DNA from: an uncultured delta proteobacterium | GTDB lineage: Bacteria; Myxococcota; Myxococcia; Myxococcales; Myxococcaceae | Reading direction: 5' to 3' | NCBI GenBank assembly: GCA_963771175.1 | Contig: CAVYSY010000036.1 | Coordinates: 32,001 to 96,000 of the forward strand | Length of the DNA stretch: 64,000 nt | In this document: positions 1-64,000 of the stretch, one piece after another | Position numbering within the stretch: the stretch's first letter is position 1 | Layout: the number at the start of each line of letters is the position of its first letter | The notes under the pieces: generated by a model | What the model saw: only the letters and a program-made list of their open reading frames with translations | Databases searched by the model: none | Told to the model about the DNA's origin: nothing | Made by a program: the position numbers and the translations under genes

Positions 1-764
1 CAGGGAAAGACCCCGATGGTCAGCAGGGAGCCCGACATCACGTGGAAGCCCACGAGCGCCGCATAGGCATACGGCCGCACCGGGCGCAGCAGCAGCAACG
101 GCGGGCAGCACAGCACCACGGCGGCACCGCCCCAGCTACTCAGCGCCGCCAGGACATCCAGGGGAACCAGGGCCGCCAGGGCCCGCGCGCCGGCACTCGT
201 CTCCAGCCACAGGCGCATCGGCTGGTTCCGCACGAGCCAATCCGGCTGCAACTTCGCGAGCCCCGAGAACAGGTACACCCCCAGCAACTGGGTCCGCAGC
301 GTGTACAGCGTCCAGGCCGGGACGGTGTCGCGAGCGAGCTCCGGGCGCCTGCGCGCATCGAGCGATGCCACGCCGGAGAGCGGCATGAGCGCCAGCAGGC
401 CGCACAGCATGCACACCAGGTAGTAGTGGTTGAGGTAGTGCGTACGGTCGAGGAGCTGCACGTAGGCGAAGAGCCCCCCGAAGAGCGCCGCACACGTGCG
501 CGGCCACGCGCCCACCATCAGCCCGAAGGCGAGCACGCCCAGCAACAGGAAGAGCGCGTACATGCCCGCGGGAGGGAGAGGCCGAAGCCACTCGAACCCG
601 TGGAACGGAAAGTACACGCGCGGAGCGACGTAGTAGGCGCCAATCCATCCGTGGAGGAAGTAGCGCGCGATGGCCACCACGAGCACCGCGCCCAAGGCCC
701 AACGGAACACGGCCAGGAAGGCCGCGTCCACCGGCTCGCGCAACCGTCGGCCCAGGGAGCTCAC
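1..764 (-). CDS. HTTM-domain / vitamin K-dependent gamma-carboxylase-like membrane protein (runs off window edge)
   Basis: Manual translation from GTG 764: MSSLGRRLREPVDAAFLAVFRWALG...FPFHGFEWLRPLP...LLDRTHYLNHYYL; the 'FR..G', 'F.WL.PLP' and 'Y.NHYYL' motifs are typical of the HTTM family. Not in the ORF track because there is no stop inside the window. Confidence 0.8.
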   Translation of the reverse strand, partial: MSSLGRRLREPVDAAFLAVFRWALGAVLVVAIARYFLHGWIGAYYVAPRVYFPFHGFEWLRPLPPAGMYALFLLLGVLAFGLMVGAWPRTCAALFGGLFAYVQLLDRTHYLNHYYLVCMLCGLLALMPLSGVASLDARRRPELARDTVPAWTLYTLRTQLLGVYLFSGLAKLQPDWLVRNQPMRLWLETSAGARALAALVPLDVLAALSSWGGAAVVLCCPPLLLLRPVRPYAYAALVGFHVMSGSLLTIGVFP

Positions 765-787
765 GCGCGCATCATCCCTTCACGCGC

Positions 788-1431
788 TCAATCGAAGTCC
801 GAGCTACCGCCGCCGGACGAGGGCGGCGGCTCTCCAACGTCCAGGCTGTCCTCGTGGTACGCGTTGAAGCGGATGGTCACCTTGGAACCATCGGCGAACT
901 CCATCGTCACCGTGCCGTCGATGCTCGTGTCGAGCTTCAGGATGGCCTCGAGGACGCCCGCCACGAGCTTGGGGTGCACCTCCGAGAGCACTTCCCACTC
1001 CCGTACCGAGGTGTCGCTGCTCCCGTGCTGGGCGTGCAGCCGGCCGTCCCCGCATCCGAGGTTCCACCATCCGAGGTCCCCGCGTCCGGGACTCCGCCAT
1101 CGCTCGTCCCCGGAGGACAGGTGGACGAGCTCCCCTCCACTGGCAGCGAATGGGGCTCCGAGAACAGGGCGTTGACCCGCCCCATCGTGCCTCGCAGCTT
1201 GAGCTTGCCCTTCGCGCAGCTCAGGTTGAGCACGGTCAGCGACTCGCCGGTCCCTGGCGGGTACACCGTGTGATGCTCGCTCTCGGGGTCGAGCTCCCCG
1301 GAGACATCCACGCCTCCAACCGTTCCCTCGCACGTACCGGTCGAGGTGGTCGCGGTGAGACACGAGCACCGTGCGGTCGTGACGAGCAGGAGGAGACATA
1401 GGGGCAAGAGGTGGCGCGCCTGAAATTTCAT
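788..1431 (-). CDS. Secreted/lipoprotein-like hypothetical protein with DAG/DGG linker (frameshift near 1020)
   Basis: MKFQARHLLPLCLLLLVTTARCSC signal peptide in ORF 937..1500; linker GTSDGGVPDAGTSDGGTSDAG; plausible C-terminus (SVREWEVLSEVHPKLVAG...SSDFD) in ORF 788..1399. Confidence 0.6.
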
Positions 1432-1500
1432 GGCGAGGGATGATACCAGCGTTCCCCTGAATCCCCCCATGGACTTGTCCCCGCCGGGGGGAGTGGGCAT

Positions 1501-2670
1501 GTGTCTTTCATGGCGACATCAGCGACTGCTTCATGCCCTGAAAAGATGTCGCTCTCCGAGTTCTCCGGAGCCCGGAAGTGGAAGAGCCGCATGTCCGCCA
1601 CCCAGCTCCTCTGGGGCAAGCTGGAGGGCGATGCGGCCCAGATCGCGATGAGCGCCAACCGCCCCGACCTGACGGAGCAGGATCGCTTCATCCTCGACCA
1701 GTGCTGTCAGAAGCTGAAGTTGGCCAGGGACTGCATCGACCGGACGGTCAAGCGGCCCTTCTCCTTCTGGGAGTTCATCCACGACGTCGACGCGCTGCTG
1801 TTGCTCGTCCTGCCCGTGCCGCTCCTGGCCACCCGGTCGCTGGAGGTGCAGCAACGCTTCGAGCAGAAGGTCACCAACCCCGTCCTGCGCGAGCTCTGGC
1901 TGGGGACGGAGCAGACCCCGGGTCCCTTGCGCGAGGCGGTCCAACTCCTCCAGCTCCAGTTGAAGCCCACGGAAGACCCCGGCGACCCCCAGGAGCTCAC
2001 GAGCGAGCGCCTCTCTCGCTGCAGGTACGTCCTCCAGAGCGCGCTGAGCCTCGTGGACGAGCAGCTCGACAAGAGCTTCTGGCAGCTGTCCCTCAACGTC
2101 TCCATCCAGGTCCTGAGCGCCGTGCTACTGCTGGCGCTCTTCTGCCTGACGTTGCTCGCCTTCGACCACACGCTGATCTCCGACAACCTGAAGAAGAAAC
2201 AGCCCGACGCTCTCGTCTTCTTCGCCCTGTGCGGGATGGGAGGCGCCGTCCTCTCCAACATGCTCTCGAAGGAGCGCTTCGTCGTCGCGACGGGGGCGAC
2301 GCTCCGGTACTACGTCTATTACCTCTTCGTGAAGCCGCTGATCGGCGGCTTCGCGGCCCTGTTCCTCATCCTCCTGGAACAGTCCGGGCTGCTGTTGGCG
2401 GTGGTGGTCAGCCAGGGCACCACCGCCCCCAACCCCTCCCAGTCCCTCGTCCAGATCGTCGTGAGCTCCGAATCGGCCGCCTTCTTCGCCCGCGCGGTGC
2501 TGTCGGTGGCGGTCGGCTTCTCCGCGGACCGGATGCTGAGCTCCATGATGGACAGCGTGCTCGGAAGACTCCTCCGGGAGTCCGAGAAGGGCACGCCCTC
2601 CACCGCCGCTTCCCCAGGGGACCTGCCGCGCTCCCCGCGGGCTCCCAACTCGGAGCAGGCGTCGCCCTGA
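1501..2670 (+). CDS. Hypothetical membrane protein: soluble helical N-terminus plus about 4 TM helices
   Basis: 389-aa ORF with GC3-biased codons; hydrophobic segments IQVLSAVLLLALFCLTLLAF, LVFFALCGMGGAVLS, KPLIGGFAALFLILL, AVLSVAVGFSADR. Start could be 1510 or 1546. Confidence 0.8.
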   Translation: MSFMATSATASCPEKMSLSEFSGARKWKSRMSATQLLWGKLEGDAAQIAMSANRPDLTEQDRFILDQCCQKLKLARDCIDRTVKRPFSFWEFIHDVDALLLLVLPVPLLATRSLEVQQRFEQKVTNPVLRELWLGTEQTPGPLREAVQLLQLQLKPTEDPGDPQELTSERLSRCRYVLQSALSLVDEQLDKSFWQLSLNVSIQVLSAVLLLALFCLTLLAFDHTLISDNLKKKQPDALVFFALCGMGGAVLSNMLSKERFVVATGATLRYYVYYLFVKPLIGGFAALFLILLEQSGLLLAVVVSQGTTAPNPSQSLVQIVVSSESAAFFARAVLSVAVGFSADRMLSSMMDSVLGRLLRESEKGTPSTAASPGDLPRSPRAPNSEQASP

Positions 2671-5428
2671 GTCCCGTGGACGGTTTCATCAGGTAGGCCG
2701 CCAGCTCCTCCAGCAACTCCTCCGTCATGCCCAGGGCAGTGGGCCTCCAGGGCGCGGTGAAGCGCGCGTCCATGCTCGTCTGGCGGATGGTGGCCAGCCA
2801 CTCGTGCACCACCCGCTCCGGGTAGCCCGCGCTCATCGCCGCATCGTGCAGCAGCGAGTACTCCCGCAGCAGGAAGGTGCTGAAGGTGATGGGATCGTCC
2901 GCCCCCACCGCGATCGGCACCGGCGGAGGCGCTCCCTCCTGGGCCTGGGGTGGAAACAGCCGCAGGATGGGGTGGTTGCGCAGGTCCAACAGGTTGCCGA
3001 TGAGCAGGTTGCTGGAGGGATTCACCTCCACGACGATGCCTCGGGCCGCCACGCACCGGCGCACCCCATCCTGCACGGCCCGGAGCGCCGCCACCTCCGA
3101 GCCATCCAGCGCGATGTCCACCAGTGTCTGCCCCCGCTGGTAGACGCCCTCGCTCTCGCGGTACTGGGACAGGATCCTCCAGACGTCCCGGTGGCTCTGC
3201 ACCTGGAGCCAGTCCACCCGCTGGAACGCCCGCGAGAAGGCATCCAGCCCCACCTCGGCGCCCTCCCGCGCCAGGGGCGGACACCACAGGTTGTGCAGCA
3301 CGTGGTGGGCCTCGGCCAGCACGAGTGGCTGGAAGTCCCTGCCGAAGACGAGCTCGGACAGCTCGCGGATGGCGTTCTGCACCTGCTGCGGCCTCCCGGG
3401 CGGAGCCACCACCCACAGCTCCGGGGGCAGCCGGAAGCGACTGTACAGCCGCCACTCGAAGACCAGGTCCCACAGACGATCCTCGGCCGGCATCATCACC
3501 GCGCCCACCGACTCGGCCCACATCCGGGGCTCCTCGCCCAGCGCGATGGCGTGCCCCAGCCGTCCCCCGGTGCGATCCAACTGGTAGTGGACGCACTCGT
3601 AGATGCGGCGCAGCCCCTCCATGAGGTGGCGGAAGTCCTCGCCCACGTGGGCCGTCATCCGCAACGGCGGAGGACTCCGGGCCGAGCTCACCGCCGCGGC
3701 GCGGGCCGCCTCCCTCCGCACGAAGCGGTACAGCGGCACCAGCACCCAGTTCGGCACGCCCAGCTCGTCCGAGGCCACGTCCAGCCCGCGCACCAGCCAC
3801 AGCGCCAGGGGCACGGCCCGCAGCAGATCCACCAGGGCCTGGACCTTGACGGACTGCGTGGCGTGGTAGTCCGCGAAGCGACCTCCCAGCCGCAGCTCGC
3901 CCCGAGGCCGTGGCTCGGCGTAGGTGCCCCCGACCAAAGGCCGGTGGGGAGCCCGCGAGCCAGCGGAACCTCGGATCCCGATTCTTGGTGAGGTGCAGCA
4001 CCACGCCGAACTCGGGCGCCTGCCCCCCGATGCTGCCCGTCTGTCGCAGCACGTGCCGCCAGGAGCGTGTCATCCGCCACAGCTCCTCGGCCAGCTTCAT
4101 GGGATCCGCCGCGGGGCTGGTCCGAACTTCCAGCGAGGCAATGGGCTGGCTTCCTCCCGCCACGTAGTAGGACACCTCGGCGCGAGCGGCGCGCAGCGGG
4201 CCGCGGAGCGCGCGCAGGCGCTCGTAGAAGCGGAGGAACCACTGCAGGCCGGCCGTCATCGGCCGCTGCACGATAGGTGCGGTAACACAGGCAGCGGATC
4301 CGCAGCGCCTGCCAGAAGACGCGGCAGAAGGACTCGTCCGGCGCCTGGAGCCGCTCCTGGAGATCCATCCGGGACAGGGCGTTGCGCACCAGCCAGCGCT
4401 CCCCGGCGTTGGGCTTGTTCAGCCGGAGGCGGAGGGCGAGGGGATCGCACCGCCTCCACACCTCGTCGAGCGTCTCGGGAGGCTCCGAGGCGTTGCGGCA
4501 GGCCAGGGGGTGGAGCTCCGCGTAGAGGTCTCGCAGCTCGTCGAACTCCGGCAGCAGCTCCTCCTGGCCCCATGCCAGCGCGCGCAAGGTCCGCTCCAGC
4601 ACCCGCCACCGCTGGGGCATCCAGGAGGGCGAGCGCCTCAACTCCCAGACGAAGTCCCACAGTGACCCCTCGCCGCCGCGCAGGAGGAACTCGGCGAGCA
4701 CGCAGCGCGCCACCGCGGCGGCCAGCAACCAATCCAGCAACGAGCCCTCTTCTCCGAAAGGCAGGCCCGGTCCCCGCATGGCGTCCCGCTCCAGGCCCGG
4801 TTCGCCCAGGGCCGACAGCAGCGAGGCCCACATGAGGGGGAAGTCCATCCCCGCGCCGATGTGGTGGTGGATCTCCGTCACTCCCCGGTCCAGCAGGTGC
4901 CGCACCAGCAGGGGCGGCTCGATGTTCACCCGCGTGGCCGGAGGCGACACCGCCAGCGCGGACAGCAGCAGATCCTCCGGCAGCGCGAAGGTGAGCCAGC
5001 GGTAGTGCGGAGATGGCCTCCACCGTCTCGGCTTTCGTGCTCTGGATGACTTCGGTGACGCCGGGGCGGAGCTCCAGATGCGCCTCGGCCAGGTGCCGCA
5101 GGTATTGGCTCAGGCTCACCCCCCGCCCCGTGTTCCCGGCCCCGAGGCCACCGGGATGAATGAACCAGAAGAAGTCGCGCACCGCGATGAGCCGGTCGAG
5201 CGACCAGCCGCTGGCGTGCTCCGACAGGCTCTTCTCGCACTCGCGCCACAGCTCCCGGGTGGGCTGGCCGGCTCTGCCCGCCAGCCCGGGCTCCAACACC
5301 ATCACCGAGCGCCGGAAGGCATCCAGATGGGTGAGCGGGTAGCTGGCCACCTCGGCCCGGACGTAGGCCTCGGGAACGCGCCGCGGCGTCAGGACGCCCA
5401 TGGCCTGGCCCGAGCCCTCCTCGCTCAT
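2408..5428 (-). CDS. rdrB: RADAR-type adenosine deaminase (RdrB-like), split by at least 3 frameshifts; true 3' end uncertain
   Basis: Stitched from ORFs 4256..5428, 3688..4950, 2319..4271 and 2408..3937. Amidohydrolase/ADA motifs TEIHHHIGAG, HVGEDFRHLMEGLRRI, RLGHAIALG, VEVNPSSN and GADDP; about 900+ aa; ATGA overlap with the upstream ATPase stop. Confidence 0.75.
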
Positions 5429-8082
5429 GGATGTCGCTCCTCCGGGTTCAGACCCTGGAGCACCTCCAGCTCACGATTCTGGTAGTCCTCATCCACGGCC
5501 AGGAACCAGGCCTGGGTCACCCGAGCGAGCCATTGCTGGGAAACCGGCGCCACCCCGTGCCCGTCGGCACCGTGGGCCTCGCGGAGGTGCGCGTAGCCGC
5601 TGGAGCGCAGCACCACGGCACGCACCCAGCGCTGCCGGTTGCGCTTCAGCCGGTGCACGTGGAGCTTCCAGTGATTCATCAGCTCGTCCCAGTCCGACCT
5701 GTCCTGATCGTCCCCCTTCGGCCAGTTCAACAGATGGGAGAGCCGGGGGGCTGGCGAGAACTCCGGCAGCGCGAGCAGGGGCAGGGACTGCTCCAACCAG
5801 ACACGCGCCATCCACAGCCTGTCATAACCCCGGCTCTTCTCCCGGATGGAGCCCAGCAATCTGTTGATGGCGGTCCGCACCGTCCGCTCGTAGTCCTCCA
5901 GCTCGCTCTCGTCCCCCCTCTTGGGCCGGGCCCCCGCCACGGGGCTGTCCGAGGGAGTCTTGGCGCTCTCGCCGCGGCTCAGCGCCGCGAGCACCGAAGA
6001 GATCCCCGACGACAAGTTCCAATGGCCACGCTTGAGCCCGGCCACCGAGCAGACGTTGTCGACCCAGGCAGCCAGGAGGAATCGGAAGAGGAGCTCGACG
6101 CGCTCCGGCTCGGGGTGGAACGTGAAGAGGGCTCTCGACTCGTGGAGGAAGGCCCTCCACTGCACGGTGAAGAGGGCGAAGTCGATGAAGGTGTCCCAGG
6201 TGGGCAGACTCCACAGGAATTCGAGCTGGACGAAGGGCTCGACCTCGGAGCGCTCCACGAACAGCTCGTGCAGCGTCACCACGATCTCCGGGCTCATCTC
6301 GAAGGGAGTCACCTCCACGTTGAGCACCCGGGGCTCCTGGAAGAGCATCAGCAGATCATGCAGCAGCATGAACCAGCCGGCGACGCTGCCTGGCATGGTC
6401 ACGCGGTTGCCCGGCGTGTCGAGGTCGTTCTGCACCAGGATGACGTCGTGGAAGCGCCGCAGGTGCAGCTCGCTGGTGAGGACGCCGTGGCCGTCCGGAT
6501 GGGACTTCCAGCGCGGCCACTCCATCACATCCGACAGGGAGGTGCGCTTGGCGCGGCTCACCGGCTTGCCGGTCAGGTCCAGGATGATCCGGCCCTGGGG
6601 ATCCTGCCGGATGATGCGGTTGTGGAGCTGCTGGCTCGCCCAGGCGGGCAGCTCGCTCTCGTCGATGGCGTTGCGCAGCATCTCGGTGGCGACCCGGACG
6701 GCCTTCTCCCCATCATCCACCTCGGGGCTCTTCCACTCGCGATAGGCGGCATGCCAGAGATCCTGCAGGGTGCGCGCGGGCAGGGTGAGGGCCTGCCGGG
6801 CTGCATCGGTGAGGAGGGGGAGAGGCGCTTCGGCGGCCTTGGACCGGTGGAGTGCCTTGCAGGCCCTCTTCACGGACGGGGAGAGCCGGGGGCTGAGCTC
6901 GAAGAGGTCAGAGAAACACTCCAGCTTGTGCCCCCGGGCCTCCGAGCGCGGCAACCGGAGCTTCTCGAGGAGTTGGTGCAGGAGCAGATCCTCCGTGGAG
7001 GCGCCGTGCTTCCGCTCACCGAGCTGGTAGGGATACGTCCAGGCCAGCTCCGGCGAAACCGCTCCGATGTTGAGGCGGTAGTTGGGAGGCAGCGTGCGGC
7101 GCAGGGTGGTGGCGGCCTGGCGGCGCGCGATGGCGAGCGTCTCGTCGCGGCTGGGTCCGATGAAGGGCTGGCCGGAGCCCATCAACTCCTTCTGGAAGGA
7201 GCGCTCCATGAAGAGCTGGAACTCCTGGTGGCCGGCGGCGAGGACGAACCAGATCCGGCGGCTGGTGACCATACGGGTCAGCTTCACGATGTTGTAGAGG
7301 TGGTCGATGCTGCGATCGACGTTGTCGATGGGCAGCACGAGGAGCACCTGCCCCCGATCGGAAGAGCCGAATTTGGGGATGGCCAGCGTCCGGGCGACCT
7401 GCTCCATGGCCTCGCCAAAGCGGCTCTGGAAGTTGGAGTAGATCTCCGAGGCCTTGATCTGCTGCTCGGCGCGCACGCGGGCGTCGGTGGCGGAGGGAAA
7501 GTCCTCCCACATGAAGGACGCATCCCGGATGAGCTGATCCAGCTTTCCCCAGGTGTCCTCGGCGCTCTCCTCGAGAAGGGAGGAGGGAGCCCAGGAGCCG
7601 TGCCGGCGAGTGGGGCCGGCGTACCGGGTCCCGTCGATGGCAGCGCGCACTCGGACCAGGAGGGTGGCCAGCAGGTTGGCCCTCGCGGGGAGGGGCTCCA
7701 GATCGAGAGGCTCCAGCCAGGCGACGCGGCTGGAGAGATACTTGAGCATCTCGGACAGGTCCCTGTGGAGTTTGTCGACCTCCCTCGGAGGCTGATCGCC
7801 CTCCCAGCCGAGGAAGTGAATCCAGTCCCGGAGGGCCAGGGCCGCGCTGAGCAGGACGGTCGTCTTGCCGGAGCCCCGAGCGCCGGAGATGAGGAGGCTG
7901 GTGGAGAGGTGCTCGTCCCTGAACGTACGGTCGCTCGTATCGCAAGCGGCCGTCAGCCATGTGAACAGCTCCCGCAGGGCGCTCTGGGTGGGTATCAGGA
8001 GGTCGTCCCACCGGAAGGCCTGGGACTCGGGGATGGGGGTAGGAATGAAGAGAGAGGTGGTGCCCACCATGTTCGAGTCCAT
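5425..8082 (-). CDS. rdrA: RADAR-type large P-loop ATPase (RdrA-like)
   Basis: Walker A ISGARGSGKTT, Walker B LVLPIDNVD, about 885 aa, directly upstream of and coupled to the deaminase. Start taken at MDSNMVG with GAGGAG RBS. Confidence 0.75.
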   Translation of the reverse strand: MDSNMVGTTSLFIPTPIPESQAFRWDDLLIPTQSALRELFTWLTAACDTSDRTFRDEHLSTSLLISGARGSGKTTVLLSAALALRDWIHFLGWEGDQPPREVDKLHRDLSEMLKYLSSRVAWLEPLDLEPLPARANLLATLLVRVRAAIDGTRYAGPTRRHGSWAPSSLLEESAEDTWGKLDQLIRDASFMWEDFPSATDARVRAEQQIKASEIYSNFQSRFGEAMEQVARTLAIPKFGSSDRGQVLLVLPIDNVDRSIDHLYNIVKLTRMVTSRRIWFVLAAGHQEFQLFMERSFQKELMGSGQPFIGPSRDETLAIARRQAATTLRRTLPPNYRLNIGAVSPELAWTYPYQLGERKHGASTEDLLLHQLLEKLRLPRSEARGHKLECFSDLFELSPRLSPSVKRACKALHRSKAAEAPLPLLTDAARQALTLPARTLQDLWHAAYREWKSPEVDDGEKAVRVATEMLRNAIDESELPAWASQQLHNRIIRQDPQGRIILDLTGKPVSRAKRTSLSDVMEWPRWKSHPDGHGVLTSELHLRRFHDVILVQNDLDTPGNRVTMPGSVAGWFMLLHDLLMLFQEPRVLNVEVTPFEMSPEIVVTLHELFVERSEVEPFVQLEFLWSLPTWDTFIDFALFTVQWRAFLHESRALFTFHPEPERVELLFRFLLAAWVDNVCSVAGLKRGHWNLSSGISSVLAALSRGESAKTPSDSPVAGARPKRGDESELEDYERTVRTAINRLLGSIREKSRGYDRLWMARVWLEQSLPLLALPEFSPAPRLSHLLNWPKGDDQDRSDWDELMNHWKLHVHRLKRNRQRWVRAVVLRSSGYAHLREAHGADGHGVAPVSQQWLARVTQAWFLAVDEDYQNRELEVLQGLNPEERHP

Positions 8083-8254
8083 GCCCGGCTCCTCTTTCCT
8101 GGACGCAAGTCCCCAGGAAGAACATGGAGAGCCGGAACGCCTCGCGAACCGGACGAGGAGACAGTCGGGCTGTTGGATGACCGGGGAGCTCACCCCACCG
8201 TGCGCACGAGCCGGGGCTGGAGGCCGTCCAGGAGGGCCTCCGCGGGCAAATCAC

Positions 8255-9268
8255 TCACTCCACCCGGATGACGACCTTGCCGAAGTGCGCTCCGCTCTTG
8301 AGGTGCTCGAAGGCGGCGCGGGCCTCGGTGAAGGGGAAGACACGGTCCACCACCGGGCGGACGCCGTGCAGGGTCAGCGCGCGGTTGAGTGCCTCGAAGG
8401 ACTGGCGATGGCCCACGAAGATGCCCTGCACGCGCAAGTTCCCCATGAGGATGGGCGTGACGGGCACCGCCCCCGCCCCACCGCTGAGCACGCCGATGAT
8501 GGATACCGTCCCCCCGAGTCGCACGGAACGCAGGGACTTCTCCAGGGTGCCGGAGCCGCCCACCTCCACCACGTGGTCCACACCGGTGCCGCCGGTGAGA
8601 GCACGCGCCGCCTTGTCCCAGTCCGGGGTCGTCACGTAGTTGATGCCCTCGTGGGCGCCCAGCGCACGGGCGCGCTCCAGCTTGTCGTCACGGCTGGAGG
8701 TGAGGATGACACGCGCGCCCATCATCCGGGCGATCTGCAGCGCGAAGATGGAGACGCCCCCGGTCCCCTGCACCAGCACGGTGTCGCCCGCCTTGAGCGC
8801 CCCATGGGTGACGAGCGCGCTCCACGCCGTAACGGCCGCGCACGGCAGCGTGGCGGCCTCCTCGTCCGACAGGTGCGGGGGCGTGGGCACCACGCCGTCC
8901 TCGTGAAGGAGCATCGTGTCGCCGAGCGCGCCATCCAGGGGCCCGCCCAGCGTGGTGGCCTGCGTGGCGCGCGTGGGCTCTCCCGCGAGCCACGCCTGCG
9001 CGAAGAGGCTCATCACCCGGTCCCCAGGCTTGACGCGGGTGACGCCCGGCCCCACCGCATCCACCACGCCCGCTCCGTCCGAGTTGGGGACGAGGGGCAG
9101 TTTCTGCCGCGGGTTGTAGCGCCCCTCCACCATCATCAGGTCGCGGTAGTTGAGGCTCGTGGCCTTCACCCGCACCCGCACCTGGAAGGGGCCGGGCTGG
9201 GGGTCCGGCCGCTCACAGGGCACCAGCTTGTCCAGCCCGAATCCGTCGCGAATCTCGTAGACTTTCAT
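8255..9268 (-). CDS. MDR-family NAD(P)-dependent alcohol dehydrogenase/quinone reductase
   Basis: MKVYEIRDG...SLNYRD...SDGAG...LPCAAVTAW...VLVQGTGGVS...HFGKVVI. Confidence 0.92.
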   Translation of the reverse strand: MKVYEIRDGFGLDKLVPCERPDPQPGPFQVRVRVKATSLNYRDLMMVEGRYNPRQKLPLVPNSDGAGVVDAVGPGVTRVKPGDRVMSLFAQAWLAGEPTRATQATTLGGPLDGALGDTMLLHEDGVVPTPPHLSDEEAATLPCAAVTAWSALVTHGALKAGDTVLVQGTGGVSIFALQIARMMGARVILTSSRDDKLERARALGAHEGINYVTTPDWDKAARALTGGTGVDHVVEVGGSGTLEKSLRSVRLGGTVSIIGVLSGGAGAVPVTPILMGNLRVQGIFVGHRQSFEALNRALTLHGVRPVVDRVFPFTEARAAFEHLKSGAHFGKVVIRVE

Positions 9269-9400
9269 GACCCTGACTTCTAGCGCGCCGCACACCGAGT
9301 GGGGAGTCGCACTTCTCCCGCGAGGCACCCGCGCTTCGAATCCGGGCCTCGGTCCGAAATGATTCGCGTAACGTGGAAACCTCTGTCCACGGAGGTTTCC

Positions 9401-10222
9401 ATGTCTGTGTCCAACCGTCTGTTCGAGAAGAGGCGCCCGGTACATTCCCTGCTCGCGGTGCTCGTGGTCCTGGGGGCCGCGGTCGCGCATGCCGATGGCA
9501 TGAGCCTGGCCGAGGCCTACAAGGTCATCTCCACCCGCCGGTTCGTCGACCTCACCCACAGCTTCAGCCCCAGCACTCCAGTGTGGCAGGGCTTCGGTCA
9601 GGCCAGCTTCACCACCGCGTCGGACCCGAAGACCTACCGGCCCTACAACCTGGCGCAGGATGGTTTCCGGACGACCTACTATTCCATGGTGGGCCAGTAC
9701 GGCACCCACGTGGATCCGCCCGCGCACTTCCACGAGAACGCTCTCACCATGGACCGGATCCCGCTCCGGGAGATGATCCTGCCGCTGGTGGTCTTCGACA
9801 TCACCCCGATGCTCGGCAAGGACCCCAATTACGCGATCACCGTGCAGGACATCCTGGCCTGGGAGAAGAAGCACGGCCGCGTGCCGGCGGGGGCCTTCGC
9901 CGCGCTGCGGACGGACATGTACAAGGACTGGAACAACCACGAGCGCTTCAAGCGCTACCCGTTCCCCGCCTGGTCCCTGGCGGCCGTCCAGTTCCTCTTC
10001 CAGCAGCGAAACATCACCGCCATCGGCCATGAGTCGCTCGACACCGACATCACGACGACGATGGACTCGGAGACGTGGGTGCTGGGCCAGGGTCACTATC
10101 AGATCGAGGTCATGGCCCACCTGGACGAGGTGCCGCCCACCGGCGCCCTCATCGTGGTGACGTGGCCCAAGGTGGAGAACGGACTCGGGTTCCCGGCTCG
10201 CGCCTTCGCCATCCTCCCGTGA
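9401..10222 (+). CDS. Cyclase (kynurenine formamidase-like) family metal hydrolase, secreted
   Basis: FVDLTH, GQYGTHVDPPAHF, IGHESLDTD and GFPARAFAI motifs; signal-like N-terminus. Confidence 0.88.
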   Translation: MSVSNRLFEKRRPVHSLLAVLVVLGAAVAHADGMSLAEAYKVISTRRFVDLTHSFSPSTPVWQGFGQASFTTASDPKTYRPYNLAQDGFRTTYYSMVGQYGTHVDPPAHFHENALTMDRIPLREMILPLVVFDITPMLGKDPNYAITVQDILAWEKKHGRVPAGAFAALRTDMYKDWNNHERFKRYPFPAWSLAAVQFLFQQRNITAIGHESLDTDITTTMDSETWVLGQGHYQIEVMAHLDEVPPTGALIVVTWPKVENGLGFPARAFAILP

Positions 10223-10312
10223 GGCCGTGCGCGGTCCCCCACGGCCCGCACGCCGTTTCCCCATGAGAAGCGAGCGGGAGACCCCTGGACGCACAGGGGT
10301 CTCCTGGACTCA

Positions 10313-12070
10313 CTACGACGCGGGCTGGTCCTTCTTCGACGCCGGCACCTGAAGGCCCGCCGAGCGCGCCAGGCCCATGACGCCCTCCACCGCCGCCGCG
10401 ATGTAGCCGAACGGGTTGGCCCCATCCACCGCCGTCACGTGCACCTCGCCCATCTTCTGCTGGAACGCCGCCGCTACCTGCGGCAACTGCTGCGCCAGCA
10501 CGAGCTGGATGGACTCCGGCGACAGCGTGTTGTCGATCTCCTTGAGCGCACGCACTCGCGCCAGCTCCGGATCCTGCGTGATGCGGGCCTTGCGCGCCTC
10601 CATCTCCGCCATGGCCAGCTCCGCCTCGGCGATCGCGCACCGCGCCTCGGCCACCTTCGCCTGCGCCCGGGTCCGCTCCGCCTCCTGATGTAGCACCGCC
10701 ATCATCGCCCCGTGCCGCGCCGTCTGCGCCTGCTGCTCCTGGTGCAGCTTCTCCAGCTCCGCCTCCGCGCGCACCGCCGCCATCTGCCGCTCGTGCGCCA
10801 GCCGCGCCGCCTCCTGCTCCTGCTCCAGTTTCAGCCGCTCCAGCTCCGCCTGCGCCATCGCCGTCGCCAGCGCGCGCTCATTCGTCAGCTTCGCCGCCTG
10901 CGCCTGCTGCTCCAGCTTCAGCTTCTCCAGCTCCGCCTGCGAACGCGACGTCGCCAGGCCCCGCTCCTGGGCCAGCTTCGCCTCCGCCATCCGCCGCTCG
11001 GCTTCCAGCGCCGCCAGCTTCTGCGCCTCCTCGGCCTTCCCCTTCTGCTCCCGCACCTCCAGCTCGGCGTTCAGCTTCGCCAGCGCCGTCTCGCGCTCCA
11101 GCGACACCTGCGCCTGCCGCGTGCTCCGCTCCTTCGCGACGCGCGCCTCCTCCACGCGCGACTCGACCGCCAGCGACTCCAGCTTCGCCTGCTCCTCCGC
11201 CTCCTGCCGCTTGTGCCGGACCTCCTCCTCCGTCGCCAGCCGCGTCAGGGAAATCTGCCGCTCGGCCTCCGCCTCCTCCTTTCGGATGAAGCGCTCCTTC
11301 GCCAGCTCCGCCTCGCGCGCCACCCGCTCCTGCTCCTGCCGGAAGCGCGCCTGCATGTTCGCGAACACCGTGTCCGAGAGCACCCGCACGTCCTGGATTT
11401 CAATCGTGTCCAGGACCACGCCCCAGCCCGAGTCCGACCGGTCCTCCAGCCGCCCCTTGCCCGACACCACCGGGGCAATCTCGCGCATCAGCTCCGTGGC
11501 GATGCCCTCCTTGCGCTTGGAGAGGCACTCCTCCACCGAGAGGTTGGCCACCAGCCGCCGCACCGCGCCCACGAACATCTCGCGCAGCAGCTCCGCCAGC
11601 TTCTGCTGCGCCCGCTCCGGGAAGGAGAAGTTCAGCATCCGGAAGGCCACCAGCGGGTCGACAATCCGGTACACCGCCAGACCCGTCACCTGCACGCCGA
11701 CCTTCTCGCTCGTCACCTGGTCCGCGGTGAACTGCAGCCGCTGCACGCTGGTGGGGACGATGGCCACCGCGTCGCCCGGCAGCTTGAAGCACGAGGCGCC
11801 CTGCCCGCTCACCTCGCGCACGCGGCCCCGGCGCATGTGGATGAGGAACTCGCTCGGCCGCGCGGTGACGAGGCCCCACTTCTTCATCTTCTCCGGGTCC
11901 TCCTCCGGCTTGCCCGCCCGCCACCCCTCCCGGTACTGACGCGGGTCATGGCCTCCCCCATGCGACGGCTCACCCCCGCCACTCCGCATCAGGTCGGACC
12001 GGCCGCCCACCGACAGCTCCATGGCCCCCGCCGCGTTCAGCTTGACGGCCCGCTTCTCGTTCGTACTCAT
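10313..12070 (-). CDS. SPFH/flotillin-like protein with long coiled coil
   Basis: SPFH core (VQVTGLAVYRIVDP...WGVVLDTIEIQDV) followed by an E/A/R-rich coiled coil. Confidence 0.85.
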   Translation of the reverse strand: MSTNEKRAVKLNAAGAMELSVGGRSDLMRSGGGEPSHGGGHDPRQYREGWRAGKPEEDPEKMKKWGLVTARPSEFLIHMRRGRVREVSGQGASCFKLPGDAVAIVPTSVQRLQFTADQVTSEKVGVQVTGLAVYRIVDPLVAFRMLNFSFPERAQQKLAELLREMFVGAVRRLVANLSVEECLSKRKEGIATELMREIAPVVSGKGRLEDRSDSGWGVVLDTIEIQDVRVLSDTVFANMQARFRQEQERVAREAELAKERFIRKEEAEAERQISLTRLATEEEVRHKRQEAEEQAKLESLAVESRVEEARVAKERSTRQAQVSLERETALAKLNAELEVREQKGKAEEAQKLAALEAERRMAEAKLAQERGLATSRSQAELEKLKLEQQAQAAKLTNERALATAMAQAELERLKLEQEQEAARLAHERQMAAVRAEAELEKLHQEQQAQTARHGAMMAVLHQEAERTRAQAKVAEARCAIAEAELAMAEMEARKARITQDPELARVRALKEIDNTLSPESIQLVLAQQLPQVAAAFQQKMGEVHVTAVDGANPFGYIAAAVEGVMGLARSAGLQVPASKKDQPAS

Positions 12071-12204
12071 CGGCGCATCCCTCCGGAAGTCACGGACTCC
12101 TGGGATTGCAGCCTGTCGGCCAAGGCGCCGCTGCCCTGAAATCGCGCACTTGGCGGAAAGGGGTGCTCCAGGGTGGCGCGGGTGCCCCAAGGTGGAGCGC
12201 CCCG

Positions 12205-12333
12205 GACCGGCCCAGTCGTGATAGAGGACTGGTTCGGTCCTGTAGGTGGTTATTAGAGACCCGGACGCCCCCTCCTTATGTCGGCTTGACCGGGGGGGTC
12301 CCGATTTTATAATTGACCGGTCCAGTCCACATT
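12205..12333 (+). promoter_or_regulatory. isc promoter (TTGACC-N16-TATAAT) overlapped by four GAC-N7-GTC operator-like boxes
   Basis: TTGACC 12286-12291, TATAAT 12308-12313; boxes at 12205-12217, 12227-12239, 12288-12300 and 12315-12327 resemble the Rrf2/IscR type-1 site core. Confidence 0.65.
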
Positions 12334-12425
12334 AGGTGCGCCGATGTAGGAGCACTCAAGGGACTCGCGGGGTTACCCCGACCCACCGGCGAGGGGACGG
12401 ACAATCGCCCGGAAGGTTTACCGAG

Positions 12426-13864
<1,439 letters not shown>

Positions 13865-13888
13865 TGACAAGGCTTCATAAGGGAGCCC

Positions 13889-14291
13889 ATGGCTTACAGC
13901 GACAAGGTCATCGACCACTACGAGAACCCCCGCAACGTCGGCACGCTCGACAAGGACGGACCCCAACGTGGGCACCGGCCTGGTCGGCGCGCCGGCCTGC
14001 GGCGACGTGATGCGCCTGCAGCTGAAGATCACCGACGAGGGCGTCATCGAGGACGCCAAGTTCAAGACCTTCGGCTGCGGCTCGGCCATCGCCTCCAGCT
14101 CGCTGGTCACCGAGTGGGTGAAGGGCAAGACGGTGGACCAGGCGATGGACGATCACCAACAAGGACATCGCGCGGGAGCTGTCGCTGCCGCCGGTGAAGA
14201 TCCACTGCTCGGTGCTCGCCGAGGACGCCATCAAGGCGGCCATCGCCGACTTCAAGAAGAAGCGCGAGGCCGCGCGCAGCAGAAGGCGTAG
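13889..14291 (+). CDS. iscU: Fe-S scaffold IscU (frameshifts; end approximate)
   Basis: [60 protein letters not shown]. Confidence 0.93.
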
Positions 14292-14316
14292 CGGCCCGAG
14301 TGCAAGGAGACGCGTG

Positions 14317-14719
14317 ATGAACGAGCAGGCGACCAATCAGACGAGCCAGACGCCGCACCCGACGCCTGCCGCCCCGGCCGCGAAGCCGGCGCGCGGCATC
14401 ACGCTGGCCGACAGCGCGGTGGCGCGGCTCCAGAAGCTGCTCGCCGAGCGCAACACGCCCGAGGCCGGGCCTGCGCGTCGCGGTGAAGGGCGGCGGCTGC
14501 TCGGGGCTGGCCTACGTCATGGAGTGGGCCGAGAAGCCGCGCGAGAAGGACAAGATCTTCGAGCGCGACGGCGTGCGCGTCTTCGTCGACCCGAAGAGCT
14601 ACCTGTACCTGCATCGGCACGGAGCTCGTGTACGAGAAGACGCTGATGGCCTCGGGCTTCAAGCTGAAGAACCCCAACGTGAAGGCCCCTGCGGCTGCGG
14701 CGAGAGCTTCACGGTCTGA
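14317..14719 (+). CDS. iscA: Fe-S assembly A-type carrier IscA (frameshifts)
   Basis: ITLADSAV, KGGGCSGLAY, VFVDPKS, CGCGESF. Confidence 0.9.
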
Positions 14720-14808
14720 CGCCGCCCCTCTCCCATGAGGGAGTCATCCTGGGGCTCGGCCGCGGCAAGCCGGGCCCTTTGGTCTTTCCCCCGGAAAGGG
14801 GACGTGAA

Positions 14809-15443
14809 GTGAACTGCTGGAACTGCCAGACGGACACGGCGGGGCGCCCGTTCTGCCCGGCCTGCGGCAAGATCGCCGCCCGGCCGCCCGGCGCCACCCA
14901 CTTCGACGTCTTCGGGCTGCCGCAGCGCGTACGACGTGGACGTGCCGGCGCTGGAGCAGCAGCTACCGGGAGCTGTCGCTGCAGCTGCACCCGGACCGGT
15001 TCGCCCAGGCGGAGGCGCGCGAGCGCCGGCTGTCGCTGGAGCAGACCACGGCGCTCAACGAGGCCTACAAGACGCTCAAGGACCCGCACGAGCGCGCCTT
15101 CTACCTGCTGAAGCTGCACGGCGTGGACCTGGAGCGCGAGGACGCCGGCAGCGCAGAAGGACATGCCCCTCGAGTTCCTCGAGGAGGTGATGGAGCTGCG
15201 CGAGGCGCTGGACGAGGCCATGGCAGCCGAAGAACCTGGAGCGCGGCCCAGAAGATGGCCGCGGACGTGGCGGGCCGGCCGGAAGGCCGCCCTCGCGGAG
15301 GCCGTGGCCGCGCTGCGCACCCTGGAGCGGCGGCGGGCCGGCGACGTGCATCGGTGCACAAGGCATCGCACGCGCTGGGACGGGTGCGGTACTTCACGCG
15401 CTTCCTCGAGGAGGTGGACGCCTTCGAGGAGGAGACTGCTGTC

Positions 15444-15447
<4 letters not shown>
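14809..15447 (+). CDS. hscB: Co-chaperone HscB with N-terminal CxxC-CxxC zinc finger (frameshifts)
   Basis: CWNC...FCPACG, LHPDRF J-domain motif, [25 protein letters not shown]. Confidence 0.88.
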
Positions 15448-17307
<1,860 letters not shown>

Positions 17308-17312
17308 AAGCC

Positions 17313-17693
17313 GTGCCCAAGGTCACCTTCAGGAGCCCCCTGGACGACGTCACCGTGGAGGTGCCGACGGGGACCACCCTCCTCGAGGCCGCCGAGCAGT
17401 GCGGCGCCCAGGTGGGCCACTCCTGCGGCGGGCGTCTGCGCCTGCTCCACCTGCCACGTGTGGGTGCAGCAAGGGCCTGGAGTCGCTCTCCGAGCAGAGG
17501 ACGCAGGAGATGGACCGGCTGGACCAGGCCTTCGACGTGCGCCCCTACTCCCGCCTGGCCTGCCAGACCGAGGTGGGGAACGAGGATCTCGTGGTGGAGA
17601 TCACCGAGGAGTCCCTCACGGCCTTCATGGACGAGAACCCGGCCATCCGGCGCCGGCTCGGAGGCCGAGGGGAAGTGGCCGCTGAAGAAGTGA
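17313..17693 (+). CDS. fdx: ISC-type 2Fe-2S ferredoxin (frameshifts)
   Basis: VPKVTF...HSCGG(V)CACSTCHV...SRLACQ. Confidence 0.88.
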
Positions 17694-17708
17694 CGTTGCA
17701 CAACGTGC

Positions 17709-17737
17709 TTGACGGGGCCGACTGAGGCATCTATACA
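17709..17737 (+). promoter_or_regulatory. Probable sigma70-type promoter for the tRNA
   Basis: TTGACG-N17-TATACA about 40 bp upstream of tRNA-Leu. Confidence 0.55.
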
Positions 17738-17778
17738 CCGCCCCGTCAACGCGCGCACCGCCGAGACGCCGCACCGCC

Positions 17779-17862
17779 GCCCAGGTGGTGGAATTGGTAG
17801 ACACACTAGATTCAGGGTCTAGCGCCTGCAAGGGCATGGAGGTTCGAGTCCTCTCCTGGGCA
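17779..17862 (+). tRNA. tRNA-Leu (anticodon CAG)
   Basis: GCCCAGG/CCTGGGC acceptor stem, D-loop GGAATTGGTAGAC, anticodon arm CTAGA-TTCAGGG-TCTAG, long variable arm, GGTTCGAGTCC T-arm; no encoded CCA. Confidence 0.97.
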
Positions 17863-17868
17863 CTGAAG

Positions 17869-17900
17869 AAGGCCCCGACTGAAAAGTCGGGGCCTTTTTC
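17869..17900 (+). terminator. Rho-independent terminator
   Basis: AAGGCCCCGACT-GAAA-AGTCGGGGCCTT followed by T-run. Confidence 0.85.
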
Positions 17901-17919
17901 ATTTTCAGCCCTGTCCCCC

Positions 17920-19001
17920 TCAGCTCGGGGCGTGGACGGGCTGCACGGCCTCGTGGGCCACATGGCTGGTGGCCTCGCGCGCCAGACTGCCGCCCTTGCG
18001 CAGGTCCCGGAGGCGGATGCCGCGCATGCGCACGGAGAGGGCCCCCACCGTCACCTGGCTCAGCACGGTGCCCAGGTGGGTGAGGATGGAGAAGGCCGCC
18101 GCGTCCTCCGGCGTGGCGCCCAGGCTCCGCGCGGCCCAGCTGGTGACGAAGTAGTAGATGCCCATGCCCGCCGGCACCCCGGGGAGCGACTGGCCGAGCG
18201 CGATGGCGCCCAGGACGACGGCGCCGGCGAAGAGGCCCCCGCGCACGCCGATGCCCCGCAGGGCCAGCCCGTAGGCCAGGGCGGGCGCCAGCACCGGCCC
18301 GATGGAGAAGAACAGCGCCACCGCCATGCCCCGGAAGCTGCGCGCGGTGCCCAGGCCCTCGGACACGTGCCCCAGCAGGTGCCGCACCCGTGGCAGCGGT
18401 GCTTGCGCTCCAACGCTCGGGCGAGCGGCAGCGCGTAGTGGGCCAGCAGCACCACCAGCACCACCAGTCCCACGCACAGCCCCACCGCTATCCGCAGCGG
18501 GCCGGCGAAGTGGGCCATCGTCTCGCCGAAGGGTCCGACGAAGGACAGCGCCACCAGCAGCATCAGCGCGGCGAACTCCAGCAGCTTGCACACCACCACC
18601 GAGCCCAGCGACTGCAGGAACGGAATCCGCTGGGAGCGCGCCATCAGGAAGGAGCGGATGAAGTCCCCCAGCTTCCCGGGCAGCGCGTTGTGGGTGAAGG
18701 CACCGATAGCCACCAGGTGGTAGCGCTCGAGGAAGGGCACGGGCTTGCTCAGCGTCCTCTGCCACTGCGCCGCCCGCAGCGGGAGGATGGAGGCCGACAG
18801 CAGCATGAAGGGGATGAGCCAGGGCAGGTGCCCGGGCAGGTCGTGCACGAACTTCCCCAGCGGGAAGCGCGGGATGAGCAGCGGCCCGTCCCCGCCCAGG
18901 TTCCACCGGAAGAAGGCGCTGGAGATGAGGATGACGGAGAGCACCACCCCCACCAGCACCGCCAGCACCTTGAGGAACGTCCGGCCCGCTGGCCGATTCA
19001 T
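17920..19001 (-). CDS. Lysylphosphatidylglycerol synthase TM-domain (UPF0104) membrane protein (frameshift near 18390)
   Basis: LRAAQW...HNALPGKLGDFIRS (ORF 18060..19001) continuing as LPGVPAGMGIYY...AAAFSILTH (ORF 17920..19077). Confidence 0.8.
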
Positions 19002-20599
19002 GTCGCCCCCGCCATCCTCTCCGCCGAGTACACCGTCGGCCGGCGCTCCTCGCGGTACACGTCCGAGAGCCGCTCATTGAGCTGCACGCAGTGGCTCAGC
19101 CCGGACAGGTCCACCGGCGCGTCGCGCGGCCAGCAGATGAGGCTGGACGTCTCCGTGCGGGTGAGGCCGCCATGCGAGCCGAACTCCCAGGCGAAGCCCA
19201 CCGTGCCGCCTCGCGACACCGCCTGACCGAAGAGCACCAGGTCTCCCGCGGTGGACATGTGCGGCAGCTCGCGCAGGAAGTCCGCCACCGCGCGGCGCGA
19301 GAACTCCGCCGACAGCGGCGCGCTGTCGAGCTCCTCCGGCCCGTACACCCGGCCCTGGACGACGGCCACCGCCGAGGCGCCCCGGCGCATCGTCACGATG
19401 CCGATGTCCGGGTGGCGCACGGCCCGCGCGAGCACCTCCGGGTGGCGCGCCACGAGCTGCGCGGCCTCGAGCGGCTTCTGCTCTCGCGTCAGGTAGACGT
19501 GGGAGAAGTTGCCGGACTCGACGACGACCGGCTCCGACGGGACGTACTCCCCGGCATCCACCGGGTGCGGGCGGCCGTCGAGCAGACCCCGCGCCACGTC
19601 CTCGGAGAGCGGCAGGGGCTCGCCGCGCAGGAGGATGTCCTCGAGGCGCTGCCCCGAGCGCTGCTCGAGCGGGTGGCTGTCCACGTGGCCGTGGTCCGTG
19701 ACGAAGATGATGTCGTAGCCGGGCTCCACGGCCTTGGCCACGGCGTAGAGCTCGGCGAGGTAGGCGTCCACGCGGCGCAGCTCCGCGAGCGCCTGCTGCG
19801 ACCGCGGGCCCCGGCGGTGGGCCACCTCGTCATAGTTGCCGAAGACGAGGTAGACGACGGGCACGCCGCGCACCATGTCCACCAGGGCCTTGGTATGGGC
19901 GAAGCTCCACCCGAGCCGCTGGAGGAAGACGCGGCTGACGAGGAAGCCACGCTCGTGGCGCCAGTCCCGGAGCGCGCGGCCCCAGCGGTACACCTCGGTG
20001 AAGGCCTTCCACACATCGCCGCCGAGTGAGCGGAGGTACGAGAGCGGCGTCTGCGTGCGCGCCACGAGGATGCCTTCCATCTCGCTCGTGTAGTTGCGCG
20101 CCATCAGCTTGAGGCTCGCCAGCGTGCTCATGCACAGGCGGTTGTCGGCCTCGGCCTGGAAGAGCGAGAAGTAGGTGTGTCCGCCGCCGGCCAGCAGGCT
20201 CGTCCCGGTGCGGCGGCCCAGCCGCTCCTCGATGGCGAGCGTGTCCCGCGGGGTGCTCATCATCACCTTGCGACCGAGCTGCCGATCGAACCAGCTATAG
20301 GCCGGCAGGTTGGGATGGCGCAGGCCGTAGAGCAGGCCCGCCTGGAAGAAGGGCGTTGAGGCAGGCGAGCCCCAGAACGCATCGTCCATGAAGTAGGCAC
20401 CCGAGCGAACGAGCTTCGCGAAGAAGGGCATCCACCCCGTCCGGACGGACTCTTCCAGGTGCACCTTGGGCACACCGTCCAGGTGGACGACGAACAGCCC
20501 ACGTCGCCGGGTGTTCGCCACGGGGCCAACCCTGGCCCCCACACGCCGCACGTACTCTCGGGCCCACGACCGAAGCTGCGGGTTGATGACTTCGTTCAC
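18998..20599 (-). CDS. Alkaline phosphatase / type I phosphodiesterase family protein
   Basis: VVHLDG, PASTP, YDEVAHRRGP, VTDHGH, GSHGG metal-binding motifs; start at GTG 20599 inferred. Confidence 0.85.
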   Translation of the reverse strand: MNEVINPQLRSWAREYVRRVGARVGPVANTRRRGLFVVHLDGVPKVHLEESVRTGWMPFFAKLVRSGAYFMDDAFWGSPASTPFFQAGLLYGLRHPNLPAYSWFDRQLGRKVMMSTPRDTLAIEERLGRRTGTSLLAGGGHTYFSLFQAEADNRLCMSTLASLKLMARNYTSEMEGILVARTQTPLSYLRSLGGDVWKAFTEVYRWGRALRDWRHERGFLVSRVFLQRLGWSFAHTKALVDMVRGVPVVYLVFGNYDEVAHRRGPRSQQALAELRRVDAYLAELYAVAKAVEPGYDIIFVTDHGHVDSHPLEQRSGQRLEDILLRGEPLPLSEDVARGLLDGRPHPVDAGEYVPSEPVVVESGNFSHVYLTREQKPLEAAQLVARHPEVLARAVRHPDIGIVTMRRGASAVAVVQGRVYGPEELDSAPLSAEFSRRAVADFLRELPHMSTAGDLVLFGQAVSRGGTVGFAWEFGSHGGLTRTETSSLICWPRDAPVDLSGLSHCVQLNERLSDVYREERRPTVYSAERMAGAT

Positions 20600-20735
20600 G
20601 TTGTGGCCTCCCCTCCCCCCGTGGCCATGATGCGCACCGAGGTGGCCACCAGCCGTGCGAGCCGGGAGGCCCCGTCGGAGGGCAGCCAGACGGGCACGCG
20701 CCTCGAACGTCGAGATGGTCGCACCCCTTGTGCAC

Positions 20736-21941
20736 ATGTCACCTTGGGGCGTGATGCTGACGACCGCGCTGCTGTTGACCACCCTGGCCACCGCCACGGC
20801 CGCCGCCCCGAGTGCCCCGCCTTCCGCGACCACCGCCCCGGTGGAAGAGCCGCCGAAGAAGGAGCGGGGCGTGGACGCCATCGTGCTGCCACTGCTGAGC
20901 TACAACTCGGACCAGGGCTTCACGTATGGCGGCGTGGCCGGAGCGTACCTGTACGCGCCCGGACACACCCCGTACCAGCACGGCATCGCGCTCCAGGCGA
21001 TGTTCACCAGCCGCGGGCAGCAGAGCCACTACCTGCGCTACGACGGGCCGCAGCTCATCGGGCCCATGCGGCTGGAGCTGCGCCTGGAGTACCGGCGCGA
21101 GCTGCGCAGCCCCTTCTACGGTCCGGGCAACGTGTCCGCGCAGGACTTCACGGGGGACGAGAACCAGGAGCGCTTCAACTACAAGAAGGGCTCGCCCGGC
21201 GCGTGGGTGCGCCTGCGCGGCCGGCCCTTCGGGGAGACGCACCCCTTCCAGTCCTACGTGGGCTACTCCTGGCGGTACACGGAGGTGGATCCGTTCGACG
21301 CCTCGGTGCTGCAGGAGCTCAAGCCGGTGGGGATTGAAGGCGGACCCACGGGGCAGATCAGCGCGGGCGTGCTCTGGGACACGCGCGACAACGAGACGGA
21401 CCCGAGCCGCGGGGGCGTGGAGGAGCTGGCGCTGCGCGTGTCGGGGAGCGCCACGGGGAGCCGCTACCAGTACGCGGGCGTGACGCTGAGCGAGCGGCGC
21501 TACTGGAAGCTGAACTCGCGCTTCCTCGTGGCGCAGCGGCTGACGCTGGACGTGCTGTTCGGCGAGGTGCCCTTCTTCGAGTGGGTGAACACCGGCGGCG
21601 TGAGCACCTCCGAGGGCATCGGCGGCATGAGCAGCGTGCGCGGCATCGAGCGCAACCGGTTCGCGGGCAACATCAAGGCCTTCACGAACACGGAGCTGCG
21701 CTTCCGCGCCTTCGACTTCAATCTGTTCAAGGCGCCGGTGACGGTGGGCGGCGTGGCCTTCGTGGACCTGGGGCGCGTGTGGCACCCGGGCGTGACGGAC
21801 GGCCCGTGGTGGAAGTGGCACCCGGGCGTGGGCGGCGGCCTGCGGCTCACCCGGCGCGCGGCGGTGGTGCGCTTCGACTTCGCCATCTCCCCCGAGACGG
21901 GCCGAAGCCGCATGTACCTGAACTTCGGGCACATGTTCTGA
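20736..21941 (+). CDS. Omp85/BamA-family outer membrane beta-barrel protein
   Basis: Signal peptide, DTRDN..P..G, SVRGIERNRF, FVDLGRVW, C-terminal YLNFGHMF. Confidence 0.88.
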   Translation: MSPWGVMLTTALLLTTLATATAAAPSAPPSATTAPVEEPPKKERGVDAIVLPLLSYNSDQGFTYGGVAGAYLYAPGHTPYQHGIALQAMFTSRGQQSHYLRYDGPQLIGPMRLELRLEYRRELRSPFYGPGNVSAQDFTGDENQERFNYKKGSPGAWVRLRGRPFGETHPFQSYVGYSWRYTEVDPFDASVLQELKPVGIEGGPTGQISAGVLWDTRDNETDPSRGGVEELALRVSGSATGSRYQYAGVTLSERRYWKLNSRFLVAQRLTLDVLFGEVPFFEWVNTGGVSTSEGIGGMSSVRGIERNRFAGNIKAFTNTELRFRAFDFNLFKAPVTVGGVAFVDLGRVWHPGVTDGPWWKWHPGVGGGLRLTRRAAVVRFDFAISPETGRSRMYLNFGHMF

Positions 21942-21951
21942 GCGGCTCGCC

Positions 21952-22863
21952 TCACCTGGGCCGAGCGGGCTCCTGGAATCGGCGCAGCGAGGACCAGGGG
22001 AAGGGCTTCCAGAAGGGCGTCGCCACTTCCTCCCCGTCCAGCGAGAACCAGGGGCCGTCCTCGCCCGGCGAGAGGACGTGGAAGTCCTGCGCCGGGATGA
22101 AGCCCTGGCCGAGCAGTGCCACCCGCTCGCCCTGGGCGTTGCGCGCCACGTCCAGCACGAGCACCGCGTGCCCCGGGCTGCCGCCCAGCACGAAGAAGTC
22201 CCCCGGCCGCACGTCCTCGCGCTTGGGGCGCTGCGCCTCGGCGGCCAGCGACAGCGTCCCCGCGTAGGTGAAGACCAGGTCCAGGTACGCGCGGAACGAG
22301 GCGCGCGAGCCATCCACCGGCCCGCTCTTCACCCACGTCACCTTGGAGCCGGACACGCGGGCCCGGTCGCCGGCCGAGTAGCGCGTCCAGGACGCCAGGT
22401 GCCCGCTGGTGAAGCGGTAGGCGACGCGCTCCTTCTGGCCCCGCGACCACAGCCACTCGGCATGGAGGCGGATGATGGAGTCCGCGCACTGCTGGAGGTT
22501 GGCCGAGCCCACGTCCAGCTCGGCCACCGCCGCGAGGGAGGAGTCGTCCCCGGCGAGAATCTCCTGCGCCCGGAAGTCCCGCACCGGAGTGCCCTCCGGA
22601 CGCAGCGGCAGGCCGCGCAGCCACTCCCCGAAGGAGCCCGCCTCGACCGACACCCGCGTGTAGCCGGACGGAGGCGGAAGGGCCTCGGCGAGCGGGCGGA
22701 TGGGACGCTCCGCGGAGAGCCAGGGGTAGCGGGCCCGCTCCTCGCGCGTGGGCACGCGGGGTTCAGCGGAGCCCGCCGCCGCGCCTCCCGGCAGTCCCAG
22801 CAGGAAGACGAACGACACGAGCAGCAACAGGCGGTGGGGTGTCTGGCACATGAGCAGCCTCAT
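21952..22863 (-). CDS. DUF4846-family secreted protein
   Basis: SFGEWLRGLPL, LQQCADSIIRLHAE, YAGTLSL, GSPGHAVLVLDVA, GFIPAQ. Confidence 0.8.
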   Translation of the reverse strand: MRLLMCQTPHRLLLLVSFVFLLGLPGGAAAGSAEPRVPTREERARYPWLSAERPIRPLAEALPPPSGYTRVSVEAGSFGEWLRGLPLRPEGTPVRDFRAQEILAGDDSSLAAVAELDVGSANLQQCADSIIRLHAEWLWSRGQKERVAYRFTSGHLASWTRYSAGDRARVSGSKVTWVKSGPVDGSRASFRAYLDLVFTYAGTLSLAAEAQRPKREDVRPGDFFVLGGSPGHAVLVLDVARNAQGERVALLGQGFIPAQDFHVLSPGEDGPWFSLDGEEVATPFWKPFPWSSLRRFQEPARPR

Positions 22864-22893
22864 GCTCCGACACCCCGCCCGCTCGCGCCAGGG

Positions 22894-24867
22894 TCAGGGG
22901 CAAGAAATGGGTGCGAAGTTCCCGTCGTAGAGACCGACGCAGGTGTACTGGCCGGTGGTGGTCCTCGAACTGCGCGATACGTCCCGCCAAGCTGCGACTG
23001 GCCAATCCGTACATTGAAATACGGCGTGCGAGTGACGCTGGCGGAGGCGCCCGTGATGATGGCGTTCTGGACGGTGATGGTGCGGAGCGTGGTGCCAGAG
23101 TTGTAGGAGGAGATGCCCTCGTTGGTCGACGCCGCGCCGCTCGCGGTCATGACGCTGTTGCGCACGGTGGCGTTGGCATCGTGCACGAAGAAGCCGTTGG
23201 AGTCAGTGCCACCGATGCCGACAGCCTCCACATTGACCAGCACCACGTCGCCCTGGGCGTATATCGCCCAGTTGGAGTCGGCACCGCTGGCCTTGGAACT
23301 CACGTTGCGCAGGTAGACGGTACCGCGACGCGTGTAGATACCCACGGTCTGGTACGGGTCCGTGCTCGGGCTCGGGCTCACGCTGGTGACCGTTGCCTCG
23401 ACAGCGGACTCCAGCAGGTTCACCGTGCAATCAAAGCAGCGGAAGCCGCTGGAGTAGCCGGAGTCGCTGATCGCGAAGGCGCGCAGATTCTTGAAGGTGC
23501 CCTGCGCGTTCCTGAGGACGATTCCAAAAGTGACGGAAGTGCCACCGCGAGAGGTGGCGATGATGTCGTGGACGTTGAAGCTCGCGGCCTCGCTGTACAC
23601 GGCGATGGCTTCAGCGATCCCACCTGTGTTCTCCACGGTAAGGGAGCTCAACACGGCGCCTGCTGCCCCCACCACGGTGCCGGCGTTGATCGCGTCGACG
23701 GAGGAACGCAGGGTGGTGGCATTCTCGCCGGAGCCCTGGAGGTGCATGCCCGGCTTGAGGCGGAGCGGAGTGGTCCCGAGGTCATAGACACCCGGCTCCA
23801 CCTGGACCAACCACGTCTGGCCATCGGGGATGCCCTCGACGGCGGCGCGCAGCGCATTGCCGCTCTCCACGTCCGTGGCCCCCGGGCTGACCACCTTCGT
23901 GCGCACGTACACCACGCCGCCCGGAGGCCCCATGGGGCCAGTGTCGCCCTTGTCGCCCTTCGCACCTGGAGCGCCCGGAGCACCCACATCGCCTTTGTCG
24001 CCCTTGGCCCCCGTGTCGCCCTTCAGACCGTTGCAGATGAAGCGGGTGAGCGAGACATTGAACTCGCCCGGCATCGAGCATGCCGTTGCGATTGGTGTCG
24101 AGTCCGACATCCATCCGGCTGCCACCCGCGGAGCAGTTGGAGCCCGCCGGCTCGTCCGAGTTCACCACCAGCGTGCTCAGTCCATTCTCCCCAGCCGCAC
24201 CCGTGTCACCCTTGGCGCCCGTCAGACCCGTGTCGCCCTTGGCTCCCGTCAGACCCGTGTCGCCCTTGGCCCCCGTGTCGCCCTTCAATCCCTGCACGCC
24301 ATTGCAGACGTAGCGGGTGAGCGAGGCGTCCACCTCGTCCGTACCGAGCGTGCCATCGCGGTTGGTATCGAGACCCACCTGCATCCGGCTGCCCCCGGAC
24401 GGGCAGTTGACGCCCGCCGGCTCGACCGAGGTGGCCACCAGCGCGCTCAGGCCATCCGCACCACCGGCGGGCCCGGGCAGGCCCCTGTCGCCCTTGGGGC
24501 CCTGGGCGCCGTTGCAGACATAGCGGGTGAGCATGGAGTCGATCTCCGCGTCATCGAGGGAGCCATCGCGATTGGCATCCGCGCCGACCACGAGCCGCAC
24601 GCCGCCCGTGGGGCAGGCAACGCCTGGCTGCTCGGCCGAGGTCAGGACCAACGTCTTGAGGCCCTCGGGGCCCTGGGCGCCCGGGGCTCCCGCCGCCCCT
24701 GATTGTCCGGGCTGACCCGCGGGACCCCGAGGCCCCAGGTCTCCCTGGGGACCGGGCTGACTGCCGCATGCGGTGACGAGGACGAGGACTGCGGCACGAA
24801 GAGAGAGGGTTCTCAAGCCCAAGGTGGAACTCCGAGAGGCGAGGGGGTGCCGCTCGCTCTTACTCAA
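22894..24867 (-). CDS. Surface lipoprotein with collagen GXY segments, three Cys-bracketed DxNxDG repeats and a C-terminal beta-helix-like domain (frameshifts)
   Basis: Lipobox LVTAC; ORFs 23782..24867 and 22860..24125; repeat E.AG.NC..GG.R..VG.D.NRDG.L...LTRY.CNG; likely end GQYTCVGLYDGNFAPISCP* at 22894. Confidence 0.75.
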
Positions 24868-25087
24868 AGCCGCATGGCGGAAGATAGCCCCCTGGGAACG
24901 GCTCCAGGCGCATCACGGTCGACCGACCAGGAGGGGAATCCCTCGTCGTGCGGGTCCCTGACGGAGCGACCTGCCACGGGCCCTCCTGCCCTCTGCTCGT
25001 GCCACATCCGCCTCGAGCCCAGGGCCACACTTGCGGGCCCCCGGGAGCACACCGCACCTTCAGGAGGACATTGCCTCGGAGGCCATC

Positions 25088-25423
25088 ATGTGGGCTCGCT
25101 GGTCGAATCTCGTCCTGTCCGTTTGGCTCGTCCTCTCGCCGTTCGTCCTCGGCTTTGATTCGCCAGCGGCACGCGCCAACACCGTCACCGTGGGCCTGGG
25201 CCTCTTCCTCTTCGCCCTGGTGGCCGAGGCCATCCCGGCCTTCCGCTTCGTCGACACGGCGCTCGGCTTGTGGCTCATCGCCTCGCCATTCCTGCTCGGG
25301 TACCGCAACGAGCTGGCGCCCACCGCGAACAGCATCCTCGTGGGCCTGCTGGTGACGGCCCTATCGCTCGTGCGCTCGCCCGGGAGGCTGTACCTGCGCC
25401 CGCGGCGCGCAGCCCATCCGTGA
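25088..25423 (+). CDS. SPW-repeat small membrane protein
   Basis: WLVLSPFVLGF and WLIASPFLLGY repeats. Confidence 0.85.
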   Translation: MWARWSNLVLSVWLVLSPFVLGFDSPAARANTVTVGLGLFLFALVAEAIPAFRFVDTALGLWLIASPFLLGYRNELAPTANSILVGLLVTALSLVRSPGRLYLRPRRAAHP

Positions 25424-25454
25424 CGGGGGAACGGGCGGGCCCTCGCCCCCCGCC

Positions 25455-26534
25455 CTATCGCGCGGCGTCGAGCCAGGGGCGGAGCCGTGCATCCGGCTGC
25501 GCCTCACCGCGCACGCCCGGCTCCACCGAGAGCTCCAGCGTGTGGAAGCCCCGCGCCTGGATGCCCTCCAGCAGCGCGGCCCGCTTCTCCTCGTCCGGGG
25601 CGAACAGGATGCACCCGTCCCCGCCACCGGCGCCGGACTGCTTGCCCACGCACCCGTACGCCGCGGCCATGCCCAGCACCCGGCGCATCGGCTCGGTCTC
25701 CAGCGGGCCCAGCTCCTGGAGCAGCACGTGCTGCTCGCGCACGGCCTCGGAGAAGGCGCGGAAGTCCCCGCCCCCGAGCCCCACTTCAATCTCGTGCCCC
25801 AGCGCGTCCGAGCGCTCCACGAAGGCCCGGCGCCCGGACTCGCCCATCCGGGCCTCCACCTGCGAGATGAGCACCCGCGTCGAGGCGCTCTCCCCGGTGA
25901 AGGCATACCCCAGGGACAGCTTGGGGTTCGGCAGGCGCCACACGTCCACCGCGGGGGCCGCGTCCAGCGCCGCGCGGTAGCCTCCGGCGCTCGACGCCTC
26001 GATGAGCCCCGCCACCTCGTAGCGCCGGTAGCGCGCGATGCCGCCCGCGTAGCTCGCGGCCACGTCGCCGCCGCTGCCCTTCCCGCCCTGGGCCGCCGCG
26101 TGCGACACCAGCGCCACCTTCAGCGCGTCGAACTTCTCCTCCAGCACGAAGCGCACCGCGTCCGCCGCCAGCACCGTGGCGCACGCGCTGCCGCCCATGC
26201 CCAGCTTCTTCCCGTTGGGCCCCACCGCCGACGGCGCCACCGCCAGGTCGAAACCCACGGACTCGCGCCCGTGCAGCCGCAGCGCCTCGTCGAGCGTGCG
26301 CGCCACGAAGGAGAAGCCCGCGGGCACCTCGCGCTCCCACCGCACGCCCCGAGGCGTCGTCCGCCCCGACAGCGTCCCCTCCTCCAGGCAGAGGTGCACC
26401 TGGCTGTCCGCGCGCCGACGCACCAGCGCCGCCGTCCGCGGGCCCACCGCCGCCACGCGCGACACGCCGCCCCACAGCACGGCGTACTCGCCAGACACGA
26501 ACAGCTTCCCCGGGGCCGAGAGGGCGCGCTCCAT
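25455..26534 (-). CDS. Phosphomevalonate kinase (GHMP)
   Basis: APGKLFVSGEYAVL, KLGMGGSA, SGGDVAAS, KQSGAGGGDG; mevalonate operon context. Confidence 0.88.
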   Translation of the reverse strand: MERALSAPGKLFVSGEYAVLWGGVSRVAAVGPRTAALVRRRADSQVHLCLEEGTLSGRTTPRGVRWEREVPAGFSFVARTLDEALRLHGRESVGFDLAVAPSAVGPNGKKLGMGGSACATVLAADAVRFVLEEKFDALKVALVSHAAAQGGKGSGGDVAASYAGGIARYRRYEVAGLIEASSAGGYRAALDAAPAVDVWRLPNPKLSLGYAFTGESASTRVLISQVEARMGESGRRAFVERSDALGHEIEVGLGGGDFRAFSEAVREQHVLLQELGPLETEPMRRVLGMAAAYGCVGKQSGAGGGDGCILFAPDEEKRAALLEGIQARGFHTLELSVEPGVRGEAQPDARLRPWLDAAR

Positions 26535-27527
26535 CAGAAGAGGTGCTCCGCCAGCAGCGCCGCGTCACCGCCCGGCACGCACCGCACCACCTCGGTGGCT
26601 CCGCACGCCCGCGCCACCGCCTCCGCCGCCACCTCGTTCGCCGCGTCCGTGAGGATGCACGGGTTCGGTCCCGCGTCGAGCGTGAACCACACCGGCACGC
26701 CCTTCCTCCGCTGCTCGCGCAGGGAGTGGATGAGCTCGAGCGTCCTGGGCATCAGGTAGCAGAGCGGCGGATCCGCCGCGAGCGACGTGGCATGCATCCG
26801 CCACGCGTTGCGCTCGCACATCTCGCCCAGCGCCTGCAGGTCCTTCCGGGCGAGGAAGTCGCGGGCGTGCACCACCTCGGCCTCGGCGTCCTTCACCCAG
26901 GCCGGGTAGTAGGGGCTGGTCTCCACGGCGTTCTTCATGCCGTCGCGCGACTTCACTTCCTTCTCGTCGCGGCTGACGATGGCCACCACCATGCGCAGCT
27001 CCGGCCAGTGCTTCTCGTCGAAGCGCTGCACCGCGTAGCTGTCCGTGCCGTCCGGGCGCTCGCCGCGCATCCACTCGCAGAAGCCGCCCTGCACGCTGCG
27101 GCACGCCGAGCCGCTGCCGAGCCGGGCCAGCAGGCTCGCCGCCCTGGGGTCCGCCGGCAGCCCCGCCGCCGCGCGCGCCGCCACCGCCAGCGCCGCGAAG
27201 CCCGCCGCGCTGCTCGCCAGGCCCGCGGAGGCCGGGAAGTCCCCGCGCGACACCATCCGCGCCGGGCCGAGCTTCGCGTCCTTCGCCTCGGCGCGCACCG
27301 CGTCCAGCACGCGCAGCACGCGGTCGCGCTCGCTGCCCTTGGCCACGTAGCCGTTGAGCTCCACCTCGTCGGCGGAGCCCACCCCGAAGGCCACCGTCGT
27401 CCGCACCGACAGCGGCGACAAGCGTCATCGAGAGGCTCGACTGGTGCGGGAGGATGAGGGCGTCGTCGCGCTTGCCCCAGTACTTCACCAGGGCGAGGTT
27501 GGGGTGCGCCTGGGCGGTCGCCTTCAT
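26534..27527 (-). CDS. mvaD: Diphosphomevalonate decarboxylase (frameshift near 27420)
   Basis: AHPNLALVKYWGKRD, GLASSAAG, ARLGSGSACRS, TLDAGPN. Confidence 0.92.
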
Positions 27528-28480
27528 GCCGCCCCCCTTACGCCCTCGGCGCCCGGACCCGCGAGCTGGCTGTCGAAGCAGCGGATGCCCAGCCGCGTGA
27601 GCTCGTGCACCACCGGCTCCGTGCTCCTGGAAGAGGCCGATGACGGCACCACCGTCGCCGCCGGCCCCGGTCAGCTTGGCGCCCAGCGCGCCCATGTTGC
27701 GCAGCCGATGCACCATGTCGTCCAACCCCGGCGAGGACAGGCCCAGCGCCGCGAGCAGGCCGTGGTTGACGTTCATCACGTCCCCGAGCGCCTCCAGGTC
27801 GCCCTCCTCCACCGCCTCCGCGCCCTCCGAGGCCAGCAGGCCGATCTCCCGGAAGAGGCGCTGGTAGCGATCCGGCCAGCGCTTCTGGCGCTCGCGCAGC
27901 GCGCCCACCGTCAACTTCGTCGGGCTGCGCGCGCCCACCATCACCACCACCAGCTTCACCGGCTTGGGGCTCTCCACCACCTTCGCCCGCCCCTGCTCGG
28001 CGCCCGGCTTGCGGCGGTAGAGGATGAGCTGCTCCATGGCGCTCGTCGTGTGGTCCACCCCCGACGGCGTGCCGTGGAACTCCTGCTCCATCTCCCAGGC
28101 CACGCGCCGCCACCTCGGTCGCCGTCGCCTTGCGCCCGGCCGCCTGCAGCAGCACCCGCGCGCACGCCACCGACAGCGCGCCCGAGCTGCCCAGGCCCAT
28201 GGACAGCGGCAGGTCGCGTGTCGAACGACACCTTCACCCCGGGCTCATCACAGGCCGCCGTGGCCCGCGCGAAGGCCGCCTTGAGCACCTTGCGCTGCTC
28301 GGCCGTCAGGGCTTCGGGGATGACGAGCTGGCACTTGCTCGCGGGCTCACCCCGAGCCCTCACGCCGCGCGACAGCGGTCCGGCCAGGGCCGGGTAGCCG
28401 TACACCACGCTGTGCTCACCGAGCAGGATGACCTTGCCGGAGCCGAAGCCCGCCAGGGAGGAAGTGTTGTCCGTGTCCAT
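27524..28480 (-). CDS. mvk: Mevalonate kinase (frameshifts)
   Basis: GKVILLGEHSVVYG, GLGSSGA, HGTPSGVD, GAKLTGAGGDGG. Confidence 0.9.
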
Positions 28481-28551
28481 TGCGTGTCCCGTCTTCGGTG
28501 GGAACACGGGAAGCTCCCGCCCCAACCCTCTCCCCTCGGGAGAGAAAGGTT

Positions 28552-29885
28552 TCAACCTTCGGTGCCCGTGGCCGCGCGGAAATCCTCCGCCGACAGCGAG
28601 GCGAGGATCTCCCGCGCCTTCTCCACCTTCACCTGGCCGGCCGTCACCAGCAGCTCGGCGATCTTCTCCACCCAGTCGCCGCGCGCGCCCGCCGTCACCG
28701 CCACGCAGCGCGCGTGCAGCGCCATGTGGCCCTTCTGGATGCCGACCGAGCCCAGCGCGCGCACCGCCGCGAAGTTCTGCGCCAGGCCCACCGCGGCCAT
28801 CACCATCGACAGCTCGCGCGCCGACTCGCACGCGCAGCAGCTTCAGCGCCGCCTGCACGCCCGGGTGCACCTTGATGGGGCCACCCACCGTGCCCAGCGC
28901 CAGCGGCAGCTCGATGCGGCCCACCAGGTGTCCGTCCTCCAGCGTGCCAGGTCGACAGCGGCCGGTACTGCCCGTCCCGGCAGGCGAAGGCGTGCGCGCC
29001 CGCCTCGATGGCGCGCCAGTCCTGGCCCGTGGCGATCGCCACCGCGTCGATGCCGTTCATGATGCCCTTGTTGTGCGTGGCCGCCCGGTAGGGATCCGCC
29101 AGGGCGAAGCGGCTCGCCTGGTACGATGCCCTCGGCGATGGCCTCGCCCGGCATGTCGAAGTCCGCCAGCAGCGCCACGGGAATCCGGCACGTGGCGCGC
29201 GCCAGCCGCCGGTCCGCCAGGTTGGAGAGGATGCGCAGGAACACCTTGCCGCCGGTGAGCTGCTCCAGCAGCGGGCGCCACGCCCTCGGCCATGGTGTTG
29301 ATGAGGTTGGCCCCCATCGCCTCCTGCGTGTCGATGATGAGGTGGACCACCAGCAGCGGCTCGCCGCGCGGACCCTCGGGGGCCGGCAGCACGCGCACCT
29401 CGATGTCCTTGCAGCCCCCGCCGCGCTTCACCATCGACGGGTGGAAGCTGTTGGCCAGCGCGAGGAGCTGCCTCCTTGGACGCGAGGATCTTCTTCGTCG
29501 CCTCGGTGGGGTCCCCGTAGCCGGTGAGCTGCACCTGGCCGATCATGATGGGGTCATCGGCCTCGGCGGTGAAGCCGCCCGCCTCGCGGACGATCTTCGC
29601 CGCGAAGGACACCGCGGCCACCACCGACGGCTCCTCCACCGCCATCGGCACCAGGTAGTCCCGGCCGTTGACCTGCAGGTTCAGCCCCAGCCCCAGCGGC
29701 AGCGAGAACGTGCCCACGGCGTTCTCGATCATCTGGTTCGCCAGGCCCGGCTGCAGCGCGCTGAGGCCCTGGAGCTGCGCGAGGTCCATCTCGTCCAGGC
29801 CCAGCATCTGCGACAGCTTCTCGTGCCGCTCGACCATCGACAGCTTGTGGAAACCGGACAACCGGGACGTCAGAATTTCAGACAT
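28552..29885 (-). CDS. mvaA: Class II hydroxymethylglutaryl-CoA reductase (frameshifts)
   Basis: SRLSGF, MIENAVG, MAVEEPSVVAA, AMGANLINT, RAATHNKGIMNG, GLAQN, GIQKGHMALHAR. Confidence 0.92.
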
Positions 29886-29933
29886 GTCTTCTGTTCTCCA
29901 CCGCGGAGGCACTTCGCCGTGCGGGAATAATCC

Positions 29934-31019
29934 CTACAGTGCCGCGAGCCAGTCCTTCAACTGCCCCATGATGACCCGGGGTTTCTGCCGCAGTTCACCG
30001 CTGTTCTTGCTGCCGGTGAGCACGAGCGCCTGACGAAGGCCGGAGAGGATGGTCTCGAGCGCCTGCTCGGCCCCTCGCAGGCCCCCTTGCTGCTGGGCCC
30101 GGAAGAGGGGCAGCGCCGTGCCGGCGATATCCGCGCCCAGGGCGAGCACCTTCGCCGCGTCCAGCCCGGTGCGCAGCCCGCCCGAGGCGATCAGCCGGGC
30201 ATCCGGGCCCACGGCCTTGCGCACGGAGGCGATAGCGGCCGCGGTGGGGATGCCCCAGCTCGAGAACTCGGCGCCCACCTGGGCCTGCACGCCGGTGGCG
30301 CGAAGCTGCTCCACCCGCACCCACGAGGTGCCGCCCAGCCCCGACACGTCCAGGTTGCGCACGCCCAGCTCCACCAGCCGGCGCGCCACGTCGGGGCCGA
30401 TGCCGCAGCCCGTCTCCTTCACCAGCAGGCGCACACCAAATTCGCGCACCAGCCCCTTCACCACCTTGTAGCCACCGCGGAAGTCGCGGTCTCCCTCGGG
30501 CTGGGTGAGCTCCTGCCCGGCGTTGAGGTGCAGCGCCATGCCATCGGCGCCAATGACGTCCGCCAGCCGGCGCACCCCGTCCACGCCCATCCGCACCGCC
30601 TGGTACAGGCCGATGTTGCCCAGCAGCGGCACCGTGGGGGCGATCTGCCGCACCTGGAAGGTCTCCGTGAGCTGCGGGTTCTCCGCCATGGCCCGCTGGC
30701 TGCCCACGCCGAAGGCCAGCCCATACTGCTCGGCCAGCGTCGCCAGGTCCCGATTCACCACCCCGGCCCGCTCGGTGCCCCCCGTCATTCCGGTAATCAG
30801 CAGCGGGTAGCGCAGCCGCTTGCCCAGGAACTCGGTGGAGAGGTCCACCTCGTCCACGGACAGTTCCGGCATCGCGCAATGCACCAGCCGCACGCACTCG
30901 AGCAGAGTGCTGTTCTCCACCGGCTCGACATCGCCGGTGGCACACAGGTCGAGGTGGGCGTCCTTCCGCTTCGCCGTCACCTCCTCACCCGTGAGTTCCG
31001 CCTGACTCTTGGAAGGCAT
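29934..31019 (-). CDS. fni: Type 2 isopentenyl-diphosphate delta-isomerase
   Basis: RKDAH, ITGMTGG, GSQR, HLNAGQE, VKETGCG, GGTSW. Confidence 0.95.
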   Translation of the reverse strand: MPSKSQAELTGEEVTAKRKDAHLDLCATGDVEPVENSTLLECVRLVHCAMPELSVDEVDLSTEFLGKRLRYPLLITGMTGGTERAGVVNRDLATLAEQYGLAFGVGSQRAMAENPQLTETFQVRQIAPTVPLLGNIGLYQAVRMGVDGVRRLADVIGADGMALHLNAGQELTQPEGDRDFRGGYKVVKGLVREFGVRLLVKETGCGIGPDVARRLVELGVRNLDVSGLGGTSWVRVEQLRATGVQAQVGAEFSSWGIPTAAAIASVRKAVGPDARLIASGGLRTGLDAAKVLALGADIAGTALPLFRAQQQGGLRGAEQALETILSGLRQALVLTGSKNSGELRQKPRVIMGQLKDWLAAL

Positions 31020-31168
31020 GTGTCTGGAAAATTCCAAAAAGATTAAGAGTGTCCGCGATCCGGGAATCCCTAGCAAGCGGGGCAAGCAGGCGCAAGCTGC
31101 GCCTGTGCGACAGGCACCCCCACCGAGCGTGCATGGACGGGGTGGGAGCCGGACGGTATGAGGGCGCC

Positions 31169-31579
31169 GTGAGCACTCCCGCGCCCAAGGTGGTCGTCTT
31201 CCTCCACAGTGGGGACTACGATCGGGTCCATCAGGGCCTGTCCATCGCCGCGGCGGCGGTGGCGTCCGGCCGGCGCGCCGAGGTGTACCTCTTCTGGTGG
31301 GCCCTGGAGCGCTTCCTCCAGGGTCGCCTGGACGAGCCGGACTTCACTCCCCCCCGCGAGGACGTGGCGGATCGCTTCGAGACGCGCCGCATCCCCACGC
31401 TGCGCCTGCTCCTGGAACACCTGCGCGAGTCGGGACTGTGCACGGTGCAGGGCTGCACGGGCTCGCTGGGAGCGCTGGGGGCCGAGTCCCAGGCCGACAA
31501 GGGGCCGATCGACGGCTGGGTCGGCTGGAGCGCCATCCTCCAGAGGACGGCGGGCGTGGTGGACCGCTTCTACCTCTAG
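31169..31579 (+). CDS. DsrE/F-like small protein
   Basis: VVVFLHSGDYDRVH...YLFWWAL...CTGS. Confidence 0.7.
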   Translation: MSTPAPKVVVFLHSGDYDRVHQGLSIAAAAVASGRRAEVYLFWWALERFLQGRLDEPDFTPPREDVADRFETRRIPTLRLLLEHLRESGLCTVQGCTGSLGALGAESQADKGPIDGWVGWSAILQRTAGVVDRFYL

Positions 31580-31663
31580 TCCGGTTCGATTGACCCGCCT
31601 CGTCGCCTGCTTACGTTCTTTCAGTACCCGGGAACGGGGAAAGGAAAGGCAAGGCAACGTCTC

Positions 31664-32626
31664 ATGAGTGCTGGCGGAATGTATGGATCGTCGATGCCCC
31701 GGGAGGCCCCGGGCCCGCGCGGGAGCGGCTGGGGACACCGGCTGAGCAACGCGCTGAAGACGACGGTGCTGCTGGCCGGCCTCACGGCGCTCATGCTGCT
31801 CGTGGGCCAGCGCCTGGGAGGCGCTCAGGGGCTCGTCGTCGCGGGCTTTTTCGTCATCATCATGAACTTCGTCTCGTACTGGTTCAGCGATCGGATCGCC
31901 CTGGCCATGCACGGGGCCCAGCCGCTGGAGTACGCCGAGGCGCCGTGGCTGCACCAGATGGTGGAGCGGCTGGCCACGCGCGCGGGCATGCCCAAGCCGA
32001 AGGTGTACCTGCTGCCCACCCGGGCGCCCAACGCGTTCGCCACGGGCCGCAACCCCCAGCACGCCGCGGTGGCGGTGACGGCCGGCATCCTGGACATCCT
32101 GGACCAGCGGGAGTTGGAGGGGGTGCTGGCGCACGAATTGGGGCACGTGAAGAACCGCGACACCCTCATCGGCACGGTGGCGGCCACCCTGGCGGGCGTC
32201 ATCAGCTACGCGGCGCAGATGCTCTTCTGGTTCGGCGGCTCCCTGCTCAGCCGCGATGACGACGAGGAGGGGCTGGGCCACACGCTCGGCAACCTGGGAG
32301 TGCTGCTGGTGGCGCCCATCGCCGCCACCCTGCTGCAGCTCGCGGTGAGCCGCTCGCGCGAGTACGGCGCGGACGCCATGGGCGCGCAGCTCGGCGGAGA
32401 CCCGGACGCCCTGGCGGACGCGCTGCTGAAGCTGGAGCGAGGCGCGGAGCTGATGCCCTATGACCGGGCGCCGGCCACCTCGCACCTCTTCATCGTCAAC
32501 CCACTGTCCGGCGGTGCCATCATGCACCTCTTCTCCACGCACCCGCCCATCCCCGAGCGGGTGCGCCGCCTGCGCCAGATGGGGGCCAGTCAGGGCTCCC
32601 GCGCCTGGCGCAGCGCCTGGGCGTAG
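31664..32626 (+). CDS. htpX: Zinc metalloprotease HtpX
   Basis: PNAFATGRNP, HELGH, SRSREYGAD, LFSTHP. Confidence 0.93.
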   Translation: MSAGGMYGSSMPREAPGPRGSGWGHRLSNALKTTVLLAGLTALMLLVGQRLGGAQGLVVAGFFVIIMNFVSYWFSDRIALAMHGAQPLEYAEAPWLHQMVERLATRAGMPKPKVYLLPTRAPNAFATGRNPQHAAVAVTAGILDILDQRELEGVLAHELGHVKNRDTLIGTVAATLAGVISYAAQMLFWFGGSLLSRDDDEEGLGHTLGNLGVLLVAPIAATLLQLAVSRSREYGADAMGAQLGGDPDALADALLKLERGAELMPYDRAPATSHLFIVNPLSGGAIMHLFSTHPPIPERVRRLRQMGASQGSRAWRSAWA

Positions 32627-32633
32627 CCGGTGA

Positions 32634-33521
32634 CTACCCCGCGGCCGACACGGGCGACGAGCCCTCGGCCGCGGGCTTCACGGGGGCCAGGCCGTCGAGC
32701 TTGTCGAAGTTCTCGAAGGGGTTCTCCATCATCTCGCGCAGCGTGTTGGCCAGGACGCTGGCGTGGAAGCCGTCGATGTAGCGGTGATCGAACGTGGCGT
32801 TCACGTTCATGATCTTCCCGACCACCACCTTCCCGTCCTCCACCACCGGCGCGTCCTTGATGGCGCCCGGGGCGATGAAGATGGGCACGCGCGTGTAGGG
32901 CACCAGCGGCACGTAGGCCGTGTCCAGCCCCAGCGAGCCCACGTTGGTGACGATGGCCGAGCCGAACGCGTCCCGGGGCATGCCCGCCCAGCTCATGTCC
33001 AAGTTCAGCGTGTACATGAGGAAGGAGATGAGCCAGGTGAAGAAGTTGAGGAAGAGGTAGGGAATCCTCTGGATGGTCCCCTTGCTCTTCTCCAGCATCT
33101 CGTCCTTGCGCTGGCGGACCTTCTGCACCGCGGCCTCCAGCTCGGCGGAGATCTCCCGGAGCGACTTCTGCTCCGCGTCGTCGATCTTCGCCGAGGTGAG
33201 GTCCACCTTCCCGCCATCCGTCTGCACCACGAGGGTGGAGATGGTGATGCGCTGGCGCAGGTAGATTTTGTTGAAGCGCAGGATGGCGTTGGCATCCGGG
33301 CAGCGGCGAAGGGCCTCGGCCATGGCCTTGGCCAGCAGGTGCGTGACGGTGAGACGGATGCCCGTCTTCTGCCGGAAGGCCTCGATGTAGGCGACGGCCT
33401 TGTCCATCCGCAGCGTCAGCGTCCCGTACACCGTCGGGTCGTACGCGGTCTTCCAGCTCCCGATGGCGAGCTTGCGGAAGCTGGAAACGTTCTCCTTGGG
33501 AATGAGCTCCAGATGCGCCAT
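32634..33521 (-). CDS. 2-oxoacid dehydrogenase E2-like acyltransferase, catalytic domain only
   Basis: FDHRYIDG catalytic motif, TNVGSLG; no lipoyl domain. Confidence 0.85.
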   Translation of the reverse strand: MAHLELIPKENVSSFRKLAIGSWKTAYDPTVYGTLTLRMDKAVAYIEAFRQKTGIRLTVTHLLAKAMAEALRRCPDANAILRFNKIYLRQRITISTLVVQTDGGKVDLTSAKIDDAEQKSLREISAELEAAVQKVRQRKDEMLEKSKGTIQRIPYLFLNFFTWLISFLMYTLNLDMSWAGMPRDAFGSAIVTNVGSLGLDTAYVPLVPYTRVPIFIAPGAIKDAPVVEDGKVVVGKIMNVNATFDHRYIDGFHASVLANTLREMMENPFENFDKLDGLAPVKPAAEGSSPVSAAG

Positions 33522-33737
33522 GACGCGGTCGTCCCTCCAGAAAAGTGCGCGCGAGCCCGCCAGCATCGCGTTTTCCGGCGCTCGGAGAAAGCCCCCCTGC
33601 TCTACTCTCCGCCACCCGGGCCGCCCGAGCACCCCGTCTCCCAGGCTCCTAACTTGAGGAACACCCCCCTTGCCCGCCACCGCGGGCGAGAGGGGCTGGG
33701 CCCGGTCCAGTGGCCGGAGGGCGGACGACGAGCCCTA

Positions 33738-33765
33738 TTGACGTCTCGCCTCCGGACGTTAGGCT
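33738..33765 (+). promoter_or_regulatory. Possible sigma70-type promoter
   Basis: TTGACG-N16-TAGGCT upstream of a GGAGG RBS and GTG 33802. Confidence 0.4.
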
Positions 33766-33801
33766 GCGCCGCTTTTTGCATCATTTTTGGAGGTCTCCCT
33801 C

Positions 33802-34861
33802 GTGACGGAAGTACTCCTCATCGTCGTCTCGGTGCTCTTTGTCATCTCGCTCGGCTACATCTTCTTCGGCCAGAAGCAGGCCGCGGCGCTCCCCGCCTCC
33901 TCCTCCACGTCCAACGTGAGGGCCGAGCTCGAGTCCGACACCAAGGCGCGAGCGCGTCTGGAGTCCGAGCTGGAGCGCAGGCGCAAGGAGATGGATGAAC
34001 AGCGCTCGCAGCTGCAGGAGATGAAGGAGCAGCTCAAGCAGGCCAAGCGGAAGCTCTACGAGCAGAAGGAGTCGGAGAAGGGCGACAAGGACCTGGCCAA
34101 GGCCCGCGCCGAGGTGGAGCGCAATGCCTCCACGCAGCTCGAGGTCGTCCGGAGCGAGCTGGCCCAGGCCGAGGCGGAGATCGCCCGGCTGAAGTCCGAG
34201 GTGGAGATGGGCCGGGGTGGCCGCCGCGCCCCCGCCCCCGCGGCTGCTCCCGCTCCGGCGGTGGCCGCCACGCCGGCGCCGCAGCAGCAGGTGTCCGCCC
34301 CCGCGGGCGAGGTGGTGGTGACCGCGACCGTGACGCCCGCCGCCGCCCCGGCCGAGCCGGCCGCCGAGAAGGCCCAGCGGCGCTACCGCGACCTGAACGA
34401 CGCCGACCGCGAGAAGATGGAGCGGCTGGAGCAGACGGCGAACAAGGAGCGCAGCCGGGCCGCCGAGCTGGAGCGCGAGCTCAAGCGCATCAAGGGCCGC
34501 GCCGACTCGCAGCAGCGCATCTTCTCCGCCAGCAAGAACGAGCTGGAGCTGGTGAAGGACAAGTACAAGGCGCTGGAGAAGCGCCTGAACCGCACGCTGC
34601 TGGAGCGGGATCTGCTGCGCCGGGCCATCAAGGACCTGGAGAAGAAGACGGGCATGCTGGCCGACCGCACGGAGCTGACGCCGGACGAGATGGCCGCCAG
34701 CGACCGGAAGGTGGAGGAGGCCGCGCAGGCCCGCAGCCGCCGCCGAGACCGCGCAGCAGCAGGCCGTCGCCGCCGCGACCGAGCAGACCGGAGCCGCCAG
34801 CACCGAGCAGCCCGCGACGGGCGAGAAGCAGGACGAGAAGCCCGCGACCCCGACCGCGTAG
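33802..34861 (+). CDS. Membrane-anchored coiled-coil protein (frameshift near 34735)
   Basis: N-terminal TM then E/K/R coiled coils; an alternative frame gives an A/T/Q-rich tail ending at TAG 34861. Confidence 0.75.
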
Positions 34862-34927
34862 TGACTCCCCTCGGGGGGTAAGGACCTCGGGGGCCTCGGG
34901 TTGTCACGAGGCGCCCCCCCTCCAGGC

Positions 34928-36505
34928 TCAGTCCAGCGGTGCCGGCGTGTAGATGACCAGGTCCCCCAGCGTCGTCCGCCGGCCCCCTTCGTTGTCCAGA
35001 CCTCCCGCGATGAGCACCGAGCCGTCCTCCAGCACCGTGCACGTGTGCTGGTGACGCTGGCGCTCCAGCAGCGGCAACCCGAACATCGCCGGCGAGCCCC
35101 CCTCATTCCCCGGGACGAGCAGCTCCCCGTGTGGGTCGCTCAGGAGTCCACTCACGGTGGCCCGCAGCCCTCCGGAGGTGAGCACCCGCCCGTCCGGCAG
35201 CGCCACCGCGCACAGGCCGCTCCGGGCGAACACCTGCGGCCCCGCCGCCACCTCGCCCGTGGGAGATGACCTCCGAGGACGCCAGGAGCCGCCGCGCGCT
35301 CTCCACGCTGTCGGGCGCATCATGGCCGCCCACGTACAGCAGCCGGACCAGCCCGCCGAAGGGGACGAGCGCCGCGTCACGCCGGGGCTCGCGCAGTCGG
35401 AGTCCCTCGTCCACCGGCACGAAGGTGCCCCCCTCATACGAGAAGAAGAGCACCTCCGGCCGCAGCTCCTTCCCGTCCGAGCCGCCCACCACGGCGATGC
35501 GCTGCCCCTGCCGCACCGGCATCACCCCCATGCCCACCCGCGGCACCGGGGTGCCCACGGAGAACACCCTGCCCGTCTCGGGCGTCATAGCCCTCGGCCT
35601 CGGACACCACCGCGCCCCCCGCCCCCACTCCGCCGACAAGCAGCACCCGCCCACTCGCGTCCGCCGCCGCCGCATGGTGGCCGCGCGCCGCCTTCAGCGT
35701 CACCCCCGTGTACGTCCGCTGCGCCACGTCCAGCACCAGCGCGTTCCCCACGGGCACCGTGCCCTCCACCGACTCCACCTCCCCGCCCGCGAGCAGCACC
35801 TTGCCACCCGGCAGCCGCGTCGCGGTGTGGAAGGCGCGCGGCGAGGCCTGGAAGGAGCCCTCCGCTCCCGTCCCCAGCTCCGGCGCCGGCTCCAGCTTGC
35901 CCGTCACCGGGTCGAACAGCTCCGCGGAGGACAGCGTGGAGGTGTCGTCGTTCAGGTCGACCTCGACGCCCCCGGCCAGCAGCACCCGGCCGTCCTCCAG
36001 CAGCGTCGCGGTGTGCCCCGCGCGAGGGTGGGCGAGCGAGGCGCACGCGCCGCCCGGCATGCCCACCTGCGCGTACTCATTCACCCGACGCAGGGAGACG
36101 CGGACCATCGGGCGCGCGACCCCGCCCGACTCCGGCACGTCGAAGGGGTGCGAGCGCCCCAGGGCCACCACGCGGCCTCCCGCCTTGGGAAGGTCCGTGT
36201 ACCCGCGCACCTCCAGCACCCGCCCCGAGCCCGCGAAGACGGCCGGCAGCTCCGCCGTGCCCCGGTCCACCGGGACGTAGCGCTCCACGGGCTCCATCCC
36301 CGGGCCGGACACCCGGAAGCGCAGGTACTGGACGCCCGTCAGCGGGGGCGTACCCGTGCAGGTGGGGTTGAGGAGCATCAGCGGTATAGAGCCCATCCCG
36401 GGGCCCACAGGCGGAGACGAGCCCCAGCGCCGCCACGGCGAGAACGCGACGCAGCCTCCGCTCCCAGGCCCTGCGAGCGGGCGACCGGGCCCCGCCCTCT
36501 CCCAT
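34928..36505 (-). CDS. Kelch-repeat beta-propeller lipoprotein (frameshifts)
   Basis: Repeated RxxHTATLLxDGRVLLAGG kelch motifs; lipobox-like LVSAC; start approximate. Confidence 0.8.
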
Positions 36506-36667
36506 GCCCCGAACGAAGGGCAAGGTCCGCCCGTTGATACTCCGCACCATGGCGCTCCCCTTTTGCGGTTTCCGGCCACGGCGCAGGCAAAGATGGCTTG
36601 CGCTCGGACCGTGGCGAGCGTAGCGATGCCCTCCAGCCGTGGTCAACGCGGCCCCTCTGTCCCCTGA

Positions 36668-38209
36668 ATGAAGCTCTCGCTCGCCACCCGCATCTTCCTC
36701 GGCTACGCGGTGGTGCTCGTCACCTTCGGCGCGGTGTCCCTGTTCAGCGTGGCCGAGCTCCACCGCAACCGGTTGGAAATCCGCCTGGTGAGCCAGGGCT
36801 ACCTGCAGCTCTCCCAGGACGCGGCGGCGCTCGAGACCTTCCACACCAACCAGGAGAAGGACACCGAGCGGCTGCTCGACGAGAGCAGCGTGGAGACGCG
36901 GCGGGCGCTCATCCGGCTGGCCCGACTGTACTTCCCCTCCCTCATGGCCCAGCGGCTGGAGGCGGCGCAGGCCCGGGCCCGGGAGGTGCAGACCCTGGCT
37001 CCCGCGGGCGAGGTCCACTTCGTCCGGGACCTGGAGACGCGCCTGGGAGAGCTCGCCAACCGCTACCAGGCGTACGGGCGGGCGGCGGATGCCGTCTTCA
37101 CGGTGCTCGCGGACGAGGCCCCGGCGGCGGGTGAGCTGGCCCGAGCCACCAACGAGCTGCGCCAGCAGGAGACGTCCATCGGCCGCGACATCCGCTTCCT
37201 GCGCGCCGCCCTCAGCAACCGCATCCGCGAGCGTGTGGACGGGGCCGAGGACCGCGAGCGGCGCACGGGCCTGGCCATCATCACCCTGTCGGTGCTGGCC
37301 ATCGTCGTGGGACTGGTGGCCACCGCCTGGTCGGCGCGCACCCTGCGCCCGGTGCGCACCCTCATCGAGGGCGTGTCGCGCATCGGCCGGGGCGACTACA
37401 GCGCGCAGTTGGGCGTGCGCGGCGACGACGAGGTGGCGGTGCTCGCCCGTGAGTTCGACGCCATGGCCCGCTCGCTCCAGGCGCGCGAGGCCCAGCTCAA
37501 GGCCCAGGCCGAGGCCCTCATGCGCGCCGAGCAACTGGCCGCCGTGGGCCGCATCTCCGCGCAGGTGGCCCACGAGGTGCGCAATCCCCTGTCCTCCATC
37601 GGCCTCAACGTGGAGCTGATGCAGGACGCCTTCGAGCGCGCCACCTTCGAGGCGCCGGAGGAGGCCCGCGAGGCGCGCGAGCTGCTCGCCGCCGTCACGC
37701 GCGAGGTGGACCGGCTCACCGAGGTGACGGAGCAGTACCTGCGCATGGCGCGCCCGCCGAGGCCCAGCCTCGAGCCCACCGACGTCACCGAGGTGCTGGC
37801 CAGCGTGCTGGACTTCTCGCGCGAGGAGCTGGAGCGCGCCGGTGTCGAGGTGGTGAGCGAGCCCGCCTCGGAGCCCCCGCGGGCCCTGGCCGACGACGGC
37901 CAGTTGCGCCAGGTGTTCCTCAACCTCCTGCGCAACGCGCGCGAGGCCATGCCGGACGGCGGCCGTCTCACCATCGCCACCCAGGTGCACGAGCGCGAGG
38001 TGGAGGTGGCCCTGCGGGACACCGGGCGCGGAATGACCGAGGCCGTGCGCTCCCGCATCTTCGAGCCCTTCTTCTCCACCAAGGAGGACGGTACGGGGCT
38101 GGGCCTCGCCGTCTGCCAGCAGATCCTCAAGTCCCACGGAGGCTCGCTCTCGTGTCGGAGCGAGCCCGGCCGTGGCACCACCTTCTTCGTCAAGCTTCCA
38201 CGCGCATGA
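36668..38209 (+). CDS. HAMP-domain sensor histidine kinase
   Basis: Two TM helices, HAMP, AHEVRNPL, NLLRNA, DTGRG, FEPFFSTK, GTGLGL. Confidence 0.95.
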   Translation: MKLSLATRIFLGYAVVLVTFGAVSLFSVAELHRNRLEIRLVSQGYLQLSQDAAALETFHTNQEKDTERLLDESSVETRRALIRLARLYFPSLMAQRLEAAQARAREVQTLAPAGEVHFVRDLETRLGELANRYQAYGRAADAVFTVLADEAPAAGELARATNELRQQETSIGRDIRFLRAALSNRIRERVDGAEDRERRTGLAIITLSVLAIVVGLVATAWSARTLRPVRTLIEGVSRIGRGDYSAQLGVRGDDEVAVLAREFDAMARSLQAREAQLKAQAEALMRAEQLAAVGRISAQVAHEVRNPLSSIGLNVELMQDAFERATFEAPEEAREARELLAAVTREVDRLTEVTEQYLRMARPPRPSLEPTDVTEVLASVLDFSREELERAGVEVVSEPASEPPRALADDGQLRQVFLNLLRNAREAMPDGGRLTIATQVHEREVEVALRDTGRGMTEAVRSRIFEPFFSTKEDGTGLGLAVCQQILKSHGGSLSCRSEPGRGTTFFVKLPRA

Positions 38210-39531
38210 GCTTCAGCTACCACCGTGACGTGCTGCCCAACGGCCTGCGCGTCGTCACCGTCGAGACCCCGCACCTGCACACCGCCCTGCTCGCGGTGTA
38301 CGTGCGTACCGGCAGCCGCCACGAGACGGCCGCCAACAACGGCGTCAGCCACTTCCTGGAGCACCTCTTCTTCCGAGGCACCGAGGGCTGGCCGGACACC
38401 ATCAAGATGAACACCGCCGTGGAGGAGGTGGGCGGCAACCTCAACGGCGTCACCACGCGAGACCACGGCTACTACTACACGCCCCTGCACCCGGCGAACC
38501 TGGACGTGGGGCTGGCCGTTCTCGGGGACATGCTCACCCGCCCCAAGCTCACCGACATGGAGGTGGAGCGGAACATCATCCTCGAGGAGATGCTCGACGA
38601 GGTGGACGAGAAGGGCCGGGACATCGACATCGACAACCTGTCCAAGCAGCTCCTCTTCGGCGACCACCCGCTGGGCTTCAAGATCGCCGGCACGCGCGAG
38701 TCCGTGTCGAGCCTCACCCACCAGCAGGTGCTGGAGCACTTCGCGCGCCACTACGTCACGGGCAACCTGGTGGTGACGGCGGCGGGCCGGGTGAAGCGCG
38801 ACGAGGTGCTCGCGCTGGTGGAGCGCCACTTCGCGCGGATGCCCATGGGCTCCGAGAGCCTCGATATCCCGCCGCCGCTCACCCCGGGCGGGCCCAACTT
38901 CCACTTCGTCACGCACGACGAGGCCCAGACGGAGTTCCGCATCAGCTTCCGCACCGTCCCCGAGCACCACGAGGACTGGCCGGCCCTGCAACTGCTGCGG
39001 CGCTTCCTGGATGACGGACTGTCCTCGCGGCTGCCCTTCGAGATCGTGGAGAAGCGCGGGCTCGCCTATTCGGTGCATGCGTCGCTGGAGGCCTTCCACG
39101 ACACGGGCGTCTTCGAGATCGAGGCCGCGAGTGCCCCGGATCGGGCCTCGCTGGTGGTGGGGGAGACGTTCCGGGTGTTGGGCGAGCTGTGCGACAAGGA
39201 GGTGGGCGAGGAGGAGCTGGCGCGCGCCAAGCGGCGGCACCGGATGCTGCTGGAGTTCTCGCAGGACTCGCCGGGAGAGCTTGCGGGGTGGTTCGGCGGG
39301 ACGGAGCTGTTCCGTCAGCCCGAGTCCTTCGGCCGGCGAGCGGATCTGGTGGACGCGGCCAGCGCGGCCCACGTGCGCGAGGTGGCCCGGCGCTACTTCG
39401 CCCGGGAGAACCTCACCGTGGTGGCCGTGGGCCAGCGCAAGGGCGCCAAGGCCCTGGAGAAGGTGGTGGAGACGGCGGAGGGACTGCCCTCGGCGCCCGC
39501 GCCCAGCCGCCGACGCTCCAACGCGACGTGA
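38206..39531 (+). CDS. M16 (pitrilysin-like) zinc peptidase
   Basis: HFLEH inverzincin motif, SSRL...EKRGLAY. Confidence 0.93.
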   Translation: MSFSYHRDVLPNGLRVVTVETPHLHTALLAVYVRTGSRHETAANNGVSHFLEHLFFRGTEGWPDTIKMNTAVEEVGGNLNGVTTRDHGYYYTPLHPANLDVGLAVLGDMLTRPKLTDMEVERNIILEEMLDEVDEKGRDIDIDNLSKQLLFGDHPLGFKIAGTRESVSSLTHQQVLEHFARHYVTGNLVVTAAGRVKRDEVLALVERHFARMPMGSESLDIPPPLTPGGPNFHFVTHDEAQTEFRISFRTVPEHHEDWPALQLLRRFLDDGLSSRLPFEIVEKRGLAYSVHASLEAFHDTGVFEIEAASAPDRASLVVGETFRVLGELCDKEVGEEELARAKRRHRMLLEFSQDSPGELAGWFGGTELFRQPESFGRRADLVDAASAAHVREVARRYFARENLTVVAVGQRKGAKALEKVVETAEGLPSAPAPSRRRSNAT

Positions 39532-39594
39532 GACCCCACTCGGAGGGCAACCGGCCGCTCGGCGAGCGGAGCATTTGTGCTAGGGATACGGTGA

Positions 39595-40200
39595 ATGATG
39601 CCCGCCGTCGCGAACCGGAAGGAACCCGTCATCTTCAGTCAGGTGGTGGAGGCCCTCTTCAAGCACGCCATCAAGGACCGGCTCGACTCGGACGCCCGGC
39701 GGAGACTCCGGGCGATTGGCATCGACGTGGACCAGCCGTTCCTGGTCGCCTACTCCGTCCCGGCCTGGTTCGCGGCCGTCGGGGTCTGCGCCGAGGTCCT
39801 CTACCCGGACGTCTCCAGCGAGGAGGCCCGGTACCGGATCGGCCACCAGGTGGTGGACGGCTACGGGCAGACCACCATGGGCCGGGCCGTGTTCGCGATG
39901 CTCCGGATGCTCGGCTGGCAGCGCTCGCTGACGCGCATCCCCCGCGGGCTGCAGTCGGGGACCAACTTCCTCACCGCCCACACGCGCTTCCTGGACGGGG
40001 GCGAGCTCGAGGTCACCTTCGAGGTGCTCCCCGAGTTCCACGCCGCCCTCGGCTCGCAGCCCGGCATCGACCCGTACTTCATGAACGGCAACATGGACGC
40101 GATGATGGCGCTGGTCGGCGTGCCGTTCTCGGGCGGCGAGCTACAACCCATCGAGCCCGGCTCCCAGCGCGTCGTCTACGTGCTGCGCCCCAAGGCCTGA
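39595..40200 (+). CDS. DUF2378-family myxobacterial protein
   Basis: VEALF...LRAIGID...Y...W...GYGQTTMGRA pattern. Confidence 0.8.
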   Translation: MMPAVANRKEPVIFSQVVEALFKHAIKDRLDSDARRRLRAIGIDVDQPFLVAYSVPAWFAAVGVCAEVLYPDVSSEEARYRIGHQVVDGYGQTTMGRAVFAMLRMLGWQRSLTRIPRGLQSGTNFLTAHTRFLDGGELEVTFEVLPEFHAALGSQPGIDPYFMNGNMDAMMALVGVPFSGGELQPIEPGSQRVVYVLRPKA

Positions 40201-40210
40201 GCCCAACCGC

Positions 40211-41017
40211 TCAGGAGTCGCTCGCGTTGAGGTAGCGGGTGATGCGGAGCATCAGCGCGAGCGGGGTGAAGGGCGCGAACCAGGCCGTGAGACGGTTGAC
40301 GAACCCGGGCACCACCACCGCCCTGCCCCGCACCAGGCCCCGGTAGCCCAGCTCGGCCACCTGCCGCGCACCGAGCGTCCCGAGCGGCCCGCTGAAGAGC
40401 CGGGAGCGCTGGTGCTCCGACGCCCGGGCGGCGAACTCCGTCTCGGTGTAGCCCGGGCACAGGGCCGTCACCTTCACCCCGTGCTCCCGCAGCTCCTCGT
40501 GGAGCGCGGCGGAGAAGGACAGCACGTACGCCTTGGAGGCGTAGTACACGGACATGAGCGGTCCGGGCTGAAAGGCCGCCAGCGAGGCCACGTTGAGCAC
40601 GTACCCGCGCCGCCTCGCCACCATCCCCGGGACGAGCTCGCGGGTGAGCGCGGTGAGGGCCCGCACGTTGAGGTCGATCATCCCGAGCTGCGGCTCGGCG
40701 GGCAGTGCGGAGAAGCCCCCCGCAAGGCCGTAGCCGGCGTTGTTCACCAGCACGTCGATCTCGAGCTGGCGCGCCGTCACCTCGCGCATCACGGTGGCGA
40801 CTCCCTCGGGTGAGCCGAGGTCCGCGCCCACCACCACCGAGGGCATCCCGTGGGCCTGCTGGAGCTGATCCGCCAGCGCCTGCATCGGCTCTGTACGCCG
40901 GGCCACCAGCACCAGCGCATACCCCTCGCGAGCCAGGAGCACCGCCAGCTCCCGGCCAATGCCGCTGGACGCTCCCGTCACCAGCGCATACCTGCGCACC
41001 TGCATCATGCCCTCCAT
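40211..41017 (-). CDS. Short-chain dehydrogenase/reductase
   Basis: TGASSGIG, NNAG, YYASK. Confidence 0.93.
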   Translation of the reverse strand: MEGMMQVRRYALVTGASSGIGRELAVLLAREGYALVLVARRTEPMQALADQLQQAHGMPSVVVGADLGSPEGVATVMREVTARQLEIDVLVNNAGYGLAGGFSALPAEPQLGMIDLNVRALTALTRELVPGMVARRRGYVLNVASLAAFQPGPLMSVYYASKAYVLSFSAALHEELREHGVKVTALCPGYTETEFAARASEHQRSRLFSGPLGTLGARQVAELGYRGLVRGRAVVVPGFVNRLTAWFAPFTPLALMLRITRYLNASDS

Positions 41018-41018
41018 G

Positions 41019-42344
41019 TCAGCGCCTCCCGCCACGAATGATGAGAGGACCGGACGACTTCTTCTTCCGGGGCACGAGCTTCTTCAGCGCCTTCTGGGTG
41101 TCCAGGTACTGGAAATTGGTCGGGTCGCGCTTCAGCGCCTCGCCGATGAGCTTCAGGCCCTGCTCGGGCTTCAACCGGAGCTCGGCGTACAGCTCGGCCA
41201 GCGCCGCCTTCTCCTCCAACGAGGCCTCGCCCACCTCGAGGAGTTGCTCCAGGCTGGAGAGGGCCTGCTGCGGCGCACCCGCCTGCCGCTGCAGGCGCCA
41301 CATCCGAGAGAGCGCCGGAGCGAAGCGGGGGTTCATCCCGAGCGCGTTGCCGTAGTCCTCCTTCGCGCGCCCCAGGTCTCCCTGCGTCTCCAGCGCGCGG
41401 GCCCGGACGTAGAGGGCCCGTGCGGACTCCGGCTGCGCCCGCAGCGCCCGCTCCACCAGCGCCAGGGCCTCGGTCGGGCGCCCCAGCAGCAGCTTCACCT
41501 CGGCGAGCCGCGCCAGGAGGTCCGCGTTCTGGGAGTAGTGGGTCACCGCGTCCGAGAGGAGCTTCTCCGCCTCCTCGATGCGCTCGAGCGCGAGGAGCAC
41601 CTGCGCCCGCAGCGTGACGACCTCCGGCAGCGAGGCCTCCTCGCCCTGGACCTGGGCCAGGTCCTGCTCGGCGTATTGCGCGAAGCCGCTCCGCAGGAAG
41701 TAGCGGGCGCGCAGGATGCGAGCCGCCGTGAGCGCCGGCTGCTCCTCCAGGAGCCGATCCATCAGCTTCGCGGCGAGCACCTCGTCGCCCTTGGCCAGGA
41801 GGATCTCCGCCTCCACCACCTTGGCGGCCACGTCATCCGGGCGCTCGCGCTGGATGCGCTCCAGCGTCTGGAAGGCGGCCTGGTGCTGGCCTTCCAGGGT
41901 CTGCAGGTGGGCCAGCTTGAGGATGTCCAGGTCCCCGAGCTCGTCGGTATCGCGCAGCTCCAGCAGCAGCGCGATGGCCTCGGAGAGGCGCCCGTCCTGC
42001 TCGTGACGCGCGGCGATCTTCCGCTTGATGTCGGGGCCCTCGGCGGGATTGAGGGCCATGGCCTGCTTGAGGGTCAGGATGGCCGCGCCCGAGTTGCCGG
42101 CCTGCCGCTGGGCATCGGCGAGCAGGAGCAGGGGCTCGGTGCTCTCGGGCATCAGGCCCGCGGCCTCGCCGAAGACCTTGACGGCCAGCTCGGCCTGCCC
42201 GCTGGAGAGCAACTCACGGCCCTGCTCCAGCTTCGCCTGGGCCGTCTGATCACGACGCTGCACGGAGACGGTCTCCGCGTCCTTGCAAGCGAGCGGTAGC
42301 AACAGGGGTAGGACGAAGAGCAGGCGGGTAGATTTCAAATGCAT
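41019..42344 (-). CDS. TPR-repeat lipoprotein
   Basis: Lipobox LPLAC followed by TPR-like helical repeats. Confidence 0.85.
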   Translation of the reverse strand: MHLKSTRLLFVLPLLLPLACKDAETVSVQRRDQTAQAKLEQGRELLSSGQAELAVKVFGEAAGLMPESTEPLLLLADAQRQAGNSGAAILTLKQAMALNPAEGPDIKRKIAARHEQDGRLSEAIALLLELRDTDELGDLDILKLAHLQTLEGQHQAAFQTLERIQRERPDDVAAKVVEAEILLAKGDEVLAAKLMDRLLEEQPALTAARILRARYFLRSGFAQYAEQDLAQVQGEEASLPEVVTLRAQVLLALERIEEAEKLLSDAVTHYSQNADLLARLAEVKLLLGRPTEALALVERALRAQPESARALYVRARALETQGDLGRAKEDYGNALGMNPRFAPALSRMWRLQRQAGAPQQALSSLEQLLEVGEASLEEKAALAELYAELRLKPEQGLKLIGEALKRDPTNFQYLDTQKALKKLVPRKKKSSGPLIIRGGRR

Positions 42345-42384
42345 CGCTGAGATGCAGGGTAGCGGATGTTATCCTGCGCCGTCG

Positions 42385-42720
42385 ATGGACCCATTCGTGC
42401 GGCGCCTCGTGGAGAGGCTCCATGACCCAGCGCGCCCCCTGTCGCGCAACCGGCACTTCCACACGTTCGACACCCCCGAGGGTCGGATGGCGCTGAAGGT
42501 GTACAAGCGGCTGAACAGCCTCCACCAGGACATCCTCGCCTGCGTGAAGGAGGGCCGACGCGCGCGCCTCTTCCGCCAGGTGAACGACGAGGGCGAGCAC
42601 CGCATCGAATTGCACTTCGAGCGGATCGCCGGCCGTCGCGTGTCCCACCTGAAGGCGGCCGAGCTGGAGCTGCTCGCCAACCTGCCGGGCGTGCGTGACG
42701 CGCTCGACGGCGACCTCTAG
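42385..42720 (+). CDS. Small hypothetical protein
   Basis: MDPFVRRLVERLHDPARPLSRNRHFHTF...; strong GC3 codon bias. Confidence 0.75.
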   Translation: MDPFVRRLVERLHDPARPLSRNRHFHTFDTPEGRMALKVYKRLNSLHQDILACVKEGRRARLFRQVNDEGEHRIELHFERIAGRRVSHLKAAELELLANLPGVRDALDGDL

Positions 42721-42835
42721 GCCTGGGTGGCGCCCAGAGGCATCCGCACCACCCGGCGCAGGCCGATGAAGTAGAGGACCGCGAGGAGCGCGGTCATCAG
42801 GCCCCACAGGGCGTAGTTGTCCACCGGCAGCGTTG
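42717..42835 (-). pseudogene. 3' remnant of a membrane-protein gene
   Basis: Reads LPVDNYALWGLMTALLAVLYFIGLRRVVRMPLGATQA* with coding-like GC3; upstream part loses codon bias and hits an in-frame stop without a good start. Confidence 0.4.
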
Positions 42836-42986
42836 GTGCAAAGGCAAGCCCTTTCTTCTGGCCTACCCGGGGCAGCGCCCAGTGTGTCAGCCAGACAACA
42901 AAACATGGAAGTCAAGTCTTTCTCGTTCCACGGGTTGCTGGCCATATCGCGCTGGAGTCCCCCCCACAATCCGACGGAGAAGATCG

Positions 42987-44558
42987 ATGTCCTGGCTGCG
43001 TGTCATTGCCCTATCGGCCATGGTCCTGGCGCTGAGCCTCGGTACCACCCCCGCATCCGCCTCATCCTTCCGCCTCGCCAACATCATGGTGCGCGATGGA
43101 GTGGTGCTGGATGCGAATGTCTTTACCCCCGACACGCCGGGGCCGCACCCTGCGATCATCTTCATCACCAGTTGGGCGTTGCCCAACATCGAGTACCTCG
43201 TGCAGGCCCAGCAGTTCGCCGACGCCGGGTACGTCGTGCTCTCGTACACCCCCCGCGGCTTCTACACCTCGGGCGGTTACATCGAGACGGCTGGGCCCAA
43301 GGACGTCAGCGATGTGAGCGACATCATCGACTGGCTGCTCACCAACACCTCCGCGGATCCGGCGCGCATCGGCGCGGCGGGCATCTCGTATGGCTCGGGG
43401 ATCAGCCTGCTCGGCTCCGCGTTCGACTCGCGCATCCGTGCCGTGGCCGCCGTGAGCACGTGGACCGACCTCCAGTACTCGCTGCTCGCGAACCAGACCC
43501 GCCACCAGCAGGCCGCCGGGCTGCTGAAGCTCTCCGGCGTGCTGACGGGGCGGCCCTCGGCGGAGCTGCAGCAGATTCTCTCGGACTACTTCGACAACCG
43601 GAACCTCGCGGGGATCAGCGCCTTCGCCCAGGTGCGCAGCGCCGCGACGTACCTCGACCGCATCAACGCGAACCGCCCCGCGATCCTCATCGCGAACGCC
43701 TATGGCGACAGCCTGTTCGCGCCCAATCAGCTCTCCGACTTCTACACCCGGCTGACGGGGCCCAAGCGGCTCGAGCTGCGCCCGGGAGATCACGCCATCC
43801 CGGAGCTGACCGGCGTCCTCGGTCTGCCCAATGACGCATGGACCAGCGTGCACCGCTGGTTCGACTACTACCTGCGTGGCGTGAACACCGGCATCGCCGC
43901 GGAGAAGCCGGTCCAGCTCCAGGTACGTGGCCAGAGTGGCTACGAGGCCTATTCGTCGTGGAGTGAAATCTCGACGAGCACCGCGCGCTACAACCTGGGC
44001 GAGGTGAACTGGTGGAACGGCGAGGGCGAGCTCGTGTCGAGCGCGCAGACCGGCTGGAGCCGGACGGTCTTCGCGGGCGACGACACCGTCGCCAACGGAG
44101 GCATCGTGATGCTGACGAACGGCGCCGAGGCGCTCACGGGTGAGCCGCCGATCGCGTGGATTCCCGCGGTGGACCGGGACAACGCGGGCGTCTGGCAGTC
44201 GGGCTCGCTGACGAGTGCGCGCCGTCTGCGTGGGGCCGCGCACCTGCGCCTGACGGTGACTCCGGGCAGCTCCGGGCAGACGACGATCATCGCCTACCTC
44301 TACGACACGGACGCGCTCGGGACCGGGCACCTGGTGACGCATGTGGCCTACACGATCCGGGGCGCGGTGGCCGGCCAGGCCTACACCGTGGACACCGACT
44401 TCCCGGCCACGGTCTACGACGTGCCGAGCGGGAACCGGCTCTCGCTCGTCGTCGACACCGTCGACCCGCTCTACGCCGACCAGGGAGCGCTGTTCACCTC
44501 GGTGAAGTTCTCCTCGCCGGGGACCAATCCGTCCTACGTGTCGCTGCCGCTCAAGTAA
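42987..44558 (+). CDS. CocE/NonD (peptidase S15-like) alpha/beta hydrolase, secreted
   Basis: Signal peptide, RDGVVLDA, YTPRG, GISYGSG nucleophile, PGDH, C-terminal jelly-roll-like domain. Confidence 0.88.
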   Translation: MSWLRVIALSAMVLALSLGTTPASASSFRLANIMVRDGVVLDANVFTPDTPGPHPAIIFITSWALPNIEYLVQAQQFADAGYVVLSYTPRGFYTSGGYIETAGPKDVSDVSDIIDWLLTNTSADPARIGAAGISYGSGISLLGSAFDSRIRAVAAVSTWTDLQYSLLANQTRHQQAAGLLKLSGVLTGRPSAELQQILSDYFDNRNLAGISAFAQVRSAATYLDRINANRPAILIANAYGDSLFAPNQLSDFYTRLTGPKRLELRPGDHAIPELTGVLGLPNDAWTSVHRWFDYYLRGVNTGIAAEKPVQLQVRGQSGYEAYSSWSEISTSTARYNLGEVNWWNGEGELVSSAQTGWSRTVFAGDDTVANGGIVMLTNGAEALTGEPPIAWIPAVDRDNAGVWQSGSLTSARRLRGAAHLRLTVTPGSSGQTTIIAYLYDTDALGTGHLVTHVAYTIRGAVAGQAYTVDTDFPATVYDVPSGNRLSLVVDTVDPLYADQGALFTSVKFSSPGTNPSYVSLPLK

Positions 44559-44611
44559 CGGAGCAGGTGCCTGTTGGCGGGGCCGGCGGACTCGACGCCG
44601 GCCCCCGTTGC

Positions 44612-46778
44612 TCAGGGATGCGCGATGACGATGAGCGTTGACGCCCGAGCTTCGACGCACGTCATCACCTTGCGCATGGTCACGGGGTCCAGCGCACCGA
44701 ACGCCTCGTCGAGCACCACGACACTGGCCCGCTGCAGCAGCGCCCGGGCCACGAAGACACGGCTCTGCTCCCCATGCGAGAGCTGCCACCCGCTCTCCCC
44801 GACCAGTTGCATCAATCCCGAGGGCATCCGGGCCAGCAGCTCCCCCAGCCCCAGCTCCTCACAGAGCGCTCGGGCGTTTTGCAGATCCTCCTGCGAGGGA
44901 GGCCAGGCGCGGCCCAACAGCAGGTTCATGGCCAGCGTGCCGGACACCACGTGGTTCTCGTGGAACTGAGGAGCACTGGCGATCTGCGCGCCCCACCCGT
45001 GCGACGTCCAGGTCGCCATGTCCAGGCCTCCCAGCAACAACAGCCCCGAGCCCTGGCCCCTCAACCCCGTCAGGATGGAGGCGAACGTCGACTTGCCCGA
45101 GCCAGAGGGCCCCTCGAGCAGCACGCGCTCTCCCGAGCGAACCACCAGAGAGGCCCGCTCGAGCACCGCCCGTGGCGCCCCCGCGTGCTTGAAGACCAGA
45201 TCGCGCACCTCGAGCAGGGCCTGGGCCTTCGGGGGCGCCGCGCCTGGGGAGAGAGGAGAGGCGCGGGTCACCCTGCCCTTCTCGCTCTCACGGGCCGCCT
45301 CTCCCGAGGCGTTGGAGCGCTTCGCGGCATCCAGGATGGGACGCACGCTGTGAAACAACACGCGCGCGCCGCTGAGGGCCAGGGCTCCGGTGGTCAGCGC
45401 CGCCAGCGCGCGCGTCGCCATGAGCGCGGCCCCCACTCCCACGGCGATCCTCGCGGTCGAGGCTCCCGCGAGCACGCCTGGGAGCGTCGCGAGGATCGCC
45501 ACCGGGAGGAGTCCCCGCCTGGAGAGCGCCACCACCCGCGCCGTCGCCGCGTCCCACTGCTCGGAGGCCTCGGCATAGTGGGCCAGCTCATGGTCCTCCT
45601 CCTCGTGCCAGCGCGCCGGCAGCTCCTGCGCGAGCCGCGTCCGGTGGCCGAGCATCCGCTCGATGAGCGCATGCGTCATGACGACCCGCGCCTCCGTCCA
45701 CCTGCGGAAGCGTGAGCGACTGGCGCGCGATCAGCACCGCCAGCAAGCAGCAGAAGCCCCCCAGCACCAGCAGCCCGAGCCAGCCCGCGGGGCCGGTCAC
45801 CATCACGCTCGCCGCCAGCACCAGATCGATCGCCGCCAGGAGGCTGGTGAAGCTGCCCACCAGCGCCATCTGCTCCATCCCCGCGCTCTCGAAAGTCCTC
45901 CCGACGTACTCGCCAATTCCACCGCGGCGCGCCTCGTCCACGGGCAGCGCGAGCGCCCCCGCCAGCAGGTCGCCTGCGCAGCAGCGCGGAGAGGTCCATC
46001 GCCAGGGACCCCTGCGACCAGGCCAGCGCCGCCTGGAGCGGCACCATCGTCAACCCCATGAGGGCCCAGGCCCAGAGCCACCCATGGTCGAGCTGCCCAT
46101 TGAACGCGCCCCGTCCAATCAACCACCAACCGGCGAGCAGGCACACCTGGACGACCACCGCCAGCAGCAAGAGCAGGACCAGCCGCCGTCCGGCCCGCAG
46201 CGACCGCAGGTGATGGACCAGACGGGCTCCAGGTGGCAGCCGGAGCGTGCGCGCGGCGATGAGGTGGGTATTGGCGAGCTGGGCTCCCAGCAACGCCCGC
46301 CGGGCCAGGGTCCGCTGGGGTGCCGGCAGTCCCGCTCGCTCCAGGACGCGATCGGCCACGGGCCCCTGTTGCGCCCTCGACGATCGCCTGCACGGCGGCG
46401 GTCAGCAGGGAGAAGGGAACCTCGTGCGGCGTCTCATCCGGGGCGATGAGGTCCGCGGCTCTCCCCCGAGGGGGACACGCGAAGCAGTGCGAGCACCCTA
46501 CGCCCCTGGGTGCTCGGCACATCCACGAGGGCCGGGGCCGCGCGGCCCAGGGCACGTTCCACTTCGCCGTGGCGCGTGTAGAGCAACTCCAACTCGAGCC
46601 CCAGCGCATGGGCCGAGGCGTCCAGCCACGCCCCCACGCGGCTCGGGTCCTCGGGTACCGCGCGCGAGAGGACCGGGAGCGGATTGGGGAGCGGCAACCG
46701 CGCCGCACGCGCCAGCGCCTCCAGGGCTTCGCCCGCTCGCGCGAACGGCCAGGACACTGCGTCCAGCTCACCCGACAT
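44612..46778 (-). CDS. ABC exporter subunit with degenerate peptidase-like N-terminus (frameshifts)
   Basis: Stitched from several ORFs starting MSGELDAVSWP; TM region; GPSGSGKST, LSHGEQSR, VVLDEAF, IAH. Confidence 0.82.
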
Positions 46779-49474
46779 GAGCCACCCCCTCCTCCTCCTC
46801 CTCGTGTCGCTCGGAGAGCACGCCCTGCTCCAGGACCAGCCGCCTCCACCCCTCCCGCCTGGACAGCTCCCCCCGCATCGACGCCTCCTCATCCAGCAGT
46901 GCGCGGTAGTGGGAGTCCTCGCACGCCGCGAGCGCCTGGGGAGCCCCGTCCTCGACCAGCCTCCCGTCCTTGATGACCAGGACGCGGTCGAACGAGAGCG
47001 TCTCGGCGATGTCATGCATGATGCAGAGCAGCGTGGTCCCCTCGAATCCCTGTCGTGCCCGCTCCAACAGCGCCGTGCGACGGTCTCGCTCGAGTCCCCG
47101 GAACGGCTCGTCGAAGATGGCCAGCCGCACCCCTGGCCGGAGCAACGCCCGGCCCAGGCGCACCCGCTGCCCCTCACCGCCCGACAACAGACTGCCCCCC
47201 TCGCCCAGCCGGGTCTCGAGCCCCTGGGGCAGCTTGTCGAGCAACTCGATGAGGTCGGCCCTGTGCAGCACCTGGCCCACCCGGGGCAGCACCTCGGCCT
47301 CGTCGGCGCCATAGGCGAGGTTGTCCACCAGGGACTTGTTCCAGAGCGTCACCTCGGGCTCCAACCACGCCGTCTCCCGCCTCAGCCGCCACAGGGCCGC
47401 CCCCTCCAGCGGCTCGCCATCCACCTCGACGCGGCCCGCGGCCGCCGGTGCCAGCCCAGGAGGACTGCCCACCAGTGACGATTTCCCAGCGCCCGAGGGG
47501 CCCACGATGGCGACGTGCTCCCCGGGTTGAACCGAGACATCAATCCCTTGCAGGAGGGTGTGGCCCCCGGCCTTCACCTCCACCTGACGCAGCGAGAACC
47601 CAACCCCCCGAGCCCCTTCCACCGGTCGCTCCGTCTGTCCTGGGGTGGCCAGCGCGACGCTCGTGGACACCTCGTCCGGAGCGAGCAGTGGCTCCATCAA
47701 TCGGCCAGTGAACGACGAGGCGGCGGGGTACTGGCGCAACGCCTCGGCGATCTGCTTGCCCAGCGTCGGCACGGCGAGCGCCCAGTAGACGAGCAGCAGG
47801 ACAGCCCCGGGTTGTACCCCCTTCGAGAGGGCGTGCAGGACAATGACAACCGAGCCCCCGGTGGCGGCGAGGGAGGCGAGCGTGTCCGCCGTGGTGCTGC
47901 GGCGCAGCAACGTGCGGGCCGCGGAGATGAACTCGTGCAGCGGCTCCTCATGAGCCCGGCGGAGCGTCAGCTCGGCATGGTGCGCCCGCAGCGCCACGGC
48001 CCCGCGCAAGGCGTCGAGGTAGAAGCGCGAGAGCACCCCGTCGAAGTCCCGCATCCGGCGATCGGCTTCGAGCAACGAGCGCTGCGCGACGAGGGGGATG
48101 CCGAGCGCCAGCCCACCCGCCAGGAAGATCAAGGGGGCGCTTCGCGGAGCCAACCACGTCAGCCCCACGAGCGTCACGAACAGCTCGGCGGCGGCGCGCA
48201 GCACCAGGGCCGCGAGGTTGGGCACGTTGCGCACCATGTGGATGCCATGGCAGCGCTGGGCCATGTCCGAGATGAGCCGGCTGCGGAAATAGCTGTCACC
48301 CAGGCGTGGGATTTTGTCGAGGAACGCGAGCCGGAGGCGGAGTTCCAACCGCCGTCCCAGGCGGAGCGTCCCGAGAGAGAGAGGCAGCTCGATCGCGAAC
48401 AGCACGCCCATCAGGACGAGCAGCGTCACGACGCCGGCGATCCGCTGTTCGGTGGTCGTGAGATAACGACCCGCGTCGATGACCCCGCGCAGGAGCAGCG
48501 CCTCCAGGAAGCCGCCCACCGCCGCGGTCACCCCCATGGCGGCGAGCACCCTCGGCGTGAGCACCCCGTCCCGGCGCATCAAGGCCACGAGCTCACGCAG
48601 GGGGCGGGTGGGCGCCTCCTTCAAGACGGCCTCGAGCCCCGGAGACAGCGGGGGTTCATCCTCCCCGTGCTCGCCGCGCAGCCCCTTCGCCCGGATGCAG
48701 ACGACGCCGCGCAAGGTGATCTCCTCGGCGTCCGGCCCTCCCACCGCCGTCCAATAGGCGGGGGGAATGAGCTCCTCGGCGCGACCCTCGTCCAGGGCCG
48801 TGCGCACCTCGAGCAGGAGCTGCTCGACGAACGCCGCCGCCGTCTCGCCAGGCTGGAGGCCGTCACCCTCCACGAGCGTCTGCACCAACCGCACCGTCGC
48901 ATCCAGGCAGGCCAGGCCCTTCCAGGTGGAATCCCCGAGCGCCTCGGCGACGAGTCGCTCCGACAACGGCCCCTCGACGAGCTCGGACAGCCTGCGACGC
49001 AGACCCACGAGGAACTCCTCCGTGCCGGCCCACTCCCGGAACCCCTCGGCGGACACGGGCATCGCGTGCACGAAGCACCGGTCGAGCAGCTCGGCGGCGG
49101 ACACCCACCGCCGCCCCAGCGCCGGATCCATGATCTGGACGCGGTTGCCCCACTTCTTCCAGAGCACCACGAAGTGCAGGTTGCCGTCCGCGAGCCTCAC
49201 CACCACGATGGCCGGCAGCGCCCCGGTCTCCTCGAGGAGCAGGTGATCGCGCGGGAGCATGCCCTGCTCCGCATCCAGCCCGAGGCTGACGGCCAGCTCC
49301 TCGAGCACATCCATGGACGTGCCGTCGACGTCGGTCTGGCAGAGCTCTCGGAGCCGTCCATAGCTGACCGGCACGCCGGAAGCCGCCGAGCAGGGCCTTG
49401 AGGGCCGCCGGACCGCAGTCCATGGCCGACGTCTGGATGACTTCTGGAACGAAAAGACGTGGTGCACCCGCCAT
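46768..49474 (-). CDS. Peptidase-containing ABC transporter (C39 + TMD + NBD; frameshift near 49380)
   Basis: QTSAMDCG (catalytic Cys), HFVVL (His), IMDPALG (Asp); GPSGAGKSS, LSGGEGQR, IFDEPF. Confidence 0.9.
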
Positions 49475-49477
49475 GGC

Positions 49478-50674
49478 TCAGCTCCCCCCCTTCGGCGACT
49501 CCGTCCCGCCCTCTACCCGCAGGACCCTGGGTTGCTCCCGTGCCGGACGGTCGAGCCCCCGACCCAAGGTGCGAAGCACGAGCTGCGACGGCGTGGCCTT
49601 CCCCACCGCGACGTCCACGAGGCCAGGCAACCCATGCTCGAGCGGAATGCCCGGCGGCAGCTCATCCACCGAGAGCTCGACTCGCACCAGGCCATCGCGA
49701 GGCTCACTCGCCACCGCCACCACCGTGGCCTCCAGCATCCCGAACTCCGCCCAGGAGAAGCCCTCCAACCGCATGCGAGCCCGCTGACCCTCGCGGATAC
49801 GCCCCAGGGCCTCCGGGGAGAACTGCGCGACGACGCGCACGGGTCCACCGGCGACGATGGTCGCGATGGGGTCACCGGCCTTGAGCTGCGCGCCCACGCG
49901 TACGGAGCTCGTCTCGCCGAGGACGCCATCCGCCGGCGCTCGAATGATACGGCGCTCCAGCTCCTCGCGCAGGCGCTCCACGTTGGCGCGCGCGACGCTC
50001 TCGTCCGACTCGAGCCGGGCAATCTCTCCCTGCAGCGCGGCGAGGCGGGTGCGCCGATCGGTGGACTGAATGCCACCTTCCGCTCTCACCCGCGCCAGCG
50101 TGGCCCGCGCGGCCTGCTCCGCGGCCAGGGACCGCTCCAGCTCCGTATGGGACCTGCTCCACTCCATCTCGCTCAACACGCCCCGCTTCCAGAGCCGCTC
50201 GGTGGTGGACTCCTCCTCCTTGGCCCGCCGCGCGACCGCCTCGGCATCGATGAGCCGGGCCCGCGCCTCCTCCACGCCCGCGATCCCCTGCCCTTTTTGC
50301 TCCACCAGGCCATGCTGCTCGGCCTCGAGCTCCGCGCGCGCCGCCTCGAGCTGAGGCCCCAGTCCTTGAAGCACGGCCTCCGCCTCCGCTACCCGGCGCT
50401 CCTCCTGCACATGCTCCAGCTCGACGAGCACATCTCCCGCATGCACGGGGCGGTGAAGCTCCACCTGCGTCTTCACCACCCGTCCCGCCACGGGTGCATC
50501 AATGGCGTACACCTCGCCATGGAGCTCCAGACGCGCCTGCGCGCTGCGCTCGTAGACGATGATGCGCGCCTGGAGGAACCAGCCCCCCCAGATCGCGAGC
50601 AGCCCCACCGGTATCAGCCAGAGCGCCGGCCGCCCGCGCCCGCGCACCAGGGCGCGCCAGGTGCGTGGAAACAT
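49478..50674 (-). CDS. HlyD-family membrane fusion protein
   Basis: TM anchor, IDAPVAGRV, coiled coil, IRAPADG; start could be TTG 50701. Confidence 0.9.
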   Translation of the reverse strand: MFPRTWRALVRGRGRPALWLIPVGLLAIWGGWFLQARIIVYERSAQARLELHGEVYAIDAPVAGRVVKTQVELHRPVHAGDVLVELEHVQEERRVAEAEAVLQGLGPQLEAARAELEAEQHGLVEQKGQGIAGVEEARARLIDAEAVARRAKEEESTTERLWKRGVLSEMEWSRSHTELERSLAAEQAARATLARVRAEGGIQSTDRRTRLAALQGEIARLESDESVARANVERLREELERRIIRAPADGVLGETSSVRVGAQLKAGDPIATIVAGGPVRVVAQFSPEALGRIREGQRARMRLEGFSWAEFGMLEATVVAVASEPRDGLVRVELSVDELPPGIPLEHGLPGLVDVAVGKATPSQLVLRTLGRGLDRPAREQPRVLRVEGGTESPKGGS

Positions 50675-50900
50675 GCCTTCGACCTTCAAGTGGCTGGCCA
50701 AATCGCCCCCCGTCTCGACCGTGCCGTCCTGCGGATGGAGGGGGCCCGTTGGCTTTGTCAGGGAGAGTGACGCTCCGAGGGAGCGGCCTGCTCGTCCTCC
50801 AGGCAGGCGTCTCGCCCAGGCATTCCGGAGGTGCCTCGCGTCACAAGAACCACCCCCCTGCTCAGACCGTACGCGAATCACACCTGTCTGGAGCTCTCGC

Positions 50901-52712
50901 ATGAGTCAGAACGCTGTATCGGTTGATCCCCACGAGACGCTGTACCTGCCCCTGCGGCGTCGCTTCATGAGCGAGTACGTGACCACGCCCGAGGGCACCC
51001 GGGAGCTGCGCATCTTCTACGGCCTCAAGGAGATCACGATCGATGAGCCGGACCTGCTCTCCTTCGGAGAGAACCTGCTCAAGCAGGACGAGTTCATGGC
51101 GGGCAGCGCCACCCTATGGAGCGAGGGTGAGCCCTACCCCTGGGAGCGCGTGAGGGAGCTGCTCGAGGCGCTGCTGGACGAGGAGATTCTCTCGCGCGAG
51201 GCCCCGAAGCCCGCGCCTTCGGAGAGTGACGTTCATCGAAGCTGGATGGAGGCCGAGGCCCGGCGGGTCGCGCCCACCGAGCCCCTGTGGTGGAACCCGG
51301 ACTGTCCCCGGGTCATGGAGCGGTTGGTGGGGCGGCCGCTGGAGTTGGGCTTCCTCGAAGCGGTGATTCCGGTGCATCGCGTCGCCCACCCGGCGCTCGA
51401 CGCGGAGGGGCGCCATATCGGGGAGAGCAACGTCTTCCCCGACGCCATGCGAATGAAGCTTCCGACGGATTGGCGACCGTGCCCCTACCCGGGCAGCCGC
51501 TATCGGGACGAGGCGATGATGAACGTGACGGCGCTCAAGTCGATGACACGGCACTGGAAGTCCGTGTTGCAGGGGGTGCTCGCGGTGCGAGAGGAGTTCC
51601 TGCGCCACCATCCCCTGCTCCCGGACGGGCGCTGGCGGCTGGGGGATCTTCACGCCCTGTGCTGCGCCGTGCTGGCTCTACCAACCCTGCGGTTGATGCG
51701 CGCGAACGCGCCCGTGCCCAATGGCGAGCTGGATCCCGTGCTCTCCTCCATGTTCCGGGTGACGGACGGCGTGCGGATGGTGACGGCCTACATGCTCTTC
51801 CTCCCGGAGCTGCCGATGCCGTACGACACGCCCATGACGGCGGCCGAGCTGCTCCGCTTCACCGAGCAGGACAATCACTTCCTGTCGACGCGGGGCGTCT
51901 GCGCCGGTCCCCCGCACATGGTGGAGGAGTTCCTCGCGACGCTGATGGATGGCAAGCCCGTGGCGGGCGTGCCCAGGCCCGCGGAGGAGTGGGACGACGA
52001 AATCCCCACGGCGATGGATTACGGGATGCGGGGACTCCAGCTCTATTGCCTCCAGTTCAACCTGTGGAGCCACATGTGCCGCGCCTACGAGTCGATCCGC
52101 GCGGCGCTGCTCGACGTGGAGGATGAGCCGGGTGGAATCTGGAGCCGGATGCGCGCGCGTGTCGAACGCGATTGGGCGATGATCCTGCCCACGCGACTGC
52201 ACACCTCCACCCAGCGAGATTGGGCAGAGGCCCGCTACATCGAGATGTTCGATCAGGCCCAGCGCGGCCTGAAGGGCTTCCGGGAGGACGCGCTGCTTCG
52301 CTTGCAGGACGTGTTCACCCCCGCGAGGGACGAAATGGATGGGAAGACCCGCCGGCAACTCCGACAGATGCTCCGCTCGCTCGCGGGCTCGCCCCCGGGG
52401 GCCCGGAGAGACGCCCTCGACACCATCGCGGACGCCGCGGCGGAGTTCCTGGCCCTCGAGCGCTCAACGCTTCGCGCCCTGGAAGGTGTTCAGCGCCAGG
52501 TCAATGCGTTGCTCCAGCGCCCCCATCCAGCGCGAAAGTTCTCCAGCGCGGATCTCTCGCTGCATCTCCGCCTGCGCCAGGGCACCATCGGCGTGCTGCC
52601 CTACCTGCTGGATGTATTCCGGGATGAGCTGGGCATCGTCGTCGAGAATACGGAGGACGACACCCGCTGCGATCTGGTCAGCTCGCCCTACCAGCAGGTA
52701 GCCCAGATGTGA
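50901..52712 (+). CDS. 603-aa hypothetical protein, candidate RiPP maturase (RRE-like N-terminus, unknown catalytic domain)
   Basis: Intact ORF from ATG 50901 with GGAG RBS, between the exporter and the precursors. CDS is well supported; the function is inference. Confidence 0.85.
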   Translation: MSQNAVSVDPHETLYLPLRRRFMSEYVTTPEGTRELRIFYGLKEITIDEPDLLSFGENLLKQDEFMAGSATLWSEGEPYPWERVRELLEALLDEEILSREAPKPAPSESDVHRSWMEAEARRVAPTEPLWWNPDCPRVMERLVGRPLELGFLEAVIPVHRVAHPALDAEGRHIGESNVFPDAMRMKLPTDWRPCPYPGSRYRDEAMMNVTALKSMTRHWKSVLQGVLAVREEFLRHHPLLPDGRWRLGDLHALCCAVLALPTLRLMRANAPVPNGELDPVLSSMFRVTDGVRMVTAYMLFLPELPMPYDTPMTAAELLRFTEQDNHFLSTRGVCAGPPHMVEEFLATLMDGKPVAGVPRPAEEWDDEIPTAMDYGMRGLQLYCLQFNLWSHMCRAYESIRAALLDVEDEPGGIWSRMRARVERDWAMILPTRLHTSTQRDWAEARYIEMFDQAQRGLKGFREDALLRLQDVFTPARDEMDGKTRRQLRQMLRSLAGSPPGARRDALDTIADAAAEFLALERSTLRALEGVQRQVNALLQRPHPARKFSSADLSLHLRLRQGTIGVLPYLLDVFRDELGIVVENTEDDTRCDLVSSPYQQVAQM

Positions 52713-52786
52713 TTCGAATGAGAATCACAAGGAGTTCGTCCCTCGCTCCTCCTGTGTGAGGTGTCTCAGAAAGGAGGAGTAAACAC

Positions 52787-52897
52787 ATGAAGATCAAGAC
52801 GAAGATTCGGGGTGGTGCGCGCACGTGCTTCGGTGGCATCTTCGGACCCATCGTCGTTCGCCCCCCAGTCCTCCGACCGCCCATCTCCCTCGCGTAG
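52787..52897 (+). CDS. Putative RiPP precursor A1: MKIKTKIRGG-ARTCFGGIFGPIVVRPPVLRPPISLA
   Basis: Manual translation; strong RBS AAGGAGGAG; double-Gly leader shared with A2 and A3. Confidence 0.85.
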   Translation: MKIKTKIRGGARTCFGGIFGPIVVRPPVLRPPISLA

Positions 52898-52931
52898 AAG
52901 AATCCAGGGAGAAGGATCCGCGTTTGATTCA

Positions 52932-52967
52932 AGTCGCCAGTGGGCGGAGCATCGCCTGCTGGCGACT
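52932..52967 (+). terminator. GC-rich stem-loop after precursor A1 (copy 1)
   Basis: AGTCGCCAGTGGGCG-GAGCAT-CGCCTGCTGGCGACT, with only a weak T-tract. Confidence 0.6.
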
Positions 52968-53093
52968 GTGTCTTGCGGGGTACGGCTCGTCGTCCCACAC
53001 GGGCCTTTTGAAAACAACTCAGACAAAAATCACAAGCGCCACGCCCCATGCTCAATCCGTACGTAGCGCGTAGCGCTCAGGAGGAGCAAACAC

Positions 53094-53162
53094 ATGAAGG
53101 TCAAGACCAAGGTTCGTGGTGGTGCTCGGATGTGCAGCGGCGGCAGCGGCACTTTCTTCTAG
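53094..53162 (+). CDS. Putative RiPP precursor A2: MKVKTKVRGG-ARMCSGGSGTFF
   Basis: Manual translation; RBS AGGAGGAG-CAAACAC-ATG. Confidence 0.85.
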   Translation: MKVKTKVRGGARMCSGGSGTFF

Positions 53163-53212
53163 CCGCAGAAGTACCCGATGGATTCGCACTCTCACTCAGG
53201 AGGAGCAAACAC

Positions 53213-53278
53213 ATGAAGATCAAGACCAAGATTCGGGGCGGAGCTCGCTCGTGTAGCGGCGGCGGCACCTTCTTCTAG
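53213..53278 (+). CDS. Putative RiPP precursor A3: MKIKTKIRGG-ARSCSGGGTFF
   Basis: Manual translation; same RBS context as A2; forms the C-terminus of track ORF 53048..53278. Confidence 0.85.
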   Translation: MKIKTKIRGGARSCSGGGTFF

Positions 53279-53302
53279 CAGCAGAAGTACCCGTTGAATT
53301 CC

Positions 53303-53344
53303 AGTCGCCAGTGGGCGGAACATCGCCCGCTGGCGACTCTTTTT
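53303..53344 (+). terminator. Rho-independent terminator after precursor A3 (copy 2 of the stem-loop)
   Basis: AGTCGCCAGTGGGCG-GAACAT-CGCCCGCTGGCGACT followed by CTTTTT. Confidence 0.75.
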
Positions 53345-53365
53345 CGTGGGAGGGTCTGGAGGGGA

Positions 53366-54868
53366 CTACCCGGCGGCGGCGGGAGAGACAGGGCGCTGCA
53401 CCTGTACGCCGGGCAGCATGGGCGCCGGGTTGAGCGACAGGATGAGCAGGCTGCGCAGGGCCTCCTTGAGGTCCTCTCCCACGCTGGCCGCCCCCGCCGG
53501 TGCGCCCTGCAGCTCCGCCGGCACCGGGTGGCCCACCACCACCACCGGAATGCGGACGTCCCACGCCAGGAAGTACGCCAGCTTCACCGCCGCCTCCGAC
53601 GTGTCGAACAGCAGCGCCCCCGCGGCTCCCGAGCTGAACGGCCGCCACAGCGGCCTCGCCGCCTCCGCCGGAGGCAGCACGCAGAAGTCCAGGTGCAGCA
53701 GCTCGTGCAGAGCCATCCGCCCCAGCGTCCCGAAGCCGCTCTTCACCGCGGGGGGCTCGGCCGCCACGGCCGCGATGTCCGGCATCTGCGACAGCAGCCG
53801 GCGCGCCACCGCCGGACCACTGCCGCACACGAAGATCTTCGCGGTGGCCTCGCGCGAGGCGCCCTTGCCCCGCAGGATGCGTCCGCGCAGCGCGTGCAGC
53901 TCGGCGGGCCCCATCAGCGGGCCGCTGTGCCCCTCCTCCGTCTCCCCCTCGGCTACGCGGGCCACGCCCTTCTGGAGGAGCGTGTGCAGCACGCCCACCA
54001 CCTCCAGGTCCGTGGCCGGCGCCAGGTCCAACACCTCGCCCACCGCCCGGGGCTGGCGCAACAGCTCCACCACCTGCGCCGTCACCGGGTGCTGGTCCTG
54101 CGTCAGGTCCGCGTCCGGCGCGAGCACCAGCCGGGCGTTGCGCGGCGGCAGCCCCGGCAGCAGCCGGTTCACCTCGTCCGCCTGGCGCATCGCCTCCAGC
54201 AGCGAGTCGTCCATCCCGCGCTGGATGCGCGGCTTTCCCCCGCTGCCTCCCGGCGCGAAGGTGAACGAGCCCTCGGCCCACACCAGCAGCCGGAAGAGGG
54301 CCTTCTCTCCCTCGGCCCGGCCCACGCGCGCGTTCGCCGGGCGGCCCTCCACCACCGATATCTCTCCGCGCTCGTTGCCCCGCTCCAGCGTCAGCTTCCC
54401 GCTGCGCTTGTTCATCCCCAGAATCTGCATCAGGTCCGGGATGCTGAGCTGGCTGAGCGAGCCTTCGATCTCCTGCACATCGCTCTTGAGGTCCTTCGCC
54501 GCCTCGTTGCGGCGGAAGACGTGCTCGATGCGGGAGAGCACCTCGTCGATGTTGAAGGGCTTGCGCAGGTAGCCCTCACGCAGGCCACGGGCCTTGTCCG
54601 CCTCGAACCTGCCGGTGGAGACCAGCACCGGGATGTCATCCGTGCGCGGGTTGGTGCGCAGGATGTTGATGAAGGTGCGCGCGTCCAGCAGATGGCACGC
54701 CTCATCGAAGAGGATGAGCTCCGGGTGGCGCAGCACGGCCACCTCCAGGGCCCGCGAGCCATCCGGCGCGTAGTGCACCTGGTAGCCCTTGGTGCGCAAC
54801 GCACGGGAGAGCGGGCGGACCGACTCGAGATCGGGGTCGGCGATGAGGATCTTTCGAACCTGGGCCAC
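53366..54868 (-). CDS. REC + DUF4388 + degenerate small-GTPase-like domain protein
   Basis: KILIADPD...LILFDE...RKPF receiver; GSLSQLSIPDLMQILGMNKRSG (DUF4388). Confidence 0.85.
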   Translation of the reverse strand: MAQVRKILIADPDLESVRPLSRALRTKGYQVHYAPDGSRALEVAVLRHPELILFDEACHLLDARTFINILRTNPRTDDIPVLVSTGRFEADKARGLREGYLRKPFNIDEVLSRIEHVFRRNEAAKDLKSDVQEIEGSLSQLSIPDLMQILGMNKRSGKLTLERGNERGEISVVEGRPANARVGRAEGEKALFRLLVWAEGSFTFAPGGSGGKPRIQRGMDDSLLEAMRQADEVNRLLPGLPPRNARLVLAPDADLTQDQHPVTAQVVELLRQPRAVGEVLDLAPATDLEVVGVLHTLLQKGVARVAEGETEEGHSGPLMGPAELHALRGRILRGKGASREATAKIFVCGSGPAVARRLLSQMPDIAAVAAEPPAVKSGFGTLGRMALHELLHLDFCVLPPAEAARPLWRPFSSGAAGALLFDTSEAAVKLAYFLAWDVRIPVVVVGHPVPAELQGAPAGAASVGEDLKEALRSLLILSLNPAPMLPGVQVQRPVSPAAAG

Positions 54869-54880
54869 GGGCGCTCCCTG

Positions 54881-56731
54881 CTAGTACGGCTGGAGATCGT
54901 ATTCCGACTGCAGGCGGGTGATGAGCCCGTCCACCACGGCGGTGTCCGACGAGTGGAAGCCCCAGGTGGTGCCCAGCCCGCGGCGCTGGATGAGCGCGTA
55001 GGCGGCGTTCTCCGAGAGCCAGAGGAGGAACTCGTGCCGGCCCATCCGCTCGTCCCCCTCCAGGAAGACAGGCGTGAGTCCCGGGTGCGACTCCAGATCC
55101 GACCGTCGCCCCAGCAGGTAGATGCGCGAGGCCATGTCGGGCGGGGCCGACTCCAACCCCAGCGCGATGGGCAGGTCCGCTCGGATTTCGGGGCTGCCCA
55201 CGTACAGCAGCCCGCGCGAGGTCGGATCCCTCAGCAGCTCGCGGGCGATCTCCGCCTGCAGCTCGTCGAAGAGGACGTCGGACACCTTGCCCCGACGAGA
55301 GGGCTCGGCGTTGTCCTCCACCGGCAGCCTGGGGCTGGAGGCGTTGCCGAGCAGCAGGTCCACCTCGTCCCAGAAGGGCAGCGTGTCCAGCATCAGCTTG
55401 CGCTGCAGTGACGAGCGCCGCTCGTCCATGCGCCGACGGCAGCGGTGGACCAGCTCGTCGAAGTCCTCGCCGTCCTTGGGAAAGGTGCTCGCCCCGCCCA
55501 CCAGCGCGAGCGGCAGGCGCGACTCCACCTCCTGCGCATCCGGCTCCTCGCGCACCGCGGCCAGCGCGCGGCGCACGAACATGATCGCGCCGAAGAAGTC
55601 CGTCTCCGGCAGCAGCAGGTAGAACTCCTGGTCGCTCGCCTTGGCGATGACGTCCGAGTCGCGGACGATCTTCGAGAGCGCCTTGATGATGCCGCGCACG
55701 GCGCGCTTGGCGTCCTGCGTCCCCAGCCGCATCTTCACCAGGGGCAGGTTGTCCACGGAGAACGTCAGCAGCGAGAACATCCGCCCGTAGCGCCGCGCCT
55801 TGTAGATTTCCTTGGAGGCGTAGTCGGTGAAGTAGCTGAGGTTGTAGGCGGCGGTGTCCCGGTCCCGCAGGCCGAGCCGCTGCAGCGACTGCACCCGGCG
55901 GCCGTTCTTGATGCCCACCGCGGCCGAGTCCCCGAGAATCTTCGCGTAGCGCACGTGCTCGGAGCGGAAGTCCCCGGCGAGCGGGTCCGAGAGCTGCGCC
56001 AGGCCCATGATCTCCCCGCTGAGGACGAAGGGGACGTAGAGCACGGGAGAGCGCTCGTCGCGGGCGATCCACGGCATGGCCTCGCGCAGGCGGTTGCCGA
56101 GCGGCCCCTCGGGGCTCATGCGCTCGGCGAGGAACTGCCTGTCCAGCAGGCCCCGGTAGGCGCGCAGGACGAGGTGTCCCCGGTCGTCGGCGATCCACAG
56201 CGCGGCGCTCTGGGCGTCGCACACGGAGGCGAGCTCGGCGGCCACGCGCTCCTGGAGCCACTCGAGGTCCGGCTGGGAGAGGAGCTCCAGACAGCGCTGG
56301 TGGAGGTTCTGGTAGCGGGCGAACTCGAGGTTCTCGCTCTGGAGCTGGGCGCGCTCGTGGCGGAGCTGGGCGCGCTCCGTGGCCCGCTCCGTGGCGAGCA
56401 GCAGGTCCGTCTCGTCCACGGGCTTGGAGAGGACGACGGCCACCCCGGCGCTCAGGGCCATGGCCGAGCCCTTCACGTCCGTGCGCTGGGTAATGAGGAT
56501 GACCTCCTGGTCGGGGTCGCGCTCGCGCAGCTTCGCGGTGAGGGCAAAGCCATCCAGCTCGGGCATCACCACATCGGTGATGACCAGGTCGAAGGAGGTG
56601 CGAGCCACCTCTTCCAGCGCCCGGGCGGCGCTCTCCACCGTGACGACGCGGTAGCCCCTCCGGGTGAGCATGTCGGAGGCGAGCTGCCGGAAGAAGTTGT
56701 CGTCATCGACGACGAGGATCGGACCAGCCAC
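54881..56731 (-). CDS. REC-GAF-degenerate GGDEF response regulator
   Basis: ILVVDDD...ITDVVMP receiver; GAF; RDSDVIAKASDQEF in place of R.GGDEF. Confidence 0.88.
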   Translation of the reverse strand: MAGPILVVDDDNFFRQLASDMLTRRGYRVVTVESAARALEEVARTSFDLVITDVVMPELDGFALTAKLRERDPDQEVILITQRTDVKGSAMALSAGVAVVLSKPVDETDLLLATERATERAQLRHERAQLQSENLEFARYQNLHQRCLELLSQPDLEWLQERVAAELASVCDAQSAALWIADDRGHLVLRAYRGLLDRQFLAERMSPEGPLGNRLREAMPWIARDERSPVLYVPFVLSGEIMGLAQLSDPLAGDFRSEHVRYAKILGDSAAVGIKNGRRVQSLQRLGLRDRDTAAYNLSYFTDYASKEIYKARRYGRMFSLLTFSVDNLPLVKMRLGTQDAKRAVRGIIKALSKIVRDSDVIAKASDQEFYLLLPETDFFGAIMFVRRALAAVREEPDAQEVESRLPLALVGGASTFPKDGEDFDELVHRCRRRMDERRSSLQRKLMLDTLPFWDEVDLLLGNASSPRLPVEDNAEPSRRGKVSDVLFDELQAEIARELLRDPTSRGLLYVGSPEIRADLPIALGLESAPPDMASRIYLLGRRSDLESHPGLTPVFLEGDERMGRHEFLLWLSENAAYALIQRRGLGTTWGFHSSDTAVVDGLITRLQSEYDLQPY

Positions 56732-56768
56732 GGCGTGAGGGACTCGAGGGGGAAGTGGACAGCGGAGG

Positions 56769-57626
56769 TTACCGGCCCTCGAGATCCGGGACAACGCCCG
56801 TGAAGACGAAGGCCGCGGGCCCGCGGAGGCGGATGTCCGACAGGTCCGCCAGCACCCGGATGTGCAGGTCACCGCCCGGCAGGTTGACACGCAGCCAGGC
56901 ATCCGCCTGGACGCGCTTGGCGAGCACCGCCGCCACGGCCGCCGCGCCAGCCCCGGTGCCACAGGCCTGGGTGAGGCCACAGCCGCGCTCCCACACCACC
57001 ACGGTCAGGCCGCCGTCCGCGTCCACCCGGGTGAACTCGACGTTGGTGCGGTCCGGGAAGCCGGGGTGCCGTTCGAGCTGGGGGCCCAGGCGGCCCGCGT
57101 CCTCGAGGGGCTGGTCGAGCAGGACGAGGTGCGGGTTGCCCATGCTGATGGCATGGCCGCGCAGCCCGGAGTGGCCGGGCACGGGCTCATCGAGGAACGG
57201 CTGGCCGGTGGCACCCGAGGGCAGGTTGGAGGCGACGAGCCGCGCCGGCCCCAGGGAGAGCTCCACCTCCGCCACGCCGTCCGCGCCGTACCTGGGCATG
57301 CACGTGAGGATTCCGGCGCCCGTCTCCACTTCGATGGACTCGGGCCGCTCGCCGGAGTTGTCCACGAGGTACTTCACCGCGCACCGCAGGCCGTTGCCGC
57401 ACATCTCCGCGACGCTGCCATCGGCGTTGTGGACCACCATCCGCGCCACCGCCGACTCCGAGGGCAGCAGGGAGAGGATGCCATCCGCGCCGATGCCCAG
57501 GCGCCGATCGCACAGCAACCGCGACGTCTCCGCGTCGACGTCCATCCCGGTCTTGCGACGGTCCAGCACGATGAAGTCGTTGCCGATGCCGTGATACTTG
57601 AAGAAGAACTCTGCGCCGGCGCTCAT
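56769..57626 (-). CDS. dapF: Diaminopimelate epimerase
   Basis: KYHGIGNDF, EMCGNG, MGNPH, WERGCGLTQACGTG. Confidence 0.96.
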   Translation of the reverse strand: MSAGAEFFFKYHGIGNDFIVLDRRKTGMDVDAETSRLLCDRRLGIGADGILSLLPSESAVARMVVHNADGSVAEMCGNGLRCAVKYLVDNSGERPESIEVETGAGILTCMPRYGADGVAEVELSLGPARLVASNLPSGATGQPFLDEPVPGHSGLRGHAISMGNPHLVLLDQPLEDAGRLGPQLERHPGFPDRTNVEFTRVDADGGLTVVVWERGCGLTQACGTGAGAAAVAAVLAKRVQADAWLRVNLPGGDLHIRVLADLSDIRLRGPAAFVFTGVVPDLEGR

Positions 57627-57650
57627 GCTTGGAATCCTAGTCGGGCCGTG

Positions 57651-60600
57651 TCAGCCCTGCTCGTCGGTTTTCGGGTCGGAGGGAGCTGCCTCGGATGCCG
57701 GCGAACCGGCGGGCGAGGCGGGTGTGCTCCCCTTTGGGCGGCGAAGTAAATCATTCTTCACCGCGTTGATCTCGGCGTTGGCCCGCGCGTAGATGTCCTG
57801 AACGGTGTTCGACCCCGCCCGGGCCGAGCTGCGCTTGAGCGTGGCCAGTTCGGACGCCTGTCCCTCCAGGCGCTGCTGCTGCTCCGCGATTGCCGCATCG
57901 CGCTCGGCCAGGGTGGCCTGGAGGGTCTCGAGCTCGCTCTGCAGGCGCTCCACTTCCTCGGACAGCTCCAGCACGGCCTCGGAGTCCGATACCGGCTTGC
58001 GCGTTTCGAGCTGCTTGATCTTCTCCCGCAACCCGGCCCGCTCGCTCTCGAGGGCCTGGAGCCGAGCCCCCAGCGCCTCGGCGGCCTGGGCCTGCTTCGC
58101 CTTCTCCGTACGCTCGGCGTCGAGGAACTTCACCGCCTCCGCGGAGGCCGCCTCCAGCGCGGTCACCCGGCCCTCCAGACGGATACGGGCCGCGCGGGCC
58201 ACCGTGAGATCCGAGCTGAGCCGCTCACGCTCGGACACGAGCCCGGCCTTCTCCGATTCCAGCTTCGCGAACTGCTCCTGCACGGCCTGCGCGGAAGCCT
58301 CCCGCTCCCGGGCCTGCCGCTCGACCTCGTTCGCCTTGGACTCCAGCTCGGCCAGCTTCTCCTTCGCGGAGGCCTCCTGCTCCCGGGCCTGCTGTCTGGC
58401 TTCATCCGCCAAGGCCTCCAGCTCGGCCAGCTTCTCCTTCGCGGCCTCCAGACTGGCGGTGGTCTCCGAGAGACGGACCTCGAGCTGGCTCGCCGACTGC
58501 TCCGCCTCCGAGACCCGCTCCCGCTCCGCCTCGGTGGCCGAGTGGGCCCGGACCAGCTCCGCGCGTACGTCCTCGAGCTGGGCGCGGGTGGCCTCGACAG
58601 CCGCGCGCTCCTTCTCCAGCTCGGCCCGGGCGGCCTCGACCGCCGCGCGCTCCTCCTGGAGGGCGGATTCGAGAGAGGGCGCCTTGCCCGCGATACGCCG
58701 CGCCGATTCGAGCTGCACGGTGAGCAGCTCCGCCTGCTCGTGCTCCGCGGTGAGCCGGGCCTGGGCCTCGGTCAGCTCCGTCTGGAGGTGCGCGATGTGG
58801 GCATCGCGATCGCGCAGGCCCATGTGGGCTTGCTGGAGGGCCATCGAGGCCTGCTGTGCCTGGAACCGGGCGGCCTCGAGCTGTCCCACCTGGGCCCGCA
58901 GCACCGCCAGCTCCTCGTCCTTCCTCGCGAGGTCGTCCCGGAGCCCCTCCAGCTCCACCCGGGACTCCACCGCGTCGCGCTTCCGGGCCTCGCGCTCCGT
59001 GGAGATGGCCTCCTCGCGCGCACGGGCCTCCGCGAGCCGCGCCTCGGCCTCGCGCAGCTTCTCCTCGAGCTCGCGGGCGCGCGAGTCCAGGCCAGAGGCC
59101 CGGGTGGTCTCGGCCTCGTGCTCGGAGCGCAGGCGCGTGAGGGCCTCCTGCTGCTCCTTGGACGTGCCGCGCTCCCACTCCAGGCTCGACCGGAGCTCCT
59201 CGACGAGCTGCTTCTGCTCGACCAGGGCGACGCCGAGGTCCTTCCCCTCGCGCAGGGCCGTCTCCAGCTCCTCGCGCAGGGCCGCGGCCTCCTGCCGGGC
59301 CACCTCCAGGGCCTCGAGCCGCGCCCGCTCGCGTTCGTCCGCGCCCGCCCGGGCGGACTCCAGGTCCGCGCGCGCCTCGGCCAGCGACTGCTCCACGGCC
59401 TCGCGCCCGGTGCGCTCCGAGTCCAGCTCGCGCCGGGTCTCCGCGAGGGTGGCCTCCACCTGCTCGCGTCCCTGCTGCTGGGACTCCGCCTCGGTACGGG
59501 CCTGGGCCAGCGAGGCCTCCAGTGCTTCCCGCTCCCGCCGTGCCTCTTCGAGCTCCGCCTCGGTCCGGGCGCGCTGCCGCCGCTCGGTATCGAGGTCCGT
59601 CCGGGCGGTACCGAGCGAAGCCTCGGTCTGCGCCTTGCTCTCGCGCTCCCACTCCAGCTCGGCGCGGGCCGATGCGAACGACTCCTCGGCCTGGGTGCGC
59701 TGCTTCCGCTCGGCGTCGAACTCCGCGCGAACCGACGCGAGCGACTCCTCGGCCTGGGTGCGCTGCCGCCGCTCGGTGTCGAGCTCCGCGCGGACCTGCG
59801 TGAAGGCCTCCTCCGACTGCCCATGCACCTGCTGCGCGGAGTCGAGCTCGGCACGGGCGGAGGCCAGCGCGGCCTCGAGCCCGGTGCGCTGCCGACGCTC
59901 CGATTCGAGCGCGGACCGCTCCTGCGCCAGGGTCTCCTCCACCTCGGCCCACTGCCGCCGCTCCGATTCGAGCTCGGCCCGCTCCTGCGTCAGAGCCGCT
60001 TCCACCCCGGCCCGCTGCTGCCGCTCCCCTTCGAGCTCGGTCCGGGTCCTCGCGTTCTCCTCATCCACCAGGAGACGCTGCTGCCGCTCCGCCTTCAGCT
60101 CCGCCCGGGCCCTCGCGAGCGACTCCCGCGCCTCCGCGAGCTGCTGCCGCTCCCCCTCGAGGTCCGCCTGCGTCGACGTCCCCGCCTCCTCCAGCAGGGT
60201 GCGCTGATTCCGCTCGACCTCGAGCTCGGCCTGGACTCGCGCCAGGGCCTCTTCCAGCCGCGCCCTTCCCTGCTGTTCGAGCGCGAGCCCGGCCAGGGCC
60301 TGCTCTCGGGCCTCGTCCGCCTTCGCCCGCTCCTGCTGCTCGGCCGCGATGGTGCCCTGCGTCGCCTTCAGCGCCGCGTCGAGCCGGGCGATCGACTCCA
60401 CGTCCGAGGCCCGCGCCCGCTCCAGCTCGGTGAGCGTCGCCTCGGCCTCCACCACGCGCCGCCGTAGGGCACCACGCTCATCGGCCCACTCCTGCCGTTG
60501 GGCCTCCAGCTCGGCGAGGACGCGCGCCGCCTCCTCGCGCGCGGCCACCTCCACCGCCATCTGGTTCTCGAGCCCCTCGGCCCGATGCTGCTGGGCCTCG

Positions 60601-62411
60601 CGCGCGGCCTTCTCCCGAGCGGCCTCGGCAACAGCCGCCTCCGCCCTCGCCAGCGCCTCCGCGACCGCCTGCTCCAGCCGCTCGTCCGCGAGCCGGCGCT
60701 CTTCCTCGATCGCCGCCTCCAGCTCCGCCGCGGCGTGGACCCGCTCCTGCTCGTGCGACTCCAGGCGAGCCTGGGCCTCGTGAAGGGCCTGCTCGAGCTT
60801 CGCGGCCGCCGCCCGGACGTGCTCCTCCGCGCGCGAGCGGGCCTCCACCTCGGCCTGGAGCTGCTCCACCCCGGCGCGAGCCGCCGTGAGCTCCGTCTCC
60901 AGCCCCCGCCACTCGGCCTCGCGCGCGGTCAGACGAACTTCCGCGTCCCGCCGGCCCGCCTCCGCGGACGACACGCGCCGGGCACCGTCCTCCACCTCGC
61001 GCGACATGCGCGCCAGGTCCGCGTCGCGCGAGCGCAGCAGCTCCTCGGCCGCCTTGCGCGACGCCTCGGCCCGGGTCACGTCCGTCTTGAGGTGCTCCAC
61101 CGCGGCGAGCGCCGTGGAGTACTGCTCGGCGATGCGCAGCTCGCGCTCGCGGGCCGCCTCCGCCTGCCGCCGCAGGTCCTCGAGCTGCTCCCGAGCGCGC
61201 TCGGTGACGAGCCGGTCCTTCTCGCGCTCGACGCGCAGGCCGGCCATCTCGTCCTGCAGCTCGCGCAGGTGGGTGTACGCCTGGGTGAGGCGCTCGCGCG
61301 ACTCCTCCAGGGAGGTGTTCAGCTCCTCGCGGCGCGCCCGCTCCAGCCGCAGCGCCTCCTGGGAGCCCAGGGTCTGGATGTCCGCGTCCTTCCGAGCGCG
61401 CTCGGCGGCCTCCAGCTCCAGTCGCTGCTGGGTGAGGCGCCGGTCCGCGTCGGACACGCGCTCCAGGGCCACCTGCAGCTCCAGCTCGGTGCGGCGCAGG
61501 CGGGAGGACAGCTCGTCGCGCTCGCGGGTGGACTCGGGGGTGCCGCGCGCCTGCTCCAACTGCGCGGTGAGCCGGGCCACGTCGTCGCGGGCGATCTCCA
61601 GGGCGGGCTTGAGCTGGGTCACCTCGGTCTCGCGGTCGGTCAGCTCCGCGCGCAGCCGGGTGAGGGACTCCTTGAGGCGACCGGTGCGCTCCTCCCAGCC
61701 CTTGGCGCGCTGGGCCACCTCGTCCAGCTTGCCGCGCGTGAAGGCGAGCGGCTCGGGCGGCAGCTGCACCCAGGTGGGGTCCACGATGCGCGCCGGCTCG
61801 TGGCCGGCCACCACGACGAAGTAGGCCGCCTCGCTGCCGCGGATGAGGGTGCCGTCCACCGGGAGGCCCTCGCCCTTCTCGAAGGCGAGCTGGTAGCCCA
61901 GCACCGGGGACTGGGTGGCCACCTCCACGTGGGGGAAGTGCGGCGAGAGCGCGTCGAGGAGCTGCCCGTACGTGGGCGGCACGCCCTCCTCGAGGTCCAT
62001 GAGCTGCCAGAGCGCCAGCCCCGCCGCGTTGCGCAGGCCGCCGAGGAGGTAGCCCTGCCGATTCACCAGCCGCGCCAGCTCGGCGAGCAGCGTGGGTGCG
62101 CGCACGTAGGGCGCGAGGTCCGCGACGAGCACCAGGTCGAAGCTGCCGGGCTCGAGGTCGTCGTAGACATTGGCGCGGTAGCGCAGCGTGGCGCTGCCAT
62201 GGGCCTTCTGCGCCGCCTCCACCGCCTTGAGGTCCGCGTCGCAGGCCACCACGGTGCGGGCCCCGCGCTCCAGGAGGAAGCGCGCGCTCTCGCCACCGGT
62301 GGTCGCGACCGCGTCCACTTCGAGCACGCGGCGGCGTGCGAAGAGGCTCTCCGCGAAGATGTACCGGGGCAACAGCTCGCTGGTCCCCAGGCGGCGGAAT
62401 GTGGGATGCAT
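57651..62411 (-). CDS. Class I SAM-methyltransferase-like head fused to about 1350-aa coiled coil
   Basis: RY.FA...RRVLEV...VVACD...SFDLV N-terminus; E/A/R heptad repeats with 21-aa periodicity in the centre. Confidence 0.85.
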   Translation of the reverse strand: MHPTFRRLGTSELLPRYIFAESLFARRRVLEVDAVATTGGESARFLLERGARTVVACDADLKAVEAAQKAHGSATLRYRANVYDDLEPGSFDLVLVADLAPYVRAPTLLAELARLVNRQGYLLGGLRNAAGLALWQLMDLEEGVPPTYGQLLDALSPHFPHVEVATQSPVLGYQLAFEKGEGLPVDGTLIRGSEAAYFVVVAGHEPARIVDPTWVQLPPEPLAFTRGKLDEVAQRAKGWEERTGRLKESLTRLRAELTDRETEVTQLKPALEIARDDVARLTAQLEQARGTPESTRERDELSSRLRRTELELQVALERVSDADRRLTQQRLELEAAERARKDADIQTLGSQEALRLERARREELNTSLEESRERLTQAYTHLRELQDEMAGLRVEREKDRLVTERAREQLEDLRRQAEAARERELRIAEQYSTALAAVEHLKTDVTRAEASRKAAEELLRSRDADLARMSREVEDGARRVSSAEAGRRDAEVRLTAREAEWRGLETELTAARAGVEQLQAEVEARSRAEEHVRAAAAKLEQALHEAQARLESHEQERVHAAAELEAAIEEERRLADERLEQAVAEALARAEAAVAEAAREKAAREAQQHRAEGLENQMAVEVAAREEAARVLAELEAQRQEWADERGALRRRVVEAEATLTELERARASDVESIARLDAALKATQGTIAAEQQERAKADEAREQALAGLALEQQGRARLEEALARVQAELEVERNQRTLLEEAGTSTQADLEGERQQLAEARESLARARAELKAERQQRLLVDEENARTRTELEGERQQRAGVEAALTQERAELESERRQWAEVEETLAQERSALESERRQRTGLEAALASARAELDSAQQVHGQSEEAFTQVRAELDTERRQRTQAEESLASVRAEFDAERKQRTQAEESFASARAELEWERESKAQTEASLGTARTDLDTERRQRARTEAELEEARREREALEASLAQARTEAESQQQGREQVEATLAETRRELDSERTGREAVEQSLAEARADLESARAGADERERARLEALEVARQEAAALREELETALREGKDLGVALVEQKQLVEELRSSLEWERGTSKEQQEALTRLRSEHEAETTRASGLDSRARELEEKLREAEARLAEARAREEAISTEREARKRDAVESRVELEGLRDDLARKDEELAVLRAQVGQLEAARFQAQQASMALQQAHMGLRDRDAHIAHLQTELTEAQARLTAEHEQAELLTVQLESARRIAGKAPSLESALQEERAAVEAARAELEKERAAVEATRAQLEDVRAELVRAHSATEAERERVSEAEQSASQLEVRLSETTASLEAAKEKLAELEALADEARQQAREQEASAKEKLAELESKANEVERQAREREASAQAVQEQFAKLESEKAGLVSERERLSSDLTVARAARIRLEGRVTALEAASAEAVKFLDAERTEKAKQAQAAEALGARLQALESERAGLREKIKQLETRKPVSDSEAVLELSEEVERLQSELETLQATLAERDAAIAEQQQRLEGQASELATLKRSSARAGSNTVQDIYARANAEINAVKNDLLRRPKGSTPASPAGSPASEAAPSDPKTDEQG

Positions 62412-62511
62412 GAGTTCGGTCGGCCGAGTATAGCCCTGGGAACGGTTGTCCCAAGGAAAGCATCGGGGAGGGAAATCGCCTCTCCGCTCGGACGTCTGGG
62501 GAGTGAGCGAT

Positions 62512-63384
62512 ATGAATCCGATGATGAACCCTCAGCGCCAGCAGAGCTTCGGCCGCCGGGCCACGAGCGCCTTCACCCGGCTGCTCGTCACCCTCCTCAT
62601 CCTCGGCCTGGGCGGGGCGGTGGTCTTCCTGCTCTCCCAGCTCAACGCCCGCACCTTCACCCTGGCCCAGGAGAACGGGCACCTGGTGGTGATGAAGGGC
62701 CGGATGCTGCCGACGGGGTCGGTGCCCTACCGCCCCGGGGATGCGCGGCAGGCGGACACCTACGCCCCCATTCCCCTCGAGGGCCGGGACGTCTCGAGCC
62801 TCCTGGAGCAGAAGTTCACCGAGCGGGACGAGCTGGACCGGGCCCTCTTCCCGGTGCTGGAGGGGCTCGCCCGACCGAGGGTGGACTCGGACGAGCCGGG
62901 CCGGCTGGAGAAGGGCCTCTACTACCTGCGGCGCGCGGAGCTTCTGTCCGGGCTGTCGGAGGAGCAGCGGCGCGCGCTGGAGACGATGAAGGCGGACGTG
63001 GCCTTCTTCCAGGCGAGGCAGAAGCTGGAGGAGGCGCGCCGGGACGTGACGGAGGCGCTGACGCAGCTCAAGCTGGCGGCGGAGAGCCGGAACCGGAACA
63101 CGCAGCGGGCCAACCAGATGCTCACCACGATAGGCCCGGCGGCACAGGCCCTGGAGAAGGCGCTGCGGGCCGTCGATGCCAGTCTGGCGGGGTCCGCCGG
63201 CATGCCGTCCGAGACGCACCTCCCCGCGCCGGCTCCCGAGGGACAGCAGGCGGCGCCCCAGCAGACTCCCGAGACCCCGACGCCCGCGGCGCCGCGGCAG
63301 GAGCCGGGAGTGCGGAGCACCGACAGCGAGACGCAGCAGCGCCCCACCGGGACGGGGCAGAGCAGCACGGGACCGGAGCACTGA
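62512..63384 (+). CDS. Membrane-anchored hypothetical protein with P/T/Q-rich tail
   Basis: [22 protein letters not shown]3-biased codons. Confidence 0.75.
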
Positions 63385-63436
63385 CTCCGCGCTCGCGTGC
63401 GGTATACCTGCGGGCCTCACGAGGAGAGGCACTCGC

Positions 63437-64000
63437 ATGACGATGACCCCGGTTCCCCCCGAGATGAAGAGACTCGAGCCGTTCGAGCTGGCCCTGCGCG
63501 AGGCCGGCATGGGCTACCCCGAGGTCACCGAGGACTTCCCGTGGGGCCACCGGACGCTCAAGGTGAAGGGCAAGGCCTTCGTCTTCATGGGGATCAGCGG
63601 CGAGGAGGGCCTCTTCTTGTCGGTCAAGCTGCCCCAGTCGAACGGTGCGGCGCTGATGCTGCCGTTCGCGCAGCCCACGGGGTACGGACTGGGCAAGAGC
63701 GGCTGGGTGAGCGCCAACTTCGGCGCGCGCGACACGCCCCCGCTGGAGATGCTGCGCCAATGGCTCGACGAGAGCTACCGCGCGGTGGCGCCCAAGAAGC
63801 TCGTGGCGCAGCTCGGCGGTGGGGCCGGAACACCGAAGGCGGAGAAGGCCGAGGCCGCCCCGGCCAAGAGCAGGGCCAAGACCTCGCCGAAGAGCAAGAC
63901 CGCGCCGGTCGCGGCCAAGAAGACCGCGACGAAGAAGACCGCCACCCGGAAGACGGCGGCGAAGAAGCCCGCGGCCAGCGCACGAGCCCGCCGCGCCTGA
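63437..64000 (+). CDS. MmcQ/YjbR-family protein with K/A/T-rich basic tail
   Basis: [38 protein letters not shown]; tail [19 protein letters not shown]. Confidence 0.85.

Follow-up and report, generated by a model that had tools for sequence, protein, structure and literature searches.

The window, by which we mean the whole analysed stretch of 64,000 nucleotides, carries a divergent locus that is probably a compact RiPP-type system, with a leader-guided maturase, an Arg-flanked Cys as its target, and cleavage and export by a C39 transporter. Leftward run the genes for a HlyD-family adaptor, a C39-ABC exporter (PCAT) and a second ABC protein (ABC2), and rightward those for the candidate maturase X603 and three short peptides (Table 1). 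We propose that the RRE-like winged-helix domain of cytoplasmic X603 would bind the leader, and that its large helical domain would modify the core at or beside the Cys. The C39 domain of PCAT, judged by its family and conserved triad, would cut after the [G/A/S]-G motif at residues 9–10, and the HlyD/PCAT/ABC2 machine would export the short product. That the chemistry is new is an inference.

We found no description of such a peptide system in the literature, and the combination of X603, peptides and exporter seems previously undescribed. The chances are, in our judgement, evenly balanced that it represents a new RiPP class in Myxococcota and Pseudomonadota, defined by an enzyme of novel fold, a ten-residue leader, an unprecedented change on an Arg-flanked Cys and very small secreted products. 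If so, these products, with cores down to five residues, could be such things as antimetabolites, signals or metal binders.

Locus organization and assembly state

Table 1 Features of the locus, in window coordinates
Feature	Position	Strand	Basis
Second ABC exporter subunit (ABC2)	44612..46778	-	Pfam ABC_tran 9.2e-20
PCAT (C39-ABC exporter)	46768..49474	-	Peptidase_C39 4.4e-13, ABC_tran 3.9e-20
HlyD-family periplasmic adaptor	49478..50674, ORF open to 50902	-	Pfam HlyD_3 5.7e-17
Divergent intergenic region between exporter operon and X603-peptide operon	50675..50900	.	gene coordinates
X603, 603-aa candidate maturase	50901..52712	+	conservation, AF2 model, no family match
Precursor peptide 1, 36 aa	52787..52897	+	AGGAGG, repeat family D1, leader pattern
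Hairpin 3' of peptide 1	52932..52967	+	inverted repeat I4
Precursor peptide 2, 22 aa	53094..53162	+	AGGAGG, repeat family, leader pattern
Precursor peptide 3, 21 aa	53213..53278	+	AGGAGG, repeat family, leader pattern
Terminator-like hairpin	53303..53338	+	terminator-like site; inverted repeat I3

All of the parts named in a preliminary description of this DNA were found where it had placed them. Since no sigma-70-like match occurs in 50400–53500, the promoters of both operons are only presumed to lie in the divergent intergenic region. The hairpin behind peptide 1, a possible attenuator, has 15-nt arms that are 87% complementary and a weak T tract, and only its inner 5-pair stem (52952–52965) is listed as a terminator-like site. 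The last hairpin, which closes the X603-peptide operon, has a stem of 16 pairs that includes 11 G-C pairs, and CTTTTTCG comes next.

Compared with three orthologues, both ABC genes are frame-broken in the assembly by 1-nt insertions. PCAT has one at 49379, together with a compensated insertion/deletion pair at 47466/47444, and ABC2 has four (46459, 46370, 45969 and 45714), giving five frame segments. The housekeeping genes iscS (12336–13796) and iscU (about 13889–14300) are broken in the same way elsewhere in the window, and for this reason we read the breaks in all of these genes as assembly errors rather than as signs of pseudogenes.

HlyD leads the leftward operon. Its translation probably begins with the Met at 50674, residue 77 of the open reading frame 49478–50902(-), judged by where homologue alignments start (at residues 43–78 of the frame in most loci).

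Precursor peptides and their association with X603

Each of the three peptide genes begins 6 nt 3' of an AGGAGG Shine-Dalgarno site, and all belong to one 93-nt repeat family (D1). Peptide 1 reads MKIKTKIRGG followed by ARTCFGGIFGPIVVRPPVLRPPISLA, peptide 2 MKVKTKVRGG followed by ARMCSGGSGTFF, and peptide 3 MKIKTKIRGG followed by ARSCSGGGTFF. The three tiny reading frames with a common leader that had been described at the outset thus do share MK(I/V)KTK(I/V)RGG, a consensus of ten residues (M-K-I/V-K-T-K-I/V-R-G-G). Their cores are Gly-rich, with a single Arg-flanked Cys; cores across the family are hypervariable.

We searched 77 sources, namely 76 related loci and the window, for short open reading frames beginning with the family leader pattern M-K-[IV]-K-[TS]-x-[IV]-x-[GAS]-G. 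It was found in 130 short frames from 66 sources, each sharing its strand with the X603 homologue, with no match in reversed control sequences; a looser pattern added four loci. Pairwise identity among the 130 peptides is 71% over residues 1–10 vs 14% over residues 11–20. Within the leader, Gly is invariant at −1, and −2 is Ala (66), Gly (56) or Ser (8); −4 is always hydrophobic (Ile, Val or Leu, once Met), −7 is Lys or Arg in all 130, −8 is Ile or Val, and there is no −12 position. Cores range from 5 to 47 residues in the family and from 11 to 26 in the window. Exactly one Cys is present in 122 cores, with Arg no more than two residues away in 115 of these; the eight deviating peptides have none (five) or two or three (three). 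Gln accounts for 1.6% of the residues in the cores. No NCBIfam leader family matched the three window peptides (E ≤ 1) or eight longer relatives (E ≤ 10).

A positively charged N-terminus ahead of an invariant Cys could also be a signal peptide for Lgt and signal peptidase II, with the Cys as a lipidation site; one Archangium peptide is named ‘Lipoprotein’ in UniRef, and RiPP-lipoproteins are on record in the available part of PMC13056109. We consider this extremely unlikely, since the lipobox [LVI][ASTVI][GAS]C occurs in none of the 129 distinct peptides, hydrophobic runs ahead of the Cys do not exceed four residues in 123 of 124, the two positions preceding the Cys (−1 and −2) are often Arg, and the linked exporter is instead a dedicated C39 type.

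Reading the peptides as precursors matured by X603 agrees with their genomic association. The preliminary description had proposed that X603 homologues would co-occur with short MKxKTxxRGG/AG frames and C39 transporters, and this was borne out for the peptides in 73 of 81 near-full X603 copies, which have a same-strand peptide gene within 1.6 kb, and for the exporter in 41 of 76 loci, where PCAT, HlyD or ABC2 was found in the fetched flanks (26 of the 43 loci with full 8-kb flanks). No exporter gene lies within the fetched flank of the other 35. The peptide gene is downstream of X603 in 61 of the 73 copies, with gaps of 10–216 nt in the closest 60, and tandem X603 paralogues each have their own peptides (loci L025, L026 and L033). 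Cys-context class tracks the X603 tree, with 26 changes vs a shuffled mean of 48.7 and none of 200 shuffles as low. Loci were assigned to four phyla, 74 of the 76 to Myxococcota or Pseudomonadota, and the association of X603, peptides and exporter spans these two.

Neighbouring genes are variable, as is typical of RiPP clusters, and include an S8 protease, a methyltransferase and an arginase. A gene for a MauG/MbnH-like di-haem enzyme is nearby in 16 of the 77 sources. In methanotrophs, the same leader also heads peptides that are rich in His and lack Cys, encoded next to MbnH-like di-haem enzymes, a hint that metal handling may be involved.

X603 as a candidate maturase

X603 matched nothing in Pfam, NCBIfam, PADLOC, PHROGs or PDB sequences, a PDB profile search returned designed helical bundles only, and no family was common to 22 X603 homologues at E ≤ 5. 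The initial view that it belongs to no recognised family and lacks radical-SAM, YcaO, LanB/C/M and P450 motifs therefore holds for Pfam, NCBIfam and the characterised families compared; none of these domains, nor any MNIO/DUF692, ATP-grasp or nitroreductase-type domain, was found in X603 or in the 22 homologues. Searches with the protein gave 390 homologues at E ≤ 0.001 and 748 cluster representatives. Among 81 copies, identity reaches 95% or more in 61 columns, including H163, D167, E175, C194, R200, N208, S282, R286, D289, C334 and Y374.

The AlphaFold2 (AF2) model of X603 (pLDDT 95.0, pTM 0.94) predicts an RRE-like winged-helix domain (residues ~13–93), a large conserved helical domain (~110–560) with a conserved loop at 162–208 and a GVCAGP motif at 332–337, and a small C-terminal hairpin (579–592). 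In the N-terminal domain, modelled with pLDDT 91.5, three strands precede three helices, and helices 1 and 2 have a further short strand between them. Foldseek matched it to the RRE-bearing RiPP enzymes McbB, PbtF, ThcOx, TruD, LynD, TbtB, CteB, TbiB1 and PqqD with probabilities of 0.33–0.97 and TMq of 0.42–0.55, all at E > 0.001; the best matches were not RREs but the winged-helix domains of the ribosomal oxygenases MINA53 and NO66, and Pfam PqqD matched neither X603 nor its homologues. No cofactor or nameable catalytic motif was found in X603. Foldseek gave no PDB match for the full-length model at E ≤ 0.001, so that only conservation points to enzymatic activity. On sequence and model, X603 resembles an enzyme that carries a candidate domain for leader binding, and natural fusions join it to a GNAT domain or to SAM methyltransferase domains. 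The compact RiPP cluster first suggested for this locus thus gains support from co-occurrence, from the lack of a known family and from the predicted RRE-like fold.

X603 might instead be non-enzymatic and act in the cytoplasm as a dedicated chaperone, export adaptor or immunity factor, its winged helix binding the unmodified peptides, with plain Cys peptides being exported. The one-to-one pairing of X603 paralogues with their own peptides would suit such a partner, as would a protein with neither a cofactor motif nor a known catalytic fold. We nevertheless regard this as unlikely: the number of near-invariant columns in copies from loci of four phyla, a large share of which are His, Asp, Glu, Cys, Arg, Asn, Ser or Tyr columns, exceeds usual scaffold conservation, the GNAT and methyltransferase fusions fit a tailoring enzyme, and cores of five residues are improbable as active unmodified peptides. 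Immunity proteins of double-glycine bacteriocins, moreover, are usually small membrane proteins.

A winged helix would also fit a regulator, and the peptides could be secreted quorum-sensing pheromones sensed by X603 as a cytoplasmic receptor that binds DNA with the winged helix and peptide with the helical domain. PCATs export pheromones such as ComC, according to the available text of PMC10885120, and regulatory genes do occur in the neighbourhood: histidine kinase genes near 13 loci, sigma-54 response regulator genes near 8, and a response regulator gene flanking the window locus. These genes are sporadic among the loci, however, and the order strand-strand-strand-helix-helix-helix, whose matches other than the oxygenases are RiPP enzymes and not DNA-binding regulators, argues against a receptor. 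So do the invariant polar residues, which suggest catalysis, and the position of the peptide genes, each behind a Shine-Dalgarno site, directly 3' of X603, just as precursors usually adjoin their maturase. We judge the pheromone explanation very unlikely and retain X603 as a candidate maturase.

Exporter and comparison with known systems

PCAT is a protein of about 900 residues, in which an additional segment of about 150 residues follows the C39 domain and precedes the membrane domain and the ATPase. Its catalytic Cys (DCGPAAL) lies within the first 32–33 residues, so the insertion at 49379 puts it out of frame with the His and Asp. The claim of an intact Cys/His/Asp triad accordingly needs qualifying: the residues are all present, and of the 34 related loci with a C39 high-scoring segment pair (HSP) 33 have the full triad, but in the window it is split across frames and over two HSPs. 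With the intact L010 orthologue as query, tblastn recovered ABC2 as five HSPs in three frames at 54–82% identity. Read by eye from the translation, unaligned to C39, its N-terminal C39-like domain appears to lack the catalytic Cys. Homologues of HlyD and ABC2 occur in 37 and 38 of the 77 sources, respectively.

In layout, the locus resembles NHLP/Nif11 systems, where HlyD, a C39-bearing ABC protein and a second ABC protein adjoin short precursors of the Gly-Gly type; their second ABC can be likened to ABC2, in which the peptidase-like domain seems, on inspection without alignment, to be degenerate. The NHLM-type likeness first proposed stands for this layout but not for the proteins, which score far below the NHLP-family cut-offs: 138.7 vs 853.3 for TIGR03796 (peptidase-ABC), 126.9 and 96.4 vs 709.4 for TIGR03797 (second ABC), and 34.6 vs 156.2 for TIGR03794 (HlyD). 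Unlike NHLP exporters, PCAT has the extra stretch between its peptidase and membrane domains, and the leader is of ten residues instead of a long NHLP or Nif11 domain.

Fusion of a C39 triad peptidase to an ABC exporter is likewise found in ComC/ComA, LahA/LahT, class II lanthipeptides and class II microcins. Double-glycine leaders, as given in the available part of PMC10885120, end in GG, GA or GS and are hydrophobic at −4, −7 and −12. The present leader shares Gly at −1 and the hydrophobic −4 but departs from that rule, within the same part of the source, in having ten residues, Lys at −7, no −12 and Ala or Ser at −2 rather than −1; of the three hydrophobic positions in the canonical ComC/LahA-type leader, only −4 fits.

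The cores recall trifolitoxin and the tiarins, short secreted RiPPs whose active part has Arg and a nearby Cys; an Arg-x-x-Cys core recalls trifolitoxin in particular. In the portion of 10.64898/2025.12.02.691738 available, a pair of FMN dehydrogenases, TfxB and TfxC, together with a conserved Gln serves to define the tiarins; these are absent here, and tiarin leaders differ in type from this one. No nitroreductase-type domain was found in nine window ORFs or in 46 ORFs neighbouring X603 homologues at 10 related loci. It is hardly credible, then, that the system is a diverged member of a described class, whether NHLP/Nif11, trifolitoxin-like tiarins, lanthipeptides, azol(in)e peptides or MNIO products: the two-ABC layout with HlyD, the weak matches to TIGR03794, TIGR03796 and TIGR03797 and the trifolitoxin-like core speak for it, and the NHLP-family scores, the peptides' lack of a known leader family, the tiarin definition and the missing modifying-enzyme domains speak against it.

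The probable RiPP-type system described here has the general features of RiPP clusters, namely precursors whose leader is conserved and whose core varies, a leader peptidase and an exporter. The predicted order of strands and helices at the N-terminus of X603 is like that of the RRE domains of McbB, LynD/TruD, TbtB, CteB, TbiB1, PbtF and PqqD; unlike in these RRE enzymes, the RRE-like domain is joined to a catalytic-looking domain without a known fold.

Architecture and assembly of the locus

The locus is divergent: rightward, the gene for X603, a 603-aa candidate maturase, precedes three peptide genes, and leftward lie genes for an HlyD adaptor, a C39 peptidase-ABC exporter (PCAT) and a second ABC protein (ABC2). 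The window has a G+C content of about 70%. Homologue alignments confirmed the X603 start, and each peptide gene has AGGAGG 6 nt upstream of its ATG. The three peptide genes form one 93-nt direct-repeat family (67–78% identity), and a hairpin related to that at the operon end also trails peptide 1. Next to the peptide genes lies a DUF4388-containing response regulator, whose family recurs in just two of the related loci (L001 in Archangium and L056 in Kofleriaceae). Right of the locus and unrelated to it is a 1,586-aa ORF, apparently one long Glu/Ala/Arg-rich coiled coil.

Coordinates of features in the window and in related loci (L numbers)
Source	Feature	Position	Strand	Remark
Window	iscS and iscU	12336-14300	+	
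Window	S15-family peptidase	42882-44558		neighbour outside the locus
Window	ABC2	44612-46778	-	leftward operon
Window	PCAT	46768-49474	-	leftward operon
Window	HlyD adaptor	49478 to about 50674	-	leftward operon
Window	X603	50901-52712	+	first gene of rightward operon
Window	Peptide 1	52787-52897	+	MKIKTKIRGG-ARTCFGGIFGPIVVRPPVLRPPISLA
Window	Peptide 2	53094-53162	+	MKVKTKVRGG-ARMCSGGSGTFF
Window	Peptide 3	53213-53278	+	MKIKTKIRGG-ARSCSGGGTFF
Window	16-pair hairpin, then T tract	53303-53338	+	rightward operon end
Window	Response regulator (DUF4388)	53366-54868	-	neighbour outside the locus
Window	Response regulator	54881-56980		neighbour outside the locus
Window	1,586-aa ORF	57651-62411	-	
L013	Di-haem gene	6102-7787		
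L036	Di-haem gene	8399-10645		
L044	Di-haem gene	10251-12494		
L057	Di-haem gene	5636-7870		
L025	Three X603 paralogues	3340-9752		head-to-tail
L026	Three X603 paralogues	8001-15651		one copy on opposite strand
L033	Three X603 paralogues	2490-8128		head-to-tail
L038	Seven tandem peptide genes, then directly an arginase-family gene	9851-12241		
L043	Near-pure poly-Gly core	9839-9997		
L076	Near-pure poly-Gly core	9882-10016		
L052	Cys-free peptide	7706-7819		
L065	Cys-free peptide	7625-7729		
L066	Cys-free peptide	6941-7042		

The exporter region differs from three Archangium orthologues by 1-nt indels, six of them insertions and one a deletion, and ABC2 is split into five frame segments. The preliminary description had PCAT with an intact Cys/His/Asp triad; the residues are indeed present, but in the ORF as assembled an insertion at 49379 places the first 32–33 residues, including the catalytic Cys, out of frame with the His and Asp. 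Because iscS (three frames) and iscU (at least three) are cut likewise, the breaks in all these genes are better explained by assembly errors than by gene decay, and we rejected a pseudogenised exporter. With so many 1-nt breaks in the assembly, frameshifts have to be reckoned with in any gene call across the window. At about 900 aa, PCAT is similar in length to its Proteobacterial orthologues (902–907 aa), and approximately residues 150–300, between the C39 and membrane domains, have no Pfam match.

Distribution and precursor peptides

Scanning one genome per species yielded 195 X603 relatives, the best 80 of which were kept, corresponding to 76 loci from Myxococcota (47), Pseudomonadota (27, including Burkholderiales, Methylococcales and Steroidobacterales) and one MAG each labelled Planctomycetota and Acidobacteriota. 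The Planctomycetota record (L053) is doubtful, since its locus is essentially identical to L054 (tree branch lengths 0 and 0.0016), from a MAG of the same study labelled Ectothiorhodospiraceae, which looks like a binning problem.

A short-ORF pattern (^M[KR][IVLM][KR][TS].[IVLM].[GAS]G) found 130 peptides in 66 of the 77 sources (the 76 loci and the window). Every one of the 130 is encoded on the same strand as the X603 homologue, and the pattern had no match once the sequences were reversed. A slightly looser pattern added L008, L049, L053 and L054, leaving seven peptide-free loci, at least three of which (L058, L061, L062) provide hardly any flank, or none, next to the gene. The co-occurrence of X603 homologues with such ORFs and with C39 transporters, proposed from the window alone, was borne out on both counts. 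Same-strand peptide genes were found no further than 1.6 kb away for 73 of 81 near-full X603 copies (downstream in 61 of the 73), and PCAT, HlyD or ABC2 was detected by tblastn in 41 of 76 loci (26/43 among loci with full 8-kb flanks). Many exporter-less loci are additional X603-peptide copies in genomes that encode the exporter elsewhere, as in Archangium violaceum Cb vi76 and Archangium lansingense. The C39 domain is unusually conserved (55–65% identity between phyla), and its Cys, His and Asp were all seen in 33 of 34 loci with a C39 HSP, the exception (L071) being cut at a contig end.

Conservation of the peptides is concentrated in the ten-residue leader, where pairwise identity is 71% (residues 1–10), versus 14% for residues 11–20. 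Counting back from residue 10, position -1 is Gly in 130/130 and position -2 is Ala (66), Gly (56) or Ser (8); position -4 is Val, Ile or Leu in 129/130 (Met once), position -7 is always Lys or Arg, and position -8 is Ile or Val in 129/130 (Leu once). Cores span 5–47 residues (median 16) and are 21.6% Gly. Exactly one Cys occurs in 122 of 130 cores, with an Arg within two residues of it in 115 of the 122, and the shortest cores (for example, NLCLR, MLCAR and MRACV) are little beyond an Arg/Cys motif. Each locus encodes one to nine distinct peptides. Core type tracks the X603 tree, with 26 changes versus a shuffled mean of 48.7 (0/200 shuffles as low), a signal to which relatedness alone contributes. 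Where X603 paralogues are in tandem (L025, L026 and L033, three within a few kb), each has its own distinct peptide genes behind it.

Two loci encode near-pure poly-Gly cores; in a Rubrivivax MAG the Arg-Cys motif is followed by a 28-Gly run. Three Methylococcales loci encode, upstream of X603, Cys-free peptides with the same leader, which are His-rich with repeated DDAPGH-like motifs in L052 and L065 and have neither feature in L066. In methanotrophs, such peptides may constitute a second kind of substrate or yield products that bind metal.

Current annotation mostly misses the peptide genes, and no NCBIfam model matches them. One 40-aa Archangium precursor, for instance, has only 12 relatives among 5.8 billion clusters; the six that are named are all 'hypothetical' in sequence databases, with 'Lipoprotein' given for one in UniRef. 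Reading the leader as a lipoprotein signal is highly improbable, as it fails the direct test: a lipoprotein signal peptide was rejected.

The X603 family and its predicted structure

X603 had been described as belonging to no recognised family, and searches of Pfam and NCBIfam (0 families), PADLOC, PHROGs and, by profile, the PDB all agree. Twenty-two diverse homologues scanned singly at E ≤ 5 had no family in common, and a profile of 105 homologues matched nothing among PDB sequences except designed helical bundles (best E 0.0011). In the ESM Atlas, whole X603 reached winged-helix clusters (best score 0.83, a weak lead only) and residues 125–400 gave no usable match. A diverged known class fails direct tests and has a very small probability. 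The family itself is large: a word-index search with 8,000 candidates scored found 390 homologues at E ≤ 0.001, and an exhaustive search found 748 cluster representatives at that threshold, 126 of them at E ≤ 1e-30. Among the 120 matches listed, Pfam domains are absent, and any name given is 'hypothetical' or 'uncharacterized'. Members occur in Archangium and Myxococcus, which are prolific producers, and in methanotrophs. A few representatives are fusions, one with an N-terminal GNAT domain and three with a C-terminal DUF7059 plus MTS-type methyltransferase; none longer than 1,056 aa was found (1,057–3,015 aa searched).

An AlphaFold2 model from 105 sequences was predicted with high confidence (pLDDT 95.0, pTM 0.94). 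Three main strands and three helices (residues 13–93) precede a largely irregular, highly conserved segment (162–208; H163, D167, R171, E175, N177, R184, C194, R200, N208), helices onward to about residue 350 with an invariant GVCAGP motif (332–337), a bundle of very long helices (363–537) and a small hairpin (579–592). Foldseek returned 0 matches to the full model at E ≤ 0.001 in either the PDB (best match E 0.07, TM-score about 0.12) or BFVD; the only exceptions, in the PDB, were MINA53 and NO66, ribosomal oxygenases matched locally over ~105 columns. The best TM-score, about 0.13, was to fumarases, MFS transporters and tape-measure proteins, matches taken as long-helix noise.

Residues 8–100 modelled alone (pLDDT 91.5) best matched oxygenase winged-helix domains (2xdv: E 2.7e-3, TMq 0.66). 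Twelve further matches were to RiPP proteins bearing a RiPP recognition element (RRE), the leader-binding domain of RiPP enzymes: McbB (two), PbtF RRE, ThcOx, TruD, LynD (three), TbtB, CteB, TbiB1 with leader and PqqD, with probabilities of 0.33–0.97 and TMq of 0.42–0.55. None of these reached E ≤ 0.001, and we therefore call the predicted N-terminal domain RRE-like in fold, its membership in the RRE family being unproven.

Proposed maturation system and comparison with known RiPPs

The best-supported model, which we consider probable, is that X603, the peptides and the exporter form a leader-guided maturation system. The conserved decapeptide leader would serve the C39 domain as well as the predicted RRE-like domain of X603, and X603 would act on the Arg-flanked Cys, the core's sole invariant feature. 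Sixty-one columns are at least 95% identical across 81 X603 copies, and the invariant residues include two Cys, an H-x3-D pair and several Arg, Asp and Glu. Together with the natural acetyl- and methyltransferase fusions, which we counted toward catalysis, these residues suggest chemistry directed at the Arg-flanked Cys, with either an anionic co-substrate or a metal or thiol centre. Against this background, X603 is unlikely to be a non-catalytic partner, and a role as a pheromone receptor is more improbable still.

Accessory genes accompany the proposed maturation system. An all-against-all clustering of the ORFs from the 77 sources recovered, in addition to X603, ABC2 (38 sources), PCAT (37) and HlyD (37). 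A di-haem CCP/MauG-type protein, absent from the window, recurs in 16 loci of both Myxococcus and Gammaproteobacteria, usually directly adjoining the X603 homologue on the same strand; its nearest family is MbnH (1e-32 to 3e-36, short of that family's cut-off), and it may provide a periplasmic tailoring step. In L038 only, the peptide genes are followed by an arginase-family gene (Pfam Arginase, 2.2e-77), whose product could act as a peptide arginase with the conserved Arg as its target. Rarer neighbours include an ORF family with an S8 protease as its representative (five loci), a CHAT-domain protein (four) and a UbiE-type methyltransferase (four); among regulators, histidine kinases are found in 13 loci and sigma-54 response regulators in 8. 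Such a constant core combined with varying tailoring genes typifies RiPP families.

With new RiPP classes come novel enzyme chemistry and novel bioactive scaffolds. The X603 family is attractive in its size and in offering a candidate enzyme with a confidently predicted fold and no solved relative; the invariant single Cys is an immediately testable modification target, and with a leader of only ten residues, substrate engineering and chemical synthesis would be easy.

Neither a description of the system nor its leader hexapeptides as text strings were found in the full text of open-access papers and bioRxiv, and NCBIfam release 20 (June 2026) and the Pfam release searched include no model for X603 or the peptides. 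Trifolitoxin and the tiarins, whose family definition excludes this system, and the MNIO lipoprotein RiPPs were considered and rejected. The general logic of leader, maturase and C39 exporter is already known; no precedent is known for the candidate maturase family and its fold, for the ten-residue leader or for the single-Cys core.

Follow-up and report, generated by a model that had tools for sequence, protein, structure and literature searches.

Within the window (the whole 64,000-nucleotide stretch that was analysed), which comes from an Archangium-like myxobacterium, we found a locus that is almost certainly a genuine RiPP system with a 603-aa protein as its maturase, and the gene set suggests a class of modified peptides that has yet to be characterised. 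The RiPP architecture is familiar, and the class-defining enzyme represents more than 1,100 sequence clusters without annotation or fold match (relatives counted at 50% clustering). There is a strong probability that the Arg/Cys pair of the core peptide is the target of modification. In the best reading of the chemistry, to which we give slightly less than an even chance, a stripped-down heme-thiolate oxidase activates Arg, which is then joined to Cys in a ring.

The locus is divergent, as a preliminary description had stated. The candidate maturase ORF, a member of an undescribed family (50901..52712), and the precursor genes lie on the plus strand, while all three transport genes assigned to the left side were found on the minus strand: an intact HlyD-family periplasmic adaptor of about 400 aa (49478..50689, PF13437), a C39-peptidase ABC transporter (PCAT; 46768..49474, PF03412 and PF00005) and a second ABC subunit with a degenerate N-terminal domain, a TMD and an NBD (44612..46778), which is split into five frame pieces in the assembly. 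A stem-loop lies 3' of precursor 1 (52932..52967, plus strand), with further copies after precursor 3 and after a paralogous precursor on contig C32, and an intrinsic-terminator-like hairpin of 16 pairs followed by a T run ends the maturase-precursor operon (53303..53338, plus strand). No sigma-70 promoter match was found at the locus, and no RNA holder was listed. The neighbouring S15/CocE peptidase gene (42882-44558) was considered as a cluster member and left out, because it is not a recurrent neighbour at related loci and the contig of one close relative diverges at 44598.

The C39 gene had been credited with an intact Cys/His/Asp triad, but as assembled the QTSAMDCG block with the catalytic Cys is out of frame with the His and Asp blocks. 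The single extra bases that break the ABC frames are missing from near-identical contigs obtained in 4 runs of 2 studies; when these bases were skipped and one placeholder base was added, frames of 901 aa and 757 codons resulted. Since 13 of 62 orthologous genes in this assembly, here and elsewhere, are split across frames, the frameshifts in the ABC genes are likely assembly errors. The C39 gene is intact in loci L002 and L020 and in close relatives, with the DCG, HFVV and MDP blocks all present in the L002 copy. The pieces of the second ABC gene share 67-85% identity with the intact 725-aa L002 orthologue, and the HlyD protein is 69% identical over 404 aa to its counterpart there.

Three tiny ORFs sharing MK(I/V)KTK(I/V)RGG-ARxC(S/F)GG had been reported, and all three were confirmed, each preceded by an AGGAG ribosome-binding site. 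Precursor 1 (52787..52897, plus strand) has 36 aa, with a 10-aa leader ending in RGG and a core that starts A-R-T-C and continues into a Pro/Val-rich tail; it is missing from 3 of 4 close relatives. Precursor 2 (53094..53162, plus strand; 22 aa, core start A-R-M-C) and precursor 3 (53213..53278, plus strand; 21 aa, core start A-R-S-C) are related by a 119-bp tandem duplication that gave rise to the latter. None of these genes carries an existing annotation. A search of the 9.83-Mb genome with the leader regex matched four short ORFs, and because all four adjoin a maturase-family gene, the precursor ORFs are not chance occurrences. In the reverse test, 8 genomes out of 301 contained the leader DNA pattern; every one of them carries the maturase gene, and 26 of the 31 matches are no more than about 10 kb away from that gene. 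Orphan precursors distant from the maturase gene occur in genome G236.

The preliminary description had proposed that homologues of the 603-aa protein be checked for adjoining MKxKTxxR(G/A)G precursors and C39 transporters. Such precursors adjoin a maturase homologue in 73 of 76 homologous loci, and the C39 exporter is present in 35 of the 76 (23 of 43 when only loci of 19 kb or more are counted); about half of the loci have no exporter within 10 kb of the maturase gene. C39 PCATs cleave after a double-Gly and export the peptides. According to one published account, double-Gly leaders end in GG, GA or GS with hydrophobic residues at -4, -7 and -12 (PMC10885120). The leaders studied here have GG and I/V at -4, Lys at -7 and no position -12, and many homologues end in AG or SG. 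No precursor matched the NHLP/Nif11 leader family.

The statement that the 603-aa protein belongs to no recognised family stands: Pfam (2025) and NCBIfam (June 2026), both at E<=1, and the PDB (2026) returned no sequence match. Nor could the core domain be assigned to a family when these resources were searched with the protein, its alignment and 20 distant relatives. Apolipoprotein matches to the protein were set aside as coiled-coil noise. Fusions of family members to methyltransferase and GNAT domains exist, and when one such fusion protein was used to search plasmids, only its methyltransferase part was matched. Regarding the motifs described as lacking, the statement holds for radical SAM, YcaO and LanB/C/M enzymes, which, like MNIO maturases, gave no Pfam or NCBIfam match at E<=1; CxxxCxxC and HExxH signatures are also absent from the protein. 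For P450s it holds only for the strict pattern; the protein does have a P450-type Cys pocket, in shifted form.

The N-terminal domain (aa 1-101; 50901..51203, plus strand) was modelled as an RRE-like winged helix. It matched ThcOx (Z 6.8, rmsd 3.4, 99 aligned), PqqD (Z 6.7, rmsd 3.0, 88 aligned), the PbtF RRE (Z 6.2, rmsd 3.2, 81 aligned) and TbiB1 (Z 5.8, rmsd 3.0, 77 aligned), while residues 1-100 matched best to a winged helix that is not an RRE (2xdv, Z 9.0), and the ESM Atlas gave weak winged-helix leads only. A complex model, run with heme but yielding no position for it, docked the MKIKTKIRGG leader on this domain with a score of 0.65 versus 0.01 for the best control; the mark applied is reached by 116 of 157 solved pairs but by only 2 of 215 mismatched ones, the runs had no less than 36% of their contacts in common, and the partner pLDDT was at least 41. 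In the model, leader residues 1-12 contact maturase residues 42-49, 87-96, 293-297 and 324-330, of which strand 42-49 and helix 87-96 are the predicted leader-binding elements of the domain. We thus predict an RRE that binds the leader, and the modelled docking may reflect memory of solved RRE-leader complexes.

What the core peptides have in common supports the Arg/Cys pair as the target. Of 166 unique cores, 154 contain a single Cys. Arg lies at most two residues from Cys in 153 of 161 cores (57±5.5 after shuffling), and in 92 of 94 long cores (24 shuffled), comparisons in which shuffling overstates independence since the cores are related by descent. The pair occurs as RC, RxC, CR or CxR; all precursors of a locus share one spacing in 21 of 24 single-enzyme loci, and the spacing clusters on the enzyme tree (28 changes versus 64 shuffled). 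Loci with this gene set are widespread among bacteria of soil and water, and in a sister clade the cores are free of Cys and end in Lys-x-Arg. Refining the earlier reading, we describe the targeted motif as Arg beside Cys, or beside Lys.

The KxR branch forms a fixed seven-gene operon. An APH kinase accompanies it at all 8 genome loci and at 22 of 22 evaluable metagenome loci. Yet 7 of 12 distinct cores, plus one whole 14-aa precursor, lack Ser, Thr and Tyr. Because the kinase accompanies cores without these residues, an oxygenase is implied. In a third, RRE-less clade, 4 of 7 members have PRMT-like genes next to them. Members share only about 25-30% identity, and many polar core residues are nevertheless invariant; C194, C334, D167, R171 and E175 are invariant in all three clades.

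The core domain (aa 104-372; 51210..52016, plus strand) was modelled as helical. Its conserved set comprises D167, R171, E175, C194-x5-R200, N208, D289-G290 and C334-A-G-P. Neither Foldseek against the PDB and viral models (nothing at E<=0.001) nor the ESM Atlas provided a usable match, and a wide structural search placed no known maturase fold among the matches listed (best Z 3.5), lists from which a fold family can be absent without being excluded. A clue came from Cys334 (codon 51900..51902, plus strand), a near-invariant residue and candidate heme axial ligand that lies within a P450-type F-x6-C-x-G-x6-E pocket (F327-x6-C334-A-G336-x6-E343). Only 18 of the 15,959 Cys in filtered genome ORFs have this F(-7)/G(+2)/E(+9) setting: 12 in P450s, all 3 maturase-family paralogs and 3 others. 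Among 101 family members, 100 have F, Y or L at -7 and 95 have E or D at +9. P450s also accounted for 7 of the best 50 matches in the wide structural search and gave its longest alignments; these superpositions cover 154-177 residues at noise-level scores (rmsd 5.8-7.5, Z 2.5-3.1) and end at the helix after C334.

Other features set the protein apart from P450s. The strict P450 heme motif, FxxGx(R/H)xCxG, is absent from it. Gly at -4 is found in only 14 of the 101 members and Arg or His at -2 in none, with 73 having Arg or His at -3 instead. PF00067 gave no Pfam match, and hhalign against 15 P450s was insignificant (probability 0.3-0.4%). No ferredoxin or reductase recurs in the family gene neighbourhoods, and no YqcI/YcgG domain was matched by Pfam in the protein. 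The second invariant Cys, C194, is unaccounted for by a P450 model. Its C-x5-R context is reminiscent of a phosphatase P-loop; since C194-x5-R200 lies in a modelled beta-hairpin turn, we did not assign the protein a role as a phosphatase.

We propose the following scheme. The ribosome would make precursors of 21-36 aa, whose basic 10-aa leader is predicted to pair as a beta-strand with the RRE of the enzyme, so that the core peptide may be fed into a modelled pocket near D289, R292 and C334. With Cys334 as putative axial ligand, a heme in the core domain would oxidise the Arg side chain at a guanidine N or at C-delta. The Cys up to two residues away might capture the activated Arg in a small Arg-Cys ring, or else stay beside a hydroxy-Arg. 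The C39 PCAT would then cut after RGG, as is established for PCATs, and ABC, HlyD and TolC components would export the short peptide. In the KxR clade, the same oxidation would act on K-x-R, and the APH kinase would phosphorylate the new hydroxyl. Precedents are AglA, a heme-thiolate Arg N-hydroxylase (PMC12866846), and hydroxylation by GntA followed by the GntI kinase (PMC12371840). That the chemistry is oxidative and heme-thiolate at all is a tentative view, held at just below even confidence. Doubtful, though worth stating, is the broader proposal of an undescribed and widely distributed family of minimal heme-thiolate oxygenases, whose fold would resemble no other apart from its P450-like Cys pocket and which would activate peptide Arg so that a neighbouring Cys or Lys closes an S-N, S-C or N-N ring; these enzymes would define a new RiPP class with RC, RxC, CR and CxR branches, a kinase-assisted KxR branch and an RRE-less branch in NRPS clusters.

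An oxidase might instead target Cys or Lys, by S-oxygenation, Lys hydroxylation or an MNIO-like Cys backbone rearrangement, with Arg as recognition anchor or late nucleophile; the product may be a metal chelator, with a diheme MbnH/MauG-like neighbour that would act extracellularly. The single core Cys is flanked by Gly in 131 of 139 cases (90 shuffled), the variable Cys-to-Arg spacing also fits Arg as a docking anchor only, and hydroxylysine kinases belong to the APH family. A diheme CCP/MauG-like gene occurs in 16 of 76 loci, including those of methanotrophs, but is absent from the window and from the other 60, and the neighbour proteins scored 105-111 bits against a cut-off of 363 for TIGR04039. 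One family would also have to oxidise sulfur in one clade and Lys in another with the same catalytic set, whereas no residue but Arg is shared by every precursor across the clades, and RRE-less members pair with arginine-methyltransferase-like (PRMT-like) genes (4 of 7 members). We judge this alternative unlikely.

Rather improbable, too, is a non-redox enzyme, with Zn or two-Cys acid/base catalysis, in which C194 and C334 with H163, D167 and E175 activate a substrate thiol or amine for attack on the Arg guanidinium carbon; loss of ammonia would leave an isothiourea (Cys) or guanidine (Lys) ring. The invariance of both Cys together with D167, R171 and E175 in all three clades, the equivalent placement of Cys in CxR cores and Lys in KxR cores and the lack of a recurring redox partner fit such a reaction. 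It leaves unexplained the kinase beside hydroxyl-free cores and the P450-type spacing, and H163 is lost in the RRE-less clade. That the family has already been characterised in literature beyond the coverage of our search is very unlikely: every named member is labelled 'hypothetical' or 'uncharacterized', and literature searches that covered few subscription journals gave no match to the family, those with its leader strings returning unrelated papers only. Finally, it is hardly credible that the 603-aa protein does not act on the core as a catalyst but binds, chaperones or senses the peptides or confers immunity, with the peptides leaving the cell in unmodified form or as disulfide dimers and serving as signals or microcin-like agents, even though a PCAT alone can mature such peptides and G236 holds orphan precursors, given an RRE joined to a 270-aa core with its invariant polar residues, motif spacing that follows enzyme lineage, fusions to tailoring domains and enzyme-precursor pairs that often lack a nearby exporter.

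The system, whose substrates are tiny, predictable and sequence-tolerant, could yield arginine chemistry of a new kind, a novel scaffold for heme enzymes and a 10-residue tag that could be moved to other peptides for cyclisation. The family is present in cultured myxobacteria (Myxococcus stipitatus, AGC43918.1) and, in one Myxococcus-type genus, in 22 of the 31 genomes sampled, where the KxR branch is its commonest form; this suggests an overlooked signal or metabolite in well-studied organisms.

With RRE-dependent RiPPs exported by C39 PCATs, the locus shares short GG-ending precursors and an N-terminal RRE on the maturase; it differs in its basic 10-aa leader, a predicted beta-strand binder often ending in RAG or RSG, and in a maturase core of no known family. 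The NHLM-type exporter layout (NHLM/NHLP; TIGR03796/03797/03794) noted in the preliminary description is borne out in gene content (C39-ABC, second ABC, HlyD) but as a distant likeness, with all scores below cut-offs: 173 versus 853 and 105 versus 709 bits for intact exporter homologues and 35 versus 156 bits for the HlyD of the window. Methanobactin-type clusters likewise export a Cys-containing peptide and recall the MbnH/MauG-like neighbours; they differ in having an MNIO (MbnB), and the diheme gene is not found in the window. The streptococcal and enterococcal Arg/Cys RiPPs (enteropeptin KGR, ryptide RRR, NxxC; PMC13361665) also tie Cys or Arg to a nearby residue in small rings, but through radical SAM enzymes, whose CxxxCxxC is lacking here. 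RiPP P450s (biarylitides/myxarylin, cittilins, atropitides; PMC10591300) resemble the proposed system in leader-dependent oxidative crosslinking, in the F(-7), G(+2), E(+9) Cys pocket before a helix and, weakly, in the structure of the helical core. They show no sequence homology, have a core of 400 rather than about 270 aa, carry the Gly(-4) and Arg(-2) missing here, and act on aromatic residues, whereas the present family has its RRE fused to the enzyme and Arg/Cys or Lys/Arg pairs in its substrates. Closest in proposed chemistry are the YqcI/YcgG heme-thiolate guanidine N-hydroxylases (AglA, DcsA, GntA), for which neither Pfam nor fold searches gave a link to the maturase core: AglA has a beta-sandwich fold and small-molecule substrates (PMC12866846) in contrast to the all-helical core modelled here, while Cys-ligated-heme oxidation of an Arg guanidine and, in the GntA/GntI pathway, phosphorylation after oxidation parallel what we propose for the family and its KxR clade.

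The GC-rich myxobacterial contig carries a 603-aa open reading frame, the candidate maturase (50901-52712, plus strand), whose nearest named homologues are from Archangium. Three small open reading frames follow on the same strand: precursor 1 (52787-52897), precursor 2 (53094-53162) and precursor 3 (53213-53278). As the preliminary description had it, they share a leader, MK(I/V)KTK(I/V)RGG, followed by ARxC. Each also has an AGGAG ribosome site. Precursors 2 and 3 constitute a 119-bp duplication. A stem-loop lies 3' of precursors 1 and 3 and of the precursor of a paralogous two-gene pair elsewhere in the genome (L077:10156, contig C32; 76% identical enzyme, 29-aa C-R precursor). That pair has no exporter and may use the one in the window, where HlyD (49478-50689), a C39-peptidase ABC transporter (C39-ABC, 46768-49474) and a second ABC subunit (44612-46778) all lie on the minus strand, again as first described. 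Two further window genes were recorded: a secreted-looking S15/CocE peptidase (42882-44558), convergent on the cluster and not conserved with it, and a 1586-aa protein with a methyltransferase-like N-terminus and a very long coiled coil (57651-62411), adjoining dapF and two response regulators.

The intact Cys/His/Asp residues initially reported for the C39 transporter did not hold up: in the assembly, the catalytic-Cys block does not share a frame with the His and Asp blocks, and the second ABC is broken into five pieces. Six single extra bases of this region are missing from relatives' contigs (rows listed from four runs in two studies; mostly 95-99% alike to the window). Omitting them, with one placeholder base, yielded frames of 901 aa and 757 codons. 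Among the rows listed, no indel fell inside the maturase. Close orthologues in the fetched loci were available for 62 genes, 13 of which were split across frames (by crude gene calls, and counting this region's own split ABC), so that the sequence comparison makes assembly error a likelier cause of the frameshifts than real decay. With about one-fifth of such genes split, apparent pseudogenes in this genome call for caution. Precursor 1 is missing from three of four close relatives.

The best 80 of 195 genome matches to the maturase gave 76 homologous loci. Using a leader regex derived from the first examples, we detected precursors at 72 of them, and a looser regex added one more (L008), which bears out the suggested co-occurrence with short leader ORFs. 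In the remaining three, the contig ends at or inside the gene, or less than 300 bp is left on the paralog's precursor side. As a control, the regex matched four short ORFs in the 9.83-Mb source genome, all beside a family gene. In the reverse direction, a search of 301 genomes of the order or phylum for the leader DNA pattern found it in eight; all eight carry a family gene, which lies within about 10 kb of 26 of the 31 matches. The other five are orphan precursors with the same RxC motif at four places in one genome (G236; L118-L121), far from any family gene (none within 5 kb), and are probably modified in trans. The suggested association with C39 transporters stood for 35 of 76 loci (23/43 among loci of at least 19 kb) and failed for the rest within the fetched flanks. 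HlyD was present in 37 (25/43); thus, an exporter nearby is common, not obligatory. The locus is almost certainly a RiPP locus. At 16 loci from two separate lineages (L002:7366-9192, L057:7657-9870 and 14 others), a large diheme CCP/MauG/MbnH-like protein (560-760 aa) is encoded next to the maturase; the window encodes none.

No match to the 603-aa protein was found in Pfam, NCBIfam or PDB sequences, in agreement with its earlier listing as of no recognised family. A word search revealed 390 relatives among 8,000 candidates, the named ones all 'hypothetical' or 'uncharacterized' among the 120 matches listed, and a profile search gave 1,114 representatives at E<=0.001 (207 at E<=1e-30). Family members occur in 46 of the 301 genomes, and the named loci extend to Gamma-, Beta- and Alphaproteobacteria, methanotrophs among these. 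Four of 20 distant relatives scanned carry tailoring fusions (three methyltransferase domains, one GNAT). Across 104 alignment rows from all clades, D167, R171, E175, C194, R200, N208, W219, G290, C334 (103/104), G336 and P337 are near-invariant, while S282 and R184 are specific to the Cys clade. Some loci hold three enzyme paralogs (L025, L026, L033), the Arg-Cys spacing differing between adjacent precursors in L025 and L026; in others, one or two enzymes are surrounded by an array of 10-14 precursor genes (L013, L014, L051, L070).

Exactly one Cys is present in 154 of 166 unique cores. Arg lies within two residues of Cys in 153 of the 161 cores with both (shuffled, 57 ± 5.5; maximum 79 in 2,000), and in 92 of 94 cores of at least 15 aa (24 when shuffled). 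Gly, and slightly Asn, are also enriched near Cys, the other residues tested are not. The Cys sits 2 to 44 residues past the leader, in RC, RxC, CR or CxR spacing. One spacing type is common to the precursors in 21 of 24 single-enzyme loci, and the types cluster on the 104-row enzyme tree (28 changes versus 64 shuffled, 0 of 200). These counts overstate independence, as relatives carry the same labels and the cores are themselves related. The Arg/Cys pair is probably the target. A few precursors with the same leader and Cys-free cores, His/Asp/Gly-rich repeats or Pro-rich (L052:9183, L065:9625, L002:9697-9788), may serve another enzyme as substrates or may bind metal.

The AlphaFold2 model of the maturase (pLDDT 92.5, pTM 0.91) places at residues 1-101 a domain resembling RiPP recognition elements (RREs): ThcOx (Z 6.8, rmsd 3.4, 99 aligned), PqqD (Z 6.7), TigE (6.5), MccB (6.2), PbtF (6.2) and TbiB1 (5.8). 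Its highest-scoring match is a winged helix from a ribosomal oxygenase, not an RRE (Z 9.0, rmsd 2.4, 84 aligned). A complex model with precursor 1 scored 0.65 versus 0.01 for the best control. It thereby clears a threshold that 116 of 157 solved pairs and 2 of 215 mismatched ones also clear; between runs, no fewer than 36% of contacts agree, and partner pLDDT is at least 41. The model may owe this score to solved RRE-leader complexes that it has memorised. In it, leader residues 1-12 contact strand 42-49 and helix 87-96, which form the usual RRE cleft, and contacts go on to 293-297 and 324-330, adjoining D289/R292 and C334. The core domain alone (aa 104-372, pLDDT 88) had no fold match among 48,161 chains (best Z 3.5) and none by Foldseek.

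In a wide fold search of this domain, P450s took 7 of the top 50 rows and gave the longest alignments (154-177 residues, rmsd 5.8-7.5); in a second look they took 6 of 50. Their Z-scores (2.5-3.1) are at noise level. The alignments stop at core-model residue 248-249, 17-18 past C334, and at P450 residues 454 (aromatase), 465 (human CYP51), 480, 438 and 478, presumably 16-17 past the heme cysteines (C437, C449, C463, C422 and C462). This agrees with the spacing at C334, F327-x6-C334-A-G336-x6-E343. All 17 P450 motifs taken from the source genome show the same F(-7)/G(+2)/E(+9) pattern; of the 15,959 cysteines in its filtered ORFs, 18 do (12 in P450s, three in family paralogs, three in others). 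P450 membership was rejected, since hhalign against P450s found nothing and the motif lacks Gly(-4) and Arg/His(-2); Arg/His instead stands at -3 in 73 of 101 members. These points also count against a heme-thiolate, as do the low Z-scores, C194, which it leaves unaccounted for, the failure to find a recurrent reductase in family neighbourhoods, and the lack of a heme position in the complex model. The maturase may work like a P450, though it is not one.

Precursors, conserved enzyme-precursor pairing and the Arg/Cys motif are present in the sequence. The predicted RRE would bind the leader and deliver the core to the C334 pocket. There, as we tentatively propose, the maturase would oxidise Arg by heme-thiolate chemistry, and the adjacent Cys would capture the oxidised Arg before cleavage past RGG and export.

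A sister clade (KxR clade; enzymes of 582-588 aa) came from the genome search. Its fixed, very conserved and apparently undescribed operon comprises precursor, HlyD, C39-ABC, second ABC, TolC, family enzyme and an APH-family kinase (L102-L108, L117, L122-L156; Myxococcus/Corallococcus-type genomes and soil metagenomes). Its precursors (14-20 aa) are Cys-free and end in K-x-R. Metagenomes scanned independently gave 35 loci, of which 13 end at the gene; in the other 22, each with 500 bp or more downstream, the kinase always lies 3' of the enzyme. The 13 precursors found there (11 loci) all lack Cys and terminate in K-x-R or K-x-R-A, and among the genome loci this is true of 7 of 8. Ser, Thr and Tyr are absent from 7 of 12 distinct cores and from the whole of the commonest, 14-aa precursor; the kinase would thus need a hydroxyl made by the family enzyme, unless it acts on N or a carboxylate, or confers self-resistance. 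A third clade (7 sequences) lacks the RRE. A PRMT-like methyltransferase adjoins four members; a confirmed NRPS is next to one, similar genes are next to two more, and JmjC/cupin genes also occur nearby. Products of the NRPS or PKS-like clusters at L109-L111 and L113, with PRMT-like, JmjC/cupin and CmcI-type methyltransferase genes, may contain modified arginine. The source genome has its own RRE-less member (L078:1848-5885, contig C50), which shares an operon with a PRMT-like methyltransferase; by eye, the N-terminus of the latter resembles an RRE. The gene for a 406-aa protein without a Pfam match is divergent from this operon, an MFS transporter adjoins, and no precursor was found there. 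We infer that arginine is the element common to all clades. Oxidation of Cys or Lys, with Arg as anchor, would suit the single Cys of most cores, and is rather unlikely beside this shared arginine.

A non-redox ring closure eliminating ammonia is unlikely, set beside the P450-type spacing at C334. An earlier description of the family elsewhere is improbable: searches of the open-access literature yielded none of leader, motif or enzyme, while RRE-mining supplements (PMC10036551) could list it. A non-catalytic role of the 603-aa protein, with its near-invariant residues, is very improbable. We conclude that this is a real, widespread candidate RiPP class, its architecture known in kind and its class-defining enzyme undescribed; the proposed chemistry is testable in one experiment. 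For its parts, there are precedents: PCAT cleavage rules (PMC10885120), P450 enzymes in RiPP biosynthesis (PMC10591300), Arg/Cys RiPPs made by radical-SAM enzymes (PMC13361665), guanidine hydroxylation followed by a kinase in GntA/GntI (PMC12371840), and the pairing of a guanidine oxygenase (SznF) with an Arg methyltransferase (SznE), N-hydroxylation being the usual entry to N-N bonds (PMC11705231). AglA, an Arg N-hydroxylase, would resemble the maturase in oxidising Arg with a Cys-ligated heme, whereas its fold is a different one (PMC12866846).

Follow-up and report, generated by a model that had tools for sequence, protein, structure and literature searches.

The window analysed here, a stretch of 64,000 nucleotides from an uncultured member of the Myxococcaceae, carries at positions 50901-52712 of the forward strand a gene for a protein of 603 residues (plus the stop codon), here called X, the signature protein of the system described below. 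Its reading frame is intact, real and conserved, as judged from the sequence and from its relatives, and a GGAG motif precedes its ATG by 7 nt. An alternative, longer frame begins at 50559; the start is placed at MSQ because the relatives, with 579-627 residues, can be aligned from this point. Judged by sequence, X is probably soluble and cytoplasmic. The maximum of its Kyte-Doolittle plot (19-residue mean) is 1.44, and no signal peptide was found when its N-terminus was read by eye, without a predictor.

Three mini-ORFs follow on the same strand, all of them fitting one leader pattern and all with an AGGAGG motif upstream. Mini-ORF 1 (52787-52897; 36 residues) starts 8 nt after this motif, has the N-terminus MKIKTKIRGG and carries an R-x-C in its core, whereas mini-ORFs 2 (53094-53162) and 3 (53213-53278) code for only 22 and 21 residues, respectively. 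The leader codons of mini-ORF 2 differ from those of the other two mostly at synonymous positions. A sequence reading also revealed a hairpin 3′ of mini-ORF 1 (52932-52967, forward strand; a program called a partial stem within it, at 52952-52965), whose arms are those of the terminator that follows mini-ORF 3 but which has no strong T run. This terminator, an intrinsic one on the forward strand (53303-53348; 16-pair stem with 11 G-C pairs, 4-nt loop and T run), ends the unit. X and the three mini-ORFs are, in fact, arranged as an operon-shaped unit closed by a strong terminator, which counts in favour of X as a maturase of these peptides.

Upstream of X, the exporter genes lie on the reverse strand. 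Nearest to it and divergent from it is a gene for an HlyD-family membrane-fusion protein (49478-50902; Pfam HlyD_3, 5.7e-17, and a weak match to the HlyD of NHLP systems), whose true start probably lies inside this longest ORF. Next come a peptidase-C39 ABC exporter, or PCAT (46768-49474; Pfam Peptidase_C39, 4.4e-13, and ABC_tran), and a second ABC permease/ATPase (44612-46660), read in at least 5 frame pieces, the last of which has the ABC_tran match. A tblastn search with the intact orthologue from locus L013 located one frame change in the PCAT (frames -1 and -2), at about 49376 and directly 3′ of the catalytic-Cys motif; the N-terminal piece with this motif is seen in the ORF 48863-49474. 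For the second ABC gene, the L013 orthologue was matched in frames -3, -1, -2, -3 and -1, with breaks near short C or G runs. The C39 domain with its catalytic Cys, the ABC core and the HlyD partner that characterize PCAT systems are consequently all found in the window, the PCAT with a frame change. With one break in the PCAT gene and four or more in that of the second ABC protein, this copy of the exporter may be non-exporting unless the breaks are assembly errors. The initial annotation had described X as an orphan, a label that does not hold: X has three precursor-like mini-genes directly downstream and, upstream, a C39-peptidase exporter, a pairing that is conserved in different phyla.

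A search at E<=1e-3 returned 390 relatives of X, none with a Pfam domain, and a profile search extended the family to 1072 cluster representatives, spread over Myxococcota, Gamma-, Beta- and Alphaproteobacteria, Planctomycetota and Acidobacteria. Every named relative is annotated as a "hypothetical protein". No model of Pfam (E<=0.01) or NCBIfam matches X, lanthipeptide and YcaO models included, which bears out the earlier remark that no such signature is visible; there is also no CxxxCxxC, as had been stated, the Cys residues being at 135, 194, 254, 255, 334, 383, 393 and 590. Searches of the literature by leader strings, by accessions and locus tags of relatives and by keywords yielded no paper on the family. 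The large data tables of the two RRE-Finder papers may nonetheless include it as an RRE fusion.

Conservation was mapped on an alignment of 31 sequences with 38-77% identity. The six motif-like segments that had been picked out from the single sequence proved to lie on invariant or nearly invariant columns: HRVAHP...D corresponds to H163 and D167, RHIGE to E175 and N177, CPYPGSRY to C194, G198 and R200, MNVTALKSM to N208, FRVTDGVRM to R286, D289 and R292, and GVCAGP to C334. A second alignment, made from 41 sequences of six phyla, shows the same conserved columns. In total, about 30 columns, many of them polar, are invariant at an overall identity of 35-40%. This pattern looks enzyme-like and supports the reading of X as a maturase. 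Additionally, six of the longer representatives (from 150 listed) were examined with Pfam: a DUF7059+MTS methyltransferase forms the C-terminus of three of them, and a GNAT domain the N-terminus of another. Such fusions to tailoring domains were counted for the same reading.

The N-terminal domain of X (residues 1-100; 50901-51200, forward strand) is an acidic winged helix of RRE/PqqD-like topology in the AlphaFold2 model. DSSP assigns strands to residues 23-28, 34-40 and 43-47 and helices to 50-59, 67-72 and 81-93, in agreement with the strands followed by helices that had been read from the sequence, and this three-stranded sheet followed by three helices, within about 85-95 residues, is what characterizes the RRE fold. 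The proposed likeness to PqqD and RREs thus stands at the level of fold, but not at that of sequence, as the PqqD/RRE profile (PF05402) has no match in X at E<=0.01, nor in 31 relatives at E<=1. Among the 25 structural matches listed over residues 1-108, 13 are RiPP enzymes (PqqD and 12 others), aligned to X through N-terminal or internal leader-binding domains, which we take to be RREs. Other structural neighbours of residues 1-100 are the winged helices of JmjC ribosomal oxygenases. The domain is acidic in all 31 relatives and the charge of the leader is +2 to +4; this complementarity, together with gene linkage, indirectly supports a putative binding of the leader by the N-domain. Three predictions of the complex of X with the 36-residue precursor, made from alignments and without controls, gave 0.21, 0.46 and 0.31; as their median, 0.31, lies just under the mark of 0.32, they were counted neither for nor against binding.

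The remainder of X (residues 104-603) is helical in the same model. It comprises a conserved core of about residues 130-365 (51288-51995, forward strand; delimited from the two alignments, with pLDDT mostly >90), with E153, H163, D167, E175, N177, R184, C194, R200, N208, R230, S282, R286, D289, R292 and C334 as invariant polar residues, and a bundle of long helices at about residues 365-541 (51993-52523, forward strand). Foldseek searches of the PDB, run for the full model and again for the model of residues 104-603, gave nothing at E<=0.001, the top TM-scores being about 0.1-0.2, and a sequence profile search of the PDB returned apolipoprotein-like coiled noise only. In the ESM Atlas, residues 105-603 had no usable match, and a relative gave only sub-threshold winged-helix leads, at 0.82. 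The earlier description of this part as novel is in keeping with these results and with the family searches. As neither a catalytic fold nor a cofactor site or family was recognised in residues 104-603 by Pfam, NCBIfam or structure searches, the term enzyme is applied to X entirely from its conservation and context. LanC-like enzymes bind Zn through a Cys-Cys-His site on an alpha-toroid; X has the invariant H163, C194 and C334, and there is no LanC-like chain among the matches listed. The metal dependence that had been suggested is possible, with this His/Cys/Cys set as its basis.

Leader-type mini-ORFs flank the relatives of X in 74 of the 77 loci compared (76 public loci and the window), with 1-8 per locus; of the other three, two (L058 and L061) lie at a contig edge and one (L003) offers no more than 273 nt of upstream sequence. 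These loci contain 155 mini-ORFs, of which 146 are distinct, and a Shine-Dalgarno motif precedes 144 of the 155. The leader is basic, 10 residues long and nearly fixed, with the consensus M-K-[IV]-K-T-x-[IV]-R-[GA]-G and Gly at position 10 in 142 of the 146 distinct peptides, while the cores, of 4-47 residues, are hypervariable. All cores analysed contain Arg (151/151) and most contain Cys (143/151), the Arg being at most 2 residues from the Cys in 134 of these 143. Hence, a candidate modifying enzyme is accompanied by precursors whose leader is conserved and whose core varies, as is expected of a RiPP cluster.

The leader is also specific to X loci. In the 9.8-Mb genome from which the window comes, the DNA pattern coding for the leader has four matches, three in the window and one beside a second copy of X, and a reversed control pattern has none. 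Across 61 genomes of the family, the leader pattern was found in 7 and the control pattern in 0, and in the five matched genomes in which the position of X is known (G000, G212, G118, G090 and G201) the matches lie, without exception, at most 8 kb from X. Paralogues of X, moreover, go with particular cores. In a FastTree phylogeny of 36 X proteins, from which loci L035-L076 were left out, one clade of Archangiaceae paralogues (6 rows, support 99) has neighbours that encode cores of the R-G-C-G-G-G type, and a second (support 84) mostly cores of the C-R-x-Y type (7 of 10 rows). Four genomes have one X in each of these clades and, where X genes form tandem triplets, each X has its own core type.

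One subgroup of the family, with X proteins of 584 residues, was read in genome G118 (582 residues, locus L083) and retains nearly all of the invariant residues. Its precursors have 14-16 residues and no Cys, and their cores, of 4-6 residues, end in Arg. Consequently, the substrate Cys is not a universal target, and an alkylation of this Cys by way of a Zn-thiolate was demoted on the same grounds. Two other ideas on the mini-ORFs were given up: they are not lipoprotein signal peptides, as there is no hydrophobic stretch ahead of the Cys, and CaaX-like prenylation is not a general rule, since only 59 of 141 peptides have their Cys at a distance of 1-3 residues from the C-terminus and some cores lack it. 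In three raw-read RNA runs from a relative about 96% identical, the G118-type operon is evenly covered, with roughly 20-110 reads per bin when both orientations are summed, and the depth collapses over the diverged precursor region; the libraries look unstranded. This coverage, read without a silent control stretch, lends weak support to transcription of the operon and none to the mini-ORF.

Exporters, too, recur beside X. Relatives of the HlyD and/or ABC genes are present in the fetched flanks of 41 of the 76 loci, and of 29 of the 50 with full flanks. Gamma-, Beta- and Alphaproteobacteria and a Planctomycetota MAG are among the sources of these loci, and Pfam confirms C39, HlyD and TolC-like OEP proteins at X loci.

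We consider that X is probably the class-defining maturase of an undescribed, RiPP-like family of secreted mini-peptides, and that the downstream mini-ORFs are its substrates. X is probably the key enzyme because it occurs with tiny peptide genes and a peptide-cutting exporter in an arrangement that recurs in many soil and freshwater bacteria. The specificity of the leader pattern for X loci, the rules of the peptides, the fold of the N-domain, the pairing of paralogues with core types and the soluble nature of X also speak for this reading. The gene set with its conservation and specificity, the N-domain fold and the sequence rules of the peptides are results of the analysis, and the steps of binding, catalysis, modification and export are proposals built on them. 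In this model, the acidic N-terminal winged helix would hold the basic, strand-prone 10-residue leader in the manner of RRE domains, and the large helical domain, which carries an invariant His and two Cys along with numerous Arg, Asp, Glu and Asn residues, would modify the core at or next to the universal Arg, usually at an Arg-(x)-Cys dyad. The C39-peptidase ABC exporter would then cleave after Gly-Gly (or Ala-Gly), and the product, of 4-47 residues, would be expelled with the help of HlyD and, in other genomes, of a TolC-like protein. The C39 peptidase alone could, however, explain the conservation of the leader.

Several known systems share part of this design. RRE-dependent RiPP maturases (PqqD/PqqE, lasso B1/B2, MccB, cyclodehydratases of the LynD/TruD type and class I LanB) likewise join an N-terminal winged helix of about 90 residues to a larger body, and are encoded beside small genes for precursors in which the leader is conserved and the core varies. 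By contrast, the body of X has no detectable relation to their enzyme domains, its leader has 10 residues and its N-domain lacks a sequence-level PqqD match. The double-glycine export systems (PCAT with HlyD; the NHLP/Nif11 "NHLM" systems, class II microcins and ComC/ComAB) resemble X loci in their C39 ABC, second ABC and HlyD proteins, and in peptides whose conserved N-terminus ends in Gly-Gly or Ala-Gly. Nevertheless, classical double-glycine leaders have about 15-25 residues, and the X system differs in its 10-residue leader, in cores down to 4-6 residues and in the added signature protein of 600 residues. The NHLP/Nif11 equivalog models TIGR03794, TIGR03796 and TIGR03797 match the locus only weakly, far under their cut-offs (34.6 vs 156.2, 138.7 vs 853.3 and 126.9 vs 709.4 bits, respectively). 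Regarding JmjC oxygenases (MINA53/NO66/YcfD) and rickettsial PKMT, their winged helix is C-terminal, on JmjC or methyltransferase folds, whereas that of X is N-terminal to an unrelated helical domain.

RRNPP receptors (Rap, Rgg, PlcR and ComR) are also helical proteins encoded next to a cognate small peptide gene, with paralogue-specific peptides, and X might accordingly be a cytoplasmic receptor or regulator of this type, the peptides being unmodified double-glycine pheromones. Such a receptor would bind the mature peptide, once re-imported, with its helical body and DNA or a partner with its winged helix. The position of X beside its own hypervariable peptide gene, the fidelity between paralogue and core type, the cores of down to 4-6 residues and the two-component and sigma-factor genes near some loci would all suit such a receptor. 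We regard it as unlikely, though, given that the uniformly acidic N-domain has the strands-first order of PqqD and no DNA-reading helix-turn-helix, that neither X nor the 31 relatives have a TPR or HTH match in Pfam, and that some 30 polar residues invariant across phyla fit the binding of a hypervariable ligand poorly. In addition, one X may be accompanied by up to 8 different precursor genes, and fusions to methyltransferase and GNAT domains exist; C39 export, too, sets X loci apart from RRNPP receptors.

X could otherwise be a non-catalytic helper, either a chaperone or adaptor that passes the precursors to the C39 exporter or an immunity protein against unmodified, bacteriocin-like peptides. 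The conserved association with the PCAT/HlyD exporter, the leader-binding-like domain and the lack of a recognisable catalytic fold speak for this proposal, to which we likewise assign a low probability. In fact, no exporter lies within 6 kb of X and the precursors at 35 of 76 loci or, when full flanks alone are counted, at 21 of 50, and the invariant set of His, Cys, Asp, Glu and Arg would be unusual for a chaperone. As to immunity, the known proteins that protect against double-glycine bacteriocins are small membrane proteins, not soluble proteins of 600 residues such as X, and cores of 4-6 residues are too short for pore-forming toxins. It is very unlikely that X is a Cys/His-type processing peptidase by which the precursor is trimmed, at the conserved Arg for instance, and not modified: invariant Cys194, Cys334 and His163 with Asn/Asp could make a catalytic triad, Arg is universal in the cores and lasso-peptide B proteins, which join an RRE to a Cys protease, offer a precedent, but structure searches found no papain-, transglutaminase- or caspase-like fold (such an absence is no proof), an RRE-less paralogue of X has Leu for His163 while retaining both Cys, and the C39 domain already supplies leader removal.

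Returning to X as a maturase, it is possible, and we propose it tentatively, that the family represents an unrecognised and widespread RiPP class, with a new helical enzyme fold, about the shortest leader (10 residues) and products of 4-47 residues modified at an Arg-(x)-Cys dyad. As for the chemistry, a metal- or Cys-assisted reaction on this dyad is a guess that we hold to be doubtful at best; a side-chain link or an alkylation at the guanidine and/or thiol would be one possibility. MauG-like di-haem peroxidases, encoded nearby at roughly one in four of the loci sampled, could oxidize the products further, and the products themselves could serve predatory myxobacteria and methanotrophs as signals or as metal binders.

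If X does modify these peptides, it would define both a new RiPP class and a new enzyme fold, and a new fold would probably mean a new peptide chemistry. Myxobacteria, methanotrophs and Burkholderiales would then carry this class in hundreds of genomes, and a large family of "hypothetical proteins", with its 1072 cluster representatives, would gain a function. With one enzyme, a leader of 10 residues and cores down to 4 residues, the system is compact and should, therefore, be readily testable in E. coli and of interest for peptide engineering. Finally, it would hint at the secretion of small peptides, which may be signals or metallophores, by social predatory bacteria, in which peptide signalling is poorly understood.

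The gene for X, the candidate peptide maturase, lies in a window of about 70% G+C; it is intact, encodes 603 residues (50901–52712, + strand) and has GGAG 7 nt 5′ of its ATG. An alternative longer frame starts at 50559, but alignments with the relatives, of 579–627 residues, begin at the MSQ start. X matched no Pfam or NCBIfam model, and none of 31 relatives gave a Pfam match at E ≤ 1. Likewise, the 390 relatives obtained at E ≤ 1e-3 by a word-indexed search, the closest of which are from Archangium, Hyalangium and Vitiosangium, are all named "hypothetical protein" in their sources and carry no precomputed Pfam domain. Among 1.84 billion cluster representatives, a profile search identified 1072 at E ≤ 1e-3, of which 202 reach E ≤ 1e-30; when six longer representatives were scanned with Pfam, three were fusions of X with a DUF7059+MTS methyltransferase and one was a GNAT fusion. 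X relatives occur in 195 stretches (one genome per species), from which 76 loci were retained, in Myxococcota, Methylococcales, Steroidobacter, Burkholderiales, Reyranellaceae, a Planctomycetota MAG and an Acidobacteria MAG. Within the window's phylum, a match at E ≤ 1e-20 is present in 36 of 301 sampled genomes, and X is also matched in 34 of the 115 other genomes of the window's own family. Elsewhere in its own genome (GCA_963771175.1) there are one full copy, on contig C32, and one distant copy lacking the N-domain, on contig C50.

The initial annotation called X an orphan, a label that fails because three precursor-like peptide genes lie 3′ of X, while genes for HlyD, a C39-peptidase ABC exporter (PCAT) and a second ABC protein are placed divergently upstream. 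These mini-ORFs, all on the + strand, are found at 52787–52897 (36 aa, after the X stop codon), 53094–53162 (22 aa) and 53213–53278 (21 aa); AGGAGG precedes every ATG by about 8 nt, and each ORF encodes M-K-I/V-K-T-K-I/V-R-G-G followed by A-R-x-C, the leader codons diverging mostly at synonymous sites. The X and mini-ORF unit ends in a 16-pair terminator at 53303–53338. A G+C-rich hairpin (arms AGTCGCCAGYGGGC... and ...GCYCGCTGGCGACT) recurs 3′ of precursor genes, at 52932–52967 and 53303–53338 in the window and at loci L084, L089, L096 and L098, and is a conserved terminator or attenuator of the window and several Archangium operons.

Leader-type ORFs were found at 74 of 77 loci (the 76 public ones and the window), the remaining three being stretches that are short or cut on the relevant side. 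They number 155 (146 distinct, 15–57 aa), with up to eight tandem copies per locus and a Shine-Dalgarno motif before 144. Among the 146 distinct peptides, the leader keeps Lys2 in 136, Thr5 in 127, Arg8 in 118 and Gly10 in 142; its charge is +2 to +4, and basic and beta-branched residues alternate. The cores, by contrast with such leaders, are hypervariable and rich in Gly and Pro. When five peptides from the own genome and its relatives are included, Arg is present in 151/151 cores and Cys in 143/151, at most two residues from Arg in 134 of those 143; exactly one Cys occurs in 134 of the 146 distinct peptides. A DNA pattern for the leader matched four sites in the own genome (9.8 Mb), each of them next to one of the two X genes (reversed control, none), and was detected in 7 of 61 family genomes (control pattern, none); in the five of these with known X positions, the matches adjoin the X gene or lie within 8 kb of it.

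The AlphaFold2 model of X (mean pLDDT 88, pTM 0.83) bears out the strands and helices that had been read at the N-terminus, as DSSP assigns the same elements. Further structural neighbours of this N-domain, the RRE/PqqD-like winged helix of residues 1–100, include, among the matches listed, TigE, MccB, ThcOx, the peptide-bound PbtF RRE, MibB, TbiB1 with its leader, McbB, a BmdB-BmdC entry, lasso B1 with its leader, TbtB, MadB and LynD. In solved RRE complexes, the leader pairs with the winged helix as an additional strand. The N-domain is acidic in 31/31 relatives (net charge −3 to −10), which fits a basic, beta-branched leader that would add a strand to it in the same way. X contains no membrane segment in its sequence, and no signal peptide was seen when its N-terminus was read by eye, which suggests that it would act in the cytoplasm ahead of export; cleavage after Gly-Gly by the C39 domain would follow, and the product would leave through the tripartite pump.

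The six motif-like segments noticed in the remainder of X also proved to be the best-conserved stretches of the family in a 31-sequence alignment. Twelve residues are invariant there at 38–77% identity (H163, D167, E175, N177, R184, C194, R200, N208, R286, D289, R292 and C334), and all are kept, together with E153, R230 and S282, in a second alignment of 41 sequences that reaches down to 31% identity. Judged by conservation, the core domain's invariant polar residues resemble an active site. X may instead be a Cys/His peptidase, but the fold and family searches found no peptidase fold in it, and His163 is absent from the paralogue without the N-domain. A chaperone or immunity protein fits in part, as X has no known catalytic fold, but would explain neither the invariant residues nor the many loci without an exporter. 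For X as a maturase, the chemistry is constrained by a 584-residue subgroup, read in the complete, Myxococcus-like genome G118, which does not keep R184 and retains the other eleven. The only precursors found in this Myxococcus-type subgroup are 14–16 aa long, lack Cys and end in Arg, their core being of 4–6 residues (L083, from G118, 17665–17709, + strand; also L086, L087, L088 and L093). As nearly all the X invariants are kept beside Cys-free precursors, a reaction of the substrate thiol is not the common denominator, and LanC- or farnesyltransferase-like zinc-thiolate alkylation is ruled out as the shared chemistry. Arg is what all the cores have in common; at most, the sequences suggest a possible reaction at or beside the Arg/Cys dyad.

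HlyD and/or ABC relatives occur within the retrieved flanks of X in 41 of the 76 loci (29 of the 50 with full flanks), across several phyla. In G118 the operon reads HlyD-PCAT-ABC-OEP-X-APH kinase, with a single precursor gene divergent upstream. Compared with intact orthologues, the window PCAT gene has one frame change (~49376, immediately after the catalytic-Cys motif) and the second ABC gene at least four; these breaks (exporter genes, 44612–49474, − strand) sit near short C or G runs and may thus be assembly errors or gene decay, in an assembly that is 82% complete and in 58 contigs. Pfam searches of 100 neighbour ORFs from 30 loci found TolC-like OEP proteins at five loci, methyltransferases in three, subtilases in two and large MauG/CCP-type di-haem peroxidases in eight (10 proteins; L036, L044, L042, L071, L035, L057, L051 and L013). 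The peroxidases are unusually large, of ~740 aa or, where they include a RoxA-like cytochrome c part, 555–610 aa. Oxidation of the exported peptide in the periplasm may be their role; window region 29934–63384 encodes none of them. At L038, an arginase-family protein lies immediately 3′ of seven precursors. A secreted-looking S15/X-Pro dipeptidyl-peptidase family protein (42882–44558, + strand) adjoins the window's exporter genes, and an S9/DPP-IV-type peptidase lies near an X triplet at L025; trimming of Pro-rich cores by the former or the like is possible. The 1586-aa protein at 57651–62411 (− strand), mostly Glu/Ala/Arg-rich coiled-coil repeats with an N-terminus that is methyltransferase-like by eye, is unrelated to the X system.

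The full copy on contig C32 (L082, 8060–9847, − strand) has a single precursor mini-ORF (10067–10156, − strand) with a C-R-x-Y core and no exporter within ~6 kb, and presumably uses that of the window locus. On contig C50 (L081, − strand), a 466-aa paralogue without the winged helix (1848–3248) is encoded immediately 3′ of a 460-aa PRMT-like arginine methyltransferase (3284–4666; Pfam PrmA, PRMT_C) with a ~170-residue N-terminal extension. This paralogue, whose 14 relatives are all "hypothetical", retains CPYxGSR, PMNxxxLK and VCAGP, with Leu in place of His163; because Arg is universal in the cores, the pair may represent the X system in split form. In a FastTree of 36 X proteins, one Archangiaceae clade (six proteins, support 99) goes with R-G-C-G-G-G-type cores and another (ten proteins, support 84) with C-R-x-Y-type cores in seven, and four genomes hold one X of each. 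For two tandem paralogues of L026, the partner is in each case a single-locus X of similar core type. Such fidelity argues that X would recognise the core and not the leader alone. It would also be accounted for, as would the gene pairing, by a Rap/Rgg-kind receptor, which fits poorly with an acidic N-domain that begins with strands, the invariant polar residues, several precursors per X and the X–enzyme fusions.

No literature on the X family or its peptides was found by leader strings, accession numbers or keywords, nor was any found in the passages of two RRE-Finder papers and the one small supplement that the search covered. The proposed maturase system shares its logic with known RiPP systems, namely a leader-binding domain, a precursor array and a PCAT, whereas its signature domain, 10-residue leader and Arg/Cys core rule are new. 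If exported, the Myxococcus-type peptide would be among the shortest known ribosomal precursors.

Follow-up and report, generated by a model that had tools for sequence, protein, structure and literature searches.

The window, by which we mean the whole 64-kb stretch of DNA analysed, holds a gene for a protein that we call X, three micro-ORFs (A1, A2 and A3) on its downstream side and three transport genes on the opposite strand (Table 1). The initial annotation had given A1, A2 and A3 lengths of 36, 22 and 21 residues and had placed each behind AGGAG(T/C)AAACAC-ATGAAG, and both statements were confirmed on the sequence. All three display the same GGAGGAG-N7-ATG arrangement and encode an N-terminus of the form MK(I/V)KTK(I/V)RGGAR-x-C; A3 is listed among the ORFs as the 3' portion of a longer in-frame ORF (53048..53278). 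In a predicted RNA fold the SD-like site of A1 is paired with a CUCCUCC stretch (52745-52753), a weak pairing with a z-score of -1.3. The hairpin 3' of A1 has a predicted energy of -32.1 kcal/mol (z -6.1, with none of 200 shuffled sequences equally stable), and the one 3' of A3, at -34.3 kcal/mol (z -8.3), was scored as an intrinsic terminator and is predicted to close the peptide operon. A repeat search of the window placed the A1, A2 and A3 units in a single direct-repeat family of 93 nt, with 67-78% identity between copies.

Table 1. Genes and sequence elements of the X locus in the window.
Feature	Position	Strand	Description
Second ABC exporter gene (NHLM_micro_ABC2-like)	44612..46660 (about)	-	In five pieces; Pfam ABC_tran on the 3' piece
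Peptidase-C39 ABC exporter gene (PCAT, NHLM_micro_ABC1-like)	46768..49474	-	Pfam Peptidase_C39 and ABC_tran; interrupted
HlyD-family membrane-fusion gene	49478..50902	-	Pfam HlyD_3 (5.7e-17); divergent from X
X, candidate modifying enzyme	50901..52712	+	603 aa; directly upstream of the peptides; no Pfam or NCBIfam family
SD-like element of A1, AGGAGGAG	52772..52779	+	7 nt 5' of the A1 ATG
A1 micro-ORF	52787..52897	+	36 aa, MKIKTKIRGGARTCFGGIFGPIVVRPPVLRPPISLA; conserved 10-aa N-terminus, A-R-T-C, Gly/Pro-rich tail; precursor-like
Hairpin 3' of A1	52932..52967	+	Stable; without a good T tract; copy of the post-A3 hairpin
SD-like element of A2, GGAGGAG	53080..53086	+	Read from the sequence
A2 micro-ORF	53094..53162	+	22 aa, MKVKTKVRGGARMCSGGSGTFF; leader, A-R-M-C, SGGSGTFF
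SD-like element of A3, GGAGGAG	53199..53205	+	Read from the sequence
A3 micro-ORF	53213..53278	+	21 aa, MKIKTKIRGGARSCSGGGTFF; leader, A-R-S-C, SGGGTFF
Terminator-like hairpin 3' of A3	53303..53348	+	16 pairs (53303-53338), then T tract CTTTTTCGTG

The peptides recur beside X in several phyla

One genome per species was scanned with X, which yielded 228 matching stretches, 195 of them encoding a relative, and from the best 80 of these 195 we derived 76 distinct loci. X loci occur in Myxococcota, in Methylococcales and other Gammaproteobacteria, in Burkholderiales (Betaproteobacteria) and in one alphaproteobacterium, as well as in MAGs of Acidobacteria and Planctomycetota. A six-frame scan with the 10-residue leader pattern M[KQNR][IVL][KRTS][TS]x[IVLM][RHQAK][GAS][GAS], which in the 64-kb window matches at A1, A2 and A3 only, picked out 143 micro-ORFs, spread over 69 of the 76 loci. 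Their heads conform to the consensus MK[IV]K[TS]x[IV]R[GAS]G, all except one (142 of 143) are oriented as X is, and 137 of 143 lie within 1.5 kb of X (99 downstream and 38 upstream). Looser inspection added variants in four further loci (L037, L049, L053 and L054), the one in L049 falling outside the pattern with R-A-N at its leader end, so that peptides accompany X in 73 of 76 loci. In two of the three loci without a peptide the sequence ends 2 and 116 nt after X (L058 and L061, respectively), and in the third (L003) X lies 274 nt from the upstream contig end. Conservation of the micro-ORFs in related genomes, on which the initial reading of the window depended, is therefore found at the protein level and across several phyla.

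A profile built from 64 peptides retrieved 696 peptide clusters from a public protein set at E <= 0.01, and where these carry a name it is 'hypothetical', bar one stray JGI 'GTPase' label. The exact sequence of A1 is present, without a name, in a public protein collection; in an exact look-up of ten peptides six were present, none with an informative name. Scans of A1, A2, A3 and seven other family peptides found no Pfam and no NCBIfam family (E <= 0.1-1).

For residue counts we used 146 peptides, the three of the window included, which range from 15 to 57 residues in length. Conservation covers precisely residues 1-10, the last two of which are [G/A/S]-G. As the search pattern presets the residue classes at positions 2-5 and 7-10, only the skew inside these classes is informative: position 10 is Gly in 145 of 146 peptides although the pattern admitted G, A or S, position 9, where the pattern admitted the same three residues only, is Ala in 69, Gly in 67 and Ser in 10, and position 7 (that is, -4 relative to the end of the leader) holds V, I, L or M in all 146, as preset. 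The start codon is ATG in every one of the 146 peptides, and 136 of them have an SD-like GGAG, GAGG or AGGA upstream.

That the three units might be non-coding repeats, such as regulatory sites or small RNAs, in which the ORFs are incidental would fit their nature as direct repeats with strong hairpins, but these constant starts and ribosome-binding-like motifs, together with the 696 homologous clusters recovered by a protein profile, speak strongly for coding sequences. So does the way in which the copies diverge. Over codons 1-14, A2 and A3 differ by five synonymous changes (R8, G9, G10, R12 and C14), at two I/V sites and at one variable residue (M/S13), and beyond the leader the core DNA diverges freely while the Cys codon is kept. 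Such synonymous codon variety under a constant peptide argues for selection at the protein level, as had been proposed from the synonymous or I/V character of the leader differences and as is borne out by the A2/A3 codons and the variety within the family. We judge the non-coding alternative to be very improbable, and conclude from the sequences that A1, A2 and A3 are not chance ORFs.

A variable core is built around an Arg-flanked cysteine

Behind the head, at least one Cys follows residue 10 in 141 of 146 peptides, exactly one in 135 and none in 5. An invariant core Cys at position 4 of the core had been put forward for the window peptides; across the family the Cys itself held up as near-universal, while its fixed position did not, the distance from G10 to Cys ranging from 2 to 43 residues with a mode of 3 and the tail behind the Cys from 0 to 37 residues. 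Arg was found no more than three positions away from the Cys in 126 of 130 unique single-Cys peptides, compared to 30% of other core positions; it occupies -2 in 61 and -1 in 35 of them, and Gly occupies +1 in 54 and +2 in 56, such that the Cys usually stands in an R-x-C-G context. The family architecture, as read from these counts, consists of a head of constant length (10 residues), a spacer that varies, an R-x-C-G site and a tail that is variable and often hydrophobic, with A1, A2 and A3 representing the short-spacer type. In one large subclass the spacer is instead long and hydrophilic, and the sequence terminates in ...VPPV(S/G)RCxGx, with the Cys fourth from the C-terminus, in 24 of 24 fetched peptides.

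Three candidate identities for the core were considered and rejected. An AgrD-like thiolactone would join the Cys to a downstream carboxyl, and there are members in which no residue follows the Cys (LIPRSC, SAQRC, RSRCC). A lipoprotein signal with lipobox, suggested by the automatic UniRef name 'Lipoprotein' of one member, does not apply to the window peptides because only three residues separate their basic start from the Cys, which leaves no room for a hydrophobic core. A CaaX-like C-terminus suits all 24 peptides of the long subclass and was dropped as a general feature; the window peptides have tails of 7, 8 and 22 residues.

X is a conserved protein with the traits of an enzyme

Scans of X against Pfam and NCBIfam found no family. 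A word-indexed search recovered 390 homologues, every one called 'hypothetical', and a full HMMER scan extended the relatives to 1192 cluster representatives at E <= 0.001. Across 236 full-length members, E153, H163, D167, E175, C194, R200 and N208 are each conserved in 234-236, and likewise W219, R286, D289, C334, Y374 and R540, a pattern that would be typical of an active site. It is because of this residue conservation alone that we call X an enzyme, its body resembling no solved structure. Sequence inspection detected neither a signal peptide nor a hydrophobic N-terminus in X. Three homologues (P0191, P0205 and P0206) are fused to DUF7059 and an MTS methyltransferase, and a fourth (P0201) to a GNAT domain; tailoring enzymes are often fused to methyltransferase or GNAT domains of this kind.

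An AlphaFold model of X, made from an 83-sequence alignment, reached a pLDDT of 92.5 and a pTM of 0.90; the body of the protein is largely helical and contains an invariant polar core. Foldseek comparison of full-length X with the PDB gave no hit at E <= 0.001, and the weaker matches were helical with low TM scores, apart from one local winged-helix hit. Profile searches of PDB sequences, run for X and for its N-domain, returned chance helical matches only, and a search of the ESM Atlas with residues 125-365 no usable match. A first ESM Atlas search had given weak winged-helix leads at 0.83.

At the N-terminus of X the model has a winged-helix domain of beta3-alpha3 topology (approximately residues 13-95), with strands at 22-28, 34-40 and 43-47 followed by three helices. 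Residues 8-104 modelled alone gave the same succession of strands and three helices, at a pLDDT of 90.2. Foldseek matched this domain best to winged helices from ribosomal oxygenases, namely MINA53, NO66 and YcfD (best E 0.0042, TMq 0.64). The top 50, which contain no match at E <= 0.001, also hold McbB (6gri_2; E 0.025, TMq 0.53), and further RiPP enzymes bearing an RRE appear in the same list, namely LynD (three entries), TruD, ThcOx, the PbtF RRE, CteB and TbtB. In all, seven different RRE-bearing enzymes were matched at TMq 0.40-0.56, behind the top matches MINA53 and NO66. The model thus lends moderate support to an RRE-like fold for the N-domain of X. Among 74 homologues the domain is always acidic (net charge -3 to -12), and E35, E44, D48, E49 and E57 are conserved; a domain of this charge would suit a leader with four basic residues (+4).

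Both ABC exporter genes read as frameshifted in the window, and the C39-ABC gene is in one frame in most relatives

For the three transport genes of the window, the specific NCBIfam models that come nearest are those of the NHLP-bacteriocin exporter trio, with every match short of its cut-off; among these is a weak match of the HlyD gene to NHLM_micro_HlyD. The HlyD gene probably begins downstream of its listed start. In the C39-ABC gene, tblastn and DNA alignment with L001, L002 and L007 located a 1-nt insertion (an extra C) near 49376, 17 codons past the catalytic Cys, such that the catalytic-Cys motif QTSAMDCGPAAL is in the frame of the ATG at 49474, whereas the remainder of the gene is read in another frame. 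The second ABC gene has four frame switches, as seen when the ABC2 proteins of L013 and L057 were compared with the window by tblastn. These frameshifts may be either real decay or assembly errors. With both ABC genes frameshifted, export would need a transporter encoded elsewhere, unless the frameshifts are indeed errors of assembly. In other loci the C39-ABC gene is in a single frame in nearly all complete cases, with L046 as an exception, and both motifs, QTSAMDCGPAAL and HF(V/I)V, are preserved in the seven relatives that were displayed (L001, L002, L005, L007, L010, L013 and L057).

By tblastn, a C39 domain lies within 8 kb in 34 of the 76 loci, HlyD is linked in 35 and the second ABC protein in 34, leaving 42 loci with no C39 within 8 kb. 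In genomes with several X loci the exporter is often at only one of them (at L011 and not L006, at L022 and not L023, at L013 and not L019). Other neighbours are a di-haem protein of the MauG/MbnH family, in 16 of 76 loci and directly upstream of X on the same strand in L013 and L057, an S8 protease upstream of X (4 of 76) and an arginase-family gene (2 of 76); none of these three kinds of gene was found in the window.

Several genomes carry more than one pairing of X with its peptides. In loci with tandem X paralogues (L025, L026 and L033), X-peptide modules with differing core types stand in series, and this alternation of X and peptide sets suggests that each X lineage keeps its own peptides. 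Similarly, in three Myxococcaceae species one X locus (L013, L014 and L015) carries P-R-x-C-G peptides and a second (L019, L029 and L018) G-R-G-C-[GA]-G-G peptides.

These neighbourhoods bear on what X does. The peptides could be secreted unmodified, as bacteriocin- or microcin-like products or as a pheromone, and handled by the exporter alone, with X serving for example as an immunity, sensing or regulatory protein. The PCAT-type exporter that adjoins the peptides in the window and in nearly half of the loci, the [G/A/S]-G end of the conserved part and the lack of a recognisable catalytic fold in X would all agree with this. We nevertheless consider it decidedly unlikely, since X rather than the exporter is the constant partner of the peptides (present with them in 73 of 76 loci, as against 34 with C39 within 8 kb), and X lacks a signal peptide or hydrophobic N-terminus, combines about 13 invariant polar residues with an RRE-like domain, is in some homologues fused to a methyltransferase or GNAT domain, and in the tandem modules appears to be paired one-to-one with its peptides.

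Modification by X is thus the reading that we prefer, and within it a second question concerns the fate of the head. X might modify peptides whose 10-residue head is retained, or whose product is freed elsewhere, for instance by an S8 subtilase, the [G/A/S]-G being a mere hinge. This would accommodate a leader without the hydrophobic -7 and -12 residues needed by known C39 domains (PMC10885120, in its available text), the absence of C39 within 8 kb from the majority of loci, the frameshifted C39 gene of the window and the S8 proteases upstream of X in a few loci. Set against it are the agreement of G10, of G/A/S at position 9 and of V/I/L/M at -4 with the cut-site rule, an agreement partly preset by the search pattern, the intact C39 catalytic motifs of the relatives displayed, and the tendency of genomes with several X loci to have the exporter at one of them. 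On balance, retention of the head or release by another route seems unlikely, if somewhat less so than secretion of unmodified peptides.

Discussion

RiPPs are ribosomally made, post-translationally modified peptides. We regard it as probable that A1, A2 and A3 are precursor peptides of an undescribed RiPP-like family, modified by X and processed by a C39 domain; in the window neither X nor any of the peptide genes is interrupted. In the scheme that we propose, the basic 10-residue N-terminus would first dock on the acidic RRE-like domain of X, probably as an extended strand. The conserved core of X would then act on the R-x-C site, and the most economical guess as to the chemistry is a thiol-directed reaction (alkylation, cross-linking or redox). 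In the family at large, as gene linkage suggests, the C39-ABC/ABC/HlyD exporter would finally remove the head after [G/A/S]-G and secrete the product.

X and the peptides would, on this evidence, constitute a new enzyme family and a new peptide family within RiPP logic. More tentatively, and with less than even confidence, we suggest that they represent a new RiPP class, in which X, through its acidic winged-helix domain, reads a 10-residue basic strand, possibly the shortest RRE-type leader, and carries out a new reaction at an Arg-flanked Cys; in its boldest version this reaction would be a metal- or thiol-assisted S-alkylation or cross-link made by X. The ...VPPV(S/G)RCxGx subclass and the SAM-methyltransferase fusions of X homologues together loosely recall eukaryotic CaaX processing. 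Searches of the literature by leader and core strings and by keywords, which lay outside subscription journals and supplements, found nothing on the peptide or X family.

If this reading is true, a family that comprises no fewer than about 1200 clusters of enzymes and some 700 of peptides has so far gone without a Pfam or NCBIfam name, and it would bring to peptide natural products a new enzyme fold and, probably, a cysteine chemistry that is likewise new. The peptides would also illustrate how short a leader can be and still serve an RRE-type system, and a portable 10-residue tag for enzyme-guided modification of peptides would be useful for engineering.

Comparison with known systems

The peptides are akin to the double-glycine peptides of PCATs (ComC/ComA, LahA/LahT) in their [G/A/S]-G end, in the hydrophobic residue at -4 and in the adjacent C39-ABC gene. 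PCATs cut after GG, GA or GS, and the characterised C39 domains (ComA, LahT) recognise an amphipathic helix in which positions -4, -7 and -12 (and -15) are hydrophobic, according to the available text of PMC10885120. Measured against that description, the helical -7/-12/-15 pattern is absent from the 10-residue leader and only -4 fits: -7 is Lys in 135, Thr in 6 and Arg in 5 of the 146 peptides, and -12 and -15 do not exist in 10 residues. As only -4 fits, PCATs of this family, if they do cut after G10, would recognise their substrates differently from ComA and LahT.

Class II lanthipeptides differ in their enzymes, LanM and LanC domains being absent from the X locus by Pfam; more broadly, Pfam and NCBIfam scans of X and its neighbours found no LanM, LanB/LanC, LanKC or LanL domain. 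With NHLP/Nif11-leader peptides and the NHLM exporter trio (TIGR03796, TIGR03797 and TIGR03794) the locus shares the exporter architecture, the window matches being sub-cut-off, and in both there are several precursor paralogues that share a conserved N-terminal part, differ through hypervariable cores and have a leader end of Gly-Gly type. The NHLP/Nif11 leaders are, however, longer than 70 residues in the available text of PMC10885120, compared to 10 in the X-linked peptides, and their partner enzymes are unrelated to X. In addition, scans of ten peptides against Pfam and NCBIfam found no homology to nitrile-hydratase alpha or Nif11 leaders.

A further parallel is offered by the RiPP enzymes that contain an RRE (PqqD-type; LynD/TruD, McbB, PbtF, CteB, TbtB). 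An RRE takes up a short segment of the leader, which joins it as an extra strand, and PqqA (about 23 residues) is a precedent for very short precursors that use one. The N-domain of X superposes on the RREs of these enzymes (TMq 0.40-0.56, as above), yet has no sequence similarity to them and finds its best fold matches in the winged helices of ribosomal oxygenases, and the body of X is not of the YcaO, E1-like, radical-SAM or LanB type by Pfam and Foldseek.

Methanobactin biosynthesis (MbnA with MbnBC and MbnH/MbnP) is similar in its short precursor, in the logic of a modified Cys and in the MauG/MbnH-family gene found at some X loci. In methanobactin, bufferin and ChrH-type systems an MNIO gene stands next to the precursor, and this gene is absent among the X neighbours scanned: no DUF692/MNIO gene was found among the window ORFs scanned or among the ORFs of five related loci. 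The substrates of the ChrH MNIO carry CPxCGxG, in the available text of PMC13056109, and belong to a system different from that of the X-linked peptides. Taken together, these comparisons place the locus outside the NHLP/Nif11, lanthipeptide and MNIO systems, and its sequences suggest that it works like an RRE-guided, PCAT-exported RiPP pathway.

Leader codons and peptide subclasses

The conserved positions of the 10-residue leader shared by the Cys-containing micro-ORFs A1, A2 and A3 and their relatives are mostly encoded by T-ending codons at codons 7, 8 and 10, both in the window and in the 76 related loci carrying homologues of X (the candidate modifying enzyme), high-GC genomes included. 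Among the 146 family peptides, codon 7 is GTT in 61 and ATT in 27, while CGT occupies codon 8 in 64 and GGT codon 10 in 69. This codon pattern is a hint that these positions are constrained by more than the encoded residue; the speed of translation, the structure of the mRNA and common descent are examples.

The same leader precedes more than one kind of peptide. A long subclass (38-57 aa, up to 77 aa in the public-set annotation) has a spacer rich in Ser, Gly and Asn and a C-terminus that hardly varies, ...VPPV(S/G)RCxGx, in which Cys is the fourth residue from the end; it occurs in loci L039, L048, L052, L054, L055, L060, L062-L064, L066, L067, L069 and L075 and is also represented by proteins P0284-P0385. 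Upstream of X, three methanotroph-type loci encode peptides with this leader and no Cys, two of them His-rich with repeats such as DDAPGHVR..GHG, and these may be other cargo on the same head.

Features of the window and of related loci (L-numbers)
Feature	Position	Strand	Context
Second ABC exporter gene	44612-46660	-	
GTG start of the long C39-ABC ORF	49467	-	
Surplus C in the C39-ABC gene	49370-49480	-	
ATG of the C39-ABC gene	49474	-	
CUCCUCC region	52745-52779		5' of A1
DUF4388 response regulator	53366-54868	-	converges on the peptide operon
GAF- and GGDEF-domain response regulator	54881-56980	-	converges on the peptide operon
Cys-less peptide	L052:7706-7819		upstream of X
Cys-less peptide	L065:7625-7729		upstream of X
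Cys-less peptide	L066:6941-7042		upstream of X
MauG/MbnH-family gene	L013:6126-7787	same as X	directly 5' of X
MauG/MbnH-family gene	L057:5657-7870	same as X	directly 5' of X
Arginase-family gene	L038:10916-12241		just past the peptide array
Arginase-family gene	L047:3220 onward		just past the peptide array

Peptide and exporter genes of the window

The CUCCUCC is predicted to pair with the A1 Shine-Dalgarno sequence GGAGGAG, with 9 bases paired in the centroid structure, and this pairing may have arisen by chance, since the overall z-score is only -1.3.

The C39-ABC gene carries one surplus C (GGCTTCCGGCGTG versus GGCTTCGGCGTG in L001, L002 and L007), inserted 17 codons past the catalytic Cys, so that the ATG opens an out-of-frame ORF of 203 aa; the long ORF, of 899 aa, starts at a GTG and is without the Cys motif. 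The second ABC exporter gene aligns with its relatives as five segments, between which the reading frame changes four times, and is either a pseudogene or the product of a series of local assembly errors. By contrast, the genes for X, HlyD and the peptides are intact.

Fusions and gene neighbours of X in other loci

Three representatives of X (P0191, P0205 and P0206) bear a C-terminal DUF7059 and MTS SAM-methyltransferase, and in a fourth (P0201) a GNAT acetyltransferase is fused ahead of X. tblastn recovered an S8 subtilase in 4 loci. The arginase-family genes, found in two Kofleriaceae loci, are of note because the peptides have a conserved Arg adjoining the Cys. The large di-haem, cytochrome c peroxidase-like genes of the MauG/MbnH family, absent from the window, have homologues in 16 of the 76 loci by tblastn (L013, L057 and 14 more), and their product is a possible candidate for a second, periplasmic modification step.
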